A DNA stretch of 64,000 bases. Source: a phage. Shown piece after piece: positions 1 through 64,000 of the stretch; the first letter of the stretch is position 1, and each line of letters begins with the position of its first letter. Under the pieces are notes generated by a model. That model had not been told where the DNA came from. It was given only the letters and a program-made list of their open reading frames with translations, and did no database searches. The translations under genes were made by a program, and so were the position numbers. Where the stretch lies: the sequence record PZ386955.1, one strand, 5' to 3'.

Positions 1-666
1 ACTTACAGAACGAGTAGGCACAGGTTTACGCGGTCGGCGAAAACGTGGTTTTGGTGAAGATTCAGTCTTACTTTCATTTTTTGAATAATACTCCTCAAAC
101 AGTTTAGTAAATGTTTTTACATCAACTACAAACCGATCTTTCCTATATGGAGAATTCTTATGTGCACCATTAATACCACTGTTTTCATCGAAGAAAGTAA
201 TGTTTTCTTCAGTTGAATACATTAGATAATGATCTGCATTTTTCCAATGTGGTTGTGGACAACGAGGATTACAAACGGAAAGCAGATAATTAATATTTTC
301 TTCCGTAGCCTCAGTATCCAGGAAACACGTATTATGCACAGTCAGTTGTACTTTTTCAGTCATATCTTTTTCTTTATCCTCTTTAGCAAGATATTCAGTA
401 CGAATAATCTCCAGAAAACCTTCAGGTGTTACTTCCATAAATTTATATTCAGGATGAAGCTCCATATATTCAAATCCACAACCATCTAATTGCTGTAGGA
501 AGTTAGGGTAGAAGAACAAATCATTAACACTGTGAATCAGATCATTGATTTCTGCTTCAGTTGTGTAACCAAAACTCTTGTGAATTGCTTCGTTAAGAAT
601 ATGCAGGATACCCATCTCTTCTGCTGCTTTTTTAACTTCCAGTTTATTAGCGTAAAATGCAATCAT
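1..666 (-). CDS. hypothetical protein (partial, C-terminus beyond window edge)
   Basis: Minus-strand ORF from ATG at 664-666 with RBS AGAAGGAGAA; runs without stop to position 1, so absent from ORF track. Confidence 0.5.
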   Translation of the reverse strand, partial: MIAFYANKLEVKKAAEEMGILHILNEAIHKSFGYTTEAEINDLIHSVNDLFFYPNFLQQLDGCGFEYMELHPEYKFMEVTPEGFLEIIRTEYLAKEDKEKDMTEKVQLTVHNTCFLDTEATEENINYLLSVCNPRCPQPHWKNADHYLMYSTEENITFFDENSGINGAHKNSPYRKDRFVVDVKTFTKLFEEYYSKNESKTESSPKPRFRRPRKPVPTRSVS

Positions 667-683
667 TATGTTCTCCTTCTAAA

Positions 684-1118
684 TTAGTTTAAAATTTCTT
701 TTGCAATGGTAGAAGCAAGTTTTCCATCATATTGATTCGGATACTCTGCTTTAAGGTGTTTCATCATATCTGGCATTTTCTTGCCTGTCAAGGCAAATTC
801 TTCAGCAATAGCTCGAAGATCATCTTCAGATAGCATTTCTGGCAAATATTTTTCCAGAGTGGTGATATCACGCATAGCTCGCTCACACTTGCTAATGGAG
901 GCATTAACTTTCTTAAGCGAGTCTAGTTCCTCTTTAGCGTGTGCAATACCAATCTTAACAATGTTAATCATAATATCGTCTTCTGATTTATTCAGATTTG
1001 CCTTTTGAGTACGAGCAAGGTCAAACTCACCAATAATATTAGTTAACAAAGCAAAAGCACCCTTATCGGTTGTACGTGCTAAGATACGATCTGCTTTCAT
1101 TTGTGTCACAATAGACAT
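684..1118 (-). CDS. GatB/YqeY-domain protein
   Basis: 144 aa; by-eye similarity to YqeY family (EYLPEMLSEDDLRAIAEE..TGKKMPDMMK..GKLAS..KEIL). Confidence 0.65.
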   Translation of the reverse strand: MSIVTQMKADRILARTTDKGAFALLTNIIGEFDLARTQKANLNKSEDDIMINIVKIGIAHAKEELDSLKKVNASISKCERAMRDITTLEKYLPEMLSEDDLRAIAEEFALTGKKMPDMMKHLKAEYPNQYDGKLASTIAKEILN

Positions 1119-1130
1119 TCTATTCTCCTC

Positions 1131-1703
1131 TTATTTGCTAATGCTTTGAATCTTATTTACAACACGGTTTATTGCCAGTGAAGCCCTAGGTTCCGCAATA
1201 CCTGTTGCATAGATATAAGGATGACCTTTTGGAGACTCCCTCATACCGAATGAACCTAATTCTAAACCATATTCATCCTCTACGTCAACCCCAATATTAG
1301 TGGGTACTAAATATGTTTTAACTCCATAATAAGTAGAGAAGAAACAGCGCATAGAGTTAGCATACTCTTCAATTGTAGCATCAGGGTAGAACTCAATCAA
1401 CTCCAATTTCAAGAAAATATTAAAATGGGTATCATCTAAATTTTCTTCTGTGCGGTAACATGGTGTTAGTGCCATATACGGATTACCTACTGCAAATTCA
1501 AAACCATCCTTCTCCATTTGCAGGAAAGATTGTTCTGCACTAGCTACATAGTATTTACCGTTAGGATGCCCTAATGGGCGATCCTCTTTATTTTCTGGTA
1601 GTGTGTACGCCAGTATATCAGCATCCACGAGATATGGAACTTCCAACATTTGTGCAAACCGACCATAGTAATCAATAGCTTGAGCTATTACTGCAACATT
1701 CAT
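1131..1703 (-). CDS. hypothetical protein
   Basis: 190 aa ORF, co-oriented and tightly packed with neighbours. Confidence 0.6.
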   Translation of the reverse strand: MNVAVIAQAIDYYGRFAQMLEVPYLVDADILAYTLPENKEDRPLGHPNGKYYVASAEQSFLQMEKDGFEFAVGNPYMALTPCYRTEENLDDTHFNIFLKLELIEFYPDATIEEYANSMRCFFSTYYGVKTYLVPTNIGVDVEDEYGLELGSFGMRESPKGHPYIYATGIAEPRASLAINRVVNKIQSISK

Positions 1704-1951
1704 GATCGACCTCCATTGCGGAATGCACGTTTAGTAATGTTTGACATAGTGATCAAATCTTGAAGCGTCATACCAGGAAAATGCTGTTCAAGAACACCTT
1801 CAACAGCGCCTACAATATCTGATAACTCAATAAGTTGCATCAGCTTGCAATCTTGATCAATAGCATCTTGAAGTTCATAAAGCTCTTCTTGAATCTTAGC
1901 AACAGAACCATATTCCTCTTTGCTAATCTCCTTCAAATGATACCCTGCCAC
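1700..1951 (-). CDS. hypothetical protein
   Basis: 83 aa ORF, GTG start with RBS AAGGGGG; T4 late-promoter-like TATAAATA lies just upstream on minus strand (~1972-1979). Confidence 0.5.
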   Translation of the reverse strand: MAGYHLKEISKEEYGSVAKIQEELYELQDAIDQDCKLMQLIELSDIVGAVEGVLEQHFPGMTLQDLITMSNITKRAFRNGGRS

Positions 1952-1961
1952 TTTAACCCCC

Positions 1962-3698
1962 TTAGTTTACCAGTTTATTTATATCTGGTAAAAGATTTAT
2001 TTCACCTAAAAAATCACCTTCACCTTCCTCTAACCAACTCTCATATGCTTGTGCATGATTATAGTTACCATCAAAAGAATCTGCAACAAATTTTTCTACA
2101 GCTTTTCGAGATGTGCCAGCGCCAAATACACCAAGTTTAATACCATTGATCGGTAAAGTGGTACTTGTGGGTACTTTCTCTGTTGCAACACGGTTGATAT
2201 CTATAATCTCCTGTACGGTTGTGTTCCATTGTAAGCATTTAACACAACGGGTATGCGCTACATACAGTAGGTTTCGCTCTGCCTCTTCCAGTCCTACCCA
2301 TTCACCAGTCTTTTTATCATAGTTGGAAGGAAAATCATTAGCAACAATAACCTGATCCCACTCCAAACCTTTAGACTTGTGTGCTGTAGTAAGTGTGACT
2401 TTTGCTGTAGGAGAATTTCTGTGCGTTCTAAGTGTATGTGCTATGGTGTTCGCCTTACCAGAAACTACGATGTTTAACAAGCGTTTAGCATCTGGATCAG
2501 CCTCTGCACACTCAACAAATTCATCCCAGTCTGCGTAAGGTAATACAGTTTCATGTTTTACTTTCTCAATATCTCCTCTACGAAGAGCATTAACACTATC
2601 TACCATAGAGATAAAATCCCTGGTATCTACGTTAATAATAATTTCTTCCCCATCTGCAATACGATCCATTGCCTCCATAAGCAAGGTTAAATTCTTGCGA
2701 AAGATGATAGTGTAAGGTTTTGTATAGTCTACAACATCTGATTTGTAGCTACCTACTACAGTATCAAAGCCTTTACCAACCAAAGGGTGACGCAAAGGTT
2801 CTTTATCGCTTAAAATCATATTGGCAATGTTTGCCACTTTTGGGCCAAAACGGAAGCAAGCAGTTAATGGAAGCTCTGCCCCATATGTAGATGTTTCCTT
2901 CATCATATTTTGGCTTCCACGGAACTGGTAGATGCTCTGATATTCGTCACCCACCACTACTACTTGTTTTGCAGATTTAGCATTTCGCAGAATAGACAAG
3001 AATGCAGGGTTAACATCCTGGAATTCATCACCAAAAATAATATCATAACCAAGATCAGCACCAGACAATTCAAACAATTTTACATAGGTGTCATGCGTCA
3101 TCAAAGTATCTGTGTTAGGATCGATGCGCTCTCGCCACAATTGTTTTGCATACTTAACTACTTCTGTAATTAGTTTGTGTTCGTTAATACCTTTTCTTTT
3201 AATATCTGCAAGATGTACACTAGGAAAATGTTTACGGCTGATAAAAGGATCATCCGAAAATTCAAACTTACCTACGGTTTGTTTGATCATTAAACCAATC
3301 ATAGCACGAGTTAAAAGTGTTTTCCCTCGTTTATCAATAAGATTATTAATCTTAAATTTCTTTGCTATTTCGCTACCTGTACCTGCAACGTTAACATACT
3401 GTCCTTCTGGTCGTGACAGTTTTGCACGTAAACGATGATCCAGGAATTGATAGCAAATAGAATGCAATGTACGGCATTCTACATTTAGTGGCATCTTACG
3501 TCGTGCTTCTTCTGCCATGCTTTTATTGAAAGCTAAGTAAAGAATGCGATCTTCTGTACTGTTAGCCAGCAAATAAAGTGTTGACGTTTTGCCTGATCCA
3601 GATTTAGCTTGGATAGTTAAAAAGCGATGGTCTGGAAAAGCCTCCTTAATAGCTGTTTGCTCTTCTGTTGGAGTGAAGCTCAACTCTTTCTTAGCCAT
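1962..3698 (-). CDS. UvrD/PcrA-like superfamily I helicase (P-loop ATPase)
   Basis: Walker A AKSGSGKTST, motif II FGDEFQD, TLHS motif; start moved to internal ATG (MAKKEL) with RBS AAGAGAGG. Confidence 0.7.
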   Translation of the reverse strand: MAKKELSFTPTEEQTAIKEAFPDHRFLTIQAKSGSGKTSTLYLLANSTEDRILYLAFNKSMAEEARRKMPLNVECRTLHSICYQFLDHRLRAKLSRPEGQYVNVAGTGSEIAKKFKINNLIDKRGKTLLTRAMIGLMIKQTVGKFEFSDDPFISRKHFPSVHLADIKRKGINEHKLITEVVKYAKQLWRERIDPNTDTLMTHDTYVKLFELSGADLGYDIIFGDEFQDVNPAFLSILRNAKSAKQVVVVGDEYQSIYQFRGSQNMMKETSTYGAELPLTACFRFGPKVANIANMILSDKEPLRHPLVGKGFDTVVGSYKSDVVDYTKPYTIIFRKNLTLLMEAMDRIADGEEIIINVDTRDFISMVDSVNALRRGDIEKVKHETVLPYADWDEFVECAEADPDAKRLLNIVVSGKANTIAHTLRTHRNSPTAKVTLTTAHKSKGLEWDQVIVANDFPSNYDKKTGEWVGLEEAERNLLYVAHTRCVKCLQWNTTVQEIIDINRVATEKVPTSTTLPINGIKLGVFGAGTSRKAVEKFVADSFDGNYNHAQAYESWLEEGEGDFLGEINLLPDINKLVN

Positions 3699-3699
3699 T

Positions 3700-4176
3700 T
3701 CAACCTCTCTTAATTTGTTTAACAAGCATAGGAACAAAATCTCGTTTTAAAATTTGTTCAATAATATGATCAGGTAGCTGTTGGAAATTATAATTAAAAG
3801 CTACTGTCTCACCTTTAGGTGTTTCTACCCGCACATATAACATGTTACGAAGTTTATCCACTTGTGCTGTATATTCTAAACCATGTAATTGATGCATTGC
3901 AAACATCAAATCATCAGTTTCAGTTTGGAATCTATCATTTGCTTGCATTAAAGACAAGGTAAAAGGTAGATTTTCCCTAAGAGCCACCTTCTTAGGAACT
4001 AGTGAAGGAAAATACTCACCAATAACTTCCTGTGTAAGCTGGATACACTCTTTTTCAAGTTGGTTTTGTTCCTTAAGTTCACAAACACTTTTTTGTAAAG
4101 TGTTAACCTCTTTTTGCAAAGCTGCTAGTTGAGCACTTAACTTTCTTTTTTGATTACGACCAAAACGTTTAGACAT
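3700..4176 (-). CDS. hypothetical protein
   Basis: 158 aa ORF, coiled-coil-like N-terminus. Confidence 0.55.
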   Translation of the reverse strand: MSKRFGRNQKRKLSAQLAALQKEVNTLQKSVCELKEQNQLEKECIQLTQEVIGEYFPSLVPKKVALRENLPFTLSLMQANDRFQTETDDLMFAMHQLHGLEYTAQVDKLRNMLYVRVETPKGETVAFNYNFQQLPDHIIEQILKRDFVPMLVKQIKRG

Positions 4177-4184
4177 ATTTCCCC

Positions 4185-4700
4185 CTAGTAAAACCCTTTA
4201 ACAATCTGTATTAACTCGGCACAACGGTTGACCAACTTTTCCTCATACAATACACGTTGTGGCATATGTTGTATAATATACTCCATTTGCTCATGCCATG
4301 TCCACTTTTCTTTTTTGTCCGGGATAACATCACTAGCACGAGAATTATCTTTTAATGTTTGTATAATCCAATTGCTTGGAAAGTGCTCTCCACCTTTCTT
4401 AAATGGTTTATAGTGGCCTAGAGTGAATTGAGAATCCCCTGTTAGAGCACCCAATTTATTTAGATGGATAATCAAACTACGAAACACATAGTATTCATAG
4501 ATGTTATCCACCGTATAGCAAGCATAATATTTCAAGATGCCCTTATCTCGCGGATACTTACCAACATCCAGATTGCACCAGTTGACATTTTCTGGATCAT
4601 AGTGGTGTTCCTTAAGCCATATTTCTCTTTCATCAAAGTCTGGATATATTACCGCTCTGCTTACAGAGTCAACAAGTGGAGATTGAGCATCAAAAAACAT
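4185..4700 (-). CDS. hypothetical protein
   Basis: 171 aa ORF, co-oriented. Confidence 0.55.
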   Translation of the reverse strand: MFFDAQSPLVDSVSRAVIYPDFDEREIWLKEHHYDPENVNWCNLDVGKYPRDKGILKYYACYTVDNIYEYYVFRSLIIHLNKLGALTGDSQFTLGHYKPFKKGGEHFPSNWIIQTLKDNSRASDVIPDKKEKWTWHEQMEYIIQHMPQRVLYEEKLVNRCAELIQIVKGFY

Positions 4701-4721
4701 TATATTTTCCTTATTGGTTTG

Positions 4722-5087
4722 TTAAACGTTTTCTAAATCTTTTAAGGCATTACCCAACGTTAGAACAATAACATCGTTTGCTGCCTCTTCCCCATTGATA
4801 TTGGTGAAATTTGGTGTTACAAAAGTAACCATATAAAACTCGTCCACCTGGAAGATAGCAATAACACCATCCATCTTAACATCTTGACGAAAGGAAAAAC
4901 CAATCATCTTCTCTTGCAAAGGCATATCCCCTTCCTTCATTACCGCTAGGGAGTTTTCAGGAATGTTATATTTATCTGCTCCAATGTAGATGTACGTAAT
5001 GTTATCTTTATCGTGATGATACAGGGTTGCTTTTTCCATATCTAAACCTGACAGATCAAATACGTTAATTTCTTGTGTAGTCTTCAT
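4722..5087 (-). CDS. hypothetical protein
   Basis: Track ORF 4722..5162 trimmed to internal ATG (MKTTQE) preceded by RBS GGGAGGA. Confidence 0.5.
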   Translation of the reverse strand: MKTTQEINVFDLSGLDMEKATLYHHDKDNITYIYIGADKYNIPENSLAVMKEGDMPLQEKMIGFSFRQDVKMDGVIAIFQVDEFYMVTFVTPNFTNINGEEAANDVIVLTLGNALKDLENV

Positions 5088-5451
5088 AAATATCCTCCCA
5101 AATCCAATAATCATCTGTGTAAGTAGGATGCCTTTTATCCCACTCTGTTCTAGCCCAAGCAACCGCTGCTACCAACACATCACCATGACAAGGTTGAGGT
5201 GAGCAGAAGCAAACTAAGTCTTTCCCTTCTAATTCTAACAAATCCTCAAGAGTGATTTTACCACAACGAATTTGTTCCCACAACCACTCTTTATATCTTT
5301 GTATAGTTGACCCTCGTGGTTCATCATCCTTTAACTTAAAAGGATTTGCAAACTTTGAGGCTTTTAACCCCATATGAGGCATAGCTCTGCCAATGTAAAC
5401 TGCACCTTCAGGTATTACTTTACCTAAGTGGTAGAAATTCAATACTCTCAT
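5065..5451 (-). CDS. DUF4326-like protein
   Basis: Motif VYIGR...SKFANPF typical of DUF4326; start placed at internal ATG (MRVLNF), track start is TTG. Confidence 0.55.
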   Translation of the reverse strand: MRVLNFYHLGKVIPEGAVYIGRAMPHMGLKASKFANPFKLKDDEPRGSTIQRYKEWLWEQIRCGKITLEDLLELEGKDLVCFCSPQPCHGDVLVAAVAWARTEWDKRHPTYTDDYWIWEDIYEDYTRN

Positions 5452-5452
5452 A

Positions 5453-5803
5453 TTAACCCAAACACATTTGTGCAATCAAGCCCTGTATAAATTTATTAGC
5501 TTCTTTACTGTCGTAGTCAGTTTCTTCTGGATATCCATCTTCATCGTACACAACTGTACCTTCAATATACCCTGCCTCAATTAAGGCGCGGATCATATCA
5601 AATTGCCAGCATGAGTTACCAAATGGACGTTTACCATTAAAACACTCTTCTTCTCTCCATAACGTAGAGAGTAGTTGTCGGAAATATTCCCGTACAGTGA
5701 CAGTACCAAGATCTGAATCCTCAAACATAACATCCAGGGCATCAGGATTGCTTTTCTCTACATAAGGGATATATTTAACACCATTAATAGTTACATCAAG
5801 CAC
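5453..5803 (-). CDS. hypothetical protein
   Basis: 116 aa ORF, co-oriented. Confidence 0.55.
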   Translation of the reverse strand: MLDVTINGVKYIPYVEKSNPDALDVMFEDSDLGTVTVREYFRQLLSTLWREEECFNGKRPFGNSCWQFDMIRALIEAGYIEGTVVYDEDGYPEETDYDSKEANKFIQGLIAQMCLG

Positions 5804-6166
5804 TTATTTCTCCTTATCATCATATTCTAGGAACATATCTGCACGATATGCTTTACGCTCTTCAAACTTAGCAGGATCTACAACAATAAGCAATACAAGG
5901 TTAACATCTAAATACTTCTTAACAAATAGAAATAAATCTTTTCCACAGTTAAAACCTATACCAGTATAGGCATCCCCATATTGATCTACTGATTTGATCT
6001 TCTTACTAACCGTACACTCTATGCTATTCTTTTCTTCTTGGTATAAGGCTTTCCCACCCCAATATGTAAAGAATTTAGTACCGTCAGCACCAAGTTTAAA
6101 ACCCTCTGTTGCATGTCCCGCAAATGAAAGTAAGCATAACCAAGTGATCATCAGGTACTTTAGCAT
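5804..6166 (-). CDS. putative secreted protein
   Basis: Start at internal ATG gives N-terminal signal-peptide-like MLKYLMITWLCLLSFAGHA. Confidence 0.5.
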   Translation of the reverse strand: MLKYLMITWLCLLSFAGHATEGFKLGADGTKFFTYWGGKALYQEEKNSIECTVSKKIKSVDQYGDAYTGIGFNCGKDLFLFVKKYLDVNLVLLIVVDPAKFEERKAYRADMFLEYDDKEK

Positions 6167-6167
6167 T

Positions 6168-6650
6168 TTAACCACCCAATTGCAAATGTTTAGAAAGAAC
6201 AATATCCCACTGATCACCACAACCGTTATCTATGCGGAACATAATGTACGTATCATCTTCTTCTACGACATATAATACTTCATAGGAATTACAACAGCCT
6301 TCCCAATTTTTAACAGCCTCTGGTGTATCATGTGTAAAAATTTCATTACCATCATATGACCAAAACAAAGGGGTAAGGTTTTCGAAGGTCAGTGAAGTAG
6401 GGTTTACTTCATCTTTAACTGCTTCCTCATATTCTTTATGCGTTTGTACTGCTTTAGTTAGTGTACTCATGTCTATCTCCTTTTCTCCTTCTTGACTATG
6501 GAGGATAGCAAACTCTCTAAACTCCACTTCACGCCACGTTTTTAGGTAGTGCTTTATAATTTTATCAACATCTGCCTGTTCAACATTACTTTTCAAGCAA
6601 TAGTAATCATGGTCTTCGCCCATTCTACCCCATATGCTATACATTGTCAT
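6168..6650 (-). CDS. hypothetical protein
   Basis: 160 aa ORF, co-oriented. Confidence 0.55.
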   Translation of the reverse strand: MTMYSIWGRMGEDHDYYCLKSNVEQADVDKIIKHYLKTWREVEFREFAILHSQEGEKEIDMSTLTKAVQTHKEYEEAVKDEVNPTSLTFENLTPLFWSYDGNEIFTHDTPEAVKNWEGCCNSYEVLYVVEEDDTYIMFRIDNGCGDQWDIVLSKHLQLGG

Positions 6651-6918
6651 CTGATTGATCCTTTACATTGTTCTTGGCATACACAGGAATAACATCATTA
6701 TGATCTTTATTACTTTCATCTGTTAAAGCCCAAAACAACTTACCTGCTGGATGTTTAAAGATGTAAGCAATAGGTTCCTCTTCCTGGGCTTCTTTGCTAC
6801 GGATACCATCCCGCCAGGCAAGCCAAGTGTAGATCATCACTTCTTGACGTTCTTCTTCGTTAGGCCACATATGTGATGGAAAGTTTTTATCAAACCATTG
6901 CTTAAATTCTTCAGTCAT
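6637..6918 (-). CDS. hypothetical protein
   Basis: 93 aa ORF, RBS AAGGAG upstream. Confidence 0.55.
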   Translation of the reverse strand: MTEEFKQWFDKNFPSHMWPNEEERQEVMIYTWLAWRDGIRSKEAQEEEPIAYIFKHPAGKLFWALTDESNKDHNDVIPVYAKNNVKDQSDDNV

Positions 6919-6928
6919 AGTCTACTCC

Positions 6929-7093
6929 TTAGCGTACAAAGTTAACTTCTGCTTCTTTCAGCTTTGACACTTCTACATAACCACCATGATCATCTTTAAT
7001 CCATTCTTTTCCTTTACGGATGATAACAGGATATGTAGAGTGAGTAAGTTTAGGTACAGATCTTTTTGTTTTAGTGATAGAAATGTTTTGCAT
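6929..7093 (-). CDS. hypothetical small protein (54 aa)
   Basis: Not in track (<60 aa); ATG with RBS AAGGAGA, fills gap between neighbours. Confidence 0.4.
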   Translation of the reverse strand: MQNISITKTKRSVPKLTHSTYPVIIRKGKEWIKDDHGGYVEVSKLKEAEVNFVR

Positions 7094-7153
7094 AGTAGTC
7101 TCCTTAGTAAATTTTACATAGAGTCTAGATTATTTAGTAGATAGAGTCAATAA

Positions 7154-7420
7154 CTAATTACTGTTAGATCTGTATTCTGTCTTCCATTCACAATGGTAAA
7201 CTTCAACAGGTTCTAACTTCCAATGTTCAGGAACTAATTCAGGGCAATATCTACAAAAGAGAAATAGATAGATAACTAAGACAGGTATTAAATAGTAAAA
7301 TGGTATACGATCATAACCATACTTACGAGATAACATGTAGACATATAGATAGGGTATAACAATTAATCCTATAACTATAAGTAAGAAGAGAAGTATAAAC
7401 CTTAGTGTAGTAACATCCAT
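7154..7420 (-). CDS. putative membrane protein
   Basis: 88 aa, two hydrophobic segments; 7-bp stem-loop then RBS AGGAGA upstream. Confidence 0.5.
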   Translation of the reverse strand: MDVTTLRFILLFLLIVIGLIVIPYLYVYMLSRKYGYDRIPFYYLIPVLVIYLFLFCRYCPELVPEHWKLEPVEVYHCEWKTEYRSNSN

Positions 7421-7498
7421 AGTATTCTCCTATACAGTAATATACTCTGTTCCTGCCCCTCCATGAGTGACAGGAACAATATCTATAGAGAATACTAA

Positions 7499-7559
7499 CT
7501 CGCTTCGCTCGTCACCTTTCAGGTTTAGGGTAGCATGTTTTTCTGAAAAAGTCAATACT
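7499..7559. repeat. conserved ~60-bp intergenic element, copy A (CTCGCTNTCGCTCG ... TTAGGGTAGCATGTTTTT ... GAAAAGT)
   Basis: Near-identical copy at 35662-35719; both on plus strand although flanking genes are on opposite strands. Confidence 0.5.
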
Positions 7560-7583
7560 CTCCACAAAACTTTACAAAATACT

Positions 7584-7856
7584 TTACATAGGTACAACAG
7601 AGTCTGTTTTGAAGTCGTACATATGATTTACACCTGTGATTTTTGACATAGAGATTGCACGTTTAGCACCTGCAATTACCTGGTCTGTCTTCTTAATCTC
7701 TTCACGGAACTTACGTACAGTTAAAGAGAAGAAACGATGATCCATCCATTGACGATTCACACGATCACGCTTGAAGTGACGGAAATCTTCAATCTGTTTA
7801 TTGCGCAATCGGCGCAGTACATGCAATAGTTGATAGTAAGGGTGTTTATTTTTCAT
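7584..7856 (-). CDS. hypothetical protein
   Basis: 90 aa basic ORF. Confidence 0.5.
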   Translation of the reverse strand: MKNKHPYYQLLHVLRRLRNKQIEDFRHFKRDRVNRQWMDHRFFSLTVRKFREEIKKTDQVIAGAKRAISMSKITGVNHMYDFKTDSVVPM

Positions 7857-7859
7857 AAT

Positions 7860-8288
7860 TTATTCTCCAAATCGAAAATCGTCAATATCATCAAACCATA
7901 CACAATGGCGAGTCCTTTCTTTTTCTGTTGCAGACATTGTTTCAACAGCTTTAGGACTAAGCACAACAGGAATGTAACGAACAGGTCGTTCATAATAGTA
8001 GCCATACTTTTCTGTATTAGCTGCCTCAAAGACTTTACGGCGTTCTTCAAGATCTTCTATGGTGAATCCTACCATATAACCATCATGTTTGCTACCCCAT
8101 CCTTCCTCACTTTCAACAATCGGGATATAAAAGCCGTTACGCGTCCCTGACGCTGGTTTTTCTTGAGCCTGAAGGCAAGCCTCCCATCCTGCTTTAAAGA
8201 CGTTATAGAGCGATTTACGCACGTTATGAGTGCCGCTTTCGCTTGCTGGATAGAGTTCATTAAATTTGTCTTGAATTTGTTGTGTCAT
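7860..8288 (-). CDS. hypothetical protein
   Basis: 142 aa ORF. Confidence 0.55.
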   Translation of the reverse strand: MTQQIQDKFNELYPASESGTHNVRKSLYNVFKAGWEACLQAQEKPASGTRNGFYIPIVESEEGWGSKHDGYMVGFTIEDLEERRKVFEAANTEKYGYYYERPVRYIPVVLSPKAVETMSATEKERTRHCVWFDDIDDFRFGE

Positions 8289-8431
8289 ACTCGCCCCTTA
8301 GTGATTATTTGACCAACTAAACAAATAGCTTGTAGTACAATAAAGAAGTAGCCTAATTTTACACTACCCAATACCCAGAATGCAATGTTTGCAAACAAAC
8401 AAAAAGCAATATTAAGTCTAAAGAATAACAT

Positions 8432-8632
8432 TTAATCCCCTTCATATTTAGGTAAAGGCATATATGCCACAATAGGAGGGTAATCAAAGTGAAAATGATG
8501 GTTCACCACAATAATCTTACCAGACATACTTTTATGCACTTCACAATACCCTTTTTCACCATCTTCCATTACCACCACATACTCACCTAGTGGGATATCG
8601 TATGGATCTTCTACTTTTACCCATTCTGTCAT
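8432..8632 (-). CDS. hypothetical protein
   Basis: 66 aa ORF, RBS GAAGGGGA. Confidence 0.5.
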   Translation of the reverse strand: MTEWVKVEDPYDIPLGEYVVVMEDGEKGYCEVHKSMSGKIIVVNHHFHFDYPPIVAYMPLPKYEGD

Positions 8633-8898
8633 TTTGGAAACACCTCTTGTCCATCTTCATGCATTTGTAGTAAAGTTTCACAGATTTCATACACATCTTG
8701 GTATGTTACAACTGAGAGATCAGAGTCTTGATCTTCGACAAGCATAGCACAAAGAGCTTTAATATCAATACCTTTACAATGTTCCGTAGCTATACGGTAC
8801 ATTTCACCATCCTCCCAAACAATTGGTTGCGGAAGCAAAACGTCTGTACCATCTTCACAAGTTACAATGTAATCTGCAATATTATCACGAATTTTCAT
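8629..8898 (-). CDS. hypothetical protein
   Basis: 89 aa ORF, 4-nt overlap with neighbours. Confidence 0.5.
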   Translation of the reverse strand: MKIRDNIADYIVTCEDGTDVLLPQPIVWEDGEMYRIATEHCKGIDIKALCAMLVEDQDSDLSVVTYQDVYEICETLLQMHEDGQEVFPK

Positions 8899-9152
8899 TG
8901 TACTACCCCCTTAAATCCAGATGTGCTGCCAGTTTTAACTTTTGCTTTAAGATGTTCCAACTCTACCATAGGTGTTGCTACTTGTATAGGATTTTCCTCA
9001 ACCTGATGAATATAATATTCATAATAAGCATACTTACCAATAGAGTGCAGATACTTAATTGCATGTTCAGGCGAATCTGCTTCGACATACCCTAAATCTT
9101 TTGTGGTACGACCTTCGCAATCACCTTCGGTAGTTACATGATAAAGTGTCAT
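8895..9152 (-). CDS. hypothetical protein
   Basis: 85 aa ORF, RBS GAGGAGG. Confidence 0.5.
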   Translation of the reverse strand: MTLYHVTTEGDCEGRTTKDLGYVEADSPEHAIKYLHSIGKYAYYEYYIHQVEENPIQVATPMVELEHLKAKVKTGSTSGFKGVVQ

Positions 9153-9281
9153 AAAACCTCCTCATAGTAGGGTAAAGCCTTAATCAGTTGTTCTGAAGTG
9201 CCATTTTGCACCCACGTAACACCATTGTCAACAGAAACATACCCTTTTTTGTCAATAAATTTACGCAGACAGCCAGTGAAC

Positions 9282-9461
9282 TTATTTTTGTAGATCATTT
9301 CTTCTTTCCTTTTTGATTACAGCCCCATCACTCCCTTGCCAAACTTCCGATCTGAATTCCATCTCAAACCACTCACCACCGCAAAAACGGTTATGTTCAA
9401 CACGTCTATCTTCCTTCATTGCTTCTTTAGCTTCGATAGAAGTTAGTTCGATGTTTTGCAT
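9282..9461 (-). CDS. hypothetical small protein
   Basis: Track ORF 9282..9635 crosses the divergent intergenic region; trimmed to internal ATG (MQNIEL) with RBS AAAGGAGA. Confidence 0.4.
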   Translation of the reverse strand: MQNIELTSIEAKEAMKEDRRVEHNRFCGGEWFEMEFRSEVWQGSDGAVIKKERRNDLQK

Positions 9462-9579
9462 TTGTTTTTCTCCTTTCATTTGGTATGCGCTAATCTTAAC
9501 AAAATAAAAATGTATGTCAATACTTGATTTGAAATTAGTTTCTGGTACTCTGTGGGTATCGTAACAAAAGAGGTTAGAT

Positions 9580-9870
9580 ATGAACATCACACTAGCAACT
9601 AAGAATATTACAGAAACTTTTGATGGTTTTGGCATTATTATTGCTGTTCATGGGCATAACGAAAAATGGTTAGCCTCTTTTGAAGAGGACAAAGAACGCA
9701 ATGTACGTTTGAATGCACCAATCAAAGTTTTACACCAGGTAGGTGAGAATAAGAAACAATGGAGATCATACAAAGAGTGGAACATTACGAACGAGTTAAT
9801 ACACAAACTTGACAAAGTGATAAACATGTTCGACAATGCACCAAGCAGTGCAAAACGTGTTTTACTATAA
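9580..9870 (+). CDS. hypothetical protein
   Basis: 96 aa; first gene of plus block after divergent region. Confidence 0.55.
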   Translation: MNITLATKNITETFDGFGIIIAVHGHNEKWLASFEEDKERNVRLNAPIKVLHQVGENKKQWRSYKEWNITNELIHKLDKVINMFDNAPSSAKRVLL

Positions 9871-9881
9871 AGGAGAGTGAT

Positions 9882-10235
9882 ATGAAAATTGTACACGATG
9901 AAATTCAATTTGAAGAGAGTGATCTTCTTGATCTGGATGTGACACTAAGTAAACTGATCTACAACGCACTTTCTGCATATCGTGCAAAAGTGATAGCCAC
10001 AAACAATGTTAAAATTCCTAGTGGGTTACTTCGTCGGATGTACCCACACGCTAAAGGTGACTATCTACCTTATATGGAAGAACGAGCAGCAGAACACTGG
10101 TTAGAAATTCTTGAAAAAATGGAGTCCTCTTTTAAAGATTCAACTCCACCTGAAGAAGTTAATGAAAAACAACGGCAAGAGCGTTTAGAAGGTCGTATTT
10201 TGTTTGCTAAGTATTTCCATAATTTGTGGAGCTAA
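9882..10235 (+). CDS. hypothetical protein
   Basis: 117 aa, RBS AGGAGAG. Confidence 0.55.
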   Translation: MKIVHDEIQFEESDLLDLDVTLSKLIYNALSAYRAKVIATNNVKIPSGLLRRMYPHAKGDYLPYMEERAAEHWLEILEKMESSFKDSTPPEEVNEKQRQERLEGRILFAKYFHNLWS

Positions 10236-10333
10236 ACATATCTGGTAAAATCACTTATATGTTCTTAGTATACTTGTGTAAAGAAGTTATCTAACAGGTG
10301 TTGAGTGGACTATTAAATTAGGAGGGCTTTAAT

Positions 10334-10672
10334 ATGTTTAGTAAAGAAATGAGAGAAGTAATTGCCACTTTGGTAGTTGATCATGGTGTTGAAGTTGAGC
10401 GTCACGTTTGGAACGATGAACCTCCTTTCTTCGATTTGGCATCACGAGCTAAAAGTCATATGCACCTGCTGGAAGACGGTAATGAGTTTGTTCTCCGTAT
10501 GCGTTATGATCGAGAGTTTCGAATTCCGCTTGACACTGAACCAGATGGTGTAGTAATGTGGTTGGCAGAACATTTCGCATACGATGCACTACATGGAAGA
10601 AGTTTTGGTAATGAGCGTTGGGATGCCATTTGTCGTAAGCATAATATTGAACCAGAGTACGGGAGTATGTAA
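10334..10672 (+). CDS. hypothetical protein
   Basis: 112 aa, RBS AGGAGGG. Confidence 0.55.
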   Translation: MFSKEMREVIATLVVDHGVEVERHVWNDEPPFFDLASRAKSHMHLLEDGNEFVLRMRYDREFRIPLDTEPDGVVMWLAEHFAYDALHGRSFGNERWDAICRKHNIEPEYGSM

Positions 10673-10923
10673 TGTTAAGTATCAAACCTAAAATGATAAC
10701 AGAAGACGAAGCAGACTTTATTTTCAAATGTGGACGTGTATGGAGAGAATTCACAAAAGGAAATGAAGTGGTGGTTGTTGTTGAACACAAGATATCTATC
10801 CAGGATCTGTTTGGACAATATATTGATGTTATTAAATTAGGTATTGACAAGGGTTTAGTTGAGGTGTTAACATTAGATCAAGTTGAAGCAGAGCACCTCG
10901 ATAAAGTGGTGGTTGAATTTTAA
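10672..10923 (+). CDS. hypothetical protein
   Basis: 83 aa, start overlaps upstream stop. Confidence 0.5.
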   Translation: MLSIKPKMITEDEADFIFKCGRVWREFTKGNEVVVVVEHKISIQDLFGQYIDVIKLGIDKGLVEVLTLDQVEAEHLDKVVVEF

Positions 10924-10943
10924 AATACAGACGGGAGAAAGGT

Positions 10944-11117
10944 ATGAGTTTCTTTGTTACAGTATTTATGGCTATCTGGATTGTAGTCTCACTCGTTCTT
11001 TTCCTGGTGGGTTGTCTGGAAGAGATTAAGAAAGCGGTTATTTGCGGTTTCTTTGGCTTTATTATCTCTCCTGCCTGGATGTGGTTCTTCATTATGATTG
11101 GTTTCCTTAAAAGGTAA
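10944..11117 (+). CDS. small membrane protein (57 aa)
   Basis: Not in track; RBS GGGAGAAAGG; hydrophobic throughout. Confidence 0.4.
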   Translation: MSFFVTVFMAIWIVVSLVLFLVGCLEEIKKAVICGFFGFIISPAWMWFFIMIGFLKR

Positions 11118-11131
11118 GTGAGGAATAAAGA

Positions 11132-11569
11132 ATGAGTAAAACAAACGTAATCGCAGATAAAGCAACGGATGTACTTCTGAACATGGTTAACGTCACTATT
11201 CAAACAATGAGTGATGTTGTAGAGTTTGGAAAACAACAAATTCCAGAAGTAATCCATCAATTATTAGTGTGGAAAGCAGTATCCGCAGGTTTATGGCAAC
11301 TTTTTAGTATTTGCTTTATGTTTATTACTTTTATTGCTGTGCGGAACCTCGTAAAAGCAATTAAAGATAAAGAATGCCTGTGGTCACGAGATCGCTATGG
11401 TGAAGTATCTGCTTTACCTATTGTTGGTCTTGTTGTCTGTGCTTTCTTTTTCTTTTTAGGATTTGTTATTTTCTTTTCGAATTTTGATTGGCTAAAAATC
11501 ATTATTGCACCAAAAGTGTATCTGATTGAATTTGCTGCTGATTTAATTCGTTCATCTCAACAAAAATAA
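11132..11569 (+). CDS. putative membrane protein
   Basis: 145 aa with several hydrophobic helices. Confidence 0.55.
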   Translation: MSKTNVIADKATDVLLNMVNVTIQTMSDVVEFGKQQIPEVIHQLLVWKAVSAGLWQLFSICFMFITFIAVRNLVKAIKDKECLWSRDRYGEVSALPIVGLVVCAFFFFLGFVIFFSNFDWLKIIIAPKVYLIEFAADLIRSSQQK

Positions 11570-11580
11570 AAGGGGTTAAA

Positions 11581-13191
11581 ATGAAATACACGATTTATGG
11601 TGATATTGTAAGTGTAAATAAAGATATGGGCGTGGAATCTAACTATCTTCCACCTGGATTCTATACTGTTAGTCGTGATCCCCTTGGCAATTATTTTTTA
11701 AGCCGTGGTAATCTAACAGGTGTACCGGATGTTCTGTATGGTGAAACAGAAAAACGAGCAAATCACGTTATCCGTACATTCCATCGCCGGAGTGCACAAG
11801 GTAAAAATACAGGCTTGCTTCTGACAGGAACTAAGGGTAGTGGTAAAACTATGTTAGCCAAACTCATTAGTCGTGATCTTGTAGAAGAAGGTATTCCAAC
11901 TATTATGGTTACTCAAGCCTACAGTGATGCTAATTTCATTGAACTTATTAGCAAGATCACCGACAAAGCAGTGATTATTTTTGACGAGTTTGATAAAGTA
12001 TATGAGAAGAAACAAGATCAAGAAGCACTTCTCACTTTGTTAGATGGTACTGGCAGTGGTAATAAACTGTTTATTCTAACTAAAAACAGTGGCTTTATCT
12101 CTGAATTCTTTCTAAATCGTCCTAGTCGTGTGTTTTATAATTTTAATTATGATAAAATCTCACTAGAAACTATGATTGACTATTTAGATAAAAACCTGGA
12201 TAACAAAGCACACTTTGATAATTTCCAAAGACTTTGGGATGTAAGTTTAGAGTTGTCCTTTGATGTGATCCAAGGTATAGTAGAAGAACTTAATTTCTAC
12301 CCTGATTTATCCTTTAAAGAATGCATCTCTATGATGGGCGTTTCTTTGGGTGGTGGTAATAAATGGGATACTACAAGTATTAACAATTTTAAACGTGGTA
12401 GCGGTTGTCCACAATGTAAGAGGGAGAGACAAACAATGTCCGACGATCAACATATTGCAGATTTCTTTTCTACAGGGGAATTTAAGGAAGGCACTATCTT
12501 CACCAATACAGGGAAACGTAACAAGCGTGATGCAGTATGGATGGTTGAGTGTCCTGTTTGCTCCCATGATGAATATGTTCAAGCAGGTGTTTGTGATGGT
12601 AAATTTTACTCTGCAGGACATAACCTTAAACAAGGGTATATTCCGTGTCGTTGTGGGAACTATCAGTATACAGAAGACCAGATCACCTATAGGGTAAAAA
12701 AGGAAGTAGAAGGGAAAGGGTATGTCTGGGTAGATTGGATTACCAAACCCTCTTCTATAGGTAAGTTTAAATATCTTTGTCTTGTGCATGGTGAGCAGAT
12801 AGGGAGTGCTCGTAATTTATTAAGCCTCGGTCAAGGTTGTCCACAGTGTGCTGGTCATAATCAACAGCAATTATATATTAATATTGTTAAAGATAATGAT
12901 ATTATAGTTGCTCTTAAGTTTGGTATATCTAAAGATAGCGATAGACGATTAAACGGTCAAAATAGCCGTAATCTGTTTTTTATGGAGCGTATTTGTTTAT
13001 ATGATTTTAGCACAGTGAAACAATGTAGGGCTGCTGAAAGAGCTATAAAGAAAAAATTAAAAACTGGTATTTTAACGGCAAGAGAGTTGAAAGATGGTTA
13101 TACAGAAACAGTAAGTGTTTCTGATTTGGAAAATCTTCAAAAAATTATTACACAATATGGTGGCAAATTAGTATACAGTAAGGAGATGTAA
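11581..13191 (+). CDS. AAA-type P-loop ATPase fused to Zn-ribbon repeats and a GIY-YIG-like (T5orf172-like) C-terminal domain
   Basis: Walker A GTKGSGKT, Walker B IIFDEFD; three Cys motifs (GCPQC, CPVC..C, GCPQC); C-terminus YINIVKD..KFGIS..RRL..GYTE resembles GIY-YIG family (tentative). Confidence 0.6.
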   Translation: MKYTIYGDIVSVNKDMGVESNYLPPGFYTVSRDPLGNYFLSRGNLTGVPDVLYGETEKRANHVIRTFHRRSAQGKNTGLLLTGTKGSGKTMLAKLISRDLVEEGIPTIMVTQAYSDANFIELISKITDKAVIIFDEFDKVYEKKQDQEALLTLLDGTGSGNKLFILTKNSGFISEFFLNRPSRVFYNFNYDKISLETMIDYLDKNLDNKAHFDNFQRLWDVSLELSFDVIQGIVEELNFYPDLSFKECISMMGVSLGGGNKWDTTSINNFKRGSGCPQCKRERQTMSDDQHIADFFSTGEFKEGTIFTNTGKRNKRDAVWMVECPVCSHDEYVQAGVCDGKFYSAGHNLKQGYIPCRCGNYQYTEDQITYRVKKEVEGKGYVWVDWITKPSSIGKFKYLCLVHGEQIGSARNLLSLGQGCPQCAGHNQQQLYINIVKDNDIIVALKFGISKDSDRRLNGQNSRNLFFMERICLYDFSTVKQCRAAERAIKKKLKTGILTARELKDGYTETVSVSDLENLQKIITQYGGKLVYSKEM

Positions 13192-13743
13192 ATGCGGATT
13201 ACTGATAAGTATGTGTTCTTCTTCTCGGCAAAAGATGAATTTAGCAACTGGTATCTATCATCTTTTATTGAACCTTTAGCTCCCAAGTATAATAATTCTA
13301 TTACAAGTTCTGTTGAATTTACTTGTGTGGAACAATATATGATGTGGAGAAAAGCATGTTTGTTTTATGATTACAACATTGCATCTTCTATTTTAACCGG
13401 AGATCTAAGATATACAGGAGAAAAAGAACAGGCATATTATAAGCGACTAGGCAGATTAGTTAAAGATTATGATGAAGATACCTGGGCTTCTTTACGGGAG
13501 AAGATTGTCAAGCGTGGTTTGTATCTTAAATACACACAAAATGAAGATCTCAAAAATAAACTTATAGCTTACGCAGATAAGGAGTTTGTAGAGGCAAGTC
13601 CTTATGATTCTATTTATGGTATCAAAATGGGGATGTGGGATCGGGACGTGGAAAATAAGGATTGTTGGAAAGGACAAAATCTTTTAGGAAAATGGCATAC
13701 AGACCTTGCTGTTTATCTAAAATCACAATCTGATATTTCCTGA
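13192..13743 (+). CDS. NADAR (YbiA-like) domain protein
   Basis: FFFSAKDEFSNWY..VEFTCVEQYMMWRKA..LGRLV..W..GQNLLGKWHTDLA pattern; start overlaps upstream stop (TAAATG). Confidence 0.65.
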   Translation: MRITDKYVFFFSAKDEFSNWYLSSFIEPLAPKYNNSITSSVEFTCVEQYMMWRKACLFYDYNIASSILTGDLRYTGEKEQAYYKRLGRLVKDYDEDTWASLREKIVKRGLYLKYTQNEDLKNKLIAYADKEFVEASPYDSIYGIKMGMWDRDVENKDCWKGQNLLGKWHTDLAVYLKSQSDIS

Positions 13744-13961
13744 TATTTTGAAAATTTTTACTTTTATAAAAAGGGGTGTGGGTTTCATGTACGGAAATCC
13801 ACCCTCTGAATAATATATCCAGAGTAAATATTATTCTGTACTCTGTTAATAAAGTATTTAATTTGTTTGTTGGACTATGGTATCTGATCTTTAAAAGGCA
13901 TACTATCTCTTAACTACTATTTATAACAGAACAGTAAAATCATTTTTATAAAAAGGACAAA

Positions 13962-14165
13962 ATTATTTAAAGTTTTTACAGATTTTTGGATACAAATTTT
14001 GAAAATGAAAAGTTCAAGTTTGGTCAAAATTATTTAAAGTTTTTGTACGTATTTCTATCCAGATTTTGAAAATGAAAACTTCAATTTTTTAAAAATTCCC
14101 CAGTTTATTTAAAGTTTTTTTGCCTTTTTCCGTAGAAAAATCAAAAATGAAAAGTTCAATTTCGT
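13962..14165. repeat. three imperfect ~70-bp direct repeats (iteron-like)
   Basis: ATTTAAAGTTTTT ... TTGAAAATGAAAAGTTCAA repeated at ~13962, ~14029 and ~14105. Confidence 0.6.
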
Positions 14166-14180
14166 GTTTTTATAGGTGTG

Positions 14181-14199
14181 TGTATGATAATCATTCTCA
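14181..14199. promoter_or_regulatory. Fur-box-like motif, copy 1
   Basis: TGATAATCATTCTC resembles Fur consensus GATAATGATAATCATTATC; followed by GAGAATGAGAAT and a TGAGAAtttTTCTCA palindrome. Confidence 0.35.
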
Positions 14200-14505
14200 G
14201 TAAGAGAATGAGAATCGTTAGCAAATGAGAATTTTTCTCATTTAGAGAATAACGCGCAGGGGTGGTGTTTGTCTCGCGCTCCCGTGTCCCCTCGCCATAC
14301 AATAAGAATAGCATAACCAACAACAAAAGCAAGCGATTATTTCTATCTTTACATTTCTTTACAAATTTATTTTAGACGAGCTACCGGCGATCAACCTTCC
14401 AACCAGTAGTGCCCTGGTATGTTAGCCCCGCCTTTACGCCGTGGGGGTGGCGCTTCCTCTTCTGTATGTAAAACAGTATAAGCCCGATCCCTGGGCTTGT
14501 CAAGA

Positions 14506-14772
14506 TTATTTTTTGTTTTCTTGCCAGGATAGGACACCTAACCAAAAATACATGTCGCCCCGCGCCCCTGGCGGGATCTTGCTTTCCCCGCCGCCACTGC
14601 AAGCCCATAGATAACCATTTGCGAACGTATCAAAATGATCTATCTCTTCCACCTTATGATCGCCCAGGTTGAGAACGGTTTCAACCTTTAAGCCCGTTGC
14701 GCTTGCTACCTGGTGCACCGTGCCGCCTTGCCAGCCCAATGAGTGCATAAGGTGTAAAGTAGTATTTGTCAT
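14506..14772 (-). CDS. hypothetical protein in GC-rich island
   Basis: 88 aa minus-strand ORF inside plus-strand region, with its own minus-strand promoter, hairpin GCGCCAACCAGGGCGC and RBS AAAGAAAGGG. Confidence 0.4.
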   Translation of the reverse strand: MTNTTLHLMHSLGWQGGTVHQVASATGLKVETVLNLGDHKVEEIDHFDTFANGYLWACSGGGESKIPPGARGDMYFWLGVLSWQENKK

Positions 14773-14850
14773 GGTATCGCCCTTTCTTTGATGTGCGCCC
14801 TGGTTGGCGCGGTAGAAAGATAATAGCCCTTTCCTTTATAGATAGCAAGC
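14773..14850 (-). promoter_or_regulatory. inverted PeSL-like unit (promoter + stem-loop) for ORF 14506..14772
   Basis: Minus-strand TTGCTA-N17-TATTAT followed by GC hairpin and RBS. Confidence 0.4.
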
Positions 14851-15143
14851 AAAAAAGAAATGAAAAAAGATTAAAAAAGGGGGTTGACGTTCCTCACCTG
14901 GTAGCGTATTATTCATCTTGTCGAGGGGGGCGAGGCACAACGACAATAAACAAAAGGAGGGCGCAATGTAGGACGGGCAAAGGTGAGGATCTCCATAATC
15001 CACCGTCACAATAACATTACTTATAAAAGGTTGATAACGATGATCAAGAAAGAAAACAGCTTGACGGTTGGAACGATTAACGCTATCATTCTAGCCGTTC
15101 CATTTTGGATTGTAGTAGCGGTTATTATCTTTTAAAAATATTC

Positions 15144-15200
15144 TTGACAACGTTTTTTAATCTGATAAGATGTATCACATAGGGCGGCAATAGTGCCGCT
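15144..15200 (+). promoter_or_regulatory. PeSL-type early promoter + 5' stem-loop
   Basis: TTGACA, -10-like hexamer, hairpin GGGCGGCAATAGTGCCGCTC, RBS, ATG at 15224. Confidence 0.6.
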
Positions 15201-15223
15201 CATAACAGAAGAGAGAAATAATC

Positions 15224-15496
15224 ATGGCATCATATAGCGCATCAATGATCGTAGCTGGCATCACTGGTAAACCTATGCGCGGTGGCGGATCTTTCGCTAA
15301 TATTAATATTGATGGGCGTTTATCCCTGGACGCAGCGATCACCGTGGCACGGGAAACATTTAAAAAAGAATGTAATTTCAATAAACAAGATTATCTCGGC
15401 TTCGTTATTGAAAAAACCGCGCGCTTTGTTGATTATAAAAGCCCGAAAATGGTTGATACTACACTAAAAGCGCAAGATGTAGCATTTTTGCTTTAA
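15224..15496 (+). CDS. hypothetical protein
   Basis: 90 aa ORF immediately downstream of PeSL unit. Confidence 0.6.
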   Translation: MASYSASMIVAGITGKPMRGGGSFANINIDGRLSLDAAITVARETFKKECNFNKQDYLGFVIEKTARFVDYKSPKMVDTTLKAQDVAFLL

Positions 15497-15499
15497 GGC

Positions 15500-15559
15500 T
15501 TGACACTGAAAAATAATTTGGTAATATCTACTACATAGGGCGGGAAATGGTTTCCCGCC
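15500..15559 (+). promoter_or_regulatory. PeSL-type early promoter + 5' stem-loop
   Basis: TTGACA-N16-TAATAT then GGGCGGGAAATGGTTTCCCGCC hairpin. Confidence 0.65.
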
Positions 15560-15581
15560 AAATCAAAGAAAGGGTAACACA

Positions 15582-15944
15582 ATGAGCAAGCAAATCAATA
15601 CTATCATGTTAAACCTGGTATCTTTCCGCGATGACGTGAAAAATCTTTCGCGTGATGCAGTAGATGCACGGATCGAAAGCTATCGCTCACAGATCGCAAC
15701 ATTACCGCTAAAACGTGATCAACATGCCGCTAATATGATGCTTAATGCTATGCTTAAAAAGATGATTCAATGTGATCTTACCCTGGCTTATGAATATGCT
15801 GGCGATCTCTTTGTAACATACAATAAGCCCGTTCCAGGTATGAGCACAACCAAAGAATTGCATGCCTTAAATCTGCGACAAGATGCATGGGATAATATGC
15901 GCCGCGTTATGGTATGGGTAGAAAGCGGCAAAATTTACGCATAA
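15582..15944 (+). CDS. hypothetical protein
   Basis: 120 aa ORF after PeSL. Confidence 0.6.
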   Translation: MSKQINTIMLNLVSFRDDVKNLSRDAVDARIESYRSQIATLPLKRDQHAANMMLNAMLKKMIQCDLTLAYEYAGDLFVTYNKPVPGMSTTKELHALNLRQDAWDNMRRVMVWVESGKIYA

Positions 15945-15949
15945 AGGCT

Positions 15950-16012
15950 TTACATTACACGAAAACCTGATAAGCTATCTTAAAGCGGGAATAGTTCCCG
16001 CTTTCATAGGAT
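15950..16012 (+). promoter_or_regulatory. PeSL-type promoter + stem-loop
   Basis: TTTACA ... hairpin AGCGGGAATAGTTCCCGCT. Confidence 0.5.
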
Positions 16013-16020
16013 AAAACTTT

Positions 16021-16167
16021 ATGAAACAATATGTAATGAGTATTCACACCAAAAACGGCGCTACTGTTACGACTCCGGCACGGTTTGCACTTGTAAACCG
16101 TTGCAAGAGACTAAAACGAGAGTTAAAAAATAACCGTGCAACGGGCTTTAAACGCTGGGGAGGATAA
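16021..16167 (+). CDS. hypothetical small protein (48 aa)
   Basis: Not in track (<60 aa); follows PeSL hairpin. Confidence 0.4.
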   Translation: MKQYVMSIHTKNGATVTTPARFALVNRCKRLKRELKNNRATGFKRWGG

Positions 16168-16169
16168 TC

Positions 16170-16442
16170 TTGTTTTTTCTAAAAGTTTTTGATAATGTGA
16201 TCGCTTTTGAACATGCTACAACGTTCAACCTGGCGAGATACGCTATCAGGTTTAAAGATAATGTTTATCCCCGTGCTGGAGGCGGTTACACTATTTTTAA
16301 TCATCGTAACGCTCAATTAACGGATATAACGAATCCAGATCCTGGAGTGTATCGCATAGGCTGGCTACCGTCAAAAGACGCGGCAAGCATGTTTAAGGTG
16401 TGTAAACTACTAACAGAAGAGGCGAACGAACATGGGGCGTGA
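16170..16442 (+). CDS. hypothetical protein
   Basis: 90 aa, TTG start after RBS GGAGG. Confidence 0.45.
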   Translation: MFFLKVFDNVIAFEHATTFNLARYAIRFKDNVYPRAGGGYTIFNHRNAQLTDITNPDPGVYRIGWLPSKDAASMFKVCKLLTEEANEHGA

Positions 16443-16986
16443 ATATGTGATCCAGTCCTGGGTAAAGCATGATGCTGATGATCCGCGCATAATACCAGAT
16501 GACATGATCGATCACATGGTAGGGTATAGCGGGGAGCAGATAGGAAATCGAGCGGCAAAGAGCAACGGTCACACAAAAACGCGATCCGTTCGCCCTGGTT
16601 GGCTGGCAAATGGTAACGCTGACATTGCAAGCGCCGCAGATCCAAGCGATGACGCTAAAAATAATCCCTTATACAGCATTGATCCGGCTTTTAAGGTGTT
16701 AGAAGAGTATCCCGCTAAATTAGCCGCACTAGATAAGGCATACGAAGAAAAGCGCATGGCATGGACGGTATACAACACCGCTAAGATGGTGCTAGATGCA
16801 AAATTGATTAAAGCCCAGGAGAAGATCAATAAACTTGTTACCATAGCGCAAGAGGAAGACCAGGACGACCAGGAGGAAGAGGAAGAAATCATGCCTACCC
16901 TGGAAGAGGAAGAGATCCAGCCATACATGCCGACGGAAGAGGAAAAAAGACAAGCTCTAAAAAATTATGAAAATTGTGTTGTGTAA
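16432..16986 (+). CDS. hypothetical protein with acidic C-terminal tail
   Basis: 184 aa; C-terminus EEDQDDQEEEEEIMPTLEEEEIQ. Confidence 0.55.
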   Translation: MGREYVIQSWVKHDADDPRIIPDDMIDHMVGYSGEQIGNRAAKSNGHTKTRSVRPGWLANGNADIASAADPSDDAKNNPLYSIDPAFKVLEEYPAKLAALDKAYEEKRMAWTVYNTAKMVLDAKLIKAQEKINKLVTIAQEEDQDDQEEEEEIMPTLEEEEIQPYMPTEEEKRQALKNYENCVV

Positions 16987-16988
16987 GG

Positions 16989-17046
16989 CTTGACATATAC
17001 AAACAAGCCCCGTAATATGTACCACATAAAGCGGGGCAACGCCCCA
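16989..17046 (+). promoter_or_regulatory. PeSL-type promoter + stem-loop
   Basis: TTGACA ... TAATAT ... hairpin GCGGGGCAACGCCCC. Confidence 0.55.
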
Positions 17047-17067
17047 TAAGGTGAAATAAAAAATCAC

Positions 17068-17095
17068 TTGACACCTGAAATCAGTAAGCTATAAT
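17068..17095 (+). promoter_or_regulatory. sigma70-like promoter
   Basis: TTGACA-N16-TATAAT, near-consensus. Confidence 0.55.
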
Positions 17096-17132
17096 GCTTA
17101 TATAGATTGAAACATTACTAAGGAATAAAAGC

Positions 17133-17312
17133 ATGGCTATTATTGCAAAGACTGAGATCGTAGGTTTAGATTCTATCATCCTGGCATATGAGGAAGCTAT
17201 AGAAATGTATGTGGTTTCCTATGGTGATTATATCCGTGAATATAAATCTATTGATCTAGCTTTTGAATGCTATATTCGCCAGGTCAATAAAGCCTATGAT
17301 GATTATCGTTAA
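17133..17312 (+). CDS. hypothetical small protein (59 aa)
   Basis: Not in track; RBS AAGGAA after tandem promoters. Confidence 0.4.
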   Translation: MAIIAKTEIVGLDSIILAYEEAIEMYVVSYGDYIREYKSIDLAFECYIRQVNKAYDDYR

Positions 17313-17331
17313 AAGTTTTAGTCTTGTGCTA

Positions 17332-17361
17332 TTGACAACGAACGATAGTACAAGCATAATA
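17332..17361 (+). promoter_or_regulatory. sigma70-like promoter (no clear stem-loop)
   Basis: TTGACA ... CATAAT upstream of 17408. Confidence 0.45.
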
Positions 17362-17407
17362 ACTTTTATCGGGAATACTCCTAACTAATCAAAAGAGATC
17401 AAAGACT

Positions 17408-17773
17408 ATGGCTAAAAATATCAATGTTTCTGCTTATGCTACCCTGGCTAACACTGCTAAAATTGAACTATCCAGCATTGAAGCGGTACATATTAGCGCC
17501 CGTCGCTGGTTTCAAAAGTCTTATGGTAACACTTATTTCTCTTTGATGGTTGACGTTGAGATCGGCGGTAAACTGATTGAAGTCGTTAACGTTCCGTTTC
17601 ACTATGGCTACGGGGATCATTTTGATACCGTCGCCCTGGAAGAATTTAGCAAGGTTATCAACCTGGAAGGTAAAGACTTTTCAAATTATGCTTACCTTTC
17701 CCGTTTTTGCCGTGATAATGGGATCGCTGTATACAGTCATGCAAGCGATGTTAAACGTAAAAAAGATTTATAA
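17408..17773 (+). CDS. hypothetical protein
   Basis: 121 aa ORF. Confidence 0.6.
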   Translation: MAKNINVSAYATLANTAKIELSSIEAVHISARRWFQKSYGNTYFSLMVDVEIGGKLIEVVNVPFHYGYGDHFDTVALEEFSKVINLEGKDFSNYAYLSRFCRDNGIAVYSHASDVKRKKDL

Positions 17774-17779
17774 AAAGCA

Positions 17780-17838
17780 TTGACAGCACGAATAAAAAGC
17801 ATATAATACTTATATCGAGAGCGGGAATAGTTCCCGCC
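17780..17838 (+). promoter_or_regulatory. PeSL-type promoter + stem-loop
   Basis: TTGACA-N16-TATAAT then AGCGGGAATAGTTCCCGCC hairpin. Confidence 0.65.
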
Positions 17839-17862
17839 TCACTGAAAAAAGAGATTAACATC

Positions 17863-18102
17863 ATGGCTAAATCTAAAATGTTCTTAGGTCACAAAAACAA
17901 AACTCATTGGAATGTAAGCCTTTGGATCAACAACGATGAAGGTTTTTATAATCTTGCGCGTGAATTTATCGCAGCTAACACCAATAAGAATGACGCAGCG
18001 CGTGATATGATGTTATTTCTTGAAAGTATGGATCAAGATAAAACGCCAGACGGTTACAAGTTCAGTAAAACTGCGATCCGCGCCGCGATGGTTGGAATGT
18101 AA
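17863..18102 (+). CDS. hypothetical protein
   Basis: 79 aa ORF after PeSL. Confidence 0.6.
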   Translation: MAKSKMFLGHKNKTHWNVSLWINNDEGFYNLAREFIAANTNKNDAARDMMLFLESMDQDKTPDGYKFSKTAIRAAMVGM

Positions 18103-18197
18103 AGGAGACATAAAAATGAAACATCGTTCGACCTATCTCACAAAACGTTTTAGCTTAGATCATAAATTGGGCTATTACGGAAGAAATAGAAAATAAT

Positions 18198-18257
18198 TTG
18201 ACACTGTTTAAAATTCTGGTATAGTTTATCACATAGGGCGGGAAATGGTTTCCCGCC
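18198..18257 (+). promoter_or_regulatory. PeSL-type promoter + stem-loop
   Basis: TTGACA-N16-TATAGT then GGGCGGGAAATGGTTTCCCGCC. Confidence 0.65.
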
Positions 18258-18279
18258 AAATGAAAGAAAGGTTATCATT

Positions 18280-18507
18280 ATGGCTATCGTTATTGTTCGT
18301 GTATCCGGCACGGTTGGAATCTCCCAGGTAGTAGCAGTTATCACCGAGAAGAAAGGGGATGATCTTCACTCTTCCTTGAATAGCTGGGCGGTCGCTAACT
18401 TCGGGCAATGGTCGAGCGTTGAGTACATCGAATCCTACCAGGTGCCAACGATTAGCCTAACCGATCTAAATGTTGATCGCTTGTTGTGCCTGGATGGATT
18501 AAACTAA
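18280..18507 (+). CDS. hypothetical protein
   Basis: 75 aa ORF after PeSL. Confidence 0.6.
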   Translation: MAIVIVRVSGTVGISQVVAVITEKKGDDLHSSLNSWAVANFGQWSSVEYIESYQVPTISLTDLNVDRLLCLDGLN

Positions 18508-18515
18508 AAATAATC

Positions 18516-18573
18516 TTGACAAGATAACTAAAATCAGTAAAATGTAATGCATCGGGCGGCAATAGTGCCGCTC
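18516..18573 (+). promoter_or_regulatory. PeSL-type promoter + stem-loop
   Basis: TTGACA-N16-TAAAAT then GGGCGGCAATAGTGCCGCTC. Confidence 0.65.
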
Positions 18574-18594
18574 ATAGTAAGAGAGATTATCAAG

Positions 18595-18810
18595 ATGGCT
18601 AATATCCGCACACTGTTAAAAAATGCAAGTCAAGTTTTATTTTCAGATGACGAGTATTTCAACAAAGACATTACAGGCGTGAAAAATTTAAAAGACGTGA
18701 AGGATGTTATCGGTATCCGTGGATCTTTACGTAAAGGTGACATATACGGTAACAAGGTGCAATATAAACTGTCAAAAGATTATGATTTTACTTTGACAAT
18801 TATCAACTAA
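18595..18810 (+). CDS. hypothetical protein
   Basis: Track ORF 18547..18810 begins inside the hairpin; trimmed to ATG (MANIRT) after RBS. Confidence 0.55.
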   Translation: MANIRTLLKNASQVLFSDDEYFNKDITGVKNLKDVKDVIGIRGSLRKGDIYGNKVQYKLSKDYDFTLTIIN

Positions 18811-18821
18811 GGGATCACAAA

Positions 18822-18980
18822 ATGAAAACTTGCCAATGTGGTAAAAAGTCTATCTCTGGTTTAAAACGTGGCGTTGCTCTTTGTCAATATCACTATAACG
18901 CTCAAACGTGGGGTAAGCAGTGGGCGGATCAGGTGGAAGAGGCAAAGAAAGAAAATATAAAAGTAGTTGCAAAGAAATAA
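18822..18980 (+). CDS. small Cys-rich (Zn-ribbon-like) protein (52 aa)
   Basis: Not in track; CQCGKK...CQYHY motif. Confidence 0.4.
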   Translation: MKTCQCGKKSISGLKRGVALCQYHYNAQTWGKQWADQVEEAKKENIKVVAKK

Positions 18981-19004
18981 AAATAGAGTAAACTGTATTC
19001 ATCA

Positions 19005-19028
19005 AGGCGGTGGAATAGCCAACCGCCT
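19005..19028 (+). promoter_or_regulatory. 5' stem-loop (PeSL-type hairpin without clear -35)
   Basis: AGGCGGTGGAATAGCCAACCGCCT just upstream of RBS and ATG 19052. Confidence 0.45.
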
Positions 19029-19051
19029 AACAAAGAGAAGAGGAAAACACC

Positions 19052-19222
19052 ATGATCACTTTCGCCACCCGTGAAGCCGCTCGCAACGTTGCACGTAAAG
19101 TTAATGCCGCCAACCTGGGCGCTACGCTTAAAGCCCCGGTAAAAGATGAATCAGGAAAATGGATCTTCCCTGGTCTGCGTCACGCTGATAAGCTGGGAAC
19201 ATTAACGTTAAAAAATAAATAA
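19052..19222 (+). CDS. hypothetical small protein (56 aa)
   Basis: Not in track; RBS GAGAAGAGGAA. Confidence 0.45.
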   Translation: MITFATREAARNVARKVNAANLGATLKAPVKDESGKWIFPGLRHADKLGTLTLKNK

Positions 19223-19228
19223 TATCCG

Positions 19229-19288
19229 CTTGACAGTAGCATGATTTATAAGTAAAGTAACAACAACGGCGGGAAATGGTTTCCCGCC
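19229..19288 (+). promoter_or_regulatory. PeSL-type promoter + stem-loop
   Basis: TTGACA-N17-TAAAGT then GGCGGGAAATGGTTTCCCGCC. Confidence 0.65.
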
Positions 19289-19308
19289 AACAATAAAGAG
19301 ATAAGATT

Positions 19309-19668
19309 ATGAAATCAGTAAAAGCAATCAAAACTTACATTGTATCGGCTATTTCTTTTGAAGGTACTACAACCGAAAAAGAAAAAATCACCGAACTGAT
19401 GCGCCGTTTTAATTCTGAATACTGGTATCCCGATAATCAAAAACGTTACAATTATAACGTGATCAAGGCGATAGCCTCATGGTTACAAGGTTTACCGTCA
19501 GACATTAACATCGCCTTTGATTATAACGAGATTGATCATTTATTAATTGAATGGAAGTACATAAAAGAAACAAGCAAAGAAACAACCGTTACCCGTGAGC
19601 GGGAAAATTATTGGTTATATATTGCAAGCATGATCGTAATCCTGGCAAAACAGCATAACGTGGCGTAA
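19309..19668 (+). CDS. hypothetical protein
   Basis: 119 aa ORF after PeSL. Confidence 0.6.
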   Translation: MKSVKAIKTYIVSAISFEGTTTEKEKITELMRRFNSEYWYPDNQKRYNYNVIKAIASWLQGLPSDINIAFDYNEIDHLLIEWKYIKETSKETTVTRERENYWLYIASMIVILAKQHNVA

Positions 19669-19683
19669 TTAAGAGGAAGAAAC

Positions 19684-19905
19684 ATGAACGCATCACAGCA
19701 GATCGAAAAATTCAACCGCAGCAAGGCGCGTAAAGATTGGAACGAAGAGATCACCAAAAAAGGCGACAAGCGGAACAAAACAAAGAGAGATCGCAGCACA
19801 AAAAGATACTGGAACGAATAACAAAAAAGGGCGCAATAAGCGCCCTTTTAGCTTATATAGAGGCTTGTTACCCATAGGCAATGGTAACGCCAGGATAAGC
19901 CTATA
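19684..19905 (+). CDS. questionable ORF (73 aa) reading through a terminator hairpin
   Basis: ATG after RBS AAGAGGAAGAAAC; frame continues through the 19823-19848 hairpin; not in supplied track. Confidence 0.25.
19823..19848 (+). terminator. rho-independent terminator-like hairpin
   Basis: GGGCGC-AATAA-GCGCCC followed by TTTT. Confidence 0.5.
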
Positions 19906-19939
19906 AACCACGTTAGACAGCTTTACAGGAGCTTTAAAA

Positions 19940-20122
19940 ATGAAATTAGACGAAATAAGCAAGGCACTAGCCCAGGGGCAAAGGTTATGCGCCCGATATC
20001 GTGATCAATATGGCTTCATAACTAGCGGCGTGATCCTGGGGATTGAAGGCAATAAGATTTTTATTGACACGTTGAAAAACGTTGTATATAGTGACAATAT
20101 AATCTCAATAAAACATATATGA
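19940..20122 (+). CDS. hypothetical protein
   Basis: 60 aa ORF, RBS CAGGAG. Confidence 0.5.
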   Translation: MKLDEISKALAQGQRLCARYRDQYGFITSGVILGIEGNKIFIDTLKNVVYSDNIISIKHI

Positions 20123-20130
20123 GGCAAGAA

Positions 20131-20532
20131 ATGAAAAAATTATTGATCGCTGGTTTAATCTCTTTTGGCATGGTTGGAACATCTAGCGCGGCGATATCCT
20201 CCACAGTAGCAGAATTAAGCGCCGTTGATGCAATGGAAAACGTCATGCTTATTAATAATGCGATCCCCGATGAAATCATGGAGGATTCACACATGATCGC
20301 TTATGGTGCTGTTACACAACTAACGGCAAAAATAGATAAATCTATTGTTAATGGCTTAAATGAAGATGTACCATGTGAAATTATTACCAGTGTGCTGACT
20401 ACTCAAAATTTTACGCCGTGGTTAAAAAGTATTCAAAAAGTACACAGTACAGCCGCAGATCGTAGCAATGAAAAACTAGTGTCAGCCCTTGCAACGTATA
20501 CCCTAGCAAAATGCACCGAGATAAAAGATTGA
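20131..20532 (+). CDS. putative secreted protein
   Basis: Start at internal ATG (MKKLLIAGLISFGMVGTSSAA signal-peptide-like) after RBS GAGG. Confidence 0.55.
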   Translation: MKKLLIAGLISFGMVGTSSAAISSTVAELSAVDAMENVMLINNAIPDEIMEDSHMIAYGAVTQLTAKIDKSIVNGLNEDVPCEIITSVLTTQNFTPWLKSIQKVHSTAADRSNEKLVSALATYTLAKCTEIKD

Positions 20533-20579
20533 CAACATAGAAAGCACGTTATAAGATACACACAACAAAGGAGAACTAC

Positions 20580-20882
20580 ATGAACGGCATAGCTAAAACG
20601 TTTTTTCTTTTTTCTGGTGTAAATGATCCATCAATAAAAGTCGATAGTGTAAAAGAAAACAATACTATCACCGCTAAATTGTTTCAAGATGAAACAAATA
20701 ACGTGCTAATCATTAATCTTAAAGAAATAACGAAAGGTTATTATACTATTGCTTACCATGCGATTTATCATGCTGGTACTAGTGAGGAAGTGCAAACAAG
20801 CAACAACGAAAGCGCGGCGCTACCTGGTGATCTGGTACTGGGCGTTATCAGTTTAATTGTCAATGATTTTTTTAAGGAGTAA
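20580..20882 (+). CDS. hypothetical protein
   Basis: 100 aa, RBS AAGGAGAA. Confidence 0.55.
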   Translation: MNGIAKTFFLFSGVNDPSIKVDSVKENNTITAKLFQDETNNVLIINLKEITKGYYTIAYHAIYHAGTSEEVQTSNNESAALPGDLVLGVISLIVNDFFKE

Positions 20883-21140
20883 AACCATGCCCTATTTACA
20901 TTTATTTTTCGGTATCTTATTGACGGGATCTTTTTTCTTCTGTATGCTTGTTTCTATTGTAAACCACGTTTTAAGACATTAAGGAAACAGCATGAAAATT
21001 ATTCCCGTACAATATAGCGTAATAAATCCAGCATACGAGGAAGGAAGGAAAACAAGCATGGCTTTATGTTGTATTGCTACTATAGCCATGTTGTTATACA
21101 TTGTGTTTTAATAGGTTTTATAGTTGTACGCTTTAAAGGC

Positions 21141-21169
21141 TTGACAATTTTTTGTTATGCTTTAAACTA
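21141..21169 (+). promoter_or_regulatory. sigma70-like promoter
   Basis: TTGACA-N17-TAAACT upstream of 21212. Confidence 0.4.
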
Positions 21170-21211
21170 TATCTTGAAAACGGCAAAGGCCGCAAACAAA
21201 AGGGTAAAATT

Positions 21212-21535
21212 ATGAAATCTGTGATCGGTGTTTATTTGGATAACTCTGATTTTTTCTATCATCGCGCTCGTTTCCTTGATGCTATTGATATGATAGAATC
21301 AGGCTTTAAAGAGTATCGCCTTGCACATGATGACCTGGAAGCATTACAGGGCAATAGTGTTTTTACATTGCAAGCTAAAGCACTATGCAAAAGCCGGATC
21401 GACATTGCGAGCAAAAAGATAGAACGCGGCATGTCCTGGTTGCGCACCGCAGAAATCAACATGGGGCAATGGTACGGCGAAAACTTAGAAAATAAACATA
21501 CTTTTGTCAATGTAGAAAATATTGAAGATTATTGA
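21212..21535 (+). CDS. hypothetical protein
   Basis: Track ORF 21152..21535 trimmed to ATG (MKSVIG) after RBS AAGGG. Confidence 0.55.
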   Translation: MKSVIGVYLDNSDFFYHRARFLDAIDMIESGFKEYRLAHDDLEALQGNSVFTLQAKALCKSRIDIASKKIERGMSWLRTAEINMGQWYGENLENKHTFVNVENIEDY

Positions 21536-21598
21536 TTGACAGCACACCTAACAGATAGTATATTGTATCTCATAGAGCGGGGAAATGGTTTCCCCGCC
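21536..21598 (+). promoter_or_regulatory. PeSL-type promoter + stem-loop
   Basis: TTGACA ... TAGTAT then GCGGGGAAATGGTTTCCCCGCC. Confidence 0.65.
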
Positions 21599-21617
21599 TT
21601 AACAGAAGAGATAAGAT

Positions 21618-21902
21618 ATGAAGATCACAAAAGCACTTTCCAACTATGCAGCACGTCGCGGATTATGTTTAACCGTTGAAAATTTAGGGAAAGAAGATTT
21701 TTTGTGCTTTTGGGAGCTTGAGAATGATAATGAGTGGATCTTCTCTTATTCTATCTGCGAAGATCAAAACGGTTGTTTATTAACCTGGCGCGGTAATATC
21801 TATTTACCGGAAGAAATCAAGGAAGAATTACCAGGCACGATCATGACTGAGAAACAGCTTAAGGAAGTGATTAATTTTGTAGGGCAAAACATTAAAAAAT
21901 AA
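21618..21902 (+). CDS. hypothetical protein
   Basis: 94 aa ORF after PeSL. Confidence 0.6.
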   Translation: MKITKALSNYAARRGLCLTVENLGKEDFLCFWELENDNEWIFSYSICEDQNGCLLTWRGNIYLPEEIKEELPGTIMTEKQLKEVINFVGQNIKK

Positions 21903-21903
21903 T

Positions 21904-21963
21904 TTGACACCAGGCAAACAACGTAGTAAAGTTTATCACATAGGGCGGGAAATGGTTTCCCGC
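21904..21963 (+). promoter_or_regulatory. PeSL-type promoter + stem-loop
   Basis: TTGACA-N16-TAAAGT then GGGCGGGAAATGGTTTCCCGC. Confidence 0.65.
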
Positions 21964-21985
21964 TCACAACAAAAGAGAACAAATC

Positions 21986-22156
21986 ATGATCCCGACTATG
22001 TTTTACGTATCGCGCAAAGGTCACAATATTTTTTGGTCTGAAGATTTAAATGAAGCCATGACGTTTGCCCGTGATCGTGTTGCTATCGGTGGCGTTAACA
22101 TTACTGTAACCGATGAAAACGGCATTGAATACTATAACGGCGACGATGAAGAGTAA
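21986..22156 (+). CDS. hypothetical small protein (56 aa)
   Basis: Not in track; follows PeSL and RBS AAAGAGAA. Confidence 0.45.
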   Translation: MIPTMFYVSRKGHNIFWSEDLNEAMTFARDRVAIGGVNITVTDENGIEYYNGDDEE

Positions 22157-22163
22157 TTAATGA

Positions 22164-22184
22164 GGCGGGGGAGTATTCCCCGCC
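22164..22184 (+). promoter_or_regulatory. 5' stem-loop (PeSL-type hairpin)
   Basis: GGCGGGGGAGTATTCCCCGCC just upstream of RBS and ATG 22204. Confidence 0.45.
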
Positions 22185-22203
22185 GTCAATAAAGAGGTAA
22201 ATC

Positions 22204-22473
22204 ATGAAAATATCATTGGACGTTGCAATCAAGGCCATCGAATCCGGTTACACCCTGGTAAAAGATGATAAGGCTAAAATAGTGCATCATGTTAACAAGG
22301 AAACAGGCGAAAGCATGATCACATATAAAGCCGCCTACTTTCTCCAATCAGTAGCAGATCCGCGCGTACAGCGCCAGGTCACGGCGGCTATTGCTAAAAA
22401 ATTATGTGCTTTACAGGGCACAAGTTTTAACGAGATCCCGCCGTGTTTTGACTGGTCGAGCTTGAAAAAATAG
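22204..22473 (+). CDS. hypothetical protein
   Basis: 89 aa ORF. Confidence 0.6.
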   Translation: MKISLDVAIKAIESGYTLVKDDKAKIVHHVNKETGESMITYKAAYFLQSVADPRVQRQVTAAIAKKLCALQGTSFNEIPPCFDWSSLKK

Positions 22474-22474
22474 T

Positions 22475-22531
22475 TTGACAAAAATTATAAATCGGGTAGA
22501 ATGTATTTCGTAGGGCGGCAATAGTGCCGCT
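22475..22531 (+). promoter_or_regulatory. PeSL-type promoter + stem-loop
   Basis: TTGACA-N16-TAGAAT then GGGCGGCAATAGTGCCGCTC. Confidence 0.65.
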
Positions 22532-22553
22532 CGCAACTAAAAGAGAAATCATC

Positions 22554-22748
22554 ATGGCGCTTAAAAAACTAACAAGCAATACTCGTTGGGATGAAATCGA
22601 CGGGGAAGTATACATTTTCGCCCGTAAACCAGGTGATCAAAAATGGTCAAAGGCTTTTACTTGTCACCCTGCAACAATAGATCTAATAAAAAGTAAAGGT
22701 TTACGTGAAGCAGTAGCGAGAAGTTTACTGATTCCTTGTAAAAAATAG
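22554..22748 (+). CDS. hypothetical protein
   Basis: Track ORF 22524..22748 trimmed to ATG (MALKKL) downstream of hairpin. Confidence 0.55.
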   Translation: MALKKLTSNTRWDEIDGEVYIFARKPGDQKWSKAFTCHPATIDLIKSKGLREAVARSLLIPCKK

Positions 22749-22749
22749 T

Positions 22750-22811
22750 TTGACAATATGCGGTTATCTGGTAAAGTGTACCACGTAGGGCGGGGCAATA
22801 AGGCAACGCCC
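22750..22811 (+). promoter_or_regulatory. PeSL-type promoter + stem-loop
   Basis: TTGACA-N16-TAAAGT then GC-rich hairpin GGGCGGGGCAATAAGGCAACGCCC. Confidence 0.55.
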
Positions 22812-22944
22812 ACTAATGAGGGTAAAATCATGTTAGAGAAAATTTTCACGGTTGTAATAGTGGGCCTGGCGTTATCGGTTGGAGTGATTGCAACTATGGC
22901 TAACATGATCCTATCTTCCCACGGTATTGGATAAGGTGAATCAA

Positions 22945-23160
22945 ATGATCACGAATAAGACAGGTAAAACGGAATTTTTACGCGGCTTGCAAATAGGTAA
23001 ACCTGAGATCTGGCATTGCACTAAAAGACCACGTGACGAAATGAAAGATTTCACCGCTACTTTACAACGTGTTAAAATATCTATCACACAGAAAAAAGCC
23101 TTGTTAGTAGTAGAAAATGAGATACCGCAAACCATTATTATTGTCGAGCGTACAGCATGA
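22945..23160 (+). CDS. hypothetical protein
   Basis: Track ORF 22927..23160 trimmed to ATG after RBS AAGGTGA; a possible 34-aa membrane peptide ORF (~22830-22934) precedes it. Confidence 0.5.
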   Translation: MITNKTGKTEFLRGLQIGKPEIWHCTKRPRDEMKDFTATLQRVKISITQKKALLVVENEIPQTIIIVERTA

Positions 23161-23543
23161 AAACTGAAATCATTATTGAAATCATCAACGGTTATAAAGA
23201 AGCCTTTATTTTTGCTGAATCAGCCAGGGATCATGAAGGCTATTTTATTGATAACTTAGACGATTATGATTTTTCAGATCAAGCCCATCAGAGGATCATT
23301 CATGACGTAGCGGCTTATTGTGATGCCAATGATGCTGCTATCTCTGAGGCAATGAGCGACGGCGCTACAGCAAACCAGATCGGGAATGATTTACATTTTA
23401 CCCGTAACGGTCACGGCGTAGGCTTTTGGGATCGCCCTGAAATATACACTACTAACACCGCCAACCGCCTAACAAATGCAGCTAAATTAATGCCATCGGT
23501 GCATGCTTACATTGGTGAAGATAATTTGATTTATATTGAATAA
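23157..23543 (+). CDS. hypothetical protein
   Basis: 128 aa, ATGA overlap with upstream gene. Confidence 0.6.
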   Translation: MKTEIIIEIINGYKEAFIFAESARDHEGYFIDNLDDYDFSDQAHQRIIHDVAAYCDANDAAISEAMSDGATANQIGNDLHFTRNGHGVGFWDRPEIYTTNTANRLTNAAKLMPSVHAYIGEDNLIYIE

Positions 23544-23549
23544 AAAGTA

Positions 23550-23608
23550 TTGACACCGATCCCCAGTATGTTATTATTTACCACGTAGGCGGGAAATGGT
23601 TTCCCGCC
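23550..23608 (+). promoter_or_regulatory. PeSL-type promoter + stem-loop
   Basis: TTGACA ... TATTAT then GGCGGGAAATGGTTTCCCGCC. Confidence 0.65.
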
Positions 23609-23631
23609 AGGTAATCAAAAAGGTAAATACT

Positions 23632-24021
23632 ATGCGCAACCTGGTTTCTGTTTCTAACGTTGAAAAATTCCAATCCTTGCAGGGTATCGTTAACAACGTA
23701 GCGCCTTTTTTAGTCAATGGCTTGATTGCAAAGATGAAAAATAAACATCATGCGGCATGGTCTGCTTACTGCTTTGATAATGATGAAAAAGCGGCTGAAA
23801 TGATGTTAAATATGCTGTTAGACAGTGTAGAATCATCTTTACCGGAAAACATCGCAGAAGAGATCACCTATCGTTATAATATGGCGATCACTTACCAGGA
23901 AGTGGCGCAGTTTAACATGATGGATGAAGATGACCAACAGGATCAGGAAATGTTTTGGGAGTATGCAGATCGTCAATCGGCTTTTGATGAAAAGTTAGCG
24001 ATGTATTATAACGAATATTAA
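23632..24021 (+). CDS. hypothetical acidic protein
   Basis: Track ORF 23596..24021 starts inside hairpin; trimmed to ATG (MRNLVS) after RBS AAAAGG. Confidence 0.55.
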   Translation: MRNLVSVSNVEKFQSLQGIVNNVAPFLVNGLIAKMKNKHHAAWSAYCFDNDEKAAEMMLNMLLDSVESSLPENIAEEITYRYNMAITYQEVAQFNMMDEDDQQDQEMFWEYADRQSAFDEKLAMYYNEY

Positions 24022-24033
24022 TACACGGCAAAA

Positions 24034-24062
24034 GAAAGGGGCGCACTAAGCGCCCTTTTTTG
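24034..24062 (+). terminator. rho-independent terminator
   Basis: GGGGCGC-ACTAA-GCGCCCC followed by TTTTTT. Confidence 0.65.
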
Positions 24063-24408
24063 TATTCTTTTTTCACAATGGAAGCGACACGTAAAGAATA
24101 GGCGTAAAGGTGGCGTAAAACCATCTAAAACCGACTGTAACCGCTTAAACAAGGTAGGAATGATTAATCACCTTACCAGGATGAAAAAGCTGTTATAAAG
24201 CTATCTAGAGCGTTTAAAGCACATAGGAAATAATTTGCTTTTTATCTTGCCTTTTGTCCTACTTTTGATTATTATTATGGAACGGGCGGCACCTGGGAGC
24301 AGGGGAAGATAATCACCGGAAGATCCCGCTATATATTGATAGCTAATATCTATTAAACAACAAAACATCAAAGGAATAAACTATCAAATCTTTACAATCT
24401 TATCTATT

Positions 24409-24437
24409 GACCAATAAATCACAATAGTTTAATATTG
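24409..24437 (+). promoter_or_regulatory. sigma70-like promoter
   Basis: TTGACC-N17-TAATAT upstream of 24484. Confidence 0.4.
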
Positions 24438-24483
24438 TTTTTAGAGGGTAGAATATTCCCCGAACGAAAACAGGAAAAAGAAA

Positions 24484-24720
24484 ATGAAAGAAGTCATGAT
24501 CCTCAAAAAATCACCTATTTTACGTGGCGGTTTTATCGCTTACTCTGATGATCTGTTAATTGCAACAGTTGCAAAAATACTAAAATCAGAAGATGACAGT
24601 AAAAACGGCGTTTATCGTATCTGTTTCACCCGTGGAAAATTACAAGGCAAGATCGCTTATGCCTTTGATTTACAAGATGTAAACGATAAAATATGCGCTG
24701 TTATTGATTATGCAAAATAA
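24484..24720 (+). CDS. hypothetical protein
   Basis: 78 aa ORF, RBS AGGAAAAAG. Confidence 0.55.
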   Translation: MKEVMILKKSPILRGGFIAYSDDLLIATVAKILKSEDDSKNGVYRICFTRGKLQGKIAYAFDLQDVNDKICAVIDYAK

Positions 24721-24732
24721 TTAATTTTCTTA

Positions 24733-24760
24733 TTGACACCGGATCACGCTTACATTATTA
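24733..24760 (+). promoter_or_regulatory. sigma70-like promoter
   Basis: TTGACA ... CATTAT upstream of 24808. Confidence 0.45.
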
Positions 24761-24807
24761 TTTATCACGTAGGGCAAATCATTTTAAACGGTAAACGAGG
24801 AATCACC

Positions 24808-25191
24808 ATGAGCAATATCATCAACCTGGCGGCTACTGTAAACGGTAAAGATTTTAACGGCGCTGTAGATCGTGATCCTATGTGGTGCTTATCAGTGTTT
24901 AAAGGCGATCTGGTTGAAGTTAGAACAACCGAAGGTTATAGCGACGATTATAAATGCGAGATTCATTTACACAACTGGTACACGGGTAAAACTTATGCGC
25001 TGAATCATGCGTTTATCGGGAAAATTGAATATCGCGAGATGATCGACGAGGAAACCGGGCAAGATTTTAGCGAAAACGTTTATATTCGTTCCGAGACATT
25101 AGCCGAACGTTTGATCGAGAAGATGAAAGCAAAAAATAAAATTAATTTAGCTCATTGGATTGATATAACAAACGATCCAGCTTATCAATAA
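24808..25191 (+). CDS. hypothetical protein
   Basis: Track ORF 24733..25191 overlaps promoter; trimmed to ATG (MSNIIN) after RBS ACGAGGAA. Confidence 0.55.
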   Translation: MSNIINLAATVNGKDFNGAVDRDPMWCLSVFKGDLVEVRTTEGYSDDYKCEIHLHNWYTGKTYALNHAFIGKIEYREMIDEETGQDFSENVYIRSETLAERLIEKMKAKNKINLAHWIDITNDPAYQ

Positions 25192-25205
25192 ATAACATTT
25201 CACAC

Positions 25206-25232
25206 CAGGGCGCACAAAGCGCCCTTTCTTTT
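25206..25232 (+). terminator. rho-independent terminator
   Basis: GGGCGC-ACAAA-GCGCCC followed by TTTCTTTT. Confidence 0.6.
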
Positions 25233-25490
25233 ACCTCAATAAAGATGATAGCTTTTACCTATCAAAAACGTTCACCGAAAAAAGTGAATAGATCGCGGTA
25301 TCGAGCTAATCAAGGAGCAGATGAACAACCATACCATGAAGATCATAAGGCGCTTACAACGCGTTTTAGACCGCTTGTTTTTAATTTCTCCATGTAACTA
25401 TCTGGCAAAAACAGCCTTTTTCTTGTCTTTCCTCTTAAATAATAATCATTCTCATTTGTAGCTGATTATTTATGCAATAAACTGAATAAT

Positions 25491-25514
25491 GCAATAATGA
25501 TAATCATTCTTAAC
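25491..25514. promoter_or_regulatory. Fur-box-like motif, copy 2
   Basis: AATAATGATAATCATTCTT, 16 of 19 matches to GATAATGATAATCATTATC; partial copy at 25441-25458. Confidence 0.4.
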
Positions 25515-25885
25515 TTAAGACCATCTAACCTATAAAATAATAAGCTATCTAACTAAATTAAAGCTAATTATCTCACCTTTATTTATAACTTACTGTTACT
25601 ATCTCATTGATAACCTTATATTAAACAACAATAACTAATATAAATCATTACCAAGCTAAAGATAAGCTATCTAACCTTTAAAACTATAACTATAATCTAT
25701 CGAATTGTTGCACAAAGTAACTATTAAATTGTTAGTAACATTACTAAATAATTAATATCCTATCTATTTATGATCTAATCTTTACCTTCCTATCTATTAC
25801 CTAAATAATCATTTCATACAATAACTATAACAAGAAATATAATTCGCAAGCGTATCATTAGCAGCCTATGCCGGACACATAGGCG

Positions 25886-26031
25886 GCTAATAATAACGCA
25901 ACTACACACCCCACATAATAACCATCACCGATAGTTATTATTTGTGCTTATGTAGCTTGCAACAATTGCAAGCGCAACAATATACATGGTATATTGTATC
26001 CCTTACATTGTTGCGGTGCGTTATTATTAGC
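25886..26031. repeat. nested inverted repeats / palindromes in non-coding region
   Basis: Perfect 15-nt arms GCTAATAATAACGCA inverted ~110 bp apart; internal palindromes GCTTGCAA-CAA-TTGCAAGC and ACAATATAC-ATG-GTATATTGT. Confidence 0.6.
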
Positions 26032-26360
26032 TAATGTTTAGAACATTGGCTATAATATAAGCTATCCAATAATAATAAGCTATACAATAATAAACATAGT
26101 GAATAATGACCCCCGATGATCATAATGCGCCACCTTCCAGGGGGCGCTATGTGAACACAAAGAAACCTTTCTTGTCAAGAAAAATATTGCCACTATTGCG
26201 CAAAATTATTTATATCTGAATAGATGATTTTTCATACTATTGCCCCCAATACTATCCCTATTTGTTGCCCTAACTATTGTCATTTGTTGAGCCTACTTTC
26301 TTAAAAGCGCAATAAATCAGAATTATCTTGATTTTTAGGGCGTTTTATAGTATAGAAAAT

Positions 26361-26384
26361 ATGCAAATGATAATCATTATCAGC
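26361..26384. promoter_or_regulatory. Fur-box-like motif, copy 3
   Basis: GCAAATGATAATCATTATC, 17 of 19 matches to Fur consensus. Confidence 0.4.
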
Positions 26385-26548
26385 TATCTTCCACGGGTGG
26401 CACTATTTCACGCAGGATCATTTCATTTGGCAAGGTGTATATAGATGTTTAGACTTGCCAAGCCATTGATTTACTTAGAATTTATCTGTTTTGTTGTGAG
26501 TAGTACCTTTCTTGCTCAGAAAATAATCAAAAGTCTTATAAGTCATTG

Positions 26549-26577
26549 AATGATAATGCAAATGATAATTATTCTCA
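26549..26577. promoter_or_regulatory. Fur-box-like motif, copy 4 (tandem half-sites)
   Basis: GATAATGCAAATGATAATTATTCTC. Confidence 0.35.
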
Positions 26578-26950
26578 TTGATATTTGAGGGGGACGGTCG
26601 GCAGAAATCGGGGGGCGCTGAAAATCGCGTTAAGCACCTCTCGCAAGCGAGCAGTATTTTGCGGCAAGTTATTGATATTATTGACTTTACGCTTATGAAA
26701 AGGGGGTGTGTCGAAATAAATCGGGTATACCGGAAAAATTTTGTGGCATAGATATTTATTTGTCTATATTATGTACAAAGGGGTGTGTTAAAAATAATAG
26801 GTATATATAGAATAATTGATAGGGAATACCTATACTAATTCCTATACTAAATCCTTCATTAATGATGTTTCTATGGTGCTGTTCTTGTAATAGATGAAAA
26901 GACGCTGTATGATGTGTGGCATGAAACGTAAATTTATAAAGGAGTCTGAT

Positions 26951-27310
26951 ATGTGTGTTCCTATTAGCAGTCCACTGCTGTTAGAATTTTACAAAGCATG
27001 GATGGAAGATCATTCCTCAATGCATCGTGAGAATGTTGGTTTGTGTATTTGCCTTATGGATTATCTGGCAACCACTATGTCAAAGAAAAAACCTACGCAA
27101 GAAGATATAGAACATTTCAAGATGGTTCGCAGTAAAACGCTAGAAGAGATGAAATTGCAATTCACGTGTGCTGGGCTATCATCATTCCTGCCCTTTAATG
27201 ATGACCTTCTGTGTTATGAAGATGAAGGTAAGAAACATTCTTGCCATACTAACCCAGGGAGATTGCAGTGGGTGAAAGATCGTATTGCCGATTCATGTAA
27301 GGGTGTGTAG
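26951..27310 (+). CDS. hypothetical protein, paralog family A member 1
   Basis: Trimmed to ATG after RBS AAGGAG; shares LxFY, GLCxCL, FTCAGL..LPFN, CHTN..RLQWVKDRI with three paralogs. Confidence 0.6.
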   Translation: MCVPISSPLLLEFYKAWMEDHSSMHRENVGLCICLMDYLATTMSKKKPTQEDIEHFKMVRSKTLEEMKLQFTCAGLSSFLPFNDDLLCYEDEGKKHSCHTNPGRLQWVKDRIADSCKGV

Positions 27311-27311
27311 A

Positions 27312-27467
27312 ATGTGGGAATTGGTTGGAATAGTTTGGTTAATGATAAAAGCAGGTTTTGTCGGTTTCGGACTTCTTATAATTTTGTGTATGTTCCTTAG
27401 TGCAATACAGGCATTCTTTTATCTGCTAGGTAGAATACTTAAGTTAGGAGGTGATCATGAAAAGTAA
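27312..27467 (+). CDS. small membrane protein (51 aa)
   Basis: Trimmed from track ORF 27285..27467 to ATG (MWELVG); hydrophobic. Confidence 0.4.
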   Translation: MWELVGIVWLMIKAGFVGFGLLIILCMFLSAIQAFFYLLGRILKLGGDHEK

Positions 27468-27825
27468 TATTCCGTTGAGTAGTGCAGCTTTAATACGATT
27501 CTATAAAGCATGGATTGCCAACCATCCGGCAATGAATCGCACAACGAGTGGCTTGTGTGGTTGTCTGGTAGATTATGTAGATGATTTTGTTGGTGAGGTA
27601 ACTAGAGAAGAAGATAAAAGATGGCGTGATCGTTTGTTGGATAGTTTGAAATACGAAATGAGGAAACAATTTACATGTGCAGGACTGGACTACAATCTTC
27701 CGTTCAATGCAGATTGCATGGATTACCTTTCAGAGTGTATAGACTTGGCGTGTCATACCAACACGTTACGTCTTCAATGGGTGAAAGACAGAATCGAAGA
27801 TGCAAATAATGCTTGCATTGAATAG
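27457..27825 (+). CDS. hypothetical protein, paralog family A member 2
   Basis: RBS AGGAGGTG; motifs FYKAW, GLCGCL, FTCAGL..LPFN, CHTN..RLQWVKDRI. Confidence 0.6.
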   Translation: MKSNIPLSSAALIRFYKAWIANHPAMNRTTSGLCGCLVDYVDDFVGEVTREEDKRWRDRLLDSLKYEMRKQFTCAGLDYNLPFNADCMDYLSECIDLACHTNTLRLQWVKDRIEDANNACIE

Positions 27826-27895
27826 AAATGTCTGTACACTGTGTTCCATAAGATATGCAATATCGCGCATAACAAACTACTAATGAGAGGTGTAA

Positions 27896-28354
27896 ATGAA
27901 AACTGTATCTTTGTATCTTGCTAACACGGAGCGTGTACATAATCTTGTAAAAGAATGCGGTGTGAGTGTTCAATTTAACATAGGAAAGCCTTCCGTGGTG
28001 ACAGGCAGTGAGATGTGTGTTATTGATTTCCTCAATGAATATTTTCGTGGAAAACCTATTGCTCGTCACTTCATTCAAGAAATGCGAGATGTACTACAGG
28101 CTTATGAATTCTACCCAGAAATTTGTGAACGCTATGAAACTATTCTTAGTTCTGTAGAAGATCCAGATACTAGTGAAACAGGTGTTTCCCACTTACTGTG
28201 GATGTTGAATGAAATTCAGGATGGGTGTAATGGTATGTCTGAAACCAAACGCCATCGTTGGCTAGGCTATATTCAGGGTGTTATGGTTATGAAAAACCTT
28301 ATTACCGTTGATGATGAACGTAATGCTACACGCCCCGTCTTTAATGGAGCATAA
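27896..28354 (+). CDS. hypothetical protein
   Basis: 152 aa, RBS GAGAGG. Confidence 0.55.
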   Translation: MKTVSLYLANTERVHNLVKECGVSVQFNIGKPSVVTGSEMCVIDFLNEYFRGKPIARHFIQEMRDVLQAYEFYPEICERYETILSSVEDPDTSETGVSHLLWMLNEIQDGCNGMSETKRHRWLGYIQGVMVMKNLITVDDERNATRPVFNGA

Positions 28355-28355
28355 C

Positions 28356-28571
28356 ATGAAAAGCATTCAGGTGTGTATTGAAAATAATTGTGGTTATCTG
28401 GGGTTGACACATGTTGCTTTCCCTCTTATGTTAGATGCTGATATCGCTTACAGCGGAGTTGCTTATGTGTCATTCAAGACAATGAGCCAAGTACCTGGCT
28501 GGAAGTGGGAAGTAGTTGATGTTGTTGAAGGAGAAGATTATGTTTTCCTTCCACACGAATATACTGTTTAA
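28356..28571 (+). CDS. hypothetical protein
   Basis: Trimmed from 28308 to ATG (MKSIQV) after RBS GGAGC. Confidence 0.5.
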   Translation: MKSIQVCIENNCGYLGLTHVAFPLMLDADIAYSGVAYVSFKTMSQVPGWKWEVVDVVEGEDYVFLPHEYTV

Positions 28572-28586
28572 AGAGAGGAAAAGAAG

Positions 28587-28763
28587 ATGGATAAACAAAC
28601 TACTGTGTACTTAGTAACAAAGAATACCCCAGGCTGGAGCCAATGCAGCACTGTACCTTACAAGATCTGTGCAACATTAGAACTAGCACAACGCGCAGAA
28701 GCAGAAGTGGATGCCATGCAATACAGCTATGGTGAAATCATTCCTTTTACTCTTGAACAATAA
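28587..28763 (+). CDS. hypothetical small protein (58 aa)
   Basis: Not in track; RBS AGAGGAAAAGAAG. Confidence 0.45.
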   Translation: MDKQTTVYLVTKNTPGWSQCSTVPYKICATLELAQRAEAEVDAMQYSYGEIIPFTLEQ

Positions 28764-28774
28764 GGATTTGTGTA

Positions 28775-29227
28775 ATGTTTGAAATTGGTAAAGTGTATCG
28801 TTTTAAAAACCCATCTTATATCCGTAAGTTTGCTAACATGTCTGAGTGCAATAGCAGGATTGCTTCTTTTTTAGGTGATTCCTATTTTCGTGTATTAGAT
28901 GTGGATGATTGGTATGGTGTCACTGCTTTGCAATCCTTAGCAGGAGAACAAGAAATTATCGCTCAAAATGAAGGAGACTTTCTTCAGTGTTACACGTTGC
29001 TTGCAAAAAGTGAGTTTGAGTATTTTGTAGAAGTCTTAGAGGAAGCACCAAAAAGTAAACACGAAGAGAAATACCTGCTTGTAGTGGATGGAGTTCCGAT
29101 CATGGAAACCATCTCCCGTGAGGAAGTTGAAAAAGAGGCGAAACGTTACAAGCTGGATCGTACACAGAGTGTAGTTGAAGTCTATTCTCTTGTTGGTGTT
29201 GCAGATATTAGTGTGAACATCGTATAA
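28775..29227 (+). CDS. hypothetical protein
   Basis: 150 aa ORF. Confidence 0.55.
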   Translation: MFEIGKVYRFKNPSYIRKFANMSECNSRIASFLGDSYFRVLDVDDWYGVTALQSLAGEQEIIAQNEGDFLQCYTLLAKSEFEYFVEVLEEAPKSKHEEKYLLVVDGVPIMETISREEVEKEAKRYKLDRTQSVVEVYSLVGVADISVNIV

Positions 29228-29230
29228 TAT

Positions 29231-29443
29231 ATGTGTAATGACAGATACATTCTTCGTGTATCTGATAAGTCTCCTATGTTTGACTGGCGGGGCTGGTGGC
29301 TACTAGCTCCGATGCAAGGTCTGACAGACGTGGAAAAGGAGGCTTATGTGTATACAAAAGAAGAGATAGAAGATAGCCTTTATTTGACAGATAACATTAA
29401 GAATGGTATCTTTGAGTGTAAATTGAAAGGAGAGGAAGAATGA
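29231..29443 (+). CDS. hypothetical protein
   Basis: 70 aa ORF. Confidence 0.5.
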   Translation: MCNDRYILRVSDKSPMFDWRGWWLLAPMQGLTDVEKEAYVYTKEEIEDSLYLTDNIKNGIFECKLKGEEE

Positions 29444-29739
29444 CTATTACAGAAAAACTGCGCTGTATTGCAAAGCAAAGTGGAGAAGGTTTATGGTTTC
29501 CTATTGAGGAAATTATTCAGGACTGTTATGATCAGGCTAAGACTGGCAAATACTCCAAAGCATTTAAACCATCTGTTTTCGGTTTGGATGACTATCCAAA
29601 AAATGAACAAGCAAAGAAACGACAAGTTGATTTGATTGATCTTGCTATGGAAGCACTACGAGAGCATGGGCTTAGTAAGGTGTATGCTTTAAACACCAAA
29701 GAGGGCTTTGTAGATTCAGTGATCGTAGACTGGTATTAA
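29440..29739 (+). CDS. hypothetical protein
   Basis: 99 aa, ATGA overlap, RBS GGAGAGGAAG. Confidence 0.55.
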   Translation: MTITEKLRCIAKQSGEGLWFPIEEIIQDCYDQAKTGKYSKAFKPSVFGLDDYPKNEQAKKRQVDLIDLAMEALREHGLSKVYALNTKEGFVDSVIVDWY

Positions 29740-29748
29740 GGAGAAGTC

Positions 29749-30117
29749 ATGCAAGAGAATAATAAAGTGTGTAACATGAAAAGCAGCCCCTATTTGCTAC
29801 AATTTTATGAATGGTGGTTAGAACAAGAAGATACAAACTTTAGCAAAAAGCACTATGGTCTTTGCACGTGTCTTGTAGACTTCTTATACAATATTGCTTG
29901 GATAAAAGATGTTGAGAATCTAGCAAACCTTCAGTCCTCTGTACGAGAGGAAATGAAGGAACAATTTAAGAAAGCGGGTTTGAACCATTTACATCCGTTT
30001 AATACGGATTTCTCGCACTACTTTACGGAAACAGAGCTAGGCATTGCACACCTTAACAAAGAACGTGTACAATGGGTGATTGATCGTATTCGTGATATGG
30101 AGGAATATAATGGTTAA
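29749..30117 (+). CDS. hypothetical protein, paralog family A member 3
   Basis: RBS AGGAGAAG; motifs LQFYEWW, GLCTCL, AGLNHLHPFN, RVQWVIDRI. Confidence 0.6.
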   Translation: MQENNKVCNMKSSPYLLQFYEWWLEQEDTNFSKKHYGLCTCLVDFLYNIAWIKDVENLANLQSSVREEMKEQFKKAGLNHLHPFNTDFSHYFTETELGIAHLNKERVQWVIDRIRDMEEYNG

Positions 30118-30319
30118 GTTTAAAACTTTCTGTGCAATCTCTGTTTGTCTTATTCTTGCATACGTGTTATTCTCTGGTATCATTCGTTTAGGTGAGTATA
30201 TGGCAAGAGAAGCTCGTGAAAGTGAAGCTAAAAAAGAACAGTGCATCGTGTTAAAGCACCAAAGGGATGCTGAAAAATTTCTTGAACAGGATTGTGGGCG
30301 CTATGTGAATTATAATTAG
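30110..30319 (+). CDS. membrane-anchored protein, paralog family B member 1
   Basis: Trimmed to ATG after RBS GGAGGAA; N-terminal TM segment; C-terminus KEQCIVLKHQRDAEKFLEQDC resembles 35108..35332. Confidence 0.5.
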   Translation: MVKFKTFCAISVCLILAYVLFSGIIRLGEYMAREARESEAKKEQCIVLKHQRDAEKFLEQDCGRYVNYN

Positions 30320-30328
30320 GAGGGAAGT

Positions 30329-30577
30329 ATGTTAGATATTTTTACCTTTGATCGTGTTGGTACACCGATTACCGAAGAAGAACGTACCAAAATTGAACAA
30401 GAATTGGATGCTTTACGTGCGTCTCTTACAGACACAGTCTCACTACAACGTGAAGCTGCACATCTCACAGAGATCACTGGTATTCAGTGGAGCACGGAGT
30501 GGGTTGTAATTACAATTGAAGCGGATATTTGGGGACATGAAGAGACGCTACGTACCGGAGTAGTAACGGTTTGGTGA
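30329..30577 (+). CDS. hypothetical protein
   Basis: 82 aa, RBS TAGGAGGGAAG. Confidence 0.55.
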   Translation: MLDIFTFDRVGTPITEEERTKIEQELDALRASLTDTVSLQREAAHLTEITGIQWSTEWVVITIEADIWGHEETLRTGVVTVW

Positions 30578-30623
30578 TAGATGTTATTCTTTTGTGTTTC
30601 TTGATATATAAATAGGAGGGTTT

Positions 30624-30848
30624 ATGGTAAAACGTCTGGAATGGGATGCGTGTACTGCTCACGCTTGTCACTGTGATATTGTTGAAGATCCTAATGGAGA
30701 GATGGTGTATTATGAGGATTACGAAGCATTGCACAATGCTGTGATTGCTTTACTGGATGATATTAGCTCACGCTATCCAGGACAACAATTCACGTGTCCA
30801 CATATCCAACTATTAGCCGAACTTACGGAGTATCCAAGTGTTCCATAA
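30624..30848 (+). CDS. hypothetical protein
   Basis: 74 aa, RBS AATAGGAGGG. Confidence 0.55.
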   Translation: MVKRLEWDACTAHACHCDIVEDPNGEMVYYEDYEALHNAVIALLDDISSRYPGQQFTCPHIQLLAELTEYPSVP

Positions 30849-30849
30849 T

Positions 30850-31017
30850 ATGGGTGTCCCTGAACAACTGCTCTTTATTGTAGGATTAGTAGGCTTATTG
30901 GCGGCTGGCGCTAAAGCCGCTTCTCACACGCATCACATAATGTTAAGATTTCTATTCCTACTCCCTTCTATCCTCGTACTATTAGTCATACTGATCGATA
31001 ACATTTTTCACAATTAA
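30850..31017 (+). CDS. small membrane protein (55 aa)
   Basis: Not in track; hydrophobic; fills gap between track ORFs. Confidence 0.35.
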   Translation: MGVPEQLLFIVGLVGLLAAGAKAASHTHHIMLRFLFLLPSILVLLVILIDNIFHN

Positions 31018-31026
31018 GGAGAGGTT

Positions 31027-31611
31027 ATGAGTAAAATTATACCAAGCAGTTATGAATTATTACAGTTTTATGTATATTATATAGACTGGGTTAGTAGATT
31101 GAATGTTAAAGACAATGCGATGTTTAGTAAAAACATCTGTTTAACAGAAAGTATCTTCCGTTACTGGCACACAGGTAGAAAGTGTACACACAGTGAAGCT
31201 ATGCGCATTGTAGGAGAATATCTGGAGCAATTGCAAAAAGCAGAACTTCCTGTCCTTCACCCATTCAACGAATCTAAAGAAGAATTAGAACAAGAATGTA
31301 GGGAAGGTAAGTGCCATTTGAATGAAAAACGTATCGAATGGGTGAGGCAACGTTTAGCCGATGCAGGGAATCCTCCTAGTGACTCTGACTATACGTGGTA
31401 TGATGTAGAGGGTTTAGTTCAAGGTTTTGAGGCTTGTGCTATAGGTAATACCAACTTTGCCAAAGTTTTATGCGAGGTTTATGATCTGGCAGATAAAATC
31501 CGAAATCACGGATGGAAACAAGAGCATAAAGAATCATATGAACGCCTTGACAAGATTTTCAAACAGATCTATTCTAACCACAAAGAGATGTTCCAAATGG
31601 AGGATGTGTAA
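31027..31611 (+). CDS. hypothetical protein, paralog family A member 4 (extended C-terminus)
   Basis: RBS AAGGAGAGG; motifs LLQFY, LPVLHPFN, CHLNEKRIEWVRQRL. Confidence 0.55.
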   Translation: MSKIIPSSYELLQFYVYYIDWVSRLNVKDNAMFSKNICLTESIFRYWHTGRKCTHSEAMRIVGEYLEQLQKAELPVLHPFNESKEELEQECREGKCHLNEKRIEWVRQRLADAGNPPSDSDYTWYDVEGLVQGFEACAIGNTNFAKVLCEVYDLADKIRNHGWKQEHKESYERLDKIFKQIYSNHKEMFQMEDV

Positions 31612-32297
31612 TGAAAGAGATTATGTTTGAAGGGCATCGTTACGAAGTTCCAGACAATGCAAATTTCATGGCTCGTGATATCACTGGAGATGTGTTCTGG
31701 TTTGAAGATGAACCTGTGTTTTCTTCGAACAAACACTGGTTTTCACAACAATCTTCCTCGGAAAATATGACTTTTGGCTACGTAGAGCCTAAAGTGCGCT
31801 GCAAAGCAGCTTCTTCTTTGGTAAAAATTTCCCAAGATGATCAAGAAAATACTCCAGATGTTGTTAGTGCACTACTGAAGTACATTGCAGAACTTGAGAA
31901 GAAAATTAAAGAAGCAGAAACTAAGGTGAAAGCACGATCAGCCATCATTGAAGCTATGTCTGAACGTATCTTAGAGCTAGAAGATTTGTGTGGAGAGGCT
32001 TATCAAGTGGTTGGTGCGCTGGCTTGTGAAGCACAAATGTTTGAAACTTCAGAACAAGTTTCACATATGTTAGATAATTTGAGTGAATGTAAAATGATTC
32101 ATGATGATGTATTGCCATTTTGTTGCAATGTTAACAAAACAGAGCAAACACAAGATTCAGAAACAGTTTATGTTCCGCTAATGTGTGTTCCAGATCATCT
32201 AAAAGGTGTATTCTCTTGTAAATGGTCGCTGTTGAGCGTTACTAATTGTGGTGAAAACTATTCTGCCAACATTGAATTGCTAAAACACGTTAAATAA
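31611..32297 (+). CDS. hypothetical protein
   Basis: 228 aa, start overlaps upstream stop. Confidence 0.55.
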   Translation: MKEIMFEGHRYEVPDNANFMARDITGDVFWFEDEPVFSSNKHWFSQQSSSENMTFGYVEPKVRCKAASSLVKISQDDQENTPDVVSALLKYIAELEKKIKEAETKVKARSAIIEAMSERILELEDLCGEAYQVVGALACEAQMFETSEQVSHMLDNLSECKMIHDDVLPFCCNVNKTEQTQDSETVYVPLMCVPDHLKGVFSCKWSLLSVTNCGENYSANIELLKHVK

Positions 32298-32307
32298 GGA
32301 GAGTAAT

Positions 32308-32712
32308 ATGTGGTCTGTTAAAATCAAATATAATGCGCAGTATTATGGTGGAAAGCCTTACGAAGTTGTTATTTGTGACTGTATCTCTAAAGAAGTTGCA
32401 CAGCTTTGTGGCGCTGGTGTTAGTGAAGCTATGAACAAAATGCATAACTCTACTGTGCGTTACTTGGATCAAGATATTCCAGAAGATGTAAATGACTATG
32501 CTTACGAAGTTATTTACAGTGAAGGTAAGAAGCTCTCTATTGAAGATGCACTTAAAGCACTACCTGCTATGTGCAGCCCAACACCAGAAGCAGTTAAAGA
32601 GATTTTACCAGAATCCAACCCCGATGAATATGCTGCTATGGTTGCTTCGGACATGTGGAATCTCTGTCGAGAAACTATGATTAAAAATCTGGTGGAAATG
32701 GCGCATGAGTAA
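32308..32712 (+). CDS. hypothetical protein
   Basis: 134 aa, RBS AAGGAGAG. Confidence 0.55.
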   Translation: MWSVKIKYNAQYYGGKPYEVVICDCISKEVAQLCGAGVSEAMNKMHNSTVRYLDQDIPEDVNDYAYEVIYSEGKKLSIEDALKALPAMCSPTPEAVKEILPESNPDEYAAMVASDMWNLCRETMIKNLVEMAHE

Positions 32713-32923
32713 AACGCACTTTATACATCCGTTTGATCCAAAGAACAAGGCGGTTATACACCGCCGTTGGACTGAAACGCGCATTACAAAATGTCCTGTG
32801 CCAGCAGCACAGGAATATAACAAAACATATAAAGCAGAATTTGTGGAGTACACCTTTGTAAATAACAAAGGGAAGGAGGTTTATGTTCCAGAATACTGCC
32901 TTTGGATAAAATGGGAGGAATAA
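32705..32923 (+). CDS. hypothetical protein
   Basis: 72 aa ORF. Confidence 0.5.
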   Translation: MSKTHFIHPFDPKNKAVIHRRWTETRITKCPVPAAQEYNKTYKAEFVEYTFVNNKGKEVYVPEYCLWIKWEE

Positions 32924-33090
32924 TGCAAACATTTTTTATCGACAAGTTCAATAAAAGTATGAACACGTGGATGGCAACATTCACTATGCAATTTGCGTCA
33001 TTTAAAGAAGCTCAAGAATGGTGCGATCAACACAAGGATTTTGATTTTTACTATCAAGTTAATGCAAATCTTTCTCCAGAGGAGAAATAA
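32923..33090 (+). CDS. hypothetical small protein
   Basis: Trimmed from 32902 to ATG in TAATG overlap after RBS GGGAGGAA. Confidence 0.45.
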   Translation: MQTFFIDKFNKSMNTWMATFTMQFASFKEAQEWCDQHKDFDFYYQVNANLSPEEK

Positions 33091-33091
33091 T

Positions 33092-33436
33092 ATGTTAGCT
33101 GATATTGAAATCCTTATGTACCGACAAGGTATGATCAAAATGTGGCTAGATTCTTTTAGCAACATCTACTGTACAGTGCGATCAGCAGACGAGCGTAAAA
33201 CGCTTATTTTATCTGCTATTGTTGATAAACAACGTTTCTTCAAAGAAATTTTGCAAACAGGCTTCTCCGATGCAGGAGTAGAGATTGCAACGCTTAGTCT
33301 TGGAGTGCTGTCTTACTTGGAATCCGTTGTTTTATATGTCTTCTCTTTAGAAGAACACTTGCAATTTGAAGCATTAAAACTTATCTTAGATGCTGCAATT
33401 GACATAGAACAAAATCGAATTGATTCTTTTGAATAA
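33092..33436 (+). CDS. hypothetical protein
   Basis: Trimmed from 32993 to ATG (MLADIE) after RBS AGAGGAGAAA. Confidence 0.5.
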   Translation: MLADIEILMYRQGMIKMWLDSFSNIYCTVRSADERKTLILSAIVDKQRFFKEILQTGFSDAGVEIATLSLGVLSYLESVVLYVFSLEEHLQFEALKLILDAAIDIEQNRIDSFE

Positions 33437-33452
33437 AAATAAGGAGGAAACT

Positions 33453-33911
33453 ATGCAAGAGGTTAAACATTATCCACATGGTCGTAGTTTTGTAGCTGTA
33501 TGGCATGTTCCTGCTCGTAATGAACTATTTTGCGCATCTTTTCATTACAAAGATGGACAATATTTCACCTATGACGAGACGATGGATGATTTTATCCCAG
33601 AGTGCGATCATGGGTATACACCAATGTTCTTTAAACGTATGAAAGCTCGTTTCTTCGTTACAGATGTTGATGGTGAACCTACTTGGCACATCGAAGAAGA
33701 TTGGCAAGATTCTGTGGATATTAAAGAAGCCCCAGAATGGGCTACATTACTGGTACACGTCAAAACCCCTACTCTTGACGTTATGGCGTGGGTTAATCAT
33801 GATGATACCCATTACCAATACATAAATGGTAGCACAGAGATTTCTGGTGAGATTATTGGTCGTTGGAAGCCTACGAATCAGGTTGCTATTGTCGGGTATA
33901 AGACAGTATAA
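33453..33911 (+). CDS. hypothetical protein
   Basis: Trimmed from 33420 (TTG) to ATG (MQEVKH) after RBS AAGGAGGAAA. Confidence 0.55.
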   Translation: MQEVKHYPHGRSFVAVWHVPARNELFCASFHYKDGQYFTYDETMDDFIPECDHGYTPMFFKRMKARFFVTDVDGEPTWHIEEDWQDSVDIKEAPEWATLLVHVKTPTLDVMAWVNHDDTHYQYINGSTEISGEIIGRWKPTNQVAIVGYKTV

Positions 33912-33912
33912 T

Positions 33913-34107
33913 ATGAAAAATAGTGTAGATTGGGATGATTTATCCGATTTTGAAAAATGGTTCTTAGGTAGTGGTTGTTATGCAGACGGGGATCTCGAAA
34001 GAGATCCTTCTGGAAACTACACTATGCCATTAACCCAAGGTTTTTATGAGTGCTGGTGCGCAGCACAAAACAACGTACTGAATAAGGAGACAACACAATG
34101 CAATTAA
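33913..34107 (+). CDS. hypothetical small protein
   Basis: Track ORF 33826..34107 overlaps upstream gene; trimmed to ATG (MKNSVD). Confidence 0.45.
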   Translation: MKNSVDWDDLSDFEKWFLGSGCYADGDLERDPSGNYTMPLTQGFYECWCAAQNNVLNKETTQCN

Positions 34108-34337
34108 ACATCGGACAACCAATTTTTGATGCAGATACTGGTCAATATGCAGTGATTGTTGCTCGTATGAGCGGTGATGACCTTATTGTTTCAGAACTAC
34201 TCGGATCAGATCCGCAACTCCGCGTAGTATGTGACCTATATCTTCGAGACGAAAGTGATCGCATTGCACTGAAAGAAGATGGTATGCTCTACTACACCTG
34301 GACTAGAGATCCTGGGGTAACGGAGGTAGAGGTATAA
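34098..34337 (+). CDS. hypothetical protein
   Basis: 79 aa, RBS AAGGAGA. Confidence 0.55.
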   Translation: MQLNIGQPIFDADTGQYAVIVARMSGDDLIVSELLGSDPQLRVVCDLYLRDESDRIALKEDGMLYYTWTRDPGVTEVEV

Positions 34338-34636
34338 TGGTAAGGAATAGGGGTTTACATAAAAGAAGACACCTTACTTACTGGCATCGTAAAGTACATG
34401 AACCTGTATCAAAGAAAGAATGGCAATATCTGCCTTATGGGAAGGAGCGAAGAAAGTATCTGTTAGCTCATTTAAGGGTACATGGTTCTCTTCCTGTTAA
34501 CAGTAAGTGGCAATTGCAAACAGCTTATGACGAAGATATGAAATATCTGTTAAAGAGAGGCATTATTTGCCTTGTTAAGATAGGGCGATGGAAATCTCGT
34601 CAATCTTATATCGTACTTAAACAGGAGAAACCATGA
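34337..34636 (+). CDS. hypothetical basic protein
   Basis: 99 aa, Lys/Arg-rich. Confidence 0.5.
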   Translation: MVRNRGLHKRRHLTYWHRKVHEPVSKKEWQYLPYGKERRKYLLAHLRVHGSLPVNSKWQLQTAYDEDMKYLLKRGIICLVKIGRWKSRQSYIVLKQEKP

Positions 34637-34884
34637 ATATCAAAGATGTTGTAGCATATGTAGAAGATGAAGTTAAAAACCATACAAGTTTACTGAAAGT
34701 AATGGTTGTGGTTAAAAATGGCATTGGACAAGTAAACGTACAACATGTCTTATCTGATACTGTATATAATGTGTTTGAATGTAAAGACACACCTCATGGA
34801 GTACGTGTGGTGTATATTGATAACAATTTCAAAGAGTGTGTGAGACATACCTTAGAAAATGAGCTAAGGATCACAATCTTATGA
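34633..34884 (+). CDS. hypothetical protein
   Basis: 83 aa, ATGA overlap. Confidence 0.5.
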   Translation: MNIKDVVAYVEDEVKNHTSLLKVMVVVKNGIGQVNVQHVLSDTVYNVFECKDTPHGVRVVYIDNNFKECVRHTLENELRITIL

Positions 34885-35054
34885 GTTATTATGTTGTACC
34901 CTATGCCAATAAGTGGAGAGTAAGAGAAACTTGTTTTCTATTCTCCTGGTGGGCTACGTTCGGAGATGGTTGTGGAAATGATACAGGGAAGCCTGTAGAG
35001 TACGACACAAAAGAAGAATGTGAACAGTGGATAAAATTAACACAAAGATGTTGA
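34881..35054 (+). CDS. hypothetical small protein (57 aa)
   Basis: Not in track; ATGA-coupled to upstream gene. Confidence 0.4.
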   Translation: MSYYVVPYANKWRVRETCFLFSWWATFGDGCGNDTGKPVEYDTKEECEQWIKLTQRC

Positions 35055-35080
35055 CACGATCTTAACTTCTTGTTAGTATC
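35051..35080 (+). promoter_or_regulatory. sigma70-like promoter with short inverted repeat
   Basis: TTGACA-N17-TAGTAT then TTAGTA...TACTAA, upstream of 35108. Confidence 0.5.
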
Positions 35081-35107
35081 AATGTGTACTAACGATAAGG
35101 AGGGTTT

Positions 35108-35332
35108 ATGAAGTCTGTAAACAAGTTGCAACAATTTTTGTTATCAACAGCAATCTTTTTGCTTTTGTTAATTGGTATTCTGTATGGTGCATCTAACTTA
35201 TACAATCTACATAATGATGTAGAACAGAATAAAGAGAAGTGCATCATTCTAAAACACAAGAAACAAGCAGAAGATTTCTTAAAGAATAAGTGTTACAACT
35301 ACATTGATTATGAGGAGACAAACAATGATTAA
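35108..35332 (+). CDS. membrane-anchored protein, paralog family B member 2
   Basis: RBS AAGGAGGG; TM segment; C-terminus KEKCIILKHKKQAEDFLKNKC. Confidence 0.55.
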   Translation: MKSVNKLQQFLLSTAIFLLLLIGILYGASNLYNLHNDVEQNKEKCIILKHKKQAEDFLKNKCYNYIDYEETNND

Positions 35333-35567
35333 AGAATTAGGTATGCGAGTATACAGTGAGTGGACTCCAAGCAATGGCCCAGGAGTTGTTGCAGCTAAAT
35401 GTATCAATGGTCGTATTGAGTACCTGGAAGGGTATGAAGATAATGAAGAGTTAGTAGATTATGCTAAATCTTTTATTGAAGATGATACAGACTTTATTGT
35501 ATTATATGATACAGGAGAGTTAGAGTATGGATATGATGGAGATGGGGATATCTTTGAACTTCAATAA
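35325..35567 (+). CDS. hypothetical acidic protein
   Basis: Trimmed from 35304 to ATG after RBS GAGGAG. Confidence 0.5.
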   Translation: MIKELGMRVYSEWTPSNGPGVVAAKCINGRIEYLEGYEDNEELVDYAKSFIEDDTDFIVLYDTGELEYGYDGDGDIFELQ

Positions 35568-35661
35568 GAGTAGTAAGTAAGGTATAAAGAGTATATAGTT
35601 AGTTATAGAGTTAGTAACATTACATATACTCTTTCCATGTATAACATGGAATATTCTCTAC

Positions 35662-35719
35662 CTCGCTATCGCTCGGTATATAAGATTAGGGTAGCATGTT
35701 TTTTACGAAAAGTAAAACT
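35662..35719. repeat. conserved ~60-bp intergenic element, copy B
   Basis: CTCGCTATCGCTCGG ... TTAGGGTAGCATGTTTTT ... GAAAAGTAAAACT; matches 7499-7559. Confidence 0.5.
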
Positions 35720-35774
35720 GTTTATACCGATTGATAGCAGGTTTTTAATAGATTCTATCTATGAGGAGTAGAAA

Positions 35775-35993
35775 GTGTACAAATTATATAAAGGAAAAGA
35801 TAAGTTTACGGGTAATACATCTGGTTTCTATGTAACACCACGTGGTGTTGCTGTGTTCGATTGGATCTCTGGTACGCCAGATCGTGAAATGATCTCTCTT
35901 GTAAAACTGTCAGAACAAGATTATACTTACGGTGACATTACAACATTCTATTCTCGTGCAGAAAATCCAAAACTGATTGCGGAGTGGGAATAA
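35775..35993 (+). CDS. hypothetical protein
   Basis: 72 aa, GTG start after RBS GAGGAG. Confidence 0.5.
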   Translation: MYKLYKGKDKFTGNTSGFYVTPRGVAVFDWISGTPDREMISLVKLSEQDYTYGDITTFYSRAENPKLIAEWE

Positions 35994-36256
35994 TGGTTAC
36001 ACGATATGATTTAGAGGTGTACAGCCAAGGTGCTGCTGGTCAATGTGATATTGTACCAGATCCAGAAGGGGATTATGTTCTTCTTGCTGATTACAATAAG
36101 CTAGAAGAAAGACTTCTGGCTGTGTATGCTAAAGAGAACAAAACAATCTGTCCTTATTGCAGTGGAATGGGTTGGGTTGTTGCAGATGTTGGACAAATGT
36201 ATGAATGTGTACCTTGTAAAACCACAGGATTTATTGAAAAGGATACTAACAAATGA
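35993..36256 (+). CDS. hypothetical Cys-containing protein
   Basis: Trimmed from 35984 to ATG in TAATG overlap; CPYCSG...CVPC motif. Confidence 0.5.
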   Translation: MVTRYDLEVYSQGAAGQCDIVPDPEGDYVLLADYNKLEERLLAVYAKENKTICPYCSGMGWVVADVGQMYECVPCKTTGFIEKDTNK

Positions 36257-36501
36257 CTGTAGCAGATAAAATGAGAGAACTGGCAGAAAACGCAGAACTT
36301 AACAAAGCAAAGGAGAGTCTACAAAGTATCTACTCGTATATTGAGAGAGCAGCTAAAGATGGAGACAGAGAAGTTGCTATCTACACGCTTTATCCAACTT
36401 TTGTAAAAGTTAACTTGGATGCTGAAGGTTTTTCAACTTTTATTGATACAGAAACATCTCATTACGATGAAAACTTTACTCGAATAGTTATTCGATGGTA
36501 A
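36253..36501 (+). CDS. hypothetical protein
   Basis: 82 aa, ATGA overlap. Confidence 0.5.
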   Translation: MTVADKMRELAENAELNKAKESLQSIYSYIERAAKDGDREVAIYTLYPTFVKVNLDAEGFSTFIDTETSHYDENFTRIVIRW

Positions 36502-36606
36502 ATTTCTGACATTTATGCGCCCTGGCTACCTGGGCGTAATAAATTCAGCTTATATTTGATCCGCGCCTTCGGCGCTTAGGCAAAGCCACGCCACATAGGA
36601 GAGTTT

Positions 36607-37017
36607 ATGTTCAAATGGTTAAAAGAGTTTCTAACATCTTTGGCAGAACCTAAGCAAGATGTTATTAAAAGCTCTATCACAGGAAAACCGCTTGTTATAG
36701 TTACAGGCGGCTTTGGTCATGGGTTTTCTCTTAAACAAACAGACATAGGTTTACAGGGATGTTTGATTAGTTTTAGAATCACTCAATTAGGAGATAATAG
36801 ACAAACAATCTTAGACCTTTTCAATGGGGAGTTTGATGATTATTTATCTAAGAGTGGTAAAGAACGTCTGATCGAACATATAAAACACCGCTATGAGCAT
36901 GGTGGTTACTACTTAGATACAAAACGTAATGCACAAGGTGATCTTGACATAGTTCGTATAGCGTGGGATAATGAATTTAAAACTAAACTTGGTAAACTTC
37001 TGGAGGAGTTATGGTAA
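36607..37017 (+). CDS. hypothetical protein
   Basis: 136 aa, RBS AGGAGAG; GC hairpin GCGCCTTCGGCGC upstream. Confidence 0.55.
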   Translation: MFKWLKEFLTSLAEPKQDVIKSSITGKPLVIVTGGFGHGFSLKQTDIGLQGCLISFRITQLGDNRQTILDLFNGEFDDYLSKSGKERLIEHIKHRYEHGGYYLDTKRNAQGDLDIVRIAWDNEFKTKLGKLLEELW

Positions 37018-37193
37018 ATATTAAAACAGGTGATATTGTACGTCTTGCCAGTGAAGAAATGTTAATGACTGTAATGGTATCTACCTATGATACTTGCGAA
37101 GTGGTATGGTTTGATGTTAATGAACAACTACAGAAAGCTACATTTGATAAACGTATGCTTCGTAAAGTTGAAGAAGTGAAGGAGGAAGAATAA
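37011..37193 (+). CDS. hypothetical protein
   Basis: 60 aa, RBS GGAGGAG. Confidence 0.45.
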   Translation: MVNIKTGDIVRLASEEMLMTVMVSTYDTCEVVWFDVNEQLQKATFDKRMLRKVEEVKEEE

Positions 37194-37194
37194 T

Positions 37195-37407
37195 ATGACA
37201 ATGTTGCTTCGTATGTTTGTGTTTCTTATGTTCTGGATTATCGTTGGTAACGGTATTGTGTTTTTGATTTTTCCTGAAGTAATGACAGGTAATGAAAATA
37301 AGGCAGTGCCTTACATTATGCTTATCGGTTACGGTATTGGTACACTTGGATTACTGTTTGCTGACTGGTTAGTCAATACTTTGTTCTCTAAGTACAGGAA
37401 CAACTAA
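37195..37407 (+). CDS. small membrane protein
   Basis: 70 aa, two hydrophobic helices. Confidence 0.5.
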   Translation: MTMLLRMFVFLMFWIIVGNGIVFLIFPEVMTGNENKAVPYIMLIGYGIGTLGLLFADWLVNTLFSKYRNN

Positions 37408-37408
37408 T

Positions 37409-37681
37409 ATGTCGGAAAAATTACCTAATGTTTTCTTTTGTTTTGTAGATTGTGTTACACAAGAAATTATAGTTGATGAAGAAGGTATGTTTACTTATTT
37501 TGCATCTGAAGAAGAGGCAAAACTATCAGCTATGAAATGTATAAGCCAATTGTCAGTACCTGCTGTCAACAGGTTCGGTATTGCACAGGTGTATAAAACA
37601 GTAACAGAGTTTACACCAGATCGAAAACTAACTTTTCTTAACGTTCACTTTGTTTGTAAGTTTAGTGAACTACGACATTAA
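37409..37681 (+). CDS. hypothetical protein
   Basis: 90 aa ORF. Confidence 0.5.
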   Translation: MSEKLPNVFFCFVDCVTQEIIVDEEGMFTYFASEEEAKLSAMKCISQLSVPAVNRFGIAQVYKTVTEFTPDRKLTFLNVHFVCKFSELRH

Positions 37682-37694
37682 AGCAGGAGTAAAA

Positions 37695-38294
37695 ATGAAA
37701 GAATATTGGAGTGGTGAGAAGGGCTTACTAAAGCCAGGAATGCTTTTGCGAGTAAAGAATATGTTGATCACACAAGATTACATAATGCCTAACCCTGGAG
37801 CATTAGTAGAATTCCTTACTGCGCGAGATCAACCTGGGGTTGGTGAAATGTGGATTGTAACGTGGATATCTCTCGATGGTAAATTGCGCGTTGCTCCTAT
37901 TGACCCAAAACACCTAGAATCTCCTTACGCCAGTATTGATCCTCGGATCATAGATTTGGCTAGAGTTTATAAAGCTCGGACTGGTGTAGAATTAAATGTG
38001 GAAATTTTAAATCAATGTATTGACTTCTTACCGGAAAAAGTGCATAATGCACAACAAGAAGGTAACGGTTTAGAAGTTGTTCTTCTTAATGATGGGATGT
38101 TCTCTGGTTTGGCATCCGTAGATTTTCCAATAACATTAAGATTGTTACCTGGAGAATATGTACTGGATGAAGATACTATTGCTATATCCTCTAAAATTTT
38201 AGAACTCATTCCAGGTGCAAGGTGTGTTGGTGATACATCTTCCTTGCTGTTTACTCTGAATGAAGAAGCCATTATAGTTAAAAAGGAGAAGTAA
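37695..38294 (+). CDS. hypothetical protein
   Basis: Trimmed from 37650 to ATG (MKEYWS) after RBS AGCAGGAG. Confidence 0.55.
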   Translation: MKEYWSGEKGLLKPGMLLRVKNMLITQDYIMPNPGALVEFLTARDQPGVGEMWIVTWISLDGKLRVAPIDPKHLESPYASIDPRIIDLARVYKARTGVELNVEILNQCIDFLPEKVHNAQQEGNGLEVVLLNDGMFSGLASVDFPITLRLLPGEYVLDEDTIAISSKILELIPGARCVGDTSSLLFTLNEEAIIVKKEK

Positions 38295-38449
38295 ATGATG
38301 ACGTTTATTGTTGGTGTTGTTGTTGGTTATTTTGGTCACAAGTACCAAGATGTTATCATCGCTAAAGTTGACGAAGTAATCGAAAAATTTAAACACTAAT
38401 TTTTAAAAGGCTGTACTGCTGTGCAGCCTATCTTTCAAAGGAGAGTAAA

Positions 38450-38623
38450 ATGTTCAAAGATACCAATTATAAATGTGTACATTGTGGTAAATCTTTTGGT
38501 GATCACAAAGCTAAAACATTCAATTGTCCACGAAAAGGGCGAGGTAGCTTTAAAGGTTTTAATCCATCCCACGTTTATTCTCCCAACTACGAGAAACCAG
38601 AAGAAGAAAAATTTGTAATCTGA
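38450..38623 (+). CDS. small Zn-ribbon-like protein (57 aa)
   Basis: RBS AAAGGAGAG; CVHCGK...NCPRKG; preferred over overlapping track ORF 38421..38618, which lacks an RBS. Confidence 0.45.
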   Translation: MFKDTNYKCVHCGKSFGDHKAKTFNCPRKGRGSFKGFNPSHVYSPNYEKPEEEKFVI

Positions 38624-38632
38624 GGAGGCAAT

Positions 38633-38920
38633 ATGGAACTAGTGCAAGAAGTTTATGAAAAACTGAAAGAAGAGAATCTTGATTGGCCTGAACATGCTCT
38701 TATTGTCGTCAAAGATACTAATGGTGAAATAAAATTCTCAAGTGTAAGTGAAGATGATGTTGTTTTAAGTCCTACAGGATATTATATGAGAGGTGTTACG
38801 TGTCTATTCAACACCAAAGTGTATCCTGAAATTAAACTTAGTTACGGTGAACCTGATCATCCAGAAATCGTTACACGTAATGAATATGAAAATTATTATT
38901 TTGCTCGTGAAAGCAAATAA
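38633..38920 (+). CDS. hypothetical protein
   Basis: 95 aa, RBS GAGGAGG. Confidence 0.55.
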   Translation: MELVQEVYEKLKEENLDWPEHALIVVKDTNGEIKFSSVSEDDVVLSPTGYYMRGVTCLFNTKVYPEIKLSYGEPDHPEIVTRNEYENYYFARESK

Positions 38921-38928
38921 GGAAAACT

Positions 38929-39252
38929 ATGCAAAAAATAAACACTGGTTCTCGTCCTAAACAGAAGCAAACAAAAGCAAGGGTATCTTATGTTGACAAC
39001 TCTTGTTATAATTTCAAAAATGTTAAAGAAGTTATCATTGATGAAAAAGAAGGTTTGATTCACATTTCATCTGAACGTTTGAAAGGTAGTGTTACTCTTC
39101 GTGAGAATGTATCTATACCTATGAAAGTTGTGGCTACACTCTGTGTTGATAAACCAGATGTTGTTAACTACTATGTGTTCCGTGATAGTTGTATTTCATT
39201 ACATAATAAGATTTTTAAATCTTCGCACGTTAAAACAAAACACATTGTATAA
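38929..39252 (+). CDS. hypothetical protein
   Basis: 107 aa, RBS AAGGAAA. Confidence 0.55.
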   Translation: MQKINTGSRPKQKQTKARVSYVDNSCYNFKNVKEVIIDEKEGLIHISSERLKGSVTLRENVSIPMKVVATLCVDKPDVVNYYVFRDSCISLHNKIFKSSHVKTKHIV

Positions 39253-39258
39253 CACATA

Positions 39259-39280
39259 AACCCGCTTCGGCGGGTTTTCT
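39259..39280 (+). terminator. rho-independent terminator
   Basis: AAACCCGC-TTCG-GCGGGTTT followed by TCTTGT. Confidence 0.6.
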
Positions 39281-39326
39281 TGTATGTGTGTTTTTATTTG
39301 TCTTAGCATAAACAATAGGAGGTATT

Positions 39327-39548
39327 ATGTCTGTAGTTGTAGAAGGTAGTATTGGCTTCTTAGTAGATAACCCTCACCCTTTCGTGGTTAAGGTTCATAT
39401 TCAAGAAAAGGTAAGCAACAATACGTGGTTGTGCTTGTTAGATAGTAAGATACACTCTTATACAGAGGTTTATCTTCATACTTGGCAAATTGGTACGATA
39501 ACAGCAGAGGATGAATTGATAATTGAATTATATGAACGAGATCTATAG
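39327..39548 (+). CDS. hypothetical protein
   Basis: 73 aa, RBS ATAGGAGG. Confidence 0.55.
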   Translation: MSVVVEGSIGFLVDNPHPFVVKVHIQEKVSNNTWLCLLDSKIHSYTEVYLHTWQIGTITAEDELIIELYERDL

Positions 39549-39625
39549 ATGACTTTACTAGAGAGTATCGTAGTGTTAATCATCTTTATCATTGTTGTCA
39601 TAGGATATTTTACAGAAGACTAAAA

Positions 39626-39655
39626 TAAAGCCCCTAGAAGCGATTCTAGGGGCTT
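39626..39655. terminator. bidirectional rho-independent terminator at convergence of plus and minus blocks
   Basis: AAAGCCCCTAGAAGCGATTCTAGGGGCTTTT with A/T runs on both sides. Confidence 0.6.
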
Positions 39656-39723
39656 TTGTTTGCATTAGATAGGGAAACGTATTACTAAAATAAAAAGTGC
39701 GTTAGAATGCGTTACAGGAGGTT

Positions 39724-39981
39724 TTAGGAATGCATAAAATCTTCTTCAGGGCAGGTTGAGAGATAAGAGATGCACGTTGGGACAACAACAACATTATCTT
39801 TAAGGTTTGCAACCAAGCCTTTTGTAATTCCAGCCACTGCCCCGTTAATATCTGCTTGACGGATACCAAAACCTTGTTGTGCGGATAGATAACAAAATCC
39901 CTCACCTTTCTGTTGATTATTATTGAAGTAATAAACGTAGTGCATCATAAAATGGTCTTTAACGATTTGTTCTGTGGTCAT
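39724..39981 (-). CDS. hypothetical protein
   Basis: 85 aa, RBS AGGAGAA; last gene of minus block. Confidence 0.5.
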   Translation of the reverse strand: MTTEQIVKDHFMMHYVYYFNNNQQKGEGFCYLSAQQGFGIRQADINGAVAGITKGLVANLKDNVVVVPTCISYLSTCPEEDFMHS

Positions 39982-39997
39982 AATATTCTCCTATAAG

Positions 39998-40020
39998 AAA
40001 AAGGGGCTTTCGCCCCTTGG
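39998..40020 (-). terminator. rho-independent terminator after sirtuin gene
   Basis: Minus strand GGGGCGAAAGCCCC followed by TTTTTCTT. Confidence 0.6.
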
Positions 40021-40025
40021 TCAAG

Positions 40026-40838
40026 TTACTTAGTCAAATGATCTTCTATCATTTTTATGAAAGCAGGATTGCTAAAAGCATCTGCTGCCTTTTCTCTATA
40101 AACAAAGACTCCTCTATCTTCGTAAAGAAGAGTTTCTTCGTAATTAATTCCTGGGTTAACAACAATCATTTTTGTACCCATAGTAAGTGCAGGGAATAAT
40201 TCCCAATTAAAATTGATAACTTGGTTTGAACATCCTACTACAACAACCAAATCTTGCATGGTCAAAGTATCAAACAAGTGAGCCATATCTGCATACAAAG
40301 GTGCAGCCTCACCAAAAAATACAACATTAGGCTTCACCCAGTTATAATCATCTATGTTTATACTATTGTAACCAATGTCTACCAGTGTTTTGTAATCTCC
40401 AGGGTGCATACGGTAAACTACTTCAGGAAGATACCCGTGCACGTGAATAACAGAATCCCTGTCCACACCTGCTCGCTCTAGTAGATCATCAACGTTTGTT
40501 GTCAAGTTTACTACTTGGTTAGGATATTCCTTAAACCACTTTGCTATTTGAATATGTGCAGCATTAGGTTGTACATCTTTAAGCTCAACACGTCTTTTGT
40601 TATAAAATTCGTGTGTTTTGGCATACAAGTCCATACCGTTCTCGTCTACACCACCGACCACTGGAAGATCTGGAGATGTTCTCACACGATAACCTGCTTG
40701 GAAAGCTCCAATATCGCAGACCTCTTCTAAATCATATTCTTCCCACAAGGCACGACCACTATCTGTGTCTGTTCGGAATGTTCGAATCCCACTGTCTGCA
40801 CTTAAACCTGCGCCACTAACAAAAATTACTCTTCGCAT
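40026..40838 (-). CDS. Sir2-family (CobB-like) NAD-dependent protein deacylase homolog lacking the Zn-binding cysteines
   Basis: GAGLSADSGIRTFR, QPNAAH, TTNVDDLLERAG, HVHG, VVFFGE match sirtuin catalytic motifs; no CxxC...CxxC module. Confidence 0.75.
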   Translation of the reverse strand: MRRVIFVSGAGLSADSGIRTFRTDTDSGRALWEEYDLEEVCDIGAFQAGYRVRTSPDLPVVGGVDENGMDLYAKTHEFYNKRRVELKDVQPNAAHIQIAKWFKEYPNQVVNLTTNVDDLLERAGVDRDSVIHVHGYLPEVVYRMHPGDYKTLVDIGYNSINIDDYNWVKPNVVFFGEAAPLYADMAHLFDTLTMQDLVVVVGCSNQVINFNWELFPALTMGTKMIVVNPGINYEETLLYEDRGVFVYREKAADAFSNPAFIKMIEDHLTK

Positions 40839-41380
40839 TCAATATCCTCTTCGTAATCATCATCCCAAGAAGATGCGTCGTAACGCTCTTCCTCTTCGAA
40901 ATCCCAATTAATTTCTACTCCAAAATCTAAAAACAATTTAACAATGTTTTCTGTAGAGTAGTATTTATCATAAGCGTCAGCTAGTTCCCAATACTTGTCA
41001 CTCAATTTTTTATATTTAGGATCATTATAGTCATAATCTACTTTATAACCATAATCATACATCTCTTGTTCAGCTTTAAGCATAGCTTCTGGTGTAAGAA
41101 GATTAGGGAACGGACGATTTCTTTCTTTTAACTTAGAAACAATCCAGTTTGCAACATTTGCCACTTCACCATCTTGATTATCACCTAAACAACTTGCATA
41201 ATCTCCATCTTGGTAAGTGCCTAAATCCCCACAGACTTCATGTACAATAGATGAATACGATCCACACGTTTCACAATCTGAAAAAGTGTCTACTGTTGTA
41301 ATATCAATAGATAAAACTGGTAAAGCCATAGCTTCTTTCACACAAGCCTCCTCATATAATAACATATCATCAAAACCCAT
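40826..41380 (-). CDS. acidic Cys-containing hypothetical protein, translationally coupled to sirtuin gene
   Basis: Trimmed from track TTG start to ATG (MGFDDM) after RBS GGAGGA; overlaps sirtuin start by 13 nt; poly-acidic C-terminus. Confidence 0.55.
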   Translation of the reverse strand: MGFDDMLLYEEACVKEAMALPVLSIDITTVDTFSDCETCGSYSSIVHEVCGDLGTYQDGDYASCLGDNQDGEVANVANWIVSKLKERNRPFPNLLTPEAMLKAEQEMYDYGYKVDYDYNDPKYKKLSDKYWELADAYDKYYSTENIVKLFLDFGVEINWDFEEEERYDASSWDDDYEEDIECEE

Positions 41381-41397
41381 ATATCCTCCACACAAAT

Positions 41398-41463
41398 AAA
41401 GCCCCTGATTGGGGCTTTGGTTAAGTTTTACAGATTATACCAGACTTTTAAGGTACTTGTCAA
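41398..41463 (-). promoter_or_regulatory. promoter + stem-loop (PeSL-type) driving acidic-protein/sirtuin operon; hairpin also acts as upstream terminator
   Basis: Minus strand TTGACA-N18-TATAAT overlapping stop of upstream gene, then AAAGCCCC-AATCA-GGGGCTTT and RBS. Confidence 0.55.
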
Positions 41464-42043
41464 GGGCTTCTTGATCACCTTGACAAACATAGCAACGGAA
41501 GTCTTGAGCAGAAGGTTCTTTGTCCTCGTCCCAATCCCAATAAACAGTACCTTTATAACGTGAGCCTGGGAACTCGAAATATGCTGTATGAGTAATATGA
41601 TGTGGGCCACCCCAAAACTGTGTAAAAGTAAATTGAGGATACGCTGCTTTAACTGTATTTTCAAACCAAGTTTTACGATCTAATGCTTCGTTTATAAAAT
41701 AAGCATGGCGTTCCATTTCATCCCAGTTTTTCCAAACGCATTTTTCATCCAGAGAAAAAACAAAATCTTCACTGTTGAATTCATCTGTATCTTCCAAAAT
41801 ATCATAATCATGTGCACTAGGTATCCACCATCCAGCTTCTAATAGTGCTTTCACGGGTACAAAACCTTTTTCAGCATATTGATCAAATTCTTTTACTCTA
41901 CGTACAGTGCAGTATTCATCTTCACCACCAATGTCCAGTAGACAAGCACCTTTGCGTCTTGCTGCAAGACCATGTGTATCAAAAACTACAACACTACCTT
42001 CACCGTCTTCACGATCTACTTGATATGCAACTTTTTGAGTCAT
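41435..42043 (-). CDS. hypothetical protein
   Basis: 202 aa ORF. Confidence 0.55.
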   Translation of the reverse strand: MTQKVAYQVDREDGEGSVVVFDTHGLAARRKGACLLDIGGEDEYCTVRRVKEFDQYAEKGFVPVKALLEAGWWIPSAHDYDILEDTDEFNSEDFVFSLDEKCVWKNWDEMERHAYFINEALDRKTWFENTVKAAYPQFTFTQFWGGPHHITHTAYFEFPGSRYKGTVYWDWDEDKEPSAQDFRCYVCQGDQEALDKYLKSLV

Positions 42044-42044
42044 A

Positions 42045-42167
42045 TTACCCCCAATGTATATGGGAAATTAACCAAAAGATAAATTCCCAAAAACACCAAC
42101 CAAGAAAAGTTAATGGAATTATAAAAGCTATCAGAGCAGTCTTCCAGCCTTTCCACAATGTTTCCAT
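42045..42167 (-). CDS. small membrane peptide (40 aa)
   Basis: Not in track; ATGA-coupled to dcm stop, RBS GGAGGAA; hydrophobic. Confidence 0.3.
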   Translation of the reverse strand: METLWKGWKTALIAFIIPLTFLGWCFWEFIFWLISHIHWG

Positions 42168-43156
42168 CATTCCTCCATACACTTAAGAATATGTGCAATG
42201 ACAGGTATAGTCCAACCATTACCTAACATCTTATATGCTTGTGTGTTACTACTCACTTTAAAGTAATCATCTGGAACACCTTGTAAGCGGCAACACTCTT
42301 TAACAGTTAACTTTCTATAATGCACGCCTTCACTCAATTTTTCAAAGGCATCCAGATATCTTCCAGGTGGAATGTAAGCTAATAGTACGTCTTTCGGCAC
42401 AGTCGTGAGGCAACGAGTTTTTTCACTGTCCTGAACTTCCAAGCAATGTACCAAACGATCAGTTTTAGATGTACTACGTTTGCCATTTTCATTAATTCTA
42501 CGCCCATATATTGCTGCTGGATAAAAAACCAGTTGTCTGCGACTCTTTTCAAAATACTGTTCTATATTACCACCTTTGGCATAATTTGCGTCTATGCAAT
42601 AAGCCTTATCTCTGTCTACAATACTGTCATCTTCAATGATATCTTGCAACACTTCATTGGTAATATCCCAAGGTTTTATTTCCCAATTGCACCAGTATAA
42701 ACGTTGTCTATTCTGTGCAGTGAAATCTGCGGAGTTAATGAATACGGGATTAACACCTAAGTAACTTGTGATCACATTTTCCCACTCCACCTTCATCTTA
42801 ACGTTTTCAAGCATGAACTTAACATTAGGGTTAAACTTTTTAATATGTTCAAGAATTTCAACATATTCAAAGAACAGTTTAGATCGCGGATCTTGAAAGT
42901 TCAAACCCTTACCAGAAGAAGAGAAGCCTTGGCACGGGCTACCACCTAACAAAAGATCAATTTCTCCCCACGGGATATTCCATTCTCTCCATTTTGTAAC
43001 ATCACCTAATTGAACAATATCTGGAAAATTGGCTTGGCTTTCAGCTATGGCAAATTTGTCCAACTCTGAAGCATAATACTTATCTACTTCAATACCTGCA
43101 CTTTTTAGTGCAAGCATTCCTCCTGACATACCATCAAAAAGACTTAAAACTTTCAT
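42167..43156 (-). CDS. DNA (cytosine-5)-methyltransferase
   Basis: Motif I LFDGMSGG, motif IV GGSPCQGFS, ENV motif MLENVKM. Confidence 0.8.
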   Translation of the reverse strand: MKVLSLFDGMSGGMLALKSAGIEVDKYYASELDKFAIAESQANFPDIVQLGDVTKWREWNIPWGEIDLLLGGSPCQGFSSSGKGLNFQDPRSKLFFEYVEILEHIKKFNPNVKFMLENVKMKVEWENVITSYLGVNPVFINSADFTAQNRQRLYWCNWEIKPWDITNEVLQDIIEDDSIVDRDKAYCIDANYAKGGNIEQYFEKSRRQLVFYPAAIYGRRINENGKRSTSKTDRLVHCLEVQDSEKTRCLTTVPKDVLLAYIPPGRYLDAFEKLSEGVHYRKLTVKECCRLQGVPDDYFKVSSNTQAYKMLGNGWTIPVIAHILKCMEE

Positions 43157-43569
43157 TATTGCTTCTTCTCCTTAACACTAGCTGGTAATTCTGCCTTAAG
43201 ACAGAAGTTTAAACGGTAAGCCTCATTTTCATTTAAAAGTACAGATTCGCACGATAACCAAAACAAGAGATCCTCAATACTAGGACTGTGAAGCCAACAG
43301 TGCAGAAGAGAATGTTGTTCTATATCAATGTAATTTAGCAACAAGCCTTGTAAGGCATAGCTAGTTCCTGTCGTTTTTGCTTTTTCAAGGATGATATTGT
43401 GTTTACTAACAACCTTCTTTCTAAGACCAAACCATTTACTAACAACAACAGTCTCTTCTTGCAGTTGTTTTCTTATTTTCTCACATTCTTTAACTACAAT
43501 CTGCATCTTATCCACTGCTGATTGAAGTTGTTCTTTTGTTGGGTTTACAAAATAGTCACTATAGTACAT
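43156..43569 (-). CDS. hypothetical protein
   Basis: 137 aa, coupled upstream of dcm. Confidence 0.55.
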   Translation of the reverse strand: MYYSDYFVNPTKEQLQSAVDKMQIVVKECEKIRKQLQEETVVVSKWFGLRKKVVSKHNIILEKAKTTGTSYALQGLLLNYIDIEQHSLLHCWLHSPSIEDLLFWLSCESVLLNENEAYRLNFCLKAELPASVKEKKQ

Positions 43570-43620
43570 GCTAATCTCCTCTTCTGTTTTTCTGTAGTTT
43601 ATTCGAAAAAACTAGTGTTG

Positions 43621-43648
43621 TCAACAAAAAACCCGCCGAAGCGGGTTT
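43621..43648 (-). terminator. rho-independent terminator
   Basis: Minus strand AAACCCGC-TTCG-GCGGGTTT followed by TTTTTT. Confidence 0.6.
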
Positions 43649-43651
43649 ATA

Positions 43652-43909
43652 TTATTCTACAGGAACTTCTTCACCAAGAGAAACTTCTAAACGGAATGCT
43701 TTACTTTCAATACATTCACTACCTTTTAGAAAATCAAATTGCACTATAGACTGACTTAATAGAATAGATAGAATCACATCGCAATCTTCACTAGGAGCTA
43801 GATGTTTGTATTCTTCCTTCAAGGTAACATCATAAAAACATAAATCCCCTACTCCTAGTTCATCCCATCCTTCCCACGCATCTACAAAGTTAAACTCTAA
43901 ACCTTTCAT
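43652..43909 (-). CDS. hypothetical protein
   Basis: 85 aa ORF. Confidence 0.5.
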   Translation of the reverse strand: MKGLEFNFVDAWEGWDELGVGDLCFYDVTLKEEYKHLAPSEDCDVILSILLSQSIVQFDFLKGSECIESKAFRLEVSLGEEVPVE

Positions 43910-44430
43910 ACAACCTCCTCGTAATTGTTATTGTGTTTTACTGTCTCAACATACAATAAAGATTCCATCTGTAATACATTACCAGAAATAATAAACCCAT
44001 AAGCCATTTCAGATGTGTCTATATCATATGCCCCGTCTTCCGGTTTAGCAAAGTGTAAAACTATTTCATCTGGGTTTTCTTCATCCCATAGTTTAGAAAT
44101 TTTCCGAACCAGAATGTTAGCTAAAATAGTTGACATTCGGGATAAAGCTGTATCCTCATATCTTTTAAAACCTAGCCAATAGAGGTTAAGAATTTCTACT
44201 TCTTCTTGTGTTAAGTTTTTGTCTAAAGTAATCAGATCTGTAGAGCACGGCGTTTTTGTTGAACCTACGGTTACAAAACCTGGAGTGTTATGAAAAACAA
44301 TCTTAACTTTATCACGTATAAAGTTTAAACCTTGTGCCTCAACTATATATTGTATTGTAGGTACAATATCGTTTGTTACATCAATAAAACTATCTTTAAT
44401 GACGCTTATATTATTTCTGGACAAGACCAT
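43906..44430 (-). CDS. hypothetical protein
   Basis: 174 aa ORF. Confidence 0.55.
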   Translation of the reverse strand: MVLSRNNISVIKDSFIDVTNDIVPTIQYIVEAQGLNFIRDKVKIVFHNTPGFVTVGSTKTPCSTDLITLDKNLTQEEVEILNLYWLGFKRYEDTALSRMSTILANILVRKISKLWDEENPDEIVLHFAKPEDGAYDIDTSEMAYGFIISGNVLQMESLLYVETVKHNNNYEEVV

Positions 44431-44989
44431 TCTCCTCTAAGATAGGCTTAATAAATTCGAAAATTTGTTTTTTACTTTTACCTCGAATATTAAAACAAGG
44501 AACATTAAACTTTTTAGCCAACATCCAAGCTGTTCTTGTACCACCTAAAGGATCTCCATTTTTATCTGTATTTGCACAAGCTAAAAGAAAACAAGATGGT
44601 TTTGGATTCTCAAGATCTCTGCCAAGAACTTGGTGGATATTTCTTTGATGTAATTTTTTAGCACCTTGAGATAATCTGTCCCAAGCTGGATGCAATTCTT
44701 TTGCATATTGCAAGGTTAGAGCATAGTTTACACTATCTGGTCTGTCAAGAACAATAACCTCTCCCTCTATCTCATTACCTTTAAACGAAGGCCAAGGAAT
44801 GTATATTTCTTTCTTTGTATTGTTTCCACTATCATACACCCCGCATTCAAATGCGGAATCTGCACCTTCTGCTTTACCAGATCGTAAAATGAACCATGTA
44901 GATAACCATTTTGCAACAGCTACCATAGTGTCCCATTCTTCGTCTGTAATATCTCTGCTACCAACACCTGTGTAGAATAAATCGCTCAT
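44411..44989 (-). CDS. DprA/Smf-like (SLOG-type Rossmann) protein
   Basis: Trimmed to ATG (MSDLFY) after RBS AGGAGAA; motif GVGSRD...SGKAEGADSAFECG resembles DprA/SLOG nucleotide-binding fold. Confidence 0.5.
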   Translation of the reverse strand: MSDLFYTGVGSRDITDEEWDTMVAVAKWLSTWFILRSGKAEGADSAFECGVYDSGNNTKKEIYIPWPSFKGNEIEGEVIVLDRPDSVNYALTLQYAKELHPAWDRLSQGAKKLHQRNIHQVLGRDLENPKPSCFLLACANTDKNGDPLGGTRTAWMLAKKFNVPCFNIRGKSKKQIFEFIKPILEENGLVQK

Positions 44990-44999
44990 GGTTTTCTCC

Positions 45000-45320
45000 T
45001 TAACAAGTAATATTGGGAATAATACTGGGAGTAACAATTGGAGTAATAGGGTACGTAAACCAAGGGCTTCCAATTTCCCAAGGACTATAAGGTGTACGAG
45101 GATCAAATGGAGGCGTTACTTGAGGCTTTTTCCAAATCTCCGCTAGTTGTTTCTTCCATTTATCCCTTGCTGTATCGTTATCTTCATCCAACTGTTCGTC
45201 ATTATCTTTTATTTCTGATTTTGGAAATAAAAGCTCTTTGACTAACTCAACGTCTTCCGTTTCAATAGTAGTTTCTTTCGTAATATTCCCTACCGTCTCT
45301 TTAATTGTGACTTTATACAT
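45000..45320 (-). CDS. hypothetical protein
   Basis: 106 aa, Pro-rich C-terminus. Confidence 0.5.
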   Translation of the reverse strand: MYKVTIKETVGNITKETTIETEDVELVKELLFPKSEIKDNDEQLDEDNDTARDKWKKQLAEIWKKPQVTPPFDPRTPYSPWEIGSPWFTYPITPIVTPSIIPNITC

Positions 45321-46066
45321 TAGTCCTCCTCTAAAGTAGAATAAAATTGTAACGTATTTGAATCATCAAAATATGCAAAGGTTAAATTACCATTGAAGCA
45401 AGATCCTGTGTCCATATATACCCTATTACTGCTAATTACAGGTTTAGGAACATAAGAATGCCCGTGAAATACATAATCTACTCCTGAAACTCTAGGAAGA
45501 AGAATCCCTTCAAGGGCGCAATCTATCATATCACGATCCCACATTAAAGATTCTGTGAATCGAGATACTTGCTCTTTATTCATATTCAAACAAAATGGCA
45601 AAACTTCTGTCACTGGTAAATGTTCCAAAACTGAAGGATACCCACCGTGAATAAAGCCTAGTTTCATATCACGATAATTGACAACAAGTACAACAGGTAA
45701 ATCTTCTAGCATCAAAGCAAGAGCAGTTGCACCCTCTTCTCCACACTCGTCTAGAACTGTATGGCCTCCGTTCTGAAACCAACATTCGTAATATCGTCTA
45801 TCACCTTCTAGCAACCCTTTAATCATCATATCTTCATGATTTCCACGAATACCATAACGATTTAGCTTTCTGGTGAATTCAACAACACAACGAAAATTCT
45901 GCTTGCCGCGATCTGTAAGATCTCCTAAAGATACAACAACATCTTGATCTCGGATACCTAAAGTATTAACACCTTTCTGGTACAAATCAAAGCAACCATG
46001 TAAATCACCAATAATAAACAAGTCTTGATCATCTTTTACACTAATTTCTTGATATACTAGCATCAA
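45320..46066 (-). CDS. PPP-family Ser/Thr protein phosphatase (calcineurin-like metallophosphoesterase)
   Basis: GDLHGC, GDLTDRG, GNHE metallophosphatase motifs. Confidence 0.8.
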   Translation of the reverse strand: MMLVYQEISVKDDQDLFIIGDLHGCFDLYQKGVNTLGIRDQDVVVSLGDLTDRGKQNFRCVVEFTRKLNRYGIRGNHEDMMIKGLLEGDRRYYECWFQNGGHTVLDECGEEGATALALMLEDLPVVLVVNYRDMKLGFIHGGYPSVLEHLPVTEVLPFCLNMNKEQVSRFTESLMWDRDMIDCALEGILLPRVSGVDYVFHGHSYVPKPVISSNRVYMDTGSCFNGNLTFAYFDDSNTLQFYSTLEED

Positions 46067-46389
46067 CTCTCCTCAAAATCCATAAGTATAAAGATATTAA
46101 CTTTACCTTCTATATTATGTTCTACAACAAGATCTGCAAATTCTTTGTAGGCTTTTTCTTCTATTTGTTCAATGTGAGACGCTACATCTTTGTATATAGC
46201 GTCACCATCTACTTTAACAAGGAGGAATAGAGATCTTACTTCAATCTCTTTATTTTTACGGGGTAGAAAATCGACGGCTTCTTGTATACGCCAGCCGAGA
46301 TACCCTGGAGTCCTTTGAATATCCTCCAAATGACTTTCTAAGATTTCCCTTCCTTTGTCTATTAAAGCCTGTTCTGTCGTTATTTTCAT
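46063..46389 (-). CDS. hypothetical protein
   Basis: 108 aa ORF. Confidence 0.55.
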   Translation of the reverse strand: MKITTEQALIDKGREILESHLEDIQRTPGYLGWRIQEAVDFLPRKNKEIEVRSLFLLVKVDGDAIYKDVASHIEQIEEKAYKEFADLVVEHNIEGKVNIFILMDFEES

Positions 46390-46399
46390 CCCCTTCTCC

Positions 46400-46972
46400 T
46401 TAATGTGTTAATGAAACTGCGTAACTAAACACAGGTTCAGATATTACATCGGCTACAGTAATAAAAACGTCTTCGTCTTGAGTTGTTTCTACACGACATA
46501 CAGTTACACCATTCACCACGAATTCAACGCAATGTGGAATATCTTCACAAACGAAGGTAGTGTAAGTAACACCCAAAGCATCATACAAAGATTTAACAGT
46601 GTTTGCAAGTGCCGCAGTTTCTTCTTTTTCTGAGACAATGAATGCTGTAACAACAAGATTGTTTGCATAGTTTAGACTGTCCTCTATAGCCAATGATTTA
46701 CAAGGTAGTAATGCAAAATATTTACCTGGTTTAATCAGACCTGCTTCCCATTGATTCAAAATTGCTTGGGATGGTTTAGTAATATAAAACAGATTTTCAC
46801 TTGGGTTATCAATATTACTTCTGGCGATACAACGTGAAGGATTATTAATATCAAACACATGATCAAAATCTACACAAACTGGTAAACTGAAAGGTGTGAA
46901 TTTTTTACCTAATAATCCTACTGCTGACAATATGTTTGCTGTGCTTATCTTCCCGTTAAAAGCTAAACGCAT
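46400..46972 (-). CDS. hypothetical protein
   Basis: 190 aa ORF. Confidence 0.55.
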   Translation of the reverse strand: MRLAFNGKISTANILSAVGLLGKKFTPFSLPVCVDFDHVFDINNPSRCIARSNIDNPSENLFYITKPSQAILNQWEAGLIKPGKYFALLPCKSLAIEDSLNYANNLVVTAFIVSEKEETAALANTVKSLYDALGVTYTTFVCEDIPHCVEFVVNGVTVCRVETTQDEDVFITVADVISEPVFSYAVSLTH

Positions 46973-46983
46973 ATTTAACTCCT

Positions 46984-47187
46984 TTAACTAGCAACCGTAA
47001 CTTCCGAACTTTCTTCTTTCGTACTGTCTACGATATGCCTGGTGGCAATATACGAGACTTGCCAGTTACCATCTGGTGTAGTCTCAATAAGTACCCTATC
47101 TACTTCGAGAAAATGCAAAAATTCAACCATCGCTCGCTTCGATAGGAATTGTTTTTTAACAGTCTCCTCAAAAGATTGAACTGCCAT
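46984..47187 (-). CDS. hypothetical protein
   Basis: 67 aa ORF. Confidence 0.5.
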   Translation of the reverse strand: MAVQSFEETVKKQFLSKRAMVEFLHFLEVDRVLIETTPDGNWQVSYIATRHIVDSTKEESSEVTVAS

Positions 47188-47196
47188 GTTTCCTCC

Positions 47197-47859
47197 TTAT
47201 TTAATATTCAATTTTGCACAAAGACGTTGTACCGCTTTGGCATCGAACAAACTCCCACGAATAGTTCTCTTTCCTGATTCATTCAGATGCTTTGCAATCG
47301 TCATATATGGCGTTTTACAAGCTCTGTATGCAACTAAAGAATCTTTTAAAGAAAGCGCAAACTCTTTTGAGCGTTTTGCTTCTTCCGTTTTCGTATAATC
47401 TGTTCTTTTGTATTTAGGGTTTGCTGCACCAAGAAGCGTTCCCTTCGCTTTTGCTACTTTAAGGCTCTTCTTAACACGATCAGATATTGCACGAGCCTCT
47501 TCTTCTGCCAGAACTGCTAAAATATTTATTATCATATTTTCAGCGGAGGGCATAGTTGCTATTCGTACATTAATCATCTCTAACAAGGTTGCAACAGAAG
47601 CTGTGTTACGTCCAAGACGGTCAACCTTAGCAACAACAAGTGTAGCACCTGTTTCTTTGCAAAGATTAACAGCTTTCACAAGCTCTCTACGTTGCTTCCA
47701 ATCGCCTTTACCCGAATAAAACTCTGCAAAGCTACCTACAATAGTATAATTTTCTTGTGAATCCAGGAAGCGTTGGATATCTGCTTCCTGTGATTCTATA
47801 CCATACTGGTTGCCTTGTTGTTTCTTCTTAGAAAGTCGATGATATAGTACAAACTTCAT
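47197..47859 (-). CDS. serine recombinase (resolvase/invertase family)
   Basis: N-terminal YHRLSKKKQQ..GIESQ catalytic-Ser region, VVAKVDRLGRN, C-terminal HTH-like tail. Confidence 0.7.
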   Translation of the reverse strand: MKFVLYHRLSKKKQQGNQYGIESQEADIQRFLDSQENYTIVGSFAEFYSGKGDWKQRRELVKAVNLCKETGATLVVAKVDRLGRNTASVATLLEMINVRIATMPSAENMIINILAVLAEEEARAISDRVKKSLKVAKAKGTLLGAANPKYKRTDYTKTEEAKRSKEFALSLKDSLVAYRACKTPYMTIAKHLNESGKRTIRGSLFDAKAVQRLCAKLNIK

Positions 47860-47916
47860 AATACCCTCCTGTTCTGTTACAGGAAGTATGCACTACCTTA
47901 ATGTTAAAGTCAACAG

Positions 47917-48120
47917 TTAAGTAGTGGTAATATCATCTTCTTGAATACCAGGGTCAACTTCTGCAAAGATAGCCTCTACAGGAATTTCTTCACCTGCTAT
48001 TCTAGAAAGAAGCACTGAACCAATAGCTTTTGCGTGTTCTTCAGATTCCGCATAAACATTAGTTCCTGTGTCTTTTTTCTTAGTTTCGTTAAAATATACC
48101 AGATAGTAATTGTATGCCAT
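47917..48120 (-). CDS. hypothetical protein
   Basis: 67 aa ORF. Confidence 0.5.
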   Translation of the reverse strand: MAYNYYLVYFNETKKKDTGTNVYAESEEHAKAIGSVLLSRIAGEEIPVEAIFAEVDPGIQEDDITTT

Positions 48121-48371
48121 TATTCATCCCAATCGCCGTTACGAGCACTTTCAAGAACCTTGACAACTTCTGCATACTCTACAGCTAAACCAGCACATAC
48201 TTCAGCTTGTTTTGCAATTGCTTGTTTAAAGAACATAGCGATTGCAACACTCTGTGTTGTATGAATGTTATCTGCTTTAGTTGATACATGAAGATCAAAA
48301 TCTTCTTCATCAAAGGTGAGTTCCATAGTAACAATAAATTTCTCGGTCATAAAAATGCTCCTCTTAAACAA
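48120..48371 (-). CDS. hypothetical protein
   Basis: 83 aa ORF. Confidence 0.5.
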   Translation of the reverse strand: MFKRSIFMTEKFIVTMELTFDEEDFDLHVSTKADNIHTTQSVAIAMFFKQAIAKQAEVCAGLAVEYAEVVKVLESARNGDWDE

Positions 48372-48873
48372 AATAGAAAGGTTGAGTTAAACCCAGCCTG
48401 TTTTTTGGGTCGTAGACGTACCAAGCATATGCTGTCTTATCAGTACCACCTGCAACAAAAGATGGTCGTTCAGAAAGAACAATCAAATTTGTTGGTGGAT
48501 TCTGTTTATGGAATTCCCTTCGTTTAATAGACTCTAGGAACCCAAGACGCAACAAGTATATGCAAACGTCTGCTTCTTTTAAGCTCTTTTGCAAGAACTC
48601 AAGTGCAAGTTTGAATGGGGGATTTGTGATTATAATATCCGGCTTAGTATGCCATTCGTGGTTAAAATAATCTTTCCCTTCTTCTAACTCACAATATTCT
48701 GATCCTTCTGGAAAATGTTGATAAATTGCAGCAGCAGCGCCTTTACACGGTTCTGCAAAAATAAAACCTTCTTCTTTAAGGTTATTAAAATCTATTACAC
48801 TAAATAATGCATTTATACATTTTTGTGGAGTAGGATAGTAATCAGTTGGTGGACGATCATACTTATTTACCAC
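48364..48873 (-). CDS. DNA N6-adenine methyltransferase (phage Dam-like)
   Basis: NPPF catalytic motif (IIITNPPFKLA), small single-domain size. Confidence 0.65.
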   Translation of the reverse strand: MVNKYDRPPTDYYPTPQKCINALFSVIDFNNLKEEGFIFAEPCKGAAAAIYQHFPEGSEYCELEEGKDYFNHEWHTKPDIIITNPPFKLALEFLQKSLKEADVCIYLLRLGFLESIKRREFHKQNPPTNLIVLSERPSFVAGGTDKTAYAWYVYDPKNRLGLTQPFYFV

Positions 48874-49291
48874 TACTTAAAATCTCCTCTTTTGTGATTT
48901 CAGGGTCTTCTTCAAAAACCATAATATCTCTTAAGAACGTTAATTCTTCCATAGATACTGGTATTGTATCTTCTTCTGTTTTTCGTTTACATAAATCGTC
49001 AAGAAAGTTTTTAAAGTTTTCTGACAAATCGTAAAATTTCAACAGTTGATAATCACAGGAGGAGATCCTATCTAGTTCTAACATTCTTTCTAAGATATTT
49101 TCTGTGTTGCCATACAGCACACGAACTTCTCCGAAAGGGTTGACTGAATATTGTGAAGTTCTGAACCATCCCTTTTTAGATACAGTGTAACGCTGTTCTG
49201 CTAAACTTTCAATAAAATTTTTAGCTCTTTTACAGTTTTGTTCTAAAGAGTAGTAGGCTTTTTCTACAAAGGTTACAGGTACTGGTAACAT
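48863..49291 (-). CDS. hypothetical protein
   Basis: 142 aa ORF. Confidence 0.55.
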   Translation of the reverse strand: MLPVPVTFVEKAYYSLEQNCKRAKNFIESLAEQRYTVSKKGWFRTSQYSVNPFGEVRVLYGNTENILERMLELDRISSCDYQLLKFYDLSENFKNFLDDLCKRKTEEDTIPVSMEELTFLRDIMVFEEDPEITKEEILSSGK

Positions 49292-49331
49292 ATCTCCTCC
49301 TAATAACCCCCTTGCTGGGGTTTATACTAGA

Positions 49332-49985
49332 TTAATTATCAGAGGACACTTTATCAAGTTTTTCAGAGACTGTCAATACTTTTTCTTGTGATTCTTTCAT
49401 TTCTGCTAAAATACTTTCAGCTTCATCACTATCAGGATCACCAGTCAACAGCATACTAATCAGTTGCTCCTTGCTGAAGTTCAGAATATCTTCCGCTGTT
49501 AACTCCAGTTGTTCTTCGATCTCTTCGATAAAAGTTTCACCGCCTGAAAAAGCATCTCGTAGTTTTGCAACTTCCATCGCTTCTTCTGGAGTTGCCCCAG
49601 CGTCTAAAGCTGCTAAAGCAAAATCTGCCCCACTACCAACAGCATAGTAGTCTTCAGTTAAAGGATATGCTCGCGTTGGATTATTACCCTCGTGCATATA
49701 AATTTTACCGTCTGGGTGAACAACCAATGCCACAAACTCTTCATCTTCTTTGTCAGGATCTGACTGGATCACCAAACCTGGGATTGTCTCTTGTGCTGCT
49801 TGGCATTGTAAATTTTGTTCGAACCAAGAAAAGAAAGTCAGGATAGAAGATAGACGTCCTGCACCACCAACGAGGTAGTCCCCAATTTTACGCACTTTCT
49901 TGAAATTTAAAGTGTCTACACGACTACCTACTGTTACCTTACCGTCAGACAGAATTTTGTTACGTGTTGCAATAATTGTTGTCAT
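49332..49985 (-). CDS. HslV/proteasome-beta-like N-terminal-nucleophile peptidase with acidic C-terminal extension
   Basis: N-terminus MTTIIATRN (Thr nucleophile), FKKVRKIG, VGSGADFALAA resemble HslV. Confidence 0.65.
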   Translation of the reverse strand: MTTIIATRNKILSDGKVTVGSRVDTLNFKKVRKIGDYLVGGAGRLSSILTFFSWFEQNLQCQAAQETIPGLVIQSDPDKEDEEFVALVVHPDGKIYMHEGNNPTRAYPLTEDYYAVGSGADFALAALDAGATPEEAMEVAKLRDAFSGGETFIEEIEEQLELTAEDILNFSKEQLISMLLTGDPDSDEAESILAEMKESQEKVLTVSEKLDKVSSDN

Positions 49986-50476
49986 TATACTTCCTCCTGT
50001 AGTGTTTTAAGGACTGCTTTACCACCGCTTACATATTTACGGAGGTAGTCAATAGCTCTTAGTGTTTCTTTATCCACAAGAATTTTATTAGTTCTTGTTA
50101 GTGGATGATTTAGTAAATCACTGCAATTTCTTACTAACATAGATTTCTTGTGAAAAATACTACTAAGAAAAAGAAGTTTAGAATCTTCTTCATCAATCAG
50201 GAGTAACTCTGAATTAGACCCAGCTACATTTATTATACACTCAAACAAGCCTTCTTGACTATCAGATAATTCCTGGTAATATTTAGTTAGCCAATCCTCT
50301 CCTTTCAACCAACTAAAAAACATCTGAACTTTTTGCAAAGTTGTCATGTTCTCTAAACGAAGAGATATTTCTTTTTCAATCTTGTCAATATAAATCTGTC
50401 TAAACTCATTCGGCTTAACTAAGCCAGCTTGATAGCATTCATCAATACCATTGCGATCAATCTCAATTAGCGTCAT
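49985..50476 (-). CDS. hypothetical protein (coupled upstream of HslV-like gene)
   Basis: 163 aa, ATGA overlap. Confidence 0.55.
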   Translation of the reverse strand: MTLIEIDRNGIDECYQAGLVKPNEFRQIYIDKIEKEISLRLENMTTLQKVQMFFSWLKGEDWLTKYYQELSDSQEGLFECIINVAGSNSELLLIDEEDSKLLFLSSIFHKKSMLVRNCSDLLNHPLTRTNKILVDKETLRAIDYLRKYVSGGKAVLKTLQEEV

Positions 50477-50512
50477 TTAACCTCCATAACAGGCATCCTT
50501 GCCTTGTAATTA

Positions 50513-51265
50513 TTAATATACTTCCGTGATGAACTGAGACAAACGGGAACGTTGGTTATCAGCAGTTGTCATTTCAACATAACCAATAAAATCCACAATA
50601 GCTTCCCTTTCTCCTTCTTCATTAATAGGAACAACACGATCTAACAAATCACCTAAACCGTTAGCTCTTCGTTTAATTGCATATGTTTGATTAACATCAC
50701 CCATAATGACAATACGTGTATTAAGACCTGCTCGCTCAAGGAGAAGTTTTATTGTATTTGGTGACATAAGTTGAACTTCATCAATAAGAATAATGCTGTT
50801 ATCCCACGTAGCACCTAGTGCATAGTTTGGAATATTAAGTTCAATTTTGCCACTTGCAATATCGTTTTCCAATTTATTTGCAGTCATAAACTGTTGGAAA
50901 ATTCTTTTAGTTGATTCGTAGTGTGCTGCTAGTTTATCAGTCTTATCTCCAGATAAGAAACCAATTTGATCATCACCTACTTCTGTCGGGTTTTTAAGGA
51001 AAATCAACTTTCTGAAATCACCAGCTTTAAGCATTTGCAATGCTTTCCACAATGCTGTTGTCGTTTTTCCTGTTCCTGCTGGGGCATTAACAATGGTTAA
51101 ATCATTCCAAACCATGCTTCTTACAATAGCTTCTTGATTCCCAACAGGGGTAAATTCATCAAGACGGTAATCATCATTTCCTACTGCTTTAGCCGCATAA
51201 CGACTGGCACGTTTGTCATCATTGGCTGCTGATTGACGACGAGCCTTTGCGGTTTTGTTTCCCAT
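50513..51265 (-). CDS. phoH: PhoH-like ATPase
   Basis: Walker A NAPAGTGKTT and PhoH-like core. Confidence 0.8.
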   Translation of the reverse strand: MGNKTAKARRQSAANDDKRASRYAAKAVGNDDYRLDEFTPVGNQEAIVRSMVWNDLTIVNAPAGTGKTTTALWKALQMLKAGDFRKLIFLKNPTEVGDDQIGFLSGDKTDKLAAHYESTKRIFQQFMTANKLENDIASGKIELNIPNYALGATWDNSIILIDEVQLMSPNTIKLLLERAGLNTRIVIMGDVNQTYAIKRRANGLGDLLDRVVPINEEGEREAIVDFIGYVEMTTADNQRSRLSQFITEVY

Positions 51266-51280
51266 GTTTGCACTCCTTAT

Positions 51281-51303
51281 AAAAGGGGCTTTCGCCCCTT
51301 TGT
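51281..51303 (-). terminator. rho-independent terminator after lysozyme gene
   Basis: Minus strand GGGGCGAAAGCCCC followed by TTTTAT. Confidence 0.6.
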
Positions 51304-51804
51304 TTAGTTATAAGCGTCTAATGTTCCAGTTTTAAGTACCTGAATTACACGCTCTGCGCGATTAGGCGTTTGGCGATACCATTTACTTTTACGTAAATTT
51401 ATAGAGGCTTGAGTATAATATGAATTACTCACTAAAGTCAAGCTATTTTTGAAAGATTCTGCACCTTTCAATCCCATTTGAAATACCATATTGATAATAG
51501 CCATTTTACGATTAGGACTTACTTTATCGTAAATAGGAGATAATATGGTGCTTGAATGGATCTGTTGTATCGCTTTCTTTACGTCACTCTCAAAGATTTT
51601 TCTAGCTTCCGCTTCAGTAATAACCCCATTGGTTTTTCTACCTACTAAGTTATCAAGAATGCGTATAGCTTCTGCTTTATCTTTGCGTTTTGTCAGAAGG
51701 TGTCCAATACCAACTGTCCAATACCCTTCGGTATCAGGATACACAGTTAGCTTTAGTCCTTCATCAAAACGTAACATATCAAACACATCAACTACTTTAG
51801 CCAT
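51304..51804 (-). CDS. e: T4-type lysozyme (endolysin, glycoside hydrolase family 24)
   Basis: MLRFDEGLKLTVYPDTEGYWTVGIGHLL closely matches T4 lysozyme N-terminus with catalytic Glu/Asp/Thr. Confidence 0.9.
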   Translation of the reverse strand: MAKVVDVFDMLRFDEGLKLTVYPDTEGYWTVGIGHLLTKRKDKAEAIRILDNLVGRKTNGVITEAEARKIFESDVKKAIQQIHSSTILSPIYDKVSPNRKMAIINMVFQMGLKGAESFKNSLTLVSNSYYTQASINLRKSKWYRQTPNRAERVIQVLKTGTLDAYN

Positions 51805-51816
51805 GTTTTCCTTATA

Positions 51817-51960
51817 TTAGTCGCCCTCCCCATGATCTAGCTCTTGAAACAGTAGGTGTTCAGGAGACATTTCACGTTTAGGCTTCGTCTTTTTAGTTTG
51901 GGACTTAAGCTCTGTTGCCAAAGCACGAGAAAAGATCTTACGTTTCTGTTTACCTTTCAT
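51817..51960 (-). CDS. small basic protein (47 aa)
   Basis: Not in track; fills gap between lysozyme and glutaredoxin; Lys/Arg-rich. Confidence 0.3.
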   Translation of the reverse strand: MKGKQKRKIFSRALATELKSQTKKTKPKREMSPEHLLFQELDHGEGD

Positions 51961-51964
51961 ATTG

Positions 51965-52231
51965 TTACTCCGCAATCTGAGCCATGAATTCACGTAGTTC
52001 GGAAAAACCTCCTACGTGGGTTAGATGTTCACCATCTTCCACAAAAATTTGAGGAAAGGTACGTGGCAGAACACCTGTTTTCTCTAAAACCAGATTCTGA
52101 ATCTGATCTAAAGAATAGTCTTCATCTAAGGTAAGATATTTAAAATCCTGTTCACGCTGTTCCAGTAGAATCTTAGCGTTAGTGCAGAAAGGACAATTTG
52201 GTTTACCGTAGATAATAAAATTCATTTTCAC
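51965..52231 (-). CDS. glutaredoxin (NrdC/NrdH-like)
   Basis: CPFC active site in YGKPNCPFCTNAK, ~88 aa. Confidence 0.8.
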   Translation of the reverse strand: MKMNFIIYGKPNCPFCTNAKILLEQREQDFKYLTLDEDYSLDQIQNLVLEKTGVLPRTFPQIFVEDGEHLTHVGGFSELREFMAQIAE

Positions 52232-53058
52232 TCCTTGTTTAAAAGTATAGTTAAAGTTTTTACAATACCGCTATCAACACTTCGCGGATTTAAAGTAGGA
52301 TCTGTTTTTAAATAAGATGTTGCTGGTCTGACTGCTTTGGAATTATAGGTTGAAGCAGATACAGGATTAACTGTAACAGACAAATCTATAACAAGAAATA
52401 TCTTTCGTGCAAAATCGTACCAAGAAATATAATCTGCACCTGCATAGTGTACAATTTTACTATTTACACCATCTTTTACAAGTTTAAAAATTGTTTCTGC
52501 AAGATCAGGTGCATAAGTAGGACACGACAAATGATCACATACTACATTAAATTCTTTTTGACCACCATTGTAGCGTTCCAACATAGTTTTCAAAAAGTTA
52601 TGTCCAAATTCACTATAAACAGAAGCTGTTCTGATAATAAGTGCTGTAGGACAAACTGCTTGTACTAAAGTTTCACCTAATTGTTTACTGTAACCGTAGG
52701 TGTTCAAGGGGTTTGTTTTACTCTCTTCTGTGCCAGCAACATGTCCATCAAAAACATAGTCTGTTGAAATATGTACAAACTGTATCAGTAAATCATTACA
52801 TGCTTTGGCAATGTTTGTTGCACCGTATGCATTAACATTTATACAGGTGTTAACATCTTCTTCAGCTTTATCTACTGCCGTGTAAGCCGCACAATTCACA
52901 ACAACATCAGGCACATGCTGTACAAGACTATTCATAACATCTTTAAAGTTGGTAATGTCTACATCACTTGCTTCAATCAAAATAACATCTTCGGGCGCAA
53001 CTTTTGCCAAAGACTGTCCTAATTGACCTTTTGAACCAAAGACTAAAAATTTTGTCAA
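52228..53058 (-). CDS. rmlD: dTDP-4-dehydrorhamnose reductase
   Basis: N-terminal Rossmann LVFGSKGQLGQSL, RmlD-like length and pathway context. Confidence 0.75.
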   Translation of the reverse strand: MTKFLVFGSKGQLGQSLAKVAPEDVILIEASDVDITNFKDVMNSLVQHVPDVVVNCAAYTAVDKAEEDVNTCINVNAYGATNIAKACNDLLIQFVHISTDYVFDGHVAGTEESKTNPLNTYGYSKQLGETLVQAVCPTALIIRTASVYSEFGHNFLKTMLERYNGGQKEFNVVCDHLSCPTYAPDLAETIFKLVKDGVNSKIVHYAGADYISWYDFARKIFLVIDLSVTVNPVSASTYNSKAVRPATSYLKTDPTLNPRSVDSGIVKTLTILLNKE

Positions 53059-53609
53059 AATATGATCTCCTTTAGTGTTTTGGCTTCCTGATCTTTTTGT
53101 GACAAGATAGGTTTAAAATTAATATCATTAAAGATTAAATCAAAACCCCAATCTATATTGATATCTGGATCATTCCACGCAAGACTACACTCTGAAGTCG
53201 GATCGTAATATTCTGTACATTTGTATTCAAAATCAGCAATATCACTAATCACAACAAAGCCATGAGCGAAACCAGGAGGAATCCAAAATTGTGTTTTATT
53301 CTTTTCAGATAAGAGAACACCTACCCATTCTCCAAATGTTGGACTACCAACCCTAATATCTACAGCAACATCATAAACTTCACCACGAACACAACGTACT
53401 AACTTCCCTTGTGGGTTTTTCTTTTGAAAATGAAGCCCACGTAGAACTCCTCGGATAGAACGTGAATGGTTATCTTGGACAAAGTTTTGTTTACCTATGT
53501 ATTGATCATATAAAGCCTGATTAAAACTTTCTAAGAAAAAGCCACGTTCATCTCCGTAAACGTCAGGTTGAATGATCAACAAATCTTCGATTTTTGTTGC
53601 TTGAATCAT
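53055..53609 (-). CDS. rmlC: dTDP-4-dehydrorhamnose 3,5-epimerase
   Basis: DERGFFLESF and RGLHFQ motifs, ~184 aa cupin. Confidence 0.8.
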   Translation of the reverse strand: MIQATKIEDLLIIQPDVYGDERGFFLESFNQALYDQYIGKQNFVQDNHSRSIRGVLRGLHFQKKNPQGKLVRCVRGEVYDVAVDIRVGSPTFGEWVGVLLSEKNKTQFWIPPGFAHGFVVISDIADFEYKCTEYYDPTSECSLAWNDPDINIDWGFDLIFNDINFKPILSQKDQEAKTLKEIIF

Positions 53610-53621
53610 TTAATTCCCCCT

Positions 53622-54491
53622 TTATTTTAATTTAAGTAAATACTTACCGTAGTCTGTTTTACTTAAAACCTCTCCAGAACTTTTTACAGAGTCTAAAGTA
53701 ATCCATTCATTTTTAAAAGCAATCTCTTCCAGGCAAGCAACCTTCATACCTTGTTGCTTTTCTATTGCATGAACAAATTGAGATGCTTCCATAAGACTTT
53801 CATGTGTTCCTGTATCCAGCCAAGTGAAACCTCTTCCTAGCTTACAGACACGTAAAGCCTTTTCTTTCCAGTACATCTCATTTATATCTGTGATCTCTAA
53901 CTCCCCTCTAGCAGAAGGCTTAACGCTTTTAGCTTTCTGTATAACAGAATTATCGTAAAAGTACAAGCCTGTAATTGCATAGTTGCTTTTTGGTGCTTTT
54001 GGTTTTTCTTCAATACTTACCACTGTACCTTCAGAATCAAACTCAACAACACCAAATCTTTCAGGATCATTTACGTGATACCCAAAAATATTAGCTCCAC
54101 CATTCTTTTCAATATGTTCTTTAGCAGAATCTAAAATGCTACCAAAACTCTGACCAAAGAATAAATTATCACCTAGCACAAGTGCTACAGAATCTTCACC
54201 AATAAAGTTCTCACCAATAATAAACGCTTCTGCTAAACCTTTTGGGCTATCCTGTATTGCATACTGTAGGGAAATACCAAAAGAAGAACCGTCACCTAGA
54301 AGATTTACAAAATTAATTTGATCTTCTGGTGTTGTAATTATTAGTATTTCCCTAATTCCAGAAAGCATTAGGACAGAGAGTGGATAATAAATCATAGGTT
54401 TATCGTAAATTGGTAATAGTTGTTTACTAACCCCTTTAGTAACTGGGTAAAGTCTTGTTCCACTACCACCTGCTAAGATAATACCTTTCAT
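53622..54491 (-). CDS. rmlA: glucose-1-phosphate thymidylyltransferase
   Basis: [36 protein letters not shown] matches RmlA N-terminus. Confidence 0.9.
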
Positions 54492-54499
54492 ACTCCTCC

Positions 54500-55489
54500 T
54501 TAAACTTTATTTTCCCACCACTCTTTGTTATCTACATACCAATCAATGGTTGAATAAAGTTTTTCTTCAAATGTGCCTTTAGCTTTCCACCCTAATTCCT
54601 TTTCAATCTTATAAGGATTCACTTCATATCTTAGATCATGCCCAGGCCTATCTGTAACCATCTCAATGAGGCTACAAGCATCTGTTTCAGATGGATATAC
54701 CGCATCCATATAATCACAAATCATATAGATTACATCAATATTAGTTCTAGGGTTTCTGCTCCCAATATTATATGTCTCTCCAGATTTGCCTTTAGTTACT
54801 ACTAGGTGTAATGCTTCTGCGTGATCGTCAACGTATAGCCAGTCTCTTACTTGAAGACCATTACCATAAACAGGGATTGGTTTATTCATTAAGATATTTG
54901 TTATCGTCTTAGGTATTAGTTTTTCTGGATGATGATATGCTCCAAAATTATTTGAACAATTTGTTATAACTGTCGGAATACCATAAGTACGATGCCACGC
55001 TCTTACCAAATGATCGCTTGCAGCTTTAGATGCAGCATATGGACTACTTGGTTTATAAGGATTCTGTTCTGTAAACGGATAATCCCCTTCTTCCAGATCA
55101 CCATACACTTCATCTGTTGAAATATGATGGAACATTTTAAGATTTGATTTATCTCCCATTAAACGAACAGCTTCTAGAAGATTAAATGTCCCAACAATAT
55201 TTGAATTTATAAAAACACTCGGTGATGCTATTGAATTATCTACGTGACTTTCTGCTGCAAGATGCATTATATAATCTGGATTAACATCTGCCACAATCTT
55301 AGCAGTTAACTGAGCATTTGTCAAGTCAACACGACAAAACTTTACATTAGGTGTTTCTGATAAATTTCTAGGGTCTGAAGCGTAACCCCATTTATCTATA
55401 ACGTAAATATCATTCTTAGTGTTTTTAGCCAGGAAACGAACTACCGCACTTCCAATAAAGCCTAAACCACCTGTTACTAAGTATTTCAT
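54500..55489 (-). CDS. rmlB: dTDP-glucose 4,6-dehydratase
   Basis: [12 protein letters not shown] Rossmann, [15 protein letters not shown] catalytic YxxxK signature. Confidence 0.9.
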
Positions 55490-55683
55490 TTAGTCTCCTT
55501 CCAATTATTCCCTTCAGTAAAAATAATACCTTCATAAAACAACCATCTGGAACCTTTTTCAACAGGAACAGGAATCTCTTCTTCAGTAAAGTTATAAACC
55601 TCTCTAGCATCTTCTAAAAGTGATGCAAATGTTTTTGGACTTACTGTTACGCGAGGAGCATTGATCAGTTGATCTAGCATCAT
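55486..55683 (-). CDS. hypothetical protein
   Basis: Trimmed from 55776 to internal ATG after RBS AAGGAGGA, avoiding overlap with upstream gene. Confidence 0.45.
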   Translation of the reverse strand: MMLDQLINAPRVTVSPKTFASLLEDAREVYNFTEEEIPVPVEKGSRWLFYEGIIFTEGNNWKETK

Positions 55684-55696
55684 TCTACTATCCTCC

Positions 55697-56023
55697 TTAC
55701 CAAACGTGTTGAGAAATAATAGTTTCCGTTTCAATGTTATATTTTTCAAGAAGTTGTGCATAGGCTTCTTTTGCATTCTTATTTAGTTGCTCAAGATCTA
55801 CAGCTACACTTCCTTCGCCACCTTCTAAATAAATCCCATATATGCAATAAGATGCATCAGCGTCATAGAAAGGTGAGATACGGCTTAAATCAAGACCTTC
55901 TTGTAAGAACCAATTAAAATCTCCATCAAATTCTTCTTCAATTCTAGGATCTTCTCCTACAGCCTCTTCCCATTTATTAAAAGGTGCACCCTGTAACATA
56001 CGCCATTCAGTGGCAACTCCCAT
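55697..56023 (-). CDS. hypothetical acidic protein
   Basis: 108 aa ORF. Confidence 0.55.
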   Translation of the reverse strand: MGVATEWRMLQGAPFNKWEEAVGEDPRIEEEFDGDFNWFLQEGLDLSRISPFYDADASYCIYGIYLEGGEGSVAVDLEQLNKNAKEAYAQLLEKYNIETETIISQHVW

Positions 56024-56159
56024 TATCTTCCTCCTCTTCTTTTTCTTCCGTGTGAACGAAGCCTAAACCGTTACAATTCCAACACGGAATAAATTGTTCC
56101 ATACTAACAATAAAATTCCCAGTACCACCGCAGATAGGACAAATACTTACATCGTCCAT
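56007..56159 (-). CDS. small Zn-ribbon protein (50 aa)
   Basis: Not in track; RBS GAGGAG; CPICGG...CWNC. Confidence 0.4.
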   Translation of the reverse strand: MDDVSICPICGGTGNFIVSMEQFIPCWNCNGLGFVHTEEKEEEEDNGSCH

Positions 56160-56161
56160 TA

Positions 56162-56368
56162 TTAAAGCTCCTCAATCTTTTCTAACATCTGTTTTAACTC
56201 ATTCTCTGTTAATAGAATTTCTGTGATACCATCATAAGTTTCTACCATCAGAGTAAAACATTTCTCTCCATCTGAACATACAAAAGCACCACCTTCATCT
56301 TCTGTTAAGTCAGAATTAATATCTACATCAACAAAATCAATCATCTTTTTCTCCTTTGATAATTTCAA
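56162..56368 (-). CDS. hypothetical protein
   Basis: 68 aa ORF. Confidence 0.5.
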   Translation of the reverse strand: MKLSKEKKMIDFVDVDINSDLTEDEGGAFVCSDGEKCFTLMVETYDGITEILLTENELKQMLEKIEEL

Positions 56369-56555
56369 ACTTGGCTACACCATTAACTATAATATGACCG
56401 CAAGACATAACTCCTAGCCAATGATCACCATTCTTTTTTAAACGTTTGCCGTAAACATCACAGAAACCATTCTGTAATTCGGAAGCCTCATAAGAGGCTC
56501 CCTTTTCGAAAACGTCTTTGAAGTCAGAAATTAATCCAACACAAAGTAGTTTCAT
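56337..56555 (-). CDS. hypothetical protein
   Basis: 72 aa ORF. Confidence 0.5.
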   Translation of the reverse strand: MKLLCVGLISDFKDVFEKGASYEASELQNGFCDVYGKRLKKNGDHWLGVMSCGHIIVNGVAKFEIIKGEKDD

Positions 56556-57640
56556 TAAAAGTCTAACTCCTCGTCATCACTTACATCTTTATTTGCTGAA
56601 TTTAGTTTGTAAGCTGTAATTTGGATCTCCTGTGCTGCTGCTTGAATTTGATCTGGATTTAACCAAACATCCATCCAAGGCAGTGGACTTTTCTTCGGTG
56701 CACGGAATTTGTGTTTCATTTTCAGTCTGCGATAGATAGGCGCAGCATTGAAGTAAACCCAAAGTTTGAACAGCTCTGCGTTACCACCAACGATAATCCT
56801 TCCTTCACTAAACAGATAGTCACACCAATCTTCCTCTTGTCCAACTACCGTGTCAAGAATTTCTGTCAGAACGTCGATATTATCTTCGTATACTTTTCTC
56901 CAGACAGGATCTTTCAGCAGTGCATCAATAATAGCATAATCCATTTTAACGTGCAATAGTTCATCCAACATAATTTTTTGAATGAGTTTAGCTGCACCTA
57001 CAAACAGTTGCTGCTCTGCTAAGGCAAATGTTGCAGCAAAAGATGATATGAATTGAATGCCTTCCAGACCGATAAGTGCAATCATTCCTTTCAGAATCAG
57101 TAGACGAAGGTTATCATCCTTCTCAATCAGACCTAGAGCATATTTATGCCCTGCCTCTGCCAGATCACTCATTATCTCTTCAACTATACCCATCCTCTGG
57201 AAGATTCTTTCGTTCTCCATAATCTGATCGATAACTTCATTTGGATTAGGGATACACTGACGAATAATTTCAGAATATGTCAAAGCGTGTAAAACTTCCA
57301 TTTCTGATTGCTTCATCATCATTGCACATGCTTCGTTGTTGCTTAAAAATGGTGCAAACAAAGTGATGATTGATTTAGCAAGTGAATCATTTTCCCACTG
57401 GAAAGATAGGTTTTTGATCATAACATCATAGTTGCTTTTAGAACAAGCTACGAAATCTTTTCGTGTCTGATCTAAGTTTACTTCGTTTTCATCCCAGTCT
57501 TGCTGTTTTTGTAGTTTGTACAGACGATGCATTTCTGGGTATGTTACATTAATAGAATCAAAAATACCTAACTGTTCTCCCAAAAACACAGGGTAGAAAC
57601 CTTCTTTGTAAGTGTCGTTGTATAAGTTAATTGCTGCCAT
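56555..57640 (-). CDS. nrdB: ribonucleotide reductase class Ia beta subunit
   Basis: 361 aa; Fe-ligand/tyrosyl-radical region SEMEVLHALTYSEIIR; adjacent to nrdA. Confidence 0.85.
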   Translation of the reverse strand: MAAINLYNDTYKEGFYPVFLGEQLGIFDSINVTYPEMHRLYKLQKQQDWDENEVNLDQTRKDFVACSKSNYDVMIKNLSFQWENDSLAKSIITLFAPFLSNNEACAMMMKQSEMEVLHALTYSEIIRQCIPNPNEVIDQIMENERIFQRMGIVEEIMSDLAEAGHKYALGLIEKDDNLRLLILKGMIALIGLEGIQFISSFAATFALAEQQLFVGAAKLIQKIMLDELLHVKMDYAIIDALLKDPVWRKVYEDNIDVLTEILDTVVGQEEDWCDYLFSEGRIIVGGNAELFKLWVYFNAAPIYRRLKMKHKFRAPKKSPLPWMDVWLNPDQIQAAAQEIQITAYKLNSANKDVSDDEELDF

Positions 57641-57962
57641 TTAAATCCTCCACAATATCGTACATTGCTTTTATTGTATCAATGTGTTCTCTCTCCATAC
57701 CATGCTCTATGTAAGCCTTCTCTAATGCGTCCCATACACTCTTTGTGAGTAGCACAGTAACCTCTCCCTCATACCTTGCCCTGGTTAAAGCATACCAGGT
57801 AGCTATGGGATCATTGGAAGCCCATATTTCAACACTGGAAAATTGAAAACCTGCAATATAATGACAACACCAATCGAATGTAAAATCTTTACTATCTACC
57901 AGTGTATAATTTCCCCAGCGTCTTTGTGGTGTTGCCCCAGGTAATACAACTAATGTAGGCAT
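57627..57962 (-). CDS. hypothetical protein between nrdA and nrdB
   Basis: Trimmed to ATG (MPTLVV) after RBS AAGGAGG. Confidence 0.5.
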   Translation of the reverse strand: MPTLVVLPGATPQRRWGNYTLVDSKDFTFDWCCHYIAGFQFSSVEIWASNDPIATWYALTRARYEGEVTVLLTKSVWDALEKAYIEHGMEREHIDTIKAMYDIVEDLNGSN

Positions 57963-57975
57963 ATTCCTCCTTAAG

Positions 57976-57995
57976 AAAGGGGGACAAAGCCCCCT
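57976..57995 (-). terminator. terminator-like hairpin after nrdA
   Basis: Minus strand GGGGGCTTTGTCCCCC followed by TTTCTT. Confidence 0.5.
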
Positions 57996-58002
57996 AGTTT
58001 CA

Positions 58003-60264
58003 TTACATCTTACAAGCCTCACAACCGGATTCTTCATCCTCTTGAGCGAGTGAGGTTGCCGATTTTGTTCTGCTATTTAGATAGTACAAAGATTTACCAC
58101 CAAGTTTTGCAAACTGAAGAATATATTGCATTTCTGATTTAATGGATAAACGACCACCTTCCATCTTAGAATAGTCAATCCACTTATCACATGATGCACC
58201 TTGATCTAAGAATTTAGTCAACAGTCCATATGCTTCAGCCATATCTTTATCTGGTGTATCCCAAGCCGATTGGTAAATATCTTTTAGTTTATCGTAGTCT
58301 GGCACAATAAACAGAACATTACCCTTTTGGCTTTGTTTATAAACTATAGTATCACGTACAGGATACACAGAGTTAGTCGTATTACTTACAAGACTACTGG
58401 ACTCATTTGGAGCAATAGCTGCTAATACGCTATTTCGGATACCACCTTGTGCAATGATATCTTGTCGTAAACCTTCCCAATCCATTTTAAGTTTAAAATT
58501 GCCAATATCGTCTACAGCTTTAGCGTAGGTGTCAATAGGCAACCATCCTTCAGGCCATTTGGTTTTATGCATCCATTCTGCATTACCTTTCTCTTTTGCC
58601 AAACGAAGAGAAGCTCTTGCTAACCAATAATAATGTCTTTCTGCTAATTCGTGAATTAGTTTTTTGCCGTAAGGATCTGAATAAGTAACAAAATTACTTG
58701 CCAGATAATGTGCAAGGTTTGTAATACCTACGCCGATAGACCTACGTGCTTTAGCAGTGATTTCGTTATGTTTAAACGGATACTGCATTGTTTCAATAAC
58801 ATTATCAATAGTCAGAACGGTATAATATGCAACATCTTCATATTCTTCTGGTGTAACACGACCAGCTACAATAGAAGACAGGAAGCATAATGCCAATTCT
58901 TGATCTTCTGTATTCTCACCTGTGAAAAGATCAGTCATATTGTGAAATGCTTTCGTAGGTAAGAAAATTTCTTGGCACAAGTTTGACTGGTAAATAACAT
59001 CCTTAAACGGAGTATGCTTATTAGCATTATCCGCAAAGAACATATAAATACGTCCTGTCTCTGCTCTTTGTGTAATAATTTCTGCCAGAAGATCTCGTGC
59101 TTTTACAAACTTCTTCTTAATTCGTTTGCGACTAACTTTTTCATATACTTCTTCAAACTCTTCCTCGCTTTTATAAAGCGCCTCATAGAGTTCTGGTGCT
59201 TCGTCATAACTGACTAGCATCCAATCTTTACCTTTTGCTGCACGGCGCAGGAAAGCATTGTTTACTACGATAGAGTAATCAAGTTTATCTACTCGTTTTT
59301 CACTAACAGTAGTTGGGTTTTTCAAACGTACCAGATCTTCAAAATCAGGTTCTAGTATTGTAAACGTTACCGTTGCACTTCCACCACGACTGGCTTGTTT
59401 TGATGCTCCAACACTTGTTTCCATCCATTTCAGATATGGTAAAAGACCACCGTGAACGATACGGTTGTTCTTAACACCTTGTCCTGTAGCACGGGTTTGG
59501 AGGTTAACACCAATACCTGCATTATTCAATGTATATTCATGAGCAAGATAGTTAGCAATTGCTAAAGATTCTGCTGTATCATCTGCTCTAAACAGACAAC
59601 AAGAAGCACTACCTTTAATCTTAGTACGCAAAGTTGTTAAATAAGGCGATGGTAAATTAATCTTAAGATCACTTACGTAGGTATATAGACGTTTAATGTC
59701 TTCTACTCTGCGATCTTTTGGTTGAATTTCCATTACCTTCATTGCTACACCAATGAATAAAAACTGTGGTGATTCAAAAACAACATCATTGATCGCATCT
59801 TTCACAAGATACTTATCAACCATCTGGCGCAGTACGGAATAACCATAAGTTAAGTTTTTATCGTGATTGACAATTTTACCAATCTCAATAATTTCTTCTT
59901 CTGTATAATCCATTTTTCCCCAATAGCCTTTACTTACAGACATATTGTAGAAATCCAGGAGGGAGGGGATATTGTGATATCCCCCATGAGCCTGTTTATA
60001 AATCATACCAAGAAGTAACCGACCTGCCATATCACTATATGCCTGATCTTTCTTATCAATACATGCTGCTATCATAGCTTTATGTAAATCACGAGTAGGC
60101 ACACCGTCGTAACAACGTTTAACAGCTTCGAGTTCAATTTCAGACCAATTTAATTTACCAGCAGCAAACTCTGACCATTTACGAAGTTTTTCTGGATTAA
60201 ATTCTTCTTTCTTGCCGTTTGTTTTTGTTACATAACGGATAGATTTGCTTAGATACTGAGTCAC
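58003..60264 (-). CDS. nrdA: ribonucleotide reductase class Ia alpha subunit
   Basis: 753 aa; ATP-cone N-terminus, catalytic core (PSPYLTTLRT, SNLCQEI) and C-terminal Cys pair GCEACKM. Confidence 0.9.
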   Translation of the reverse strand: MTQYLSKSIRYVTKTNGKKEEFNPEKLRKWSEFAAGKLNWSEIELEAVKRCYDGVPTRDLHKAMIAACIDKKDQAYSDMAGRLLLGMIYKQAHGGYHNIPSLLDFYNMSVSKGYWGKMDYTEEEIIEIGKIVNHDKNLTYGYSVLRQMVDKYLVKDAINDVVFESPQFLFIGVAMKVMEIQPKDRRVEDIKRLYTYVSDLKINLPSPYLTTLRTKIKGSASCCLFRADDTAESLAIANYLAHEYTLNNAGIGVNLQTRATGQGVKNNRIVHGGLLPYLKWMETSVGASKQASRGGSATVTFTILEPDFEDLVRLKNPTTVSEKRVDKLDYSIVVNNAFLRRAAKGKDWMLVSYDEAPELYEALYKSEEEFEEVYEKVSRKRIKKKFVKARDLLAEIITQRAETGRIYMFFADNANKHTPFKDVIYQSNLCQEIFLPTKAFHNMTDLFTGENTEDQELALCFLSSIVAGRVTPEEYEDVAYYTVLTIDNVIETMQYPFKHNEITAKARRSIGVGITNLAHYLASNFVTYSDPYGKKLIHELAERHYYWLARASLRLAKEKGNAEWMHKTKWPEGWLPIDTYAKAVDDIGNFKLKMDWEGLRQDIIAQGGIRNSVLAAIAPNESSSLVSNTTNSVYPVRDTIVYKQSQKGNVLFIVPDYDKLKDIYQSAWDTPDKDMAEAYGLLTKFLDQGASCDKWIDYSKMEGGRLSIKSEMQYILQFAKLGGKSLYYLNSRTKSATSLAQEDEESGCEACKM

Positions 60265-60275
60265 TTCCTCTCCTA

Positions 60276-60536
60276 TTAATTATGCATATTTAGAACATCT
60301 ACATCATAACCGCCACGCATCTCATTATATAAGCCATTTGCGTATAGAAAACCTTCAAAATGATCTATACCTTCAAAACCTTTTGCCTTTGCTTTGCGGT
60401 CTGCTTCTTGTCTTTTTGGGGATAATCTTTTAGATGTATCAAGGATAACTGTTACATTGCAACCTAATGTTTCATCAAAATAGACTTCAATTTCACAGCC
60501 TTCATATTTATTACTTTCTGTCATTTGGCCTCTCAA
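60276..60536 (-). CDS. hypothetical protein
   Basis: 86 aa ORF. Confidence 0.5.
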   Translation of the reverse strand: MRGQMTESNKYEGCEIEVYFDETLGCNVTVILDTSKRLSPKRQEADRKAKAKGFEGIDHFEGFLYANGLYNEMRGGYDVDVLNMHN

Positions 60537-60947
60537 TTAGAATTCAGAATCATCATCTCGTGATGGATCATGTTCATTTCCGAAGTCTTCCATTTTGATA
60601 TGAGAGCTACCCCAACCTGTAAAATCTTCTTCTCCAAAGTGCAAAATATCTACACCTTGATAGATTCGCTTATATTTATAGTCTTGTCGAACTGGGAAAG
60701 TATACAATGTAGTATTTGCAAACACCACACGTCGATTGTTGTTACTACGAATATTAACACCACGTTCTACTGTATAATGTCCATCGGTAGACATACCAAG
60801 CATTACTAATGCTGCTCGCAATGTAGTGTTATGATACTCATGAGGAATTTTTCCTCCGTGCTTTTTAGCCATTTCTTTCCAGATCGGTGTAGCCTTAATG
60901 GTAGACATACTTACGGTCGCCCAAATGGTTGTATTAATTAGTGACAT
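60537..60947 (-). CDS. hypothetical protein
   Basis: 136 aa, RBS GAAGGAGAA. Confidence 0.55.
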   Translation of the reverse strand: MSLINTTIWATVSMSTIKATPIWKEMAKKHGGKIPHEYHNTTLRAALVMLGMSTDGHYTVERGVNIRSNNNRRVVFANTTLYTFPVRQDYKYKRIYQGVDILHFGEEDFTGWGSSHIKMEDFGNEHDPSRDDDSEF

Positions 60948-60969
60948 AAATTCTCCTTCTCTCTTTTAA

Positions 60970-61027
60970 GGAGAGCATAGCTCTCCTAACGTTAGCCTAT
61001 ACTACACGAATCTCAATTAAAAGTCAA
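60970..61027 (-). promoter_or_regulatory. PeSL-type promoter + stem-loop on minus strand
   Basis: Minus strand TTGACT-N17-TAGTAT then GGAGAGC-TAT-GCTCTCC hairpin and RBS. Confidence 0.55.
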
Positions 61028-61044
61028 CTATAATTTTAAGTTGA

Positions 61045-62016
61045 TCACCATTTTGTATGGTTAGTCAAAAGTTGACGATGTTGAATCCAACCACAGAAGT
61101 TTCCACTCCACAAACGATGTTTACGATCCATATGTGTAATACCTTCCTCCCAAGAAGAAGGGAACGGAGGCATATTAATACCATCTTTCTGTTGTTTTAA
61201 TCCTGACAGATCCATTTCTTTCATTGGCGTTGCCTGGTGTTCAAACGGAGATGCATGTACTTTTTGTCCAGACAGCAAACGAGAATAGATATCCAATGCT
61301 TTATCTTTAGTATCATTCAATTTACGATAACTTACCTGAGCGCAACAAGAAGCTGAAATAGCTTTTGCTTCCTCTTCTGTCAACATTTTCTCGTTGGAGA
61401 AGGTTTCACCCAAGAAATAACGGATCATACCAGTTTCTGGATCTCGATCACGATTAACGTAAGGTGTATGCCATTCCCCTGGGAAAAGAAGATATGATTC
61501 AGAAGATTCATACAGTTTTTTAATTTCTTTAGCAAGAGCCTCAATAGTAGGATCTGCATCAGCATCTACGCGCAACCACAAGAAGTTTTCTAGCTCTGTA
61601 GTGGTTACTACAGTCTTCATACGTTGGAATGGTTCTAGTAGGCGGTTTGCAACCTGTTTATGATAACCAGCAAGGGCAAACTCTTCTGCAAAACGTGCAG
61701 CACTTAGCGCAGCTAAGTCCCACCATTCTTTTGCAGTGTAACCTGCATCAATCAGGGCATCGTGATCTGTGCCTTTATCTTGCATACCTGGTTGGTTAGC
61801 ACCAAAACGATAAGGACGTGCTGGAGATTGCCGTACCATTTCAATTAGAGTTTTAACAGGAATAGCTCGACTTGATGCGGCATTACGAGAAAACAAACGA
61901 TGCGTCATCAATTCAGAGTGAATGATTCGGGGATATTCAAGTTCAAAGGTAACAATATCCTTACCTTCAGATGTTTGAGAGTGTGCAATAATTTTTGCTG
62001 AAATAGAATTTGTCAT
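61045..62016 (-). CDS. thyX: flavin-dependent thymidylate synthase (ThyX-like)
   Basis: ThyX-type motif THRLFSRNAASSR (RHR-x7-S-x-R with first R replaced by T); 323 aa, longer than usual. Confidence 0.7.
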   Translation of the reverse strand: MTNSISAKIIAHSQTSEGKDIVTFELEYPRIIHSELMTHRLFSRNAASSRAIPVKTLIEMVRQSPARPYRFGANQPGMQDKGTDHDALIDAGYTAKEWWDLAALSAARFAEEFALAGYHKQVANRLLEPFQRMKTVVTTTELENFLWLRVDADADPTIEALAKEIKKLYESSESYLLFPGEWHTPYVNRDRDPETGMIRYFLGETFSNEKMLTEEEAKAISASCCAQVSYRKLNDTKDKALDIYSRLLSGQKVHASPFEHQATPMKEMDLSGLKQQKDGINMPPFPSSWEEGITHMDRKHRLWSGNFCGWIQHRQLLTNHTKW

Positions 62017-62025
62017 TATTTCTCC

Positions 62026-62616
62026 TTAAGGTAGTAAAATACTTTCAATTTCTTCCCACTGATTATCTAAACCAGTGATAATTACATTAGGAAGTTTCTT
62101 TAACTCTTCCAAGTATGGATCTTCGTAAATAGTGTTGAAATATATTTTCAACGTTTCATCTGGAAATAGGACAAGATTTTCAGCCCTATCGTCAATAGTT
62201 ACGTCGCAAGGTAATAAGTATTTTTCTTTTGTTGCGAAAAAGCCATTACCAGATGTTCTACTAAAGTCCACTTTATCTAAAGATCGTGTTACGTGTCTAT
62301 ATTTAGAACTAAGGTGTCCACCCTTAGTGTGGCTTGCTATAGATATATTAGCTCCATTTGCAATTATACGATGAACAACATCTGTACTATTAGGTACTAC
62401 TCCCATAGTATCATATAGATGTTGGTTATCCCAAAAAGAGTAAGGATCTACACCAAATTGCTTTTTAAAATCGGGAAAATATTTCGTAATATCATAATGC
62501 ACAGTCTTATGTGCCTTATCAAATTTGATATTAGATCTACTTACCGCATTTAACCAATTTAACCATTCTATATCCGCAGGAGCTATTACTAAATCCCAAT
62601 CACATACTAGACGCAT
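62026..62616 (-). CDS. hypothetical protein, possibly HAD-like nucleotidase (weak)
   Basis: Trimmed to ATG (MRLVCDWDLV) after RBS AGGAGA; DxD near N-terminus and TIDDR near C-terminus; assignment tentative. Confidence 0.4.
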   Translation of the reverse strand: MRLVCDWDLVIAPADIEWLNWLNAVSRSNIKFDKAHKTVHYDITKYFPDFKKQFGVDPYSFWDNQHLYDTMGVVPNSTDVVHRIIANGANISIASHTKGGHLSSKYRHVTRSLDKVDFSRTSGNGFFATKEKYLLPCDVTIDDRAENLVLFPDETLKIYFNTIYEDPYLEELKKLPNVIITGLDNQWEEIESILLP

Positions 62617-63163
62617 TATTTCTCCTGTTATAACATTTTCTACACATCGTTTCGTAAATGTCTTCTCCCCCAATAACAATCTGTTCTTTAGAGTCGATAA
62701 GTCTAGCATTGAAAATAGCTTTTCTTCCACATTTACAAATGCTTTTCAATTCCGTAATTGAATCTGCTATGGCTAATAACCGTTCAGAACCTTCAAACAA
62801 TTCTGTAGCAAAATCTGTTTTAAGTCCATAGCAGAATACAGGAATATCGTAATTATCTACCACATCTCCAAGAATGTCAACCATATCTTTAGTTAGGAAT
62901 TGTGATTCATCCACAAATACTGCATCTACTGGATTTTCTTTAAGCTGTGTATAAATTTCCAGCATATCTTCTTTCGTTTTAACTGGTTTTGCTTCCTCTT
63001 TAATACCTATCCTAGAAGCAATAGCACAACCAGATCTGGTATCTAAAGCCGAAGTTAAAAGAAGAACTTTCATATTTCTTTCTTTATAGTTCCAAGCTGT
63101 TTGTAAAAGATGTGTGCTTTTACCACTGTTCATTGGACTATATCGGAAATAAAGTTTAGCCAT
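62600..63163 (-). CDS. tk: thymidine kinase
   Basis: P-loop YSPMNSGKST, VDESQF, CxCG...C Zn-finger; strong by-eye match to T4 Tk. Confidence 0.9.
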   Translation of the reverse strand: MAKLYFRYSPMNSGKSTHLLQTAWNYKERNMKVLLLTSALDTRSGCAIASRIGIKEEAKPVKTKEDMLEIYTQLKENPVDAVFVDESQFLTKDMVDILGDVVDNYDIPVFCYGLKTDFATELFEGSERLLAIADSITELKSICKCGRKAIFNARLIDSKEQIVIGGEDIYETMCRKCYNRRNNASSM

Positions 63164-63176
63164 ATTTTCTCCTCTA

Positions 63177-63225
63177 ACGCTCCCATTTGTGGGAGCGATA
63201 ATACTTTATTATTTCTCTTCGTCAA
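63177..63225 (-). promoter_or_regulatory. promoter + stem-loop upstream of tk
   Basis: Minus strand TTGACG-N16-TATTAT inside 3' end of upstream gene, then CGCTCCCA-CAAA-TGGGAGCG and RBS. Confidence 0.5.
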
Positions 63226-63784
63226 GAAGAATTTTTACTATTTGTTTTCTTCGCTTACTTACTGTACTTTCTGGTGAAATTCCGCGCTTCGTTAGCCAAT
63301 TTTTATCCTTTTTAGACTGGCATAAAGCTATCGCTTCTTTCTCCGCTTTTGCTTCCCTGAATGTCATATCGTGCTTGTCAGCATAAGCCAGGATAGCGTT
63401 ACACTGCTTACAAACTACACGCAGGTCGTCTTCTGTTACATACAATAGGCGTAAAACAAAACTTGGGATATCTTCATAACAGGTTAATGTACCTGCTGCA
63501 TTAATATGGTCTACTTGAAAGTCTTTCATACCTCCTGTATGTCCACACAATTCACATTTACAATTCCAAACCTGTTTCGGTTTGCCTGTTTTCTTATCTA
63601 AAACTACATTGCCATCTTTATCCAACCTATCGGCTTTAAATCGTACAGATTGGATCTTTTTTATCTTATTCGGGTGTCTCACCCATGCTTTCCTTAAGCA
63701 ACCCCTTAAATATGTATAAAAGGCTGCTTGAGTTTTCCAAGGTGTTCCATCTCCCCAAATAACTTTAGGTTCTTTATTTTCCAA
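63209..63784 (-). CDS. HNH endonuclease-like protein
   Basis: CKCELCGH...QVDHINAAG...CKQCN pattern typical of HNH nucleases. Confidence 0.55.
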   Translation of the reverse strand: MENKEPKVIWGDGTPWKTQAAFYTYLRGCLRKAWVRHPNKIKKIQSVRFKADRLDKDGNVVLDKKTGKPKQVWNCKCELCGHTGGMKDFQVDHINAAGTLTCYEDIPSFVLRLLYVTEDDLRVVCKQCNAILAYADKHDMTFREAKAEKEAIALCQSKKDKNWLTKRGISPESTVSKRRKQIVKILLDEEK

Positions 63785-63968
63785 TAGTGCTCACCTTTTT
63801 AGCTACATAATCTCCAGGTGGAATGTTATATTTAAAGAAAAGCATACGGTCTAAACCAGCCTTACACATATTTTCTGGGATTGTGATTGTATATAGGAGT
63901 TTATCTCCGCGTTTATTGTATATTTTATATACTTCACCCTCTCCGTATTGTTTACCGTGAGAAGCCAT
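63774..63968 (-). CDS. hypothetical protein
   Basis: 64 aa, RBS GAAGGAGAG. Confidence 0.5.
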   Translation of the reverse strand: MASHGKQYGEGEVYKIYNKRGDKLLYTITIPENMCKAGLDRMLFFKYNIPPGDYVAKKVSTIGK

Positions 63969-64000
63969 CTACACTCTCCTTCAATTGTTCAATAGCATCT

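Follow-up and report, generated by a model that had tools for sequence, protein, structure and literature searches.

The rml cluster and its neighbours

The stretch of DNA analysed here (64,000 nucleotides of record PZ386955.1, hereafter the window) comes from a Justusliebigvirus, i.e. a phi92-like phage, with E. coli as the host. Its minus strand carries four contiguous co-oriented genes in the order rmlB-rmlA-rmlC-rmlD (positions 52228–55489), flanked by genes of nucleotide metabolism:

51965..52231, minus strand: glutaredoxin gene, downstream of rmlD (Pfam Glutaredoxin, 2.4e-12)
52228..53058, minus strand: rmlD, dTDP-4-dehydrorhamnose reductase, 276 aa, TTG start (TIGR01214, 254.2 bits; cut-off 224.05)
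53055..53609, minus strand: rmlC, dTDP-4-dehydrorhamnose 3,5-epimerase, 184 aa (TIGR01221, 259.8 bits; cut-off 155.75)
53622..54491, minus strand: rmlA, glucose-1-phosphate thymidylyltransferase, 289 aa (TIGR01207, 472.6 bits; cut-off 360.65)
54500..55489, minus strand: rmlB, dTDP-glucose 4,6-dehydratase, 329 aa (TIGR01181, 444.1 bits; cut-off 365.1)
55486..56555, minus strand: four to five small ORFs between nrdB and rmlB (ORF list; EmilieFrey bas61_0215-0219)
56555..57640, minus strand: nrdB, class Ia ribonucleotide reductase small subunit (Pfam Ribonuc_red_sm, 1.9e-33)
58003..60264, minus strand: nrdA, ribonucleotide reductase large subunit (TIGR02506, 482.6 bits; cut-off 341)
61045..62016, minus strand: divergent ThyX-like protein, 323 aa (Pfam Thy1, 4.2e-9)
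62600..63163, minus strand: tk, thymidine kinase (NF003300, 238.9 bits; cut-off 195)

The curated NCBIfam equivalog cut-offs, which we used as the threshold for gene identity, were passed by all four rml genes, and Pfam E-values of 1e-72 to 1e-82 exclude chance matches. The best PDB match of RmlB was 1g1a (E 3.7e-117), and this alignment shows the catalytic TDE and YxxxK residues (the latter as a conserved YAASK) together with the NAD-binding motif. RmlA aligned end-to-end with 1iim (E 5e-125), with GGSGTRL conserved, and RmlC with 1dzr (E 6.5e-64), with conservation of RGLHFQ, GKLVRC, Y..T.YY and WND and of the catalytic His, Lys, Tyr and Asp. For RmlD the best matches were 1vl0 and 3sc6 (E about 5e-44); GSKGQLG, STDYVFDG and YGYSK are conserved, and the T...YxxxK and GxxGxxG motifs are present. 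The first-pass annotation, which had read these genes as a complete dTDP-L-rhamnose pathway, was thus right in the assignment and exact in the coordinates. In the established biochemistry of this pathway, RmlA joins glucose-1-phosphate and dTTP, dehydration of the resulting nucleotide sugar by RmlB yields dTDP-4-keto-6-deoxy-D-glucose, C3 and C5 are then epimerised by RmlC, and reduction of C4 by RmlD gives dTDP-beta-L-rhamnose.

The placement of the rml genes between glutaredoxin and nrdB also holds, with the small ORFs, which had no Pfam matches, separating nrdB from rmlB. The nrdB product matched NF006576 with an E-value of 4e-47, which is under the cut-off of that model. Beyond nrdA, the positions described for thyX and tk are correct and tk is a thymidine kinase, but the name 'thyX' is too firm: the protein is divergent, with residues 22–168 of 323 matching TIGR02170 at 33.4 bits, below the equivalog threshold of 87.9. 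It contains the motif THRLFSRNAASSR, which is similar to the ThyX signature RHR..S....S.R. Three proteins of ∼ 190 aa that are annotated as tRNA-synthetase-like showed no mutual BLASTP similarity and we claim no paralogy for them.

The start of rmlB comes after an AAGGAG and overlaps by 4 nt with the stop of the small ORF before it, the 8 nt spacer between rmlB and rmlA contains AAGGAGG, and rmlC and rmlD overlap by 4 nt. The Shine–Dalgarno sequence of the glutaredoxin gene is carried in the last codons of rmlD, and the true start of this gene is probably the ATG at 52225. Since these overlapping or tightly spaced ORFs are read in the direction of the nucleotide genes, the rml cluster is probably co-expressed with the dTTP-making enzymes. 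A scan for promoters and terminators was uninformative: promoter-like sites numbered 35 where 40.4 were expected, and between 57980 and 50400 the minus strand had no terminator-like site.

Distribution and genomic position of the cluster

More than 50 GenBank genomes with annotated rml genes share 98–99% identity with the window DNA, the best matches being VivaForever (99.2%) and vB_Eco_J-01 (98.9% over 24 kb). Equivalent clusters in phi92 (gp064-067), EmilieFrey (bas61_0211-0214) and more than 50 other Justusliebigvirus members have 98–99% DNA identity across the whole 3.26 kb and the same gene order, gene lengths and flanks, with no substantive difference; the RmlC protein sequence is identical in phi92 and other members. 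The pathway is therefore already known from phi92-like phages, where it was remarked on (Olsen et al., 2020; Maffei et al., 2021; PMC8594841) and called 'peculiar' in print, and the present window represents a further isolate. In the literature that we searched, there was no experimentally determined role of the rml genes in phi92-like or Phapecoctavirus phages.

The phage enzymes belong to the same four families as the bacterial ones (RmlA-D of the Salmonella and E. coli rfb/rml operons, and RffH/RffG) and share their conserved catalytic residues. For RmlA, RmlB and RmlC the closest structures are enterobacterial; RmlD resembles 1vl0 and 3sc6, which are of the Firmicute type, more than it does 1kbz from Salmonella. 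In contrast to the bacterial operons, the cluster sits in a virulent phage, has the order B-A-C-D, whereas the enterobacterial order is B-D-A-C, and lacks a surrounding O-antigen cluster, flippase or polymerase. Its GC content of 35% fits the phage and not the host. The rml genes, with dN/dS of 0–0.14 within the genus (dS is saturated between genera), are by this sequence-based measure under purifying selection. We regard the four genes as an intact, phage-maintained dTDP-L-rhamnose pathway that is predicted to work.

The gene order nrdA-nrdB-(small ORFs)-rmlBACD-grx-endolysin-phoH is kept in ESCO5 and in Citrobacter phage Tr1. In Vequintavirus FFH2, the glutaredoxin homologue directly follows nrdB and both rml and the small ORFs are absent from the junction. 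Judged by these gene orders, the rml cluster and the small ORFs are a lineage-specific insertion between nrdB and glutaredoxin, which would have occurred in an ancestor of Stephanstirmvirinae. The location of rml inside the nucleotide-metabolism block is explained by this insertion and provides no evidence of a DNA-related role.

Certain members carry only part of the cluster. ESCO37 and Klebsiella phage KP13-26 have solely rmlC-rmlD at the equivalent site, consistent with an earlier report of rmlC-rmlD without rmlB-rmlA (PMC10269720). In tblastn searches, RmlC or RmlD was found in 106–107 'Escherichia' records and RmlA in 88; rmlC-rmlD is kept in every relative and rmlB-rmlA is missing in some. 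The host enzymes RffH and RffG make the 4-keto intermediate for enterobacterial common antigen (ECA) and can supply rmlC-rmlD. Because every enterobacterial host makes this intermediate, rmlC-rmlD alone would be indispensable, and rmlB-rmlA would boost the flux.

Glycosyltransferase genes outside the window

No glycosyltransferase was found within the 64-kb window. This observation of the first-pass annotation is correct but is due only to where the window ends: the search of the rest of the genome that it proposed brought up a cluster of four glycosyltransferase genes ∼ 16 kb before window position 1 (EmilieFrey 44552-47728), ∼ 70 kb from the rml cluster. The cluster adjoins a primase/helicase gene, lies by DNA polymerase genes and has a cell-wall hydrolase gene and Ter-like membrane-protein genes beside it. 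Its members are two GT4-like GT-B paralogs (annotated as 'putative disaccharide synthase' in EmilieFrey), one GT-A enzyme with a DxD motif and the GT2 + Glyco_transf_7C architecture of Bobi gp102, and one small further glycosyltransferase-family protein; all four are small GT-A/GT-B family proteins with no match to membrane-type (GT-C) families. GT4 enzymes usually use UDP- or GDP-alpha-D-sugars, which counts against dTDP-rhamnose as the donor here.

A PDB sequence search with three of the four glycosyltransferases returned chance matches only. Fold searches of the PDB and BFVD with structural models (pLDDT 88 for the GT-A enzyme and 94.7 for the GT4-like GT-B enzyme) confirmed the GT-A and GT-B folds and did not resolve the acceptor, as the matches were generic (TM-scores 0.4–0.6) and included enzymes with lipid-linked, teichoic-acid and small-molecule acceptors. 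The best fold match of the GT4-like model was SdgB; Gtf3 and GtfC, which glycosylate serine-rich adhesins, were also among its matches.

The glycosyltransferase cluster and rmlC occur in nearly the same Stephanstirmvirinae records: NrdB marks ∼ 133 such records, RmlC is found in ∼ 132 and GT-A in ∼ 127 plus a few divergent ones, and no Vequintavirus was identified among the RmlC or GT-A search matches. Being confined to one phage lineage, this co-occurrence amounts to a single evolutionary event. Elsewhere, a distant relative has an NDP-hexose 4,6-dehydratase-like SDR protein with TDE and YxxxK motifs between homologs of the fourth and third glycosyltransferases (L012), and another phage has a GT4-like homolog clustered with an SDR protein, a radical-SAM enzyme and a DegT aminotransferase (L020). 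We propose that the four phage glycosyltransferases would use rml-made dTDP-rhamnose as the donor and that the job of rml would be to guarantee this donor in any host, regardless of its O-antigen type.

The same records bear on a purely metabolic role, suggested earlier as a diversion of dTTP and glucose-1-phosphate pools. RmlC and RmlD could drain dTDP-4-keto-6-deoxyglucose from host ECA or O-antigen synthesis, or the pathway could buffer dTTP/glucose-1-phosphate pools, with no phage acceptor involved. The conserved core, rmlC-rmlD, does act on a branch-point intermediate common to ECA. Nevertheless, rmlA and rmlB are kept under purifying selection in most members, including the window, and raise flux, which is not mere diversion; moreover, RmlA is feedback-inhibited by dTDP-rhamnose, which would limit any sink. 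As the four glycosyltransferases track rmlC across the phage records, a donor role is the more economical reading, and we consider diversion highly unlikely.

Transfer of rhamnose onto a modified base of phage DNA, similar to the glucosyl-hydroxymethylcytosine of T4, is a published hypothesis (Olsen et al., 2020). In this large virulent myovirus the sugar-transfer genes do lie, as in the T-even phages, amid genes for replication and nucleotide metabolism, with rml among the latter and the glycosyltransferases beside the genes for primase and DNA polymerase. The phage also encodes a C5-cytosine methyltransferase and the divergent ThyX-like protein, and the GT-A enzyme has sub-threshold matches to TAGT (PF20691, E 6.8e-5) and to the T-even HMC glucosyltransferase PHROG. 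However, the position of rml is accounted for by insertion, and the TAGT match, at 23.3 bits where the gathering score is 27.5, covers only 60 residues of the generic nucleotide-binding and DxD region. Neither T4 alpha- nor beta-glucosyltransferase was found among the top 50 fold matches, so that no DNA-type glycosyltransferase (GT63, GT72 or TAGT) was recognized, and a Pfam search of ∼ 30 larger genome and window proteins revealed no TET/JBP dioxygenase, ThyA-type hydroxymethylase or other base-modifying enzyme. The phi92-like phages differ from the T-even phages in lacking, among the proteins searched, a hydroxymethylase and GT63/GT72-type enzymes, in a donor that would be dTDP-rhamnose instead of UDP-glucose, and in restriction sensitivity: despite their sugar machinery they are 'exceptionally susceptible' to restriction-modification systems (Maffei et al., 2021; PMC8594841). 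DNA glycosylation, one of the possibilities listed in the first-pass annotation, is accordingly disfavoured, and we rate it as very unlikely. We give still less credence to a sparse or sequence-specific variant, with rhamnose at C5-cytosine methyltransferase sites or added via the ThyX-like enzyme; if true, it would mean a deoxyhexose modification too sparse to block the type I–III restriction enzymes tested so far.

Candidate acceptors

The genomic contexts of glycosyltransferase homologs, together with the SdgB, Gtf3 and GtfC fold matches, weakly suggest that the acceptor is a protein, plausibly a virion fibre or capsid protein, which would be the leading candidate. Bacterial homologs have a pertactin autotransporter and an intimin/invasin-type protein as neighbours. 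In an unrelated 36-kb phage (L018), a GT-A + GT4-like pair lies directly upstream of the terminase-portal-protease-capsid genes and on the same strand. In 66 mycobacteriophage records, GT-A homologs (25–27% identity) lie at the glycosyltransferase locus near the right end of cluster-F genomes, and the GT-A enzyme is homologous to Bobi gp102 at the syntenic locus. It had no BLASTP similarity to Che8 gp108-110, and a comparison of the GT4-like enzyme with Bobi gp102 as a fusion was negative. Capsid glycosylation is reported for this group, and virion glycosylation for its member Che8, according to papers citing Freeman et al. (2023). The two systems are alike in having phage-encoded GT-A glycosyltransferases outside the structural module, but the mycobacteriophages have no donor-synthesis genes at the glycosyltransferase locus and in phi92-like phages virion glycosylation is only a candidate. 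Ser/Thr-rich acceptor tails are known from mycobacteriophages; a sequence scan of the structural proteins of the present phage found no convincing tails of this kind, and the C-terminus of the sheath is Ser/Asn-rich.

A further parallel is provided by chloroviruses and mimivirus, which likewise encode 6-deoxyhexose nucleotide-sugar synthesis along with their own cytoplasmic glycosyltransferases and whose capsid protein is decorated with rhamnose-containing glycans by rhamnosyltransferases such as PBCV-1 A064R (PMC7019647). These are giant viruses of eukaryotes that use GDP- and UDP-donors, whereas the phi92-like viruses are tailed phages with a dTDP-donor and a candidate acceptor only.

Remodelling of the host envelope would use the same enzymes to put rhamnose on a lipid-linked or surface glycan (LPS core, ECA, NGR glycan, capsule or O-unit), with the effect of blocking superinfection or of keeping progeny from being trapped on debris. 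The phi92-like phages recognize surface glycans with many enzymatic fibres, NGR and LPS core being receptors; GT4 and GT2 folds are typically those of enzymes that assemble cell-wall glycans, with PglA, TarM, TarP and RmlT among the fold matches; the 4-keto intermediate is common to ECA synthesis; and the cell-wall hydrolase and Ter-like membrane-protein genes adjoin the glycosyltransferase cluster. Nonetheless, neither the scanned proteins nor two independent genome annotations contain a GtrABC/Oac seroconversion module (flippase, bactoprenol glycosyltransferase, GT-C), and no other membrane glycosyltransferase was seen in the scanned proteins. A virulent phage such as this one has little opportunity to exchange the surface glycan already in place, and the structural-gene context in L018 and the adhesin contexts point to protein acceptors. 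Such remodelling is, in our view, a real but unlikely alternative; either this or virion-protein glycosylation may apply.

The product could also be a small molecule or another non-protein target (a rhamnose disaccharide, a glycolipid or modified RNA) made by 'disaccharide synthase'-like GT4 enzymes. The name given to the two paralogs by the EmilieFrey annotators agrees with this, and the GT4-like model also matches trehalose synthase, sucrose-phosphate synthase, GlgM, MshA and BshA. However, the gene context offers no support in the form of, for example, an exporter or a lipid-handling gene, and the adhesin and structural-gene contexts favour macromolecular acceptors, which leaves this option highly improbable.

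We therefore lean, with slightly more confidence than doubt, towards rml as a serotype-independent supply of rhamnose donor for the glycosyltransferases that the phage itself encodes. Their target would be something other than DNA, with proteins, of the virion or otherwise, as the most plausible choice. Should it prove to be the virion, we know of no earlier self-contained protein-glycosylation system in a phage that infects Gram-negative bacteria. This would then have consequences for how the immune system recognizes therapeutic phages, since members of the phi92-like group are components of cocktails. That selection preserves a donor pathway of four enzymes as well as four glycosyltransferases in a virulent coliphage makes the question of the acceptor a worthwhile one.

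The dTDP-L-rhamnose genes and their neighbourhood

Window positions 52228–55489 are occupied by four contiguous minus-strand ORFs, all four of which pass their equivalog cut-offs (curated NCBIfam values).

Genes of the rml cluster, with NCBIfam scores
rmlB, 55489..54500, minus strand: 329 aa; TIGR01181, 444.1 bits (cut-off 365.1)
rmlA, 54491..53622, minus strand: 289 aa; TIGR01207, 472.6 bits (cut-off 360.65)
rmlC, 53609..53055, minus strand: 184 aa; TIGR01221, 259.8 bits (cut-off 155.75)
rmlD, 53058..52228, minus strand: 276 aa, TTG start; TIGR01214, 254.2 bits (cut-off 224.05)

The Pfam E-values for RmlA–D (1e-72 to 1e-82) agree with the NCBIfam assignments. RmlA aligns end to end with 1iim (E 5e-125) and retains GGSGTRL; also intact are a 15-residue stretch and YAASK in RmlB (aligned with 1g1a), RGLHFQ, GKLVRC, the conserved Tyr and WND in RmlC (1dzr), and GSKGQLG, STDYVFDG and YGYSK in RmlD (1vl0 and 3sc6). 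The start of rmlB overlaps the upstream small ORF by 4 nt, the rmlB–rmlA and rmlA–rmlC spacers measure 8 and 12 nt, and rmlC and rmlD overlap by 4 nt; every rml gene has a Shine-Dalgarno sequence, and the ribosome-binding site of the glutaredoxin gene (grx) lies within the final codons of rmlD. The first-pass annotation had placed a complete RmlB–RmlA–RmlC–RmlD pathway here, and the equivalog scores, intact catalytic motifs and tight junctions bear out both the location and the gene names. As judged from these features, the cluster very likely encodes a functional dTDP-L-rhamnose pathway.

A terminator scan found no minus-strand terminator-like sites from 57980 to 50400. Two G+C-rich hairpins followed by a T-run may represent transcript boundaries around the nrdB-rml-grx-endolysin stretch: one at 51282–51301, between phoH and the endolysin gene (a plus-strand match), and one at 57978–57995, matching on both strands, where the end of nrdA overlaps the start of the 136-aa ORF listed upstream of nrdB (57627–58037).

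Several other genes of the window deserve comment. The gene previously called thyX (61045–62016, minus strand) does encode a ThyX-like protein of 323 aa, a putative thymidylate synthase, albeit a divergent one that stays below the TIGR02170 cut-off (33.4 vs 87.9 bits) and matches over residues 22–168 only; its signature reads THR..S....S.R, the ThyX signature being RHR..S....S.R. Between this gene and tk, the ORF at 62026–62730 (minus strand) has a weak, below cut-off match to NT5C deoxyribonucleotidase (E 1e-4). The listed ORF and tk share ~130 nt, which points to a probable true start further downstream; the EmilieFrey annotation gives 196 aa. Three ~190-aa proteins (1131–1703, 40826–41395 and 46400–46972, all minus strand) are publicly annotated as aminoacyl- or histidyl-tRNA-synthetase-like; we found no Pfam match for any of them and no mutual similarity by BLASTP.

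Distribution, origin and maintenance of the rml genes

The window phage belongs to the genus Justusliebigvirus (subfamily Stephanstirmvirinae) and is one of the phi92-like Escherichia phages. More than 50 phage genomes in GenBank, phi92, EmilieFrey, VivaForever and alia among them, share its 3.26-kb rml cluster at 98–99% identity, and vB_Eco_J-01 is 98.9% identical to the window across a 24-kb stretch. Four records with 98.4% identity to the window phage over 24 kb (MG065639, MG065645, MG065656 and MG065689) are labelled 'Campylobacter phage' with Campylobacter jejuni as the host, an assignment that looks doubtful.

The rml pathway in Justusliebigvirus is not new, since the genes already carry dTDP-rhamnose enzyme annotation in the records of these relatives and have been discussed in print. 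Olsen et al. termed its presence within the DNA-metabolism region 'peculiar' and proposed that hydroxymethylated nucleotides are glycosylated (PMC7552041); Maffei et al. nevertheless describe phi92-like phages as 'exceptionally susceptible' to restriction-modification (PMC8594841). The literature searched contained no reported function for the phi92-like rml genes. The window phage appears equipped to methylate its DNA, yet it belongs to a group reported to be restriction-sensitive: it has a gene for a Dcm-like methyltransferase of the C5-cytosine type (EmilieFrey ortholog, Pfam 1.7e-43) and one for an N6-adenine methyltransferase (named from the EmilieFrey and VivaForever ortholog annotation), the pair being listed at 42167–43156 and 48364–48873, both on the minus strand.

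The gene order nrdA-nrdB-(small ORFs)-rmlB-rmlA-rmlC-rmlD-grx-(small ORF)-endolysin-phoH is kept in Phapecoctavirus ESCO5 and Citrobacter phage Tr1, whereas in Vequintavirus FFH2, from the sister subfamily, thyX-nrdA-nrdB is followed directly by the glutaredoxin gene. From this comparison of gene orders, an insertion at the nrdB–grx junction of a stephanstirmvirine ancestor accounts for the rml genes and for the four to five small ORFs alongside them. Their co-expression with dTTP-making enzymes would be metabolically sensible, and their position in the nucleotide block is no evidence for a DNA-directed role. The unrelated jumbo Sphingomonas phage PAU, with rmlB-rmlC-rmlA two genes downstream of its thymidylate synthase gene (L015, its sequence, 6958–9437), is an independent second case of rml genes beside dTMP synthesis genes.

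The rml genes are evidently maintained in the phage. The dN/dS values between the window and EmilieFrey are 0.09 (rmlB), 0.08 (rmlA), 0 (rmlC) and 0.14 (rmlD), and between genera, where dS is saturated, protein identity is still 55–79%. With a GC content of 35% vs 37% for the whole window, the cluster is compositionally at home. In ESCO5 (L004 5119–8397), rmlB and rmlA have 42–44% GC and rmlC and rmlD 36–38%, as against 35% for all four genes at window positions 52228–55489. This contrast suggests a separate, possibly more recent, history of rmlBA in Phapecoctavirus, which fits the presence or absence of rmlBA among its members.

All four genes are kept in 55 of 55 close relatives of the window. 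Only rmlC-rmlD are found at the same site in Phapecoctavirus ESCO37 (see also PMC10269720) and Klebsiella phage KP13-26. In the phage collection, 106–107 'Escherichia' records and 8 'Klebsiella' records, as judged by name, have RmlC and RmlD; RmlA occurs in only 88 of the 'Escherichia' type, and Klebsiella is absent among the names listed. By textbook biochemistry, every enterobacterial host makes dTDP-4-keto-6-deoxy-D-glucose via RffH and RffG for the enterobacterial common antigen; to our knowledge, host RmlC and RmlD are present only where the O-antigen contains rhamnose. On the simplest reading, therefore, rmlC-rmlD would be the genes that a phage must supply to make dTDP-L-rhamnose in any host, and rmlB-rmlA would raise the flux into it.

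Glycosyltransferases encoded outside the window

The earlier statement that no glycosyltransferase is recognizable in the window holds, but the genome does encode such enzymes. A tblastn comparison of the four candidates described below with the window gave E 0.14 at best, no glycosyltransferase is listed in the PHROG-based annotation of its VivaForever equivalent, and no such domain was found in ten further unannotated window ORFs. The recommended search beyond the window uncovered four adjacent genes at EmilieFrey 44552–47728, ~16 kb before window position 1, so the absence simply reflects where the window begins. They adjoin the primase/helicase and DNA polymerase genes.

Glycosyltransferase cluster of EmilieFrey
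Two paralogs, 314 and 337 aa: PHROG 7162, weak GT4-type Pfam matches
228-aa protein: PHROG 2456
187-aa protein: PHROG 14179

AlphaFold models of close homologs assign the 228-aa protein to GT-A (pLDDT 88; an invariant FIFDDD motif, plus a YG-ED motif) and the 314-aa protein to GT4-like GT-B (pLDDT 94.7). Beside the cluster (L001 48477–50000 and L002 418–9090, both EmilieFrey sequence) lie genes for a SleB-type cell-wall hydrolase, the Ter-like vWA-TerF, TelA and TerC, a macrodomain protein, a phosphoribosyltransferase and a HAD-family protein, an arrangement kept in distant metagenomic relatives (L010, L011), with TerD present in relatives.

NrdB marks ~133 Stephanstirmvirinae records, ~132 of which have RmlC; the GT-A enzyme is found in ~127, with divergent copies in Tr1 and FKP3, and no Vequintavirus was identified among the search matches of either protein. 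In the more distant metagenomic relative L012, the gene order is 187-aa homolog (46% identity), 356-aa SDR, GT-A homolog, GT4-like homolog, primase/helicase. This SDR can be classed as an NDP-hexose 4,6-dehydratase, though a divergent one (TIGR01181 171 bits; STDE and YAASK motifs). A further phage contig, L020, carries a GT4-like homolog in one cluster with genes for an SDR, a radical-SAM enzyme and a DegT aminotransferase. These contexts tie this glycosyltransferase family to a dedicated supply of deoxy-sugar nucleotides, from which we infer that the rml pathway probably feeds the phage's own four-gene cluster.

Candidate acceptors of the sugar

The interpretation in the first-pass annotation finds partial support. 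The pathway naming itself stands, and among the options raised there, glycosylation of phage DNA ranks as the least probable. The GT-A enzyme has a sub-threshold TAGT match (23.3 bits over 60 residues; gathering score 27.5) and a weak match to the T-even HMC glucosyltransferase PHROG, but these sole DNA-like signals are limited to the generic nucleotide-binding/DxD region. A search of ~30 larger genome and window proteins found neither a TET/JBP dioxygenase nor a ThyA-type hydroxymethylase, T4 glucosyltransferases are not among the best 50 fold-search matches, and phi92-like phages are reported to be restriction-sensitive (PMC8594841), all of which makes a DNA acceptor very improbable.

For a protein acceptor, several convergent, if weak, lines can be cited. 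Structurally, the GT4-like model comes closest to SdgB, and its matches include Gtf3 and GtfC; all three enzymes glycosylate adhesins rich in serine. Similar scores are reached by MshA, BshA, PglA, TarM and disaccharide synthases. Among the neighbours of the two bacterial homologs that were examined are a pertactin-type autotransporter and an intimin/invasin-type protein. In L018, an unrelated 36-kb phage, a homologous GT-A and GT4-like pair is located directly upstream, on the same strand, of the genes for terminase, portal, protease and capsid, its GT-A being 27% identical to the phi92-like one (E 8e-12). GT-A homologs (25–27% identity) also occur at the right-end glycosyltransferase locus in 66 cluster-F mycobacteriophage records, and capsid-protein glycans are reported for the cluster-F relatives Che8 and Rita. 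Counting against a protein acceptor, direct BLASTP comparison of the GT-A enzyme with Che8 gp108–110 revealed no similarity, and a sequence scan revealed no obvious Ser/Thr-rich tails in phi92-like virion proteins. Remodelling of a host envelope glycan is a serious rival, if an unlikely one. We tentatively suggest that the phage may direct its rhamnose to proteins, virion proteins foremost.
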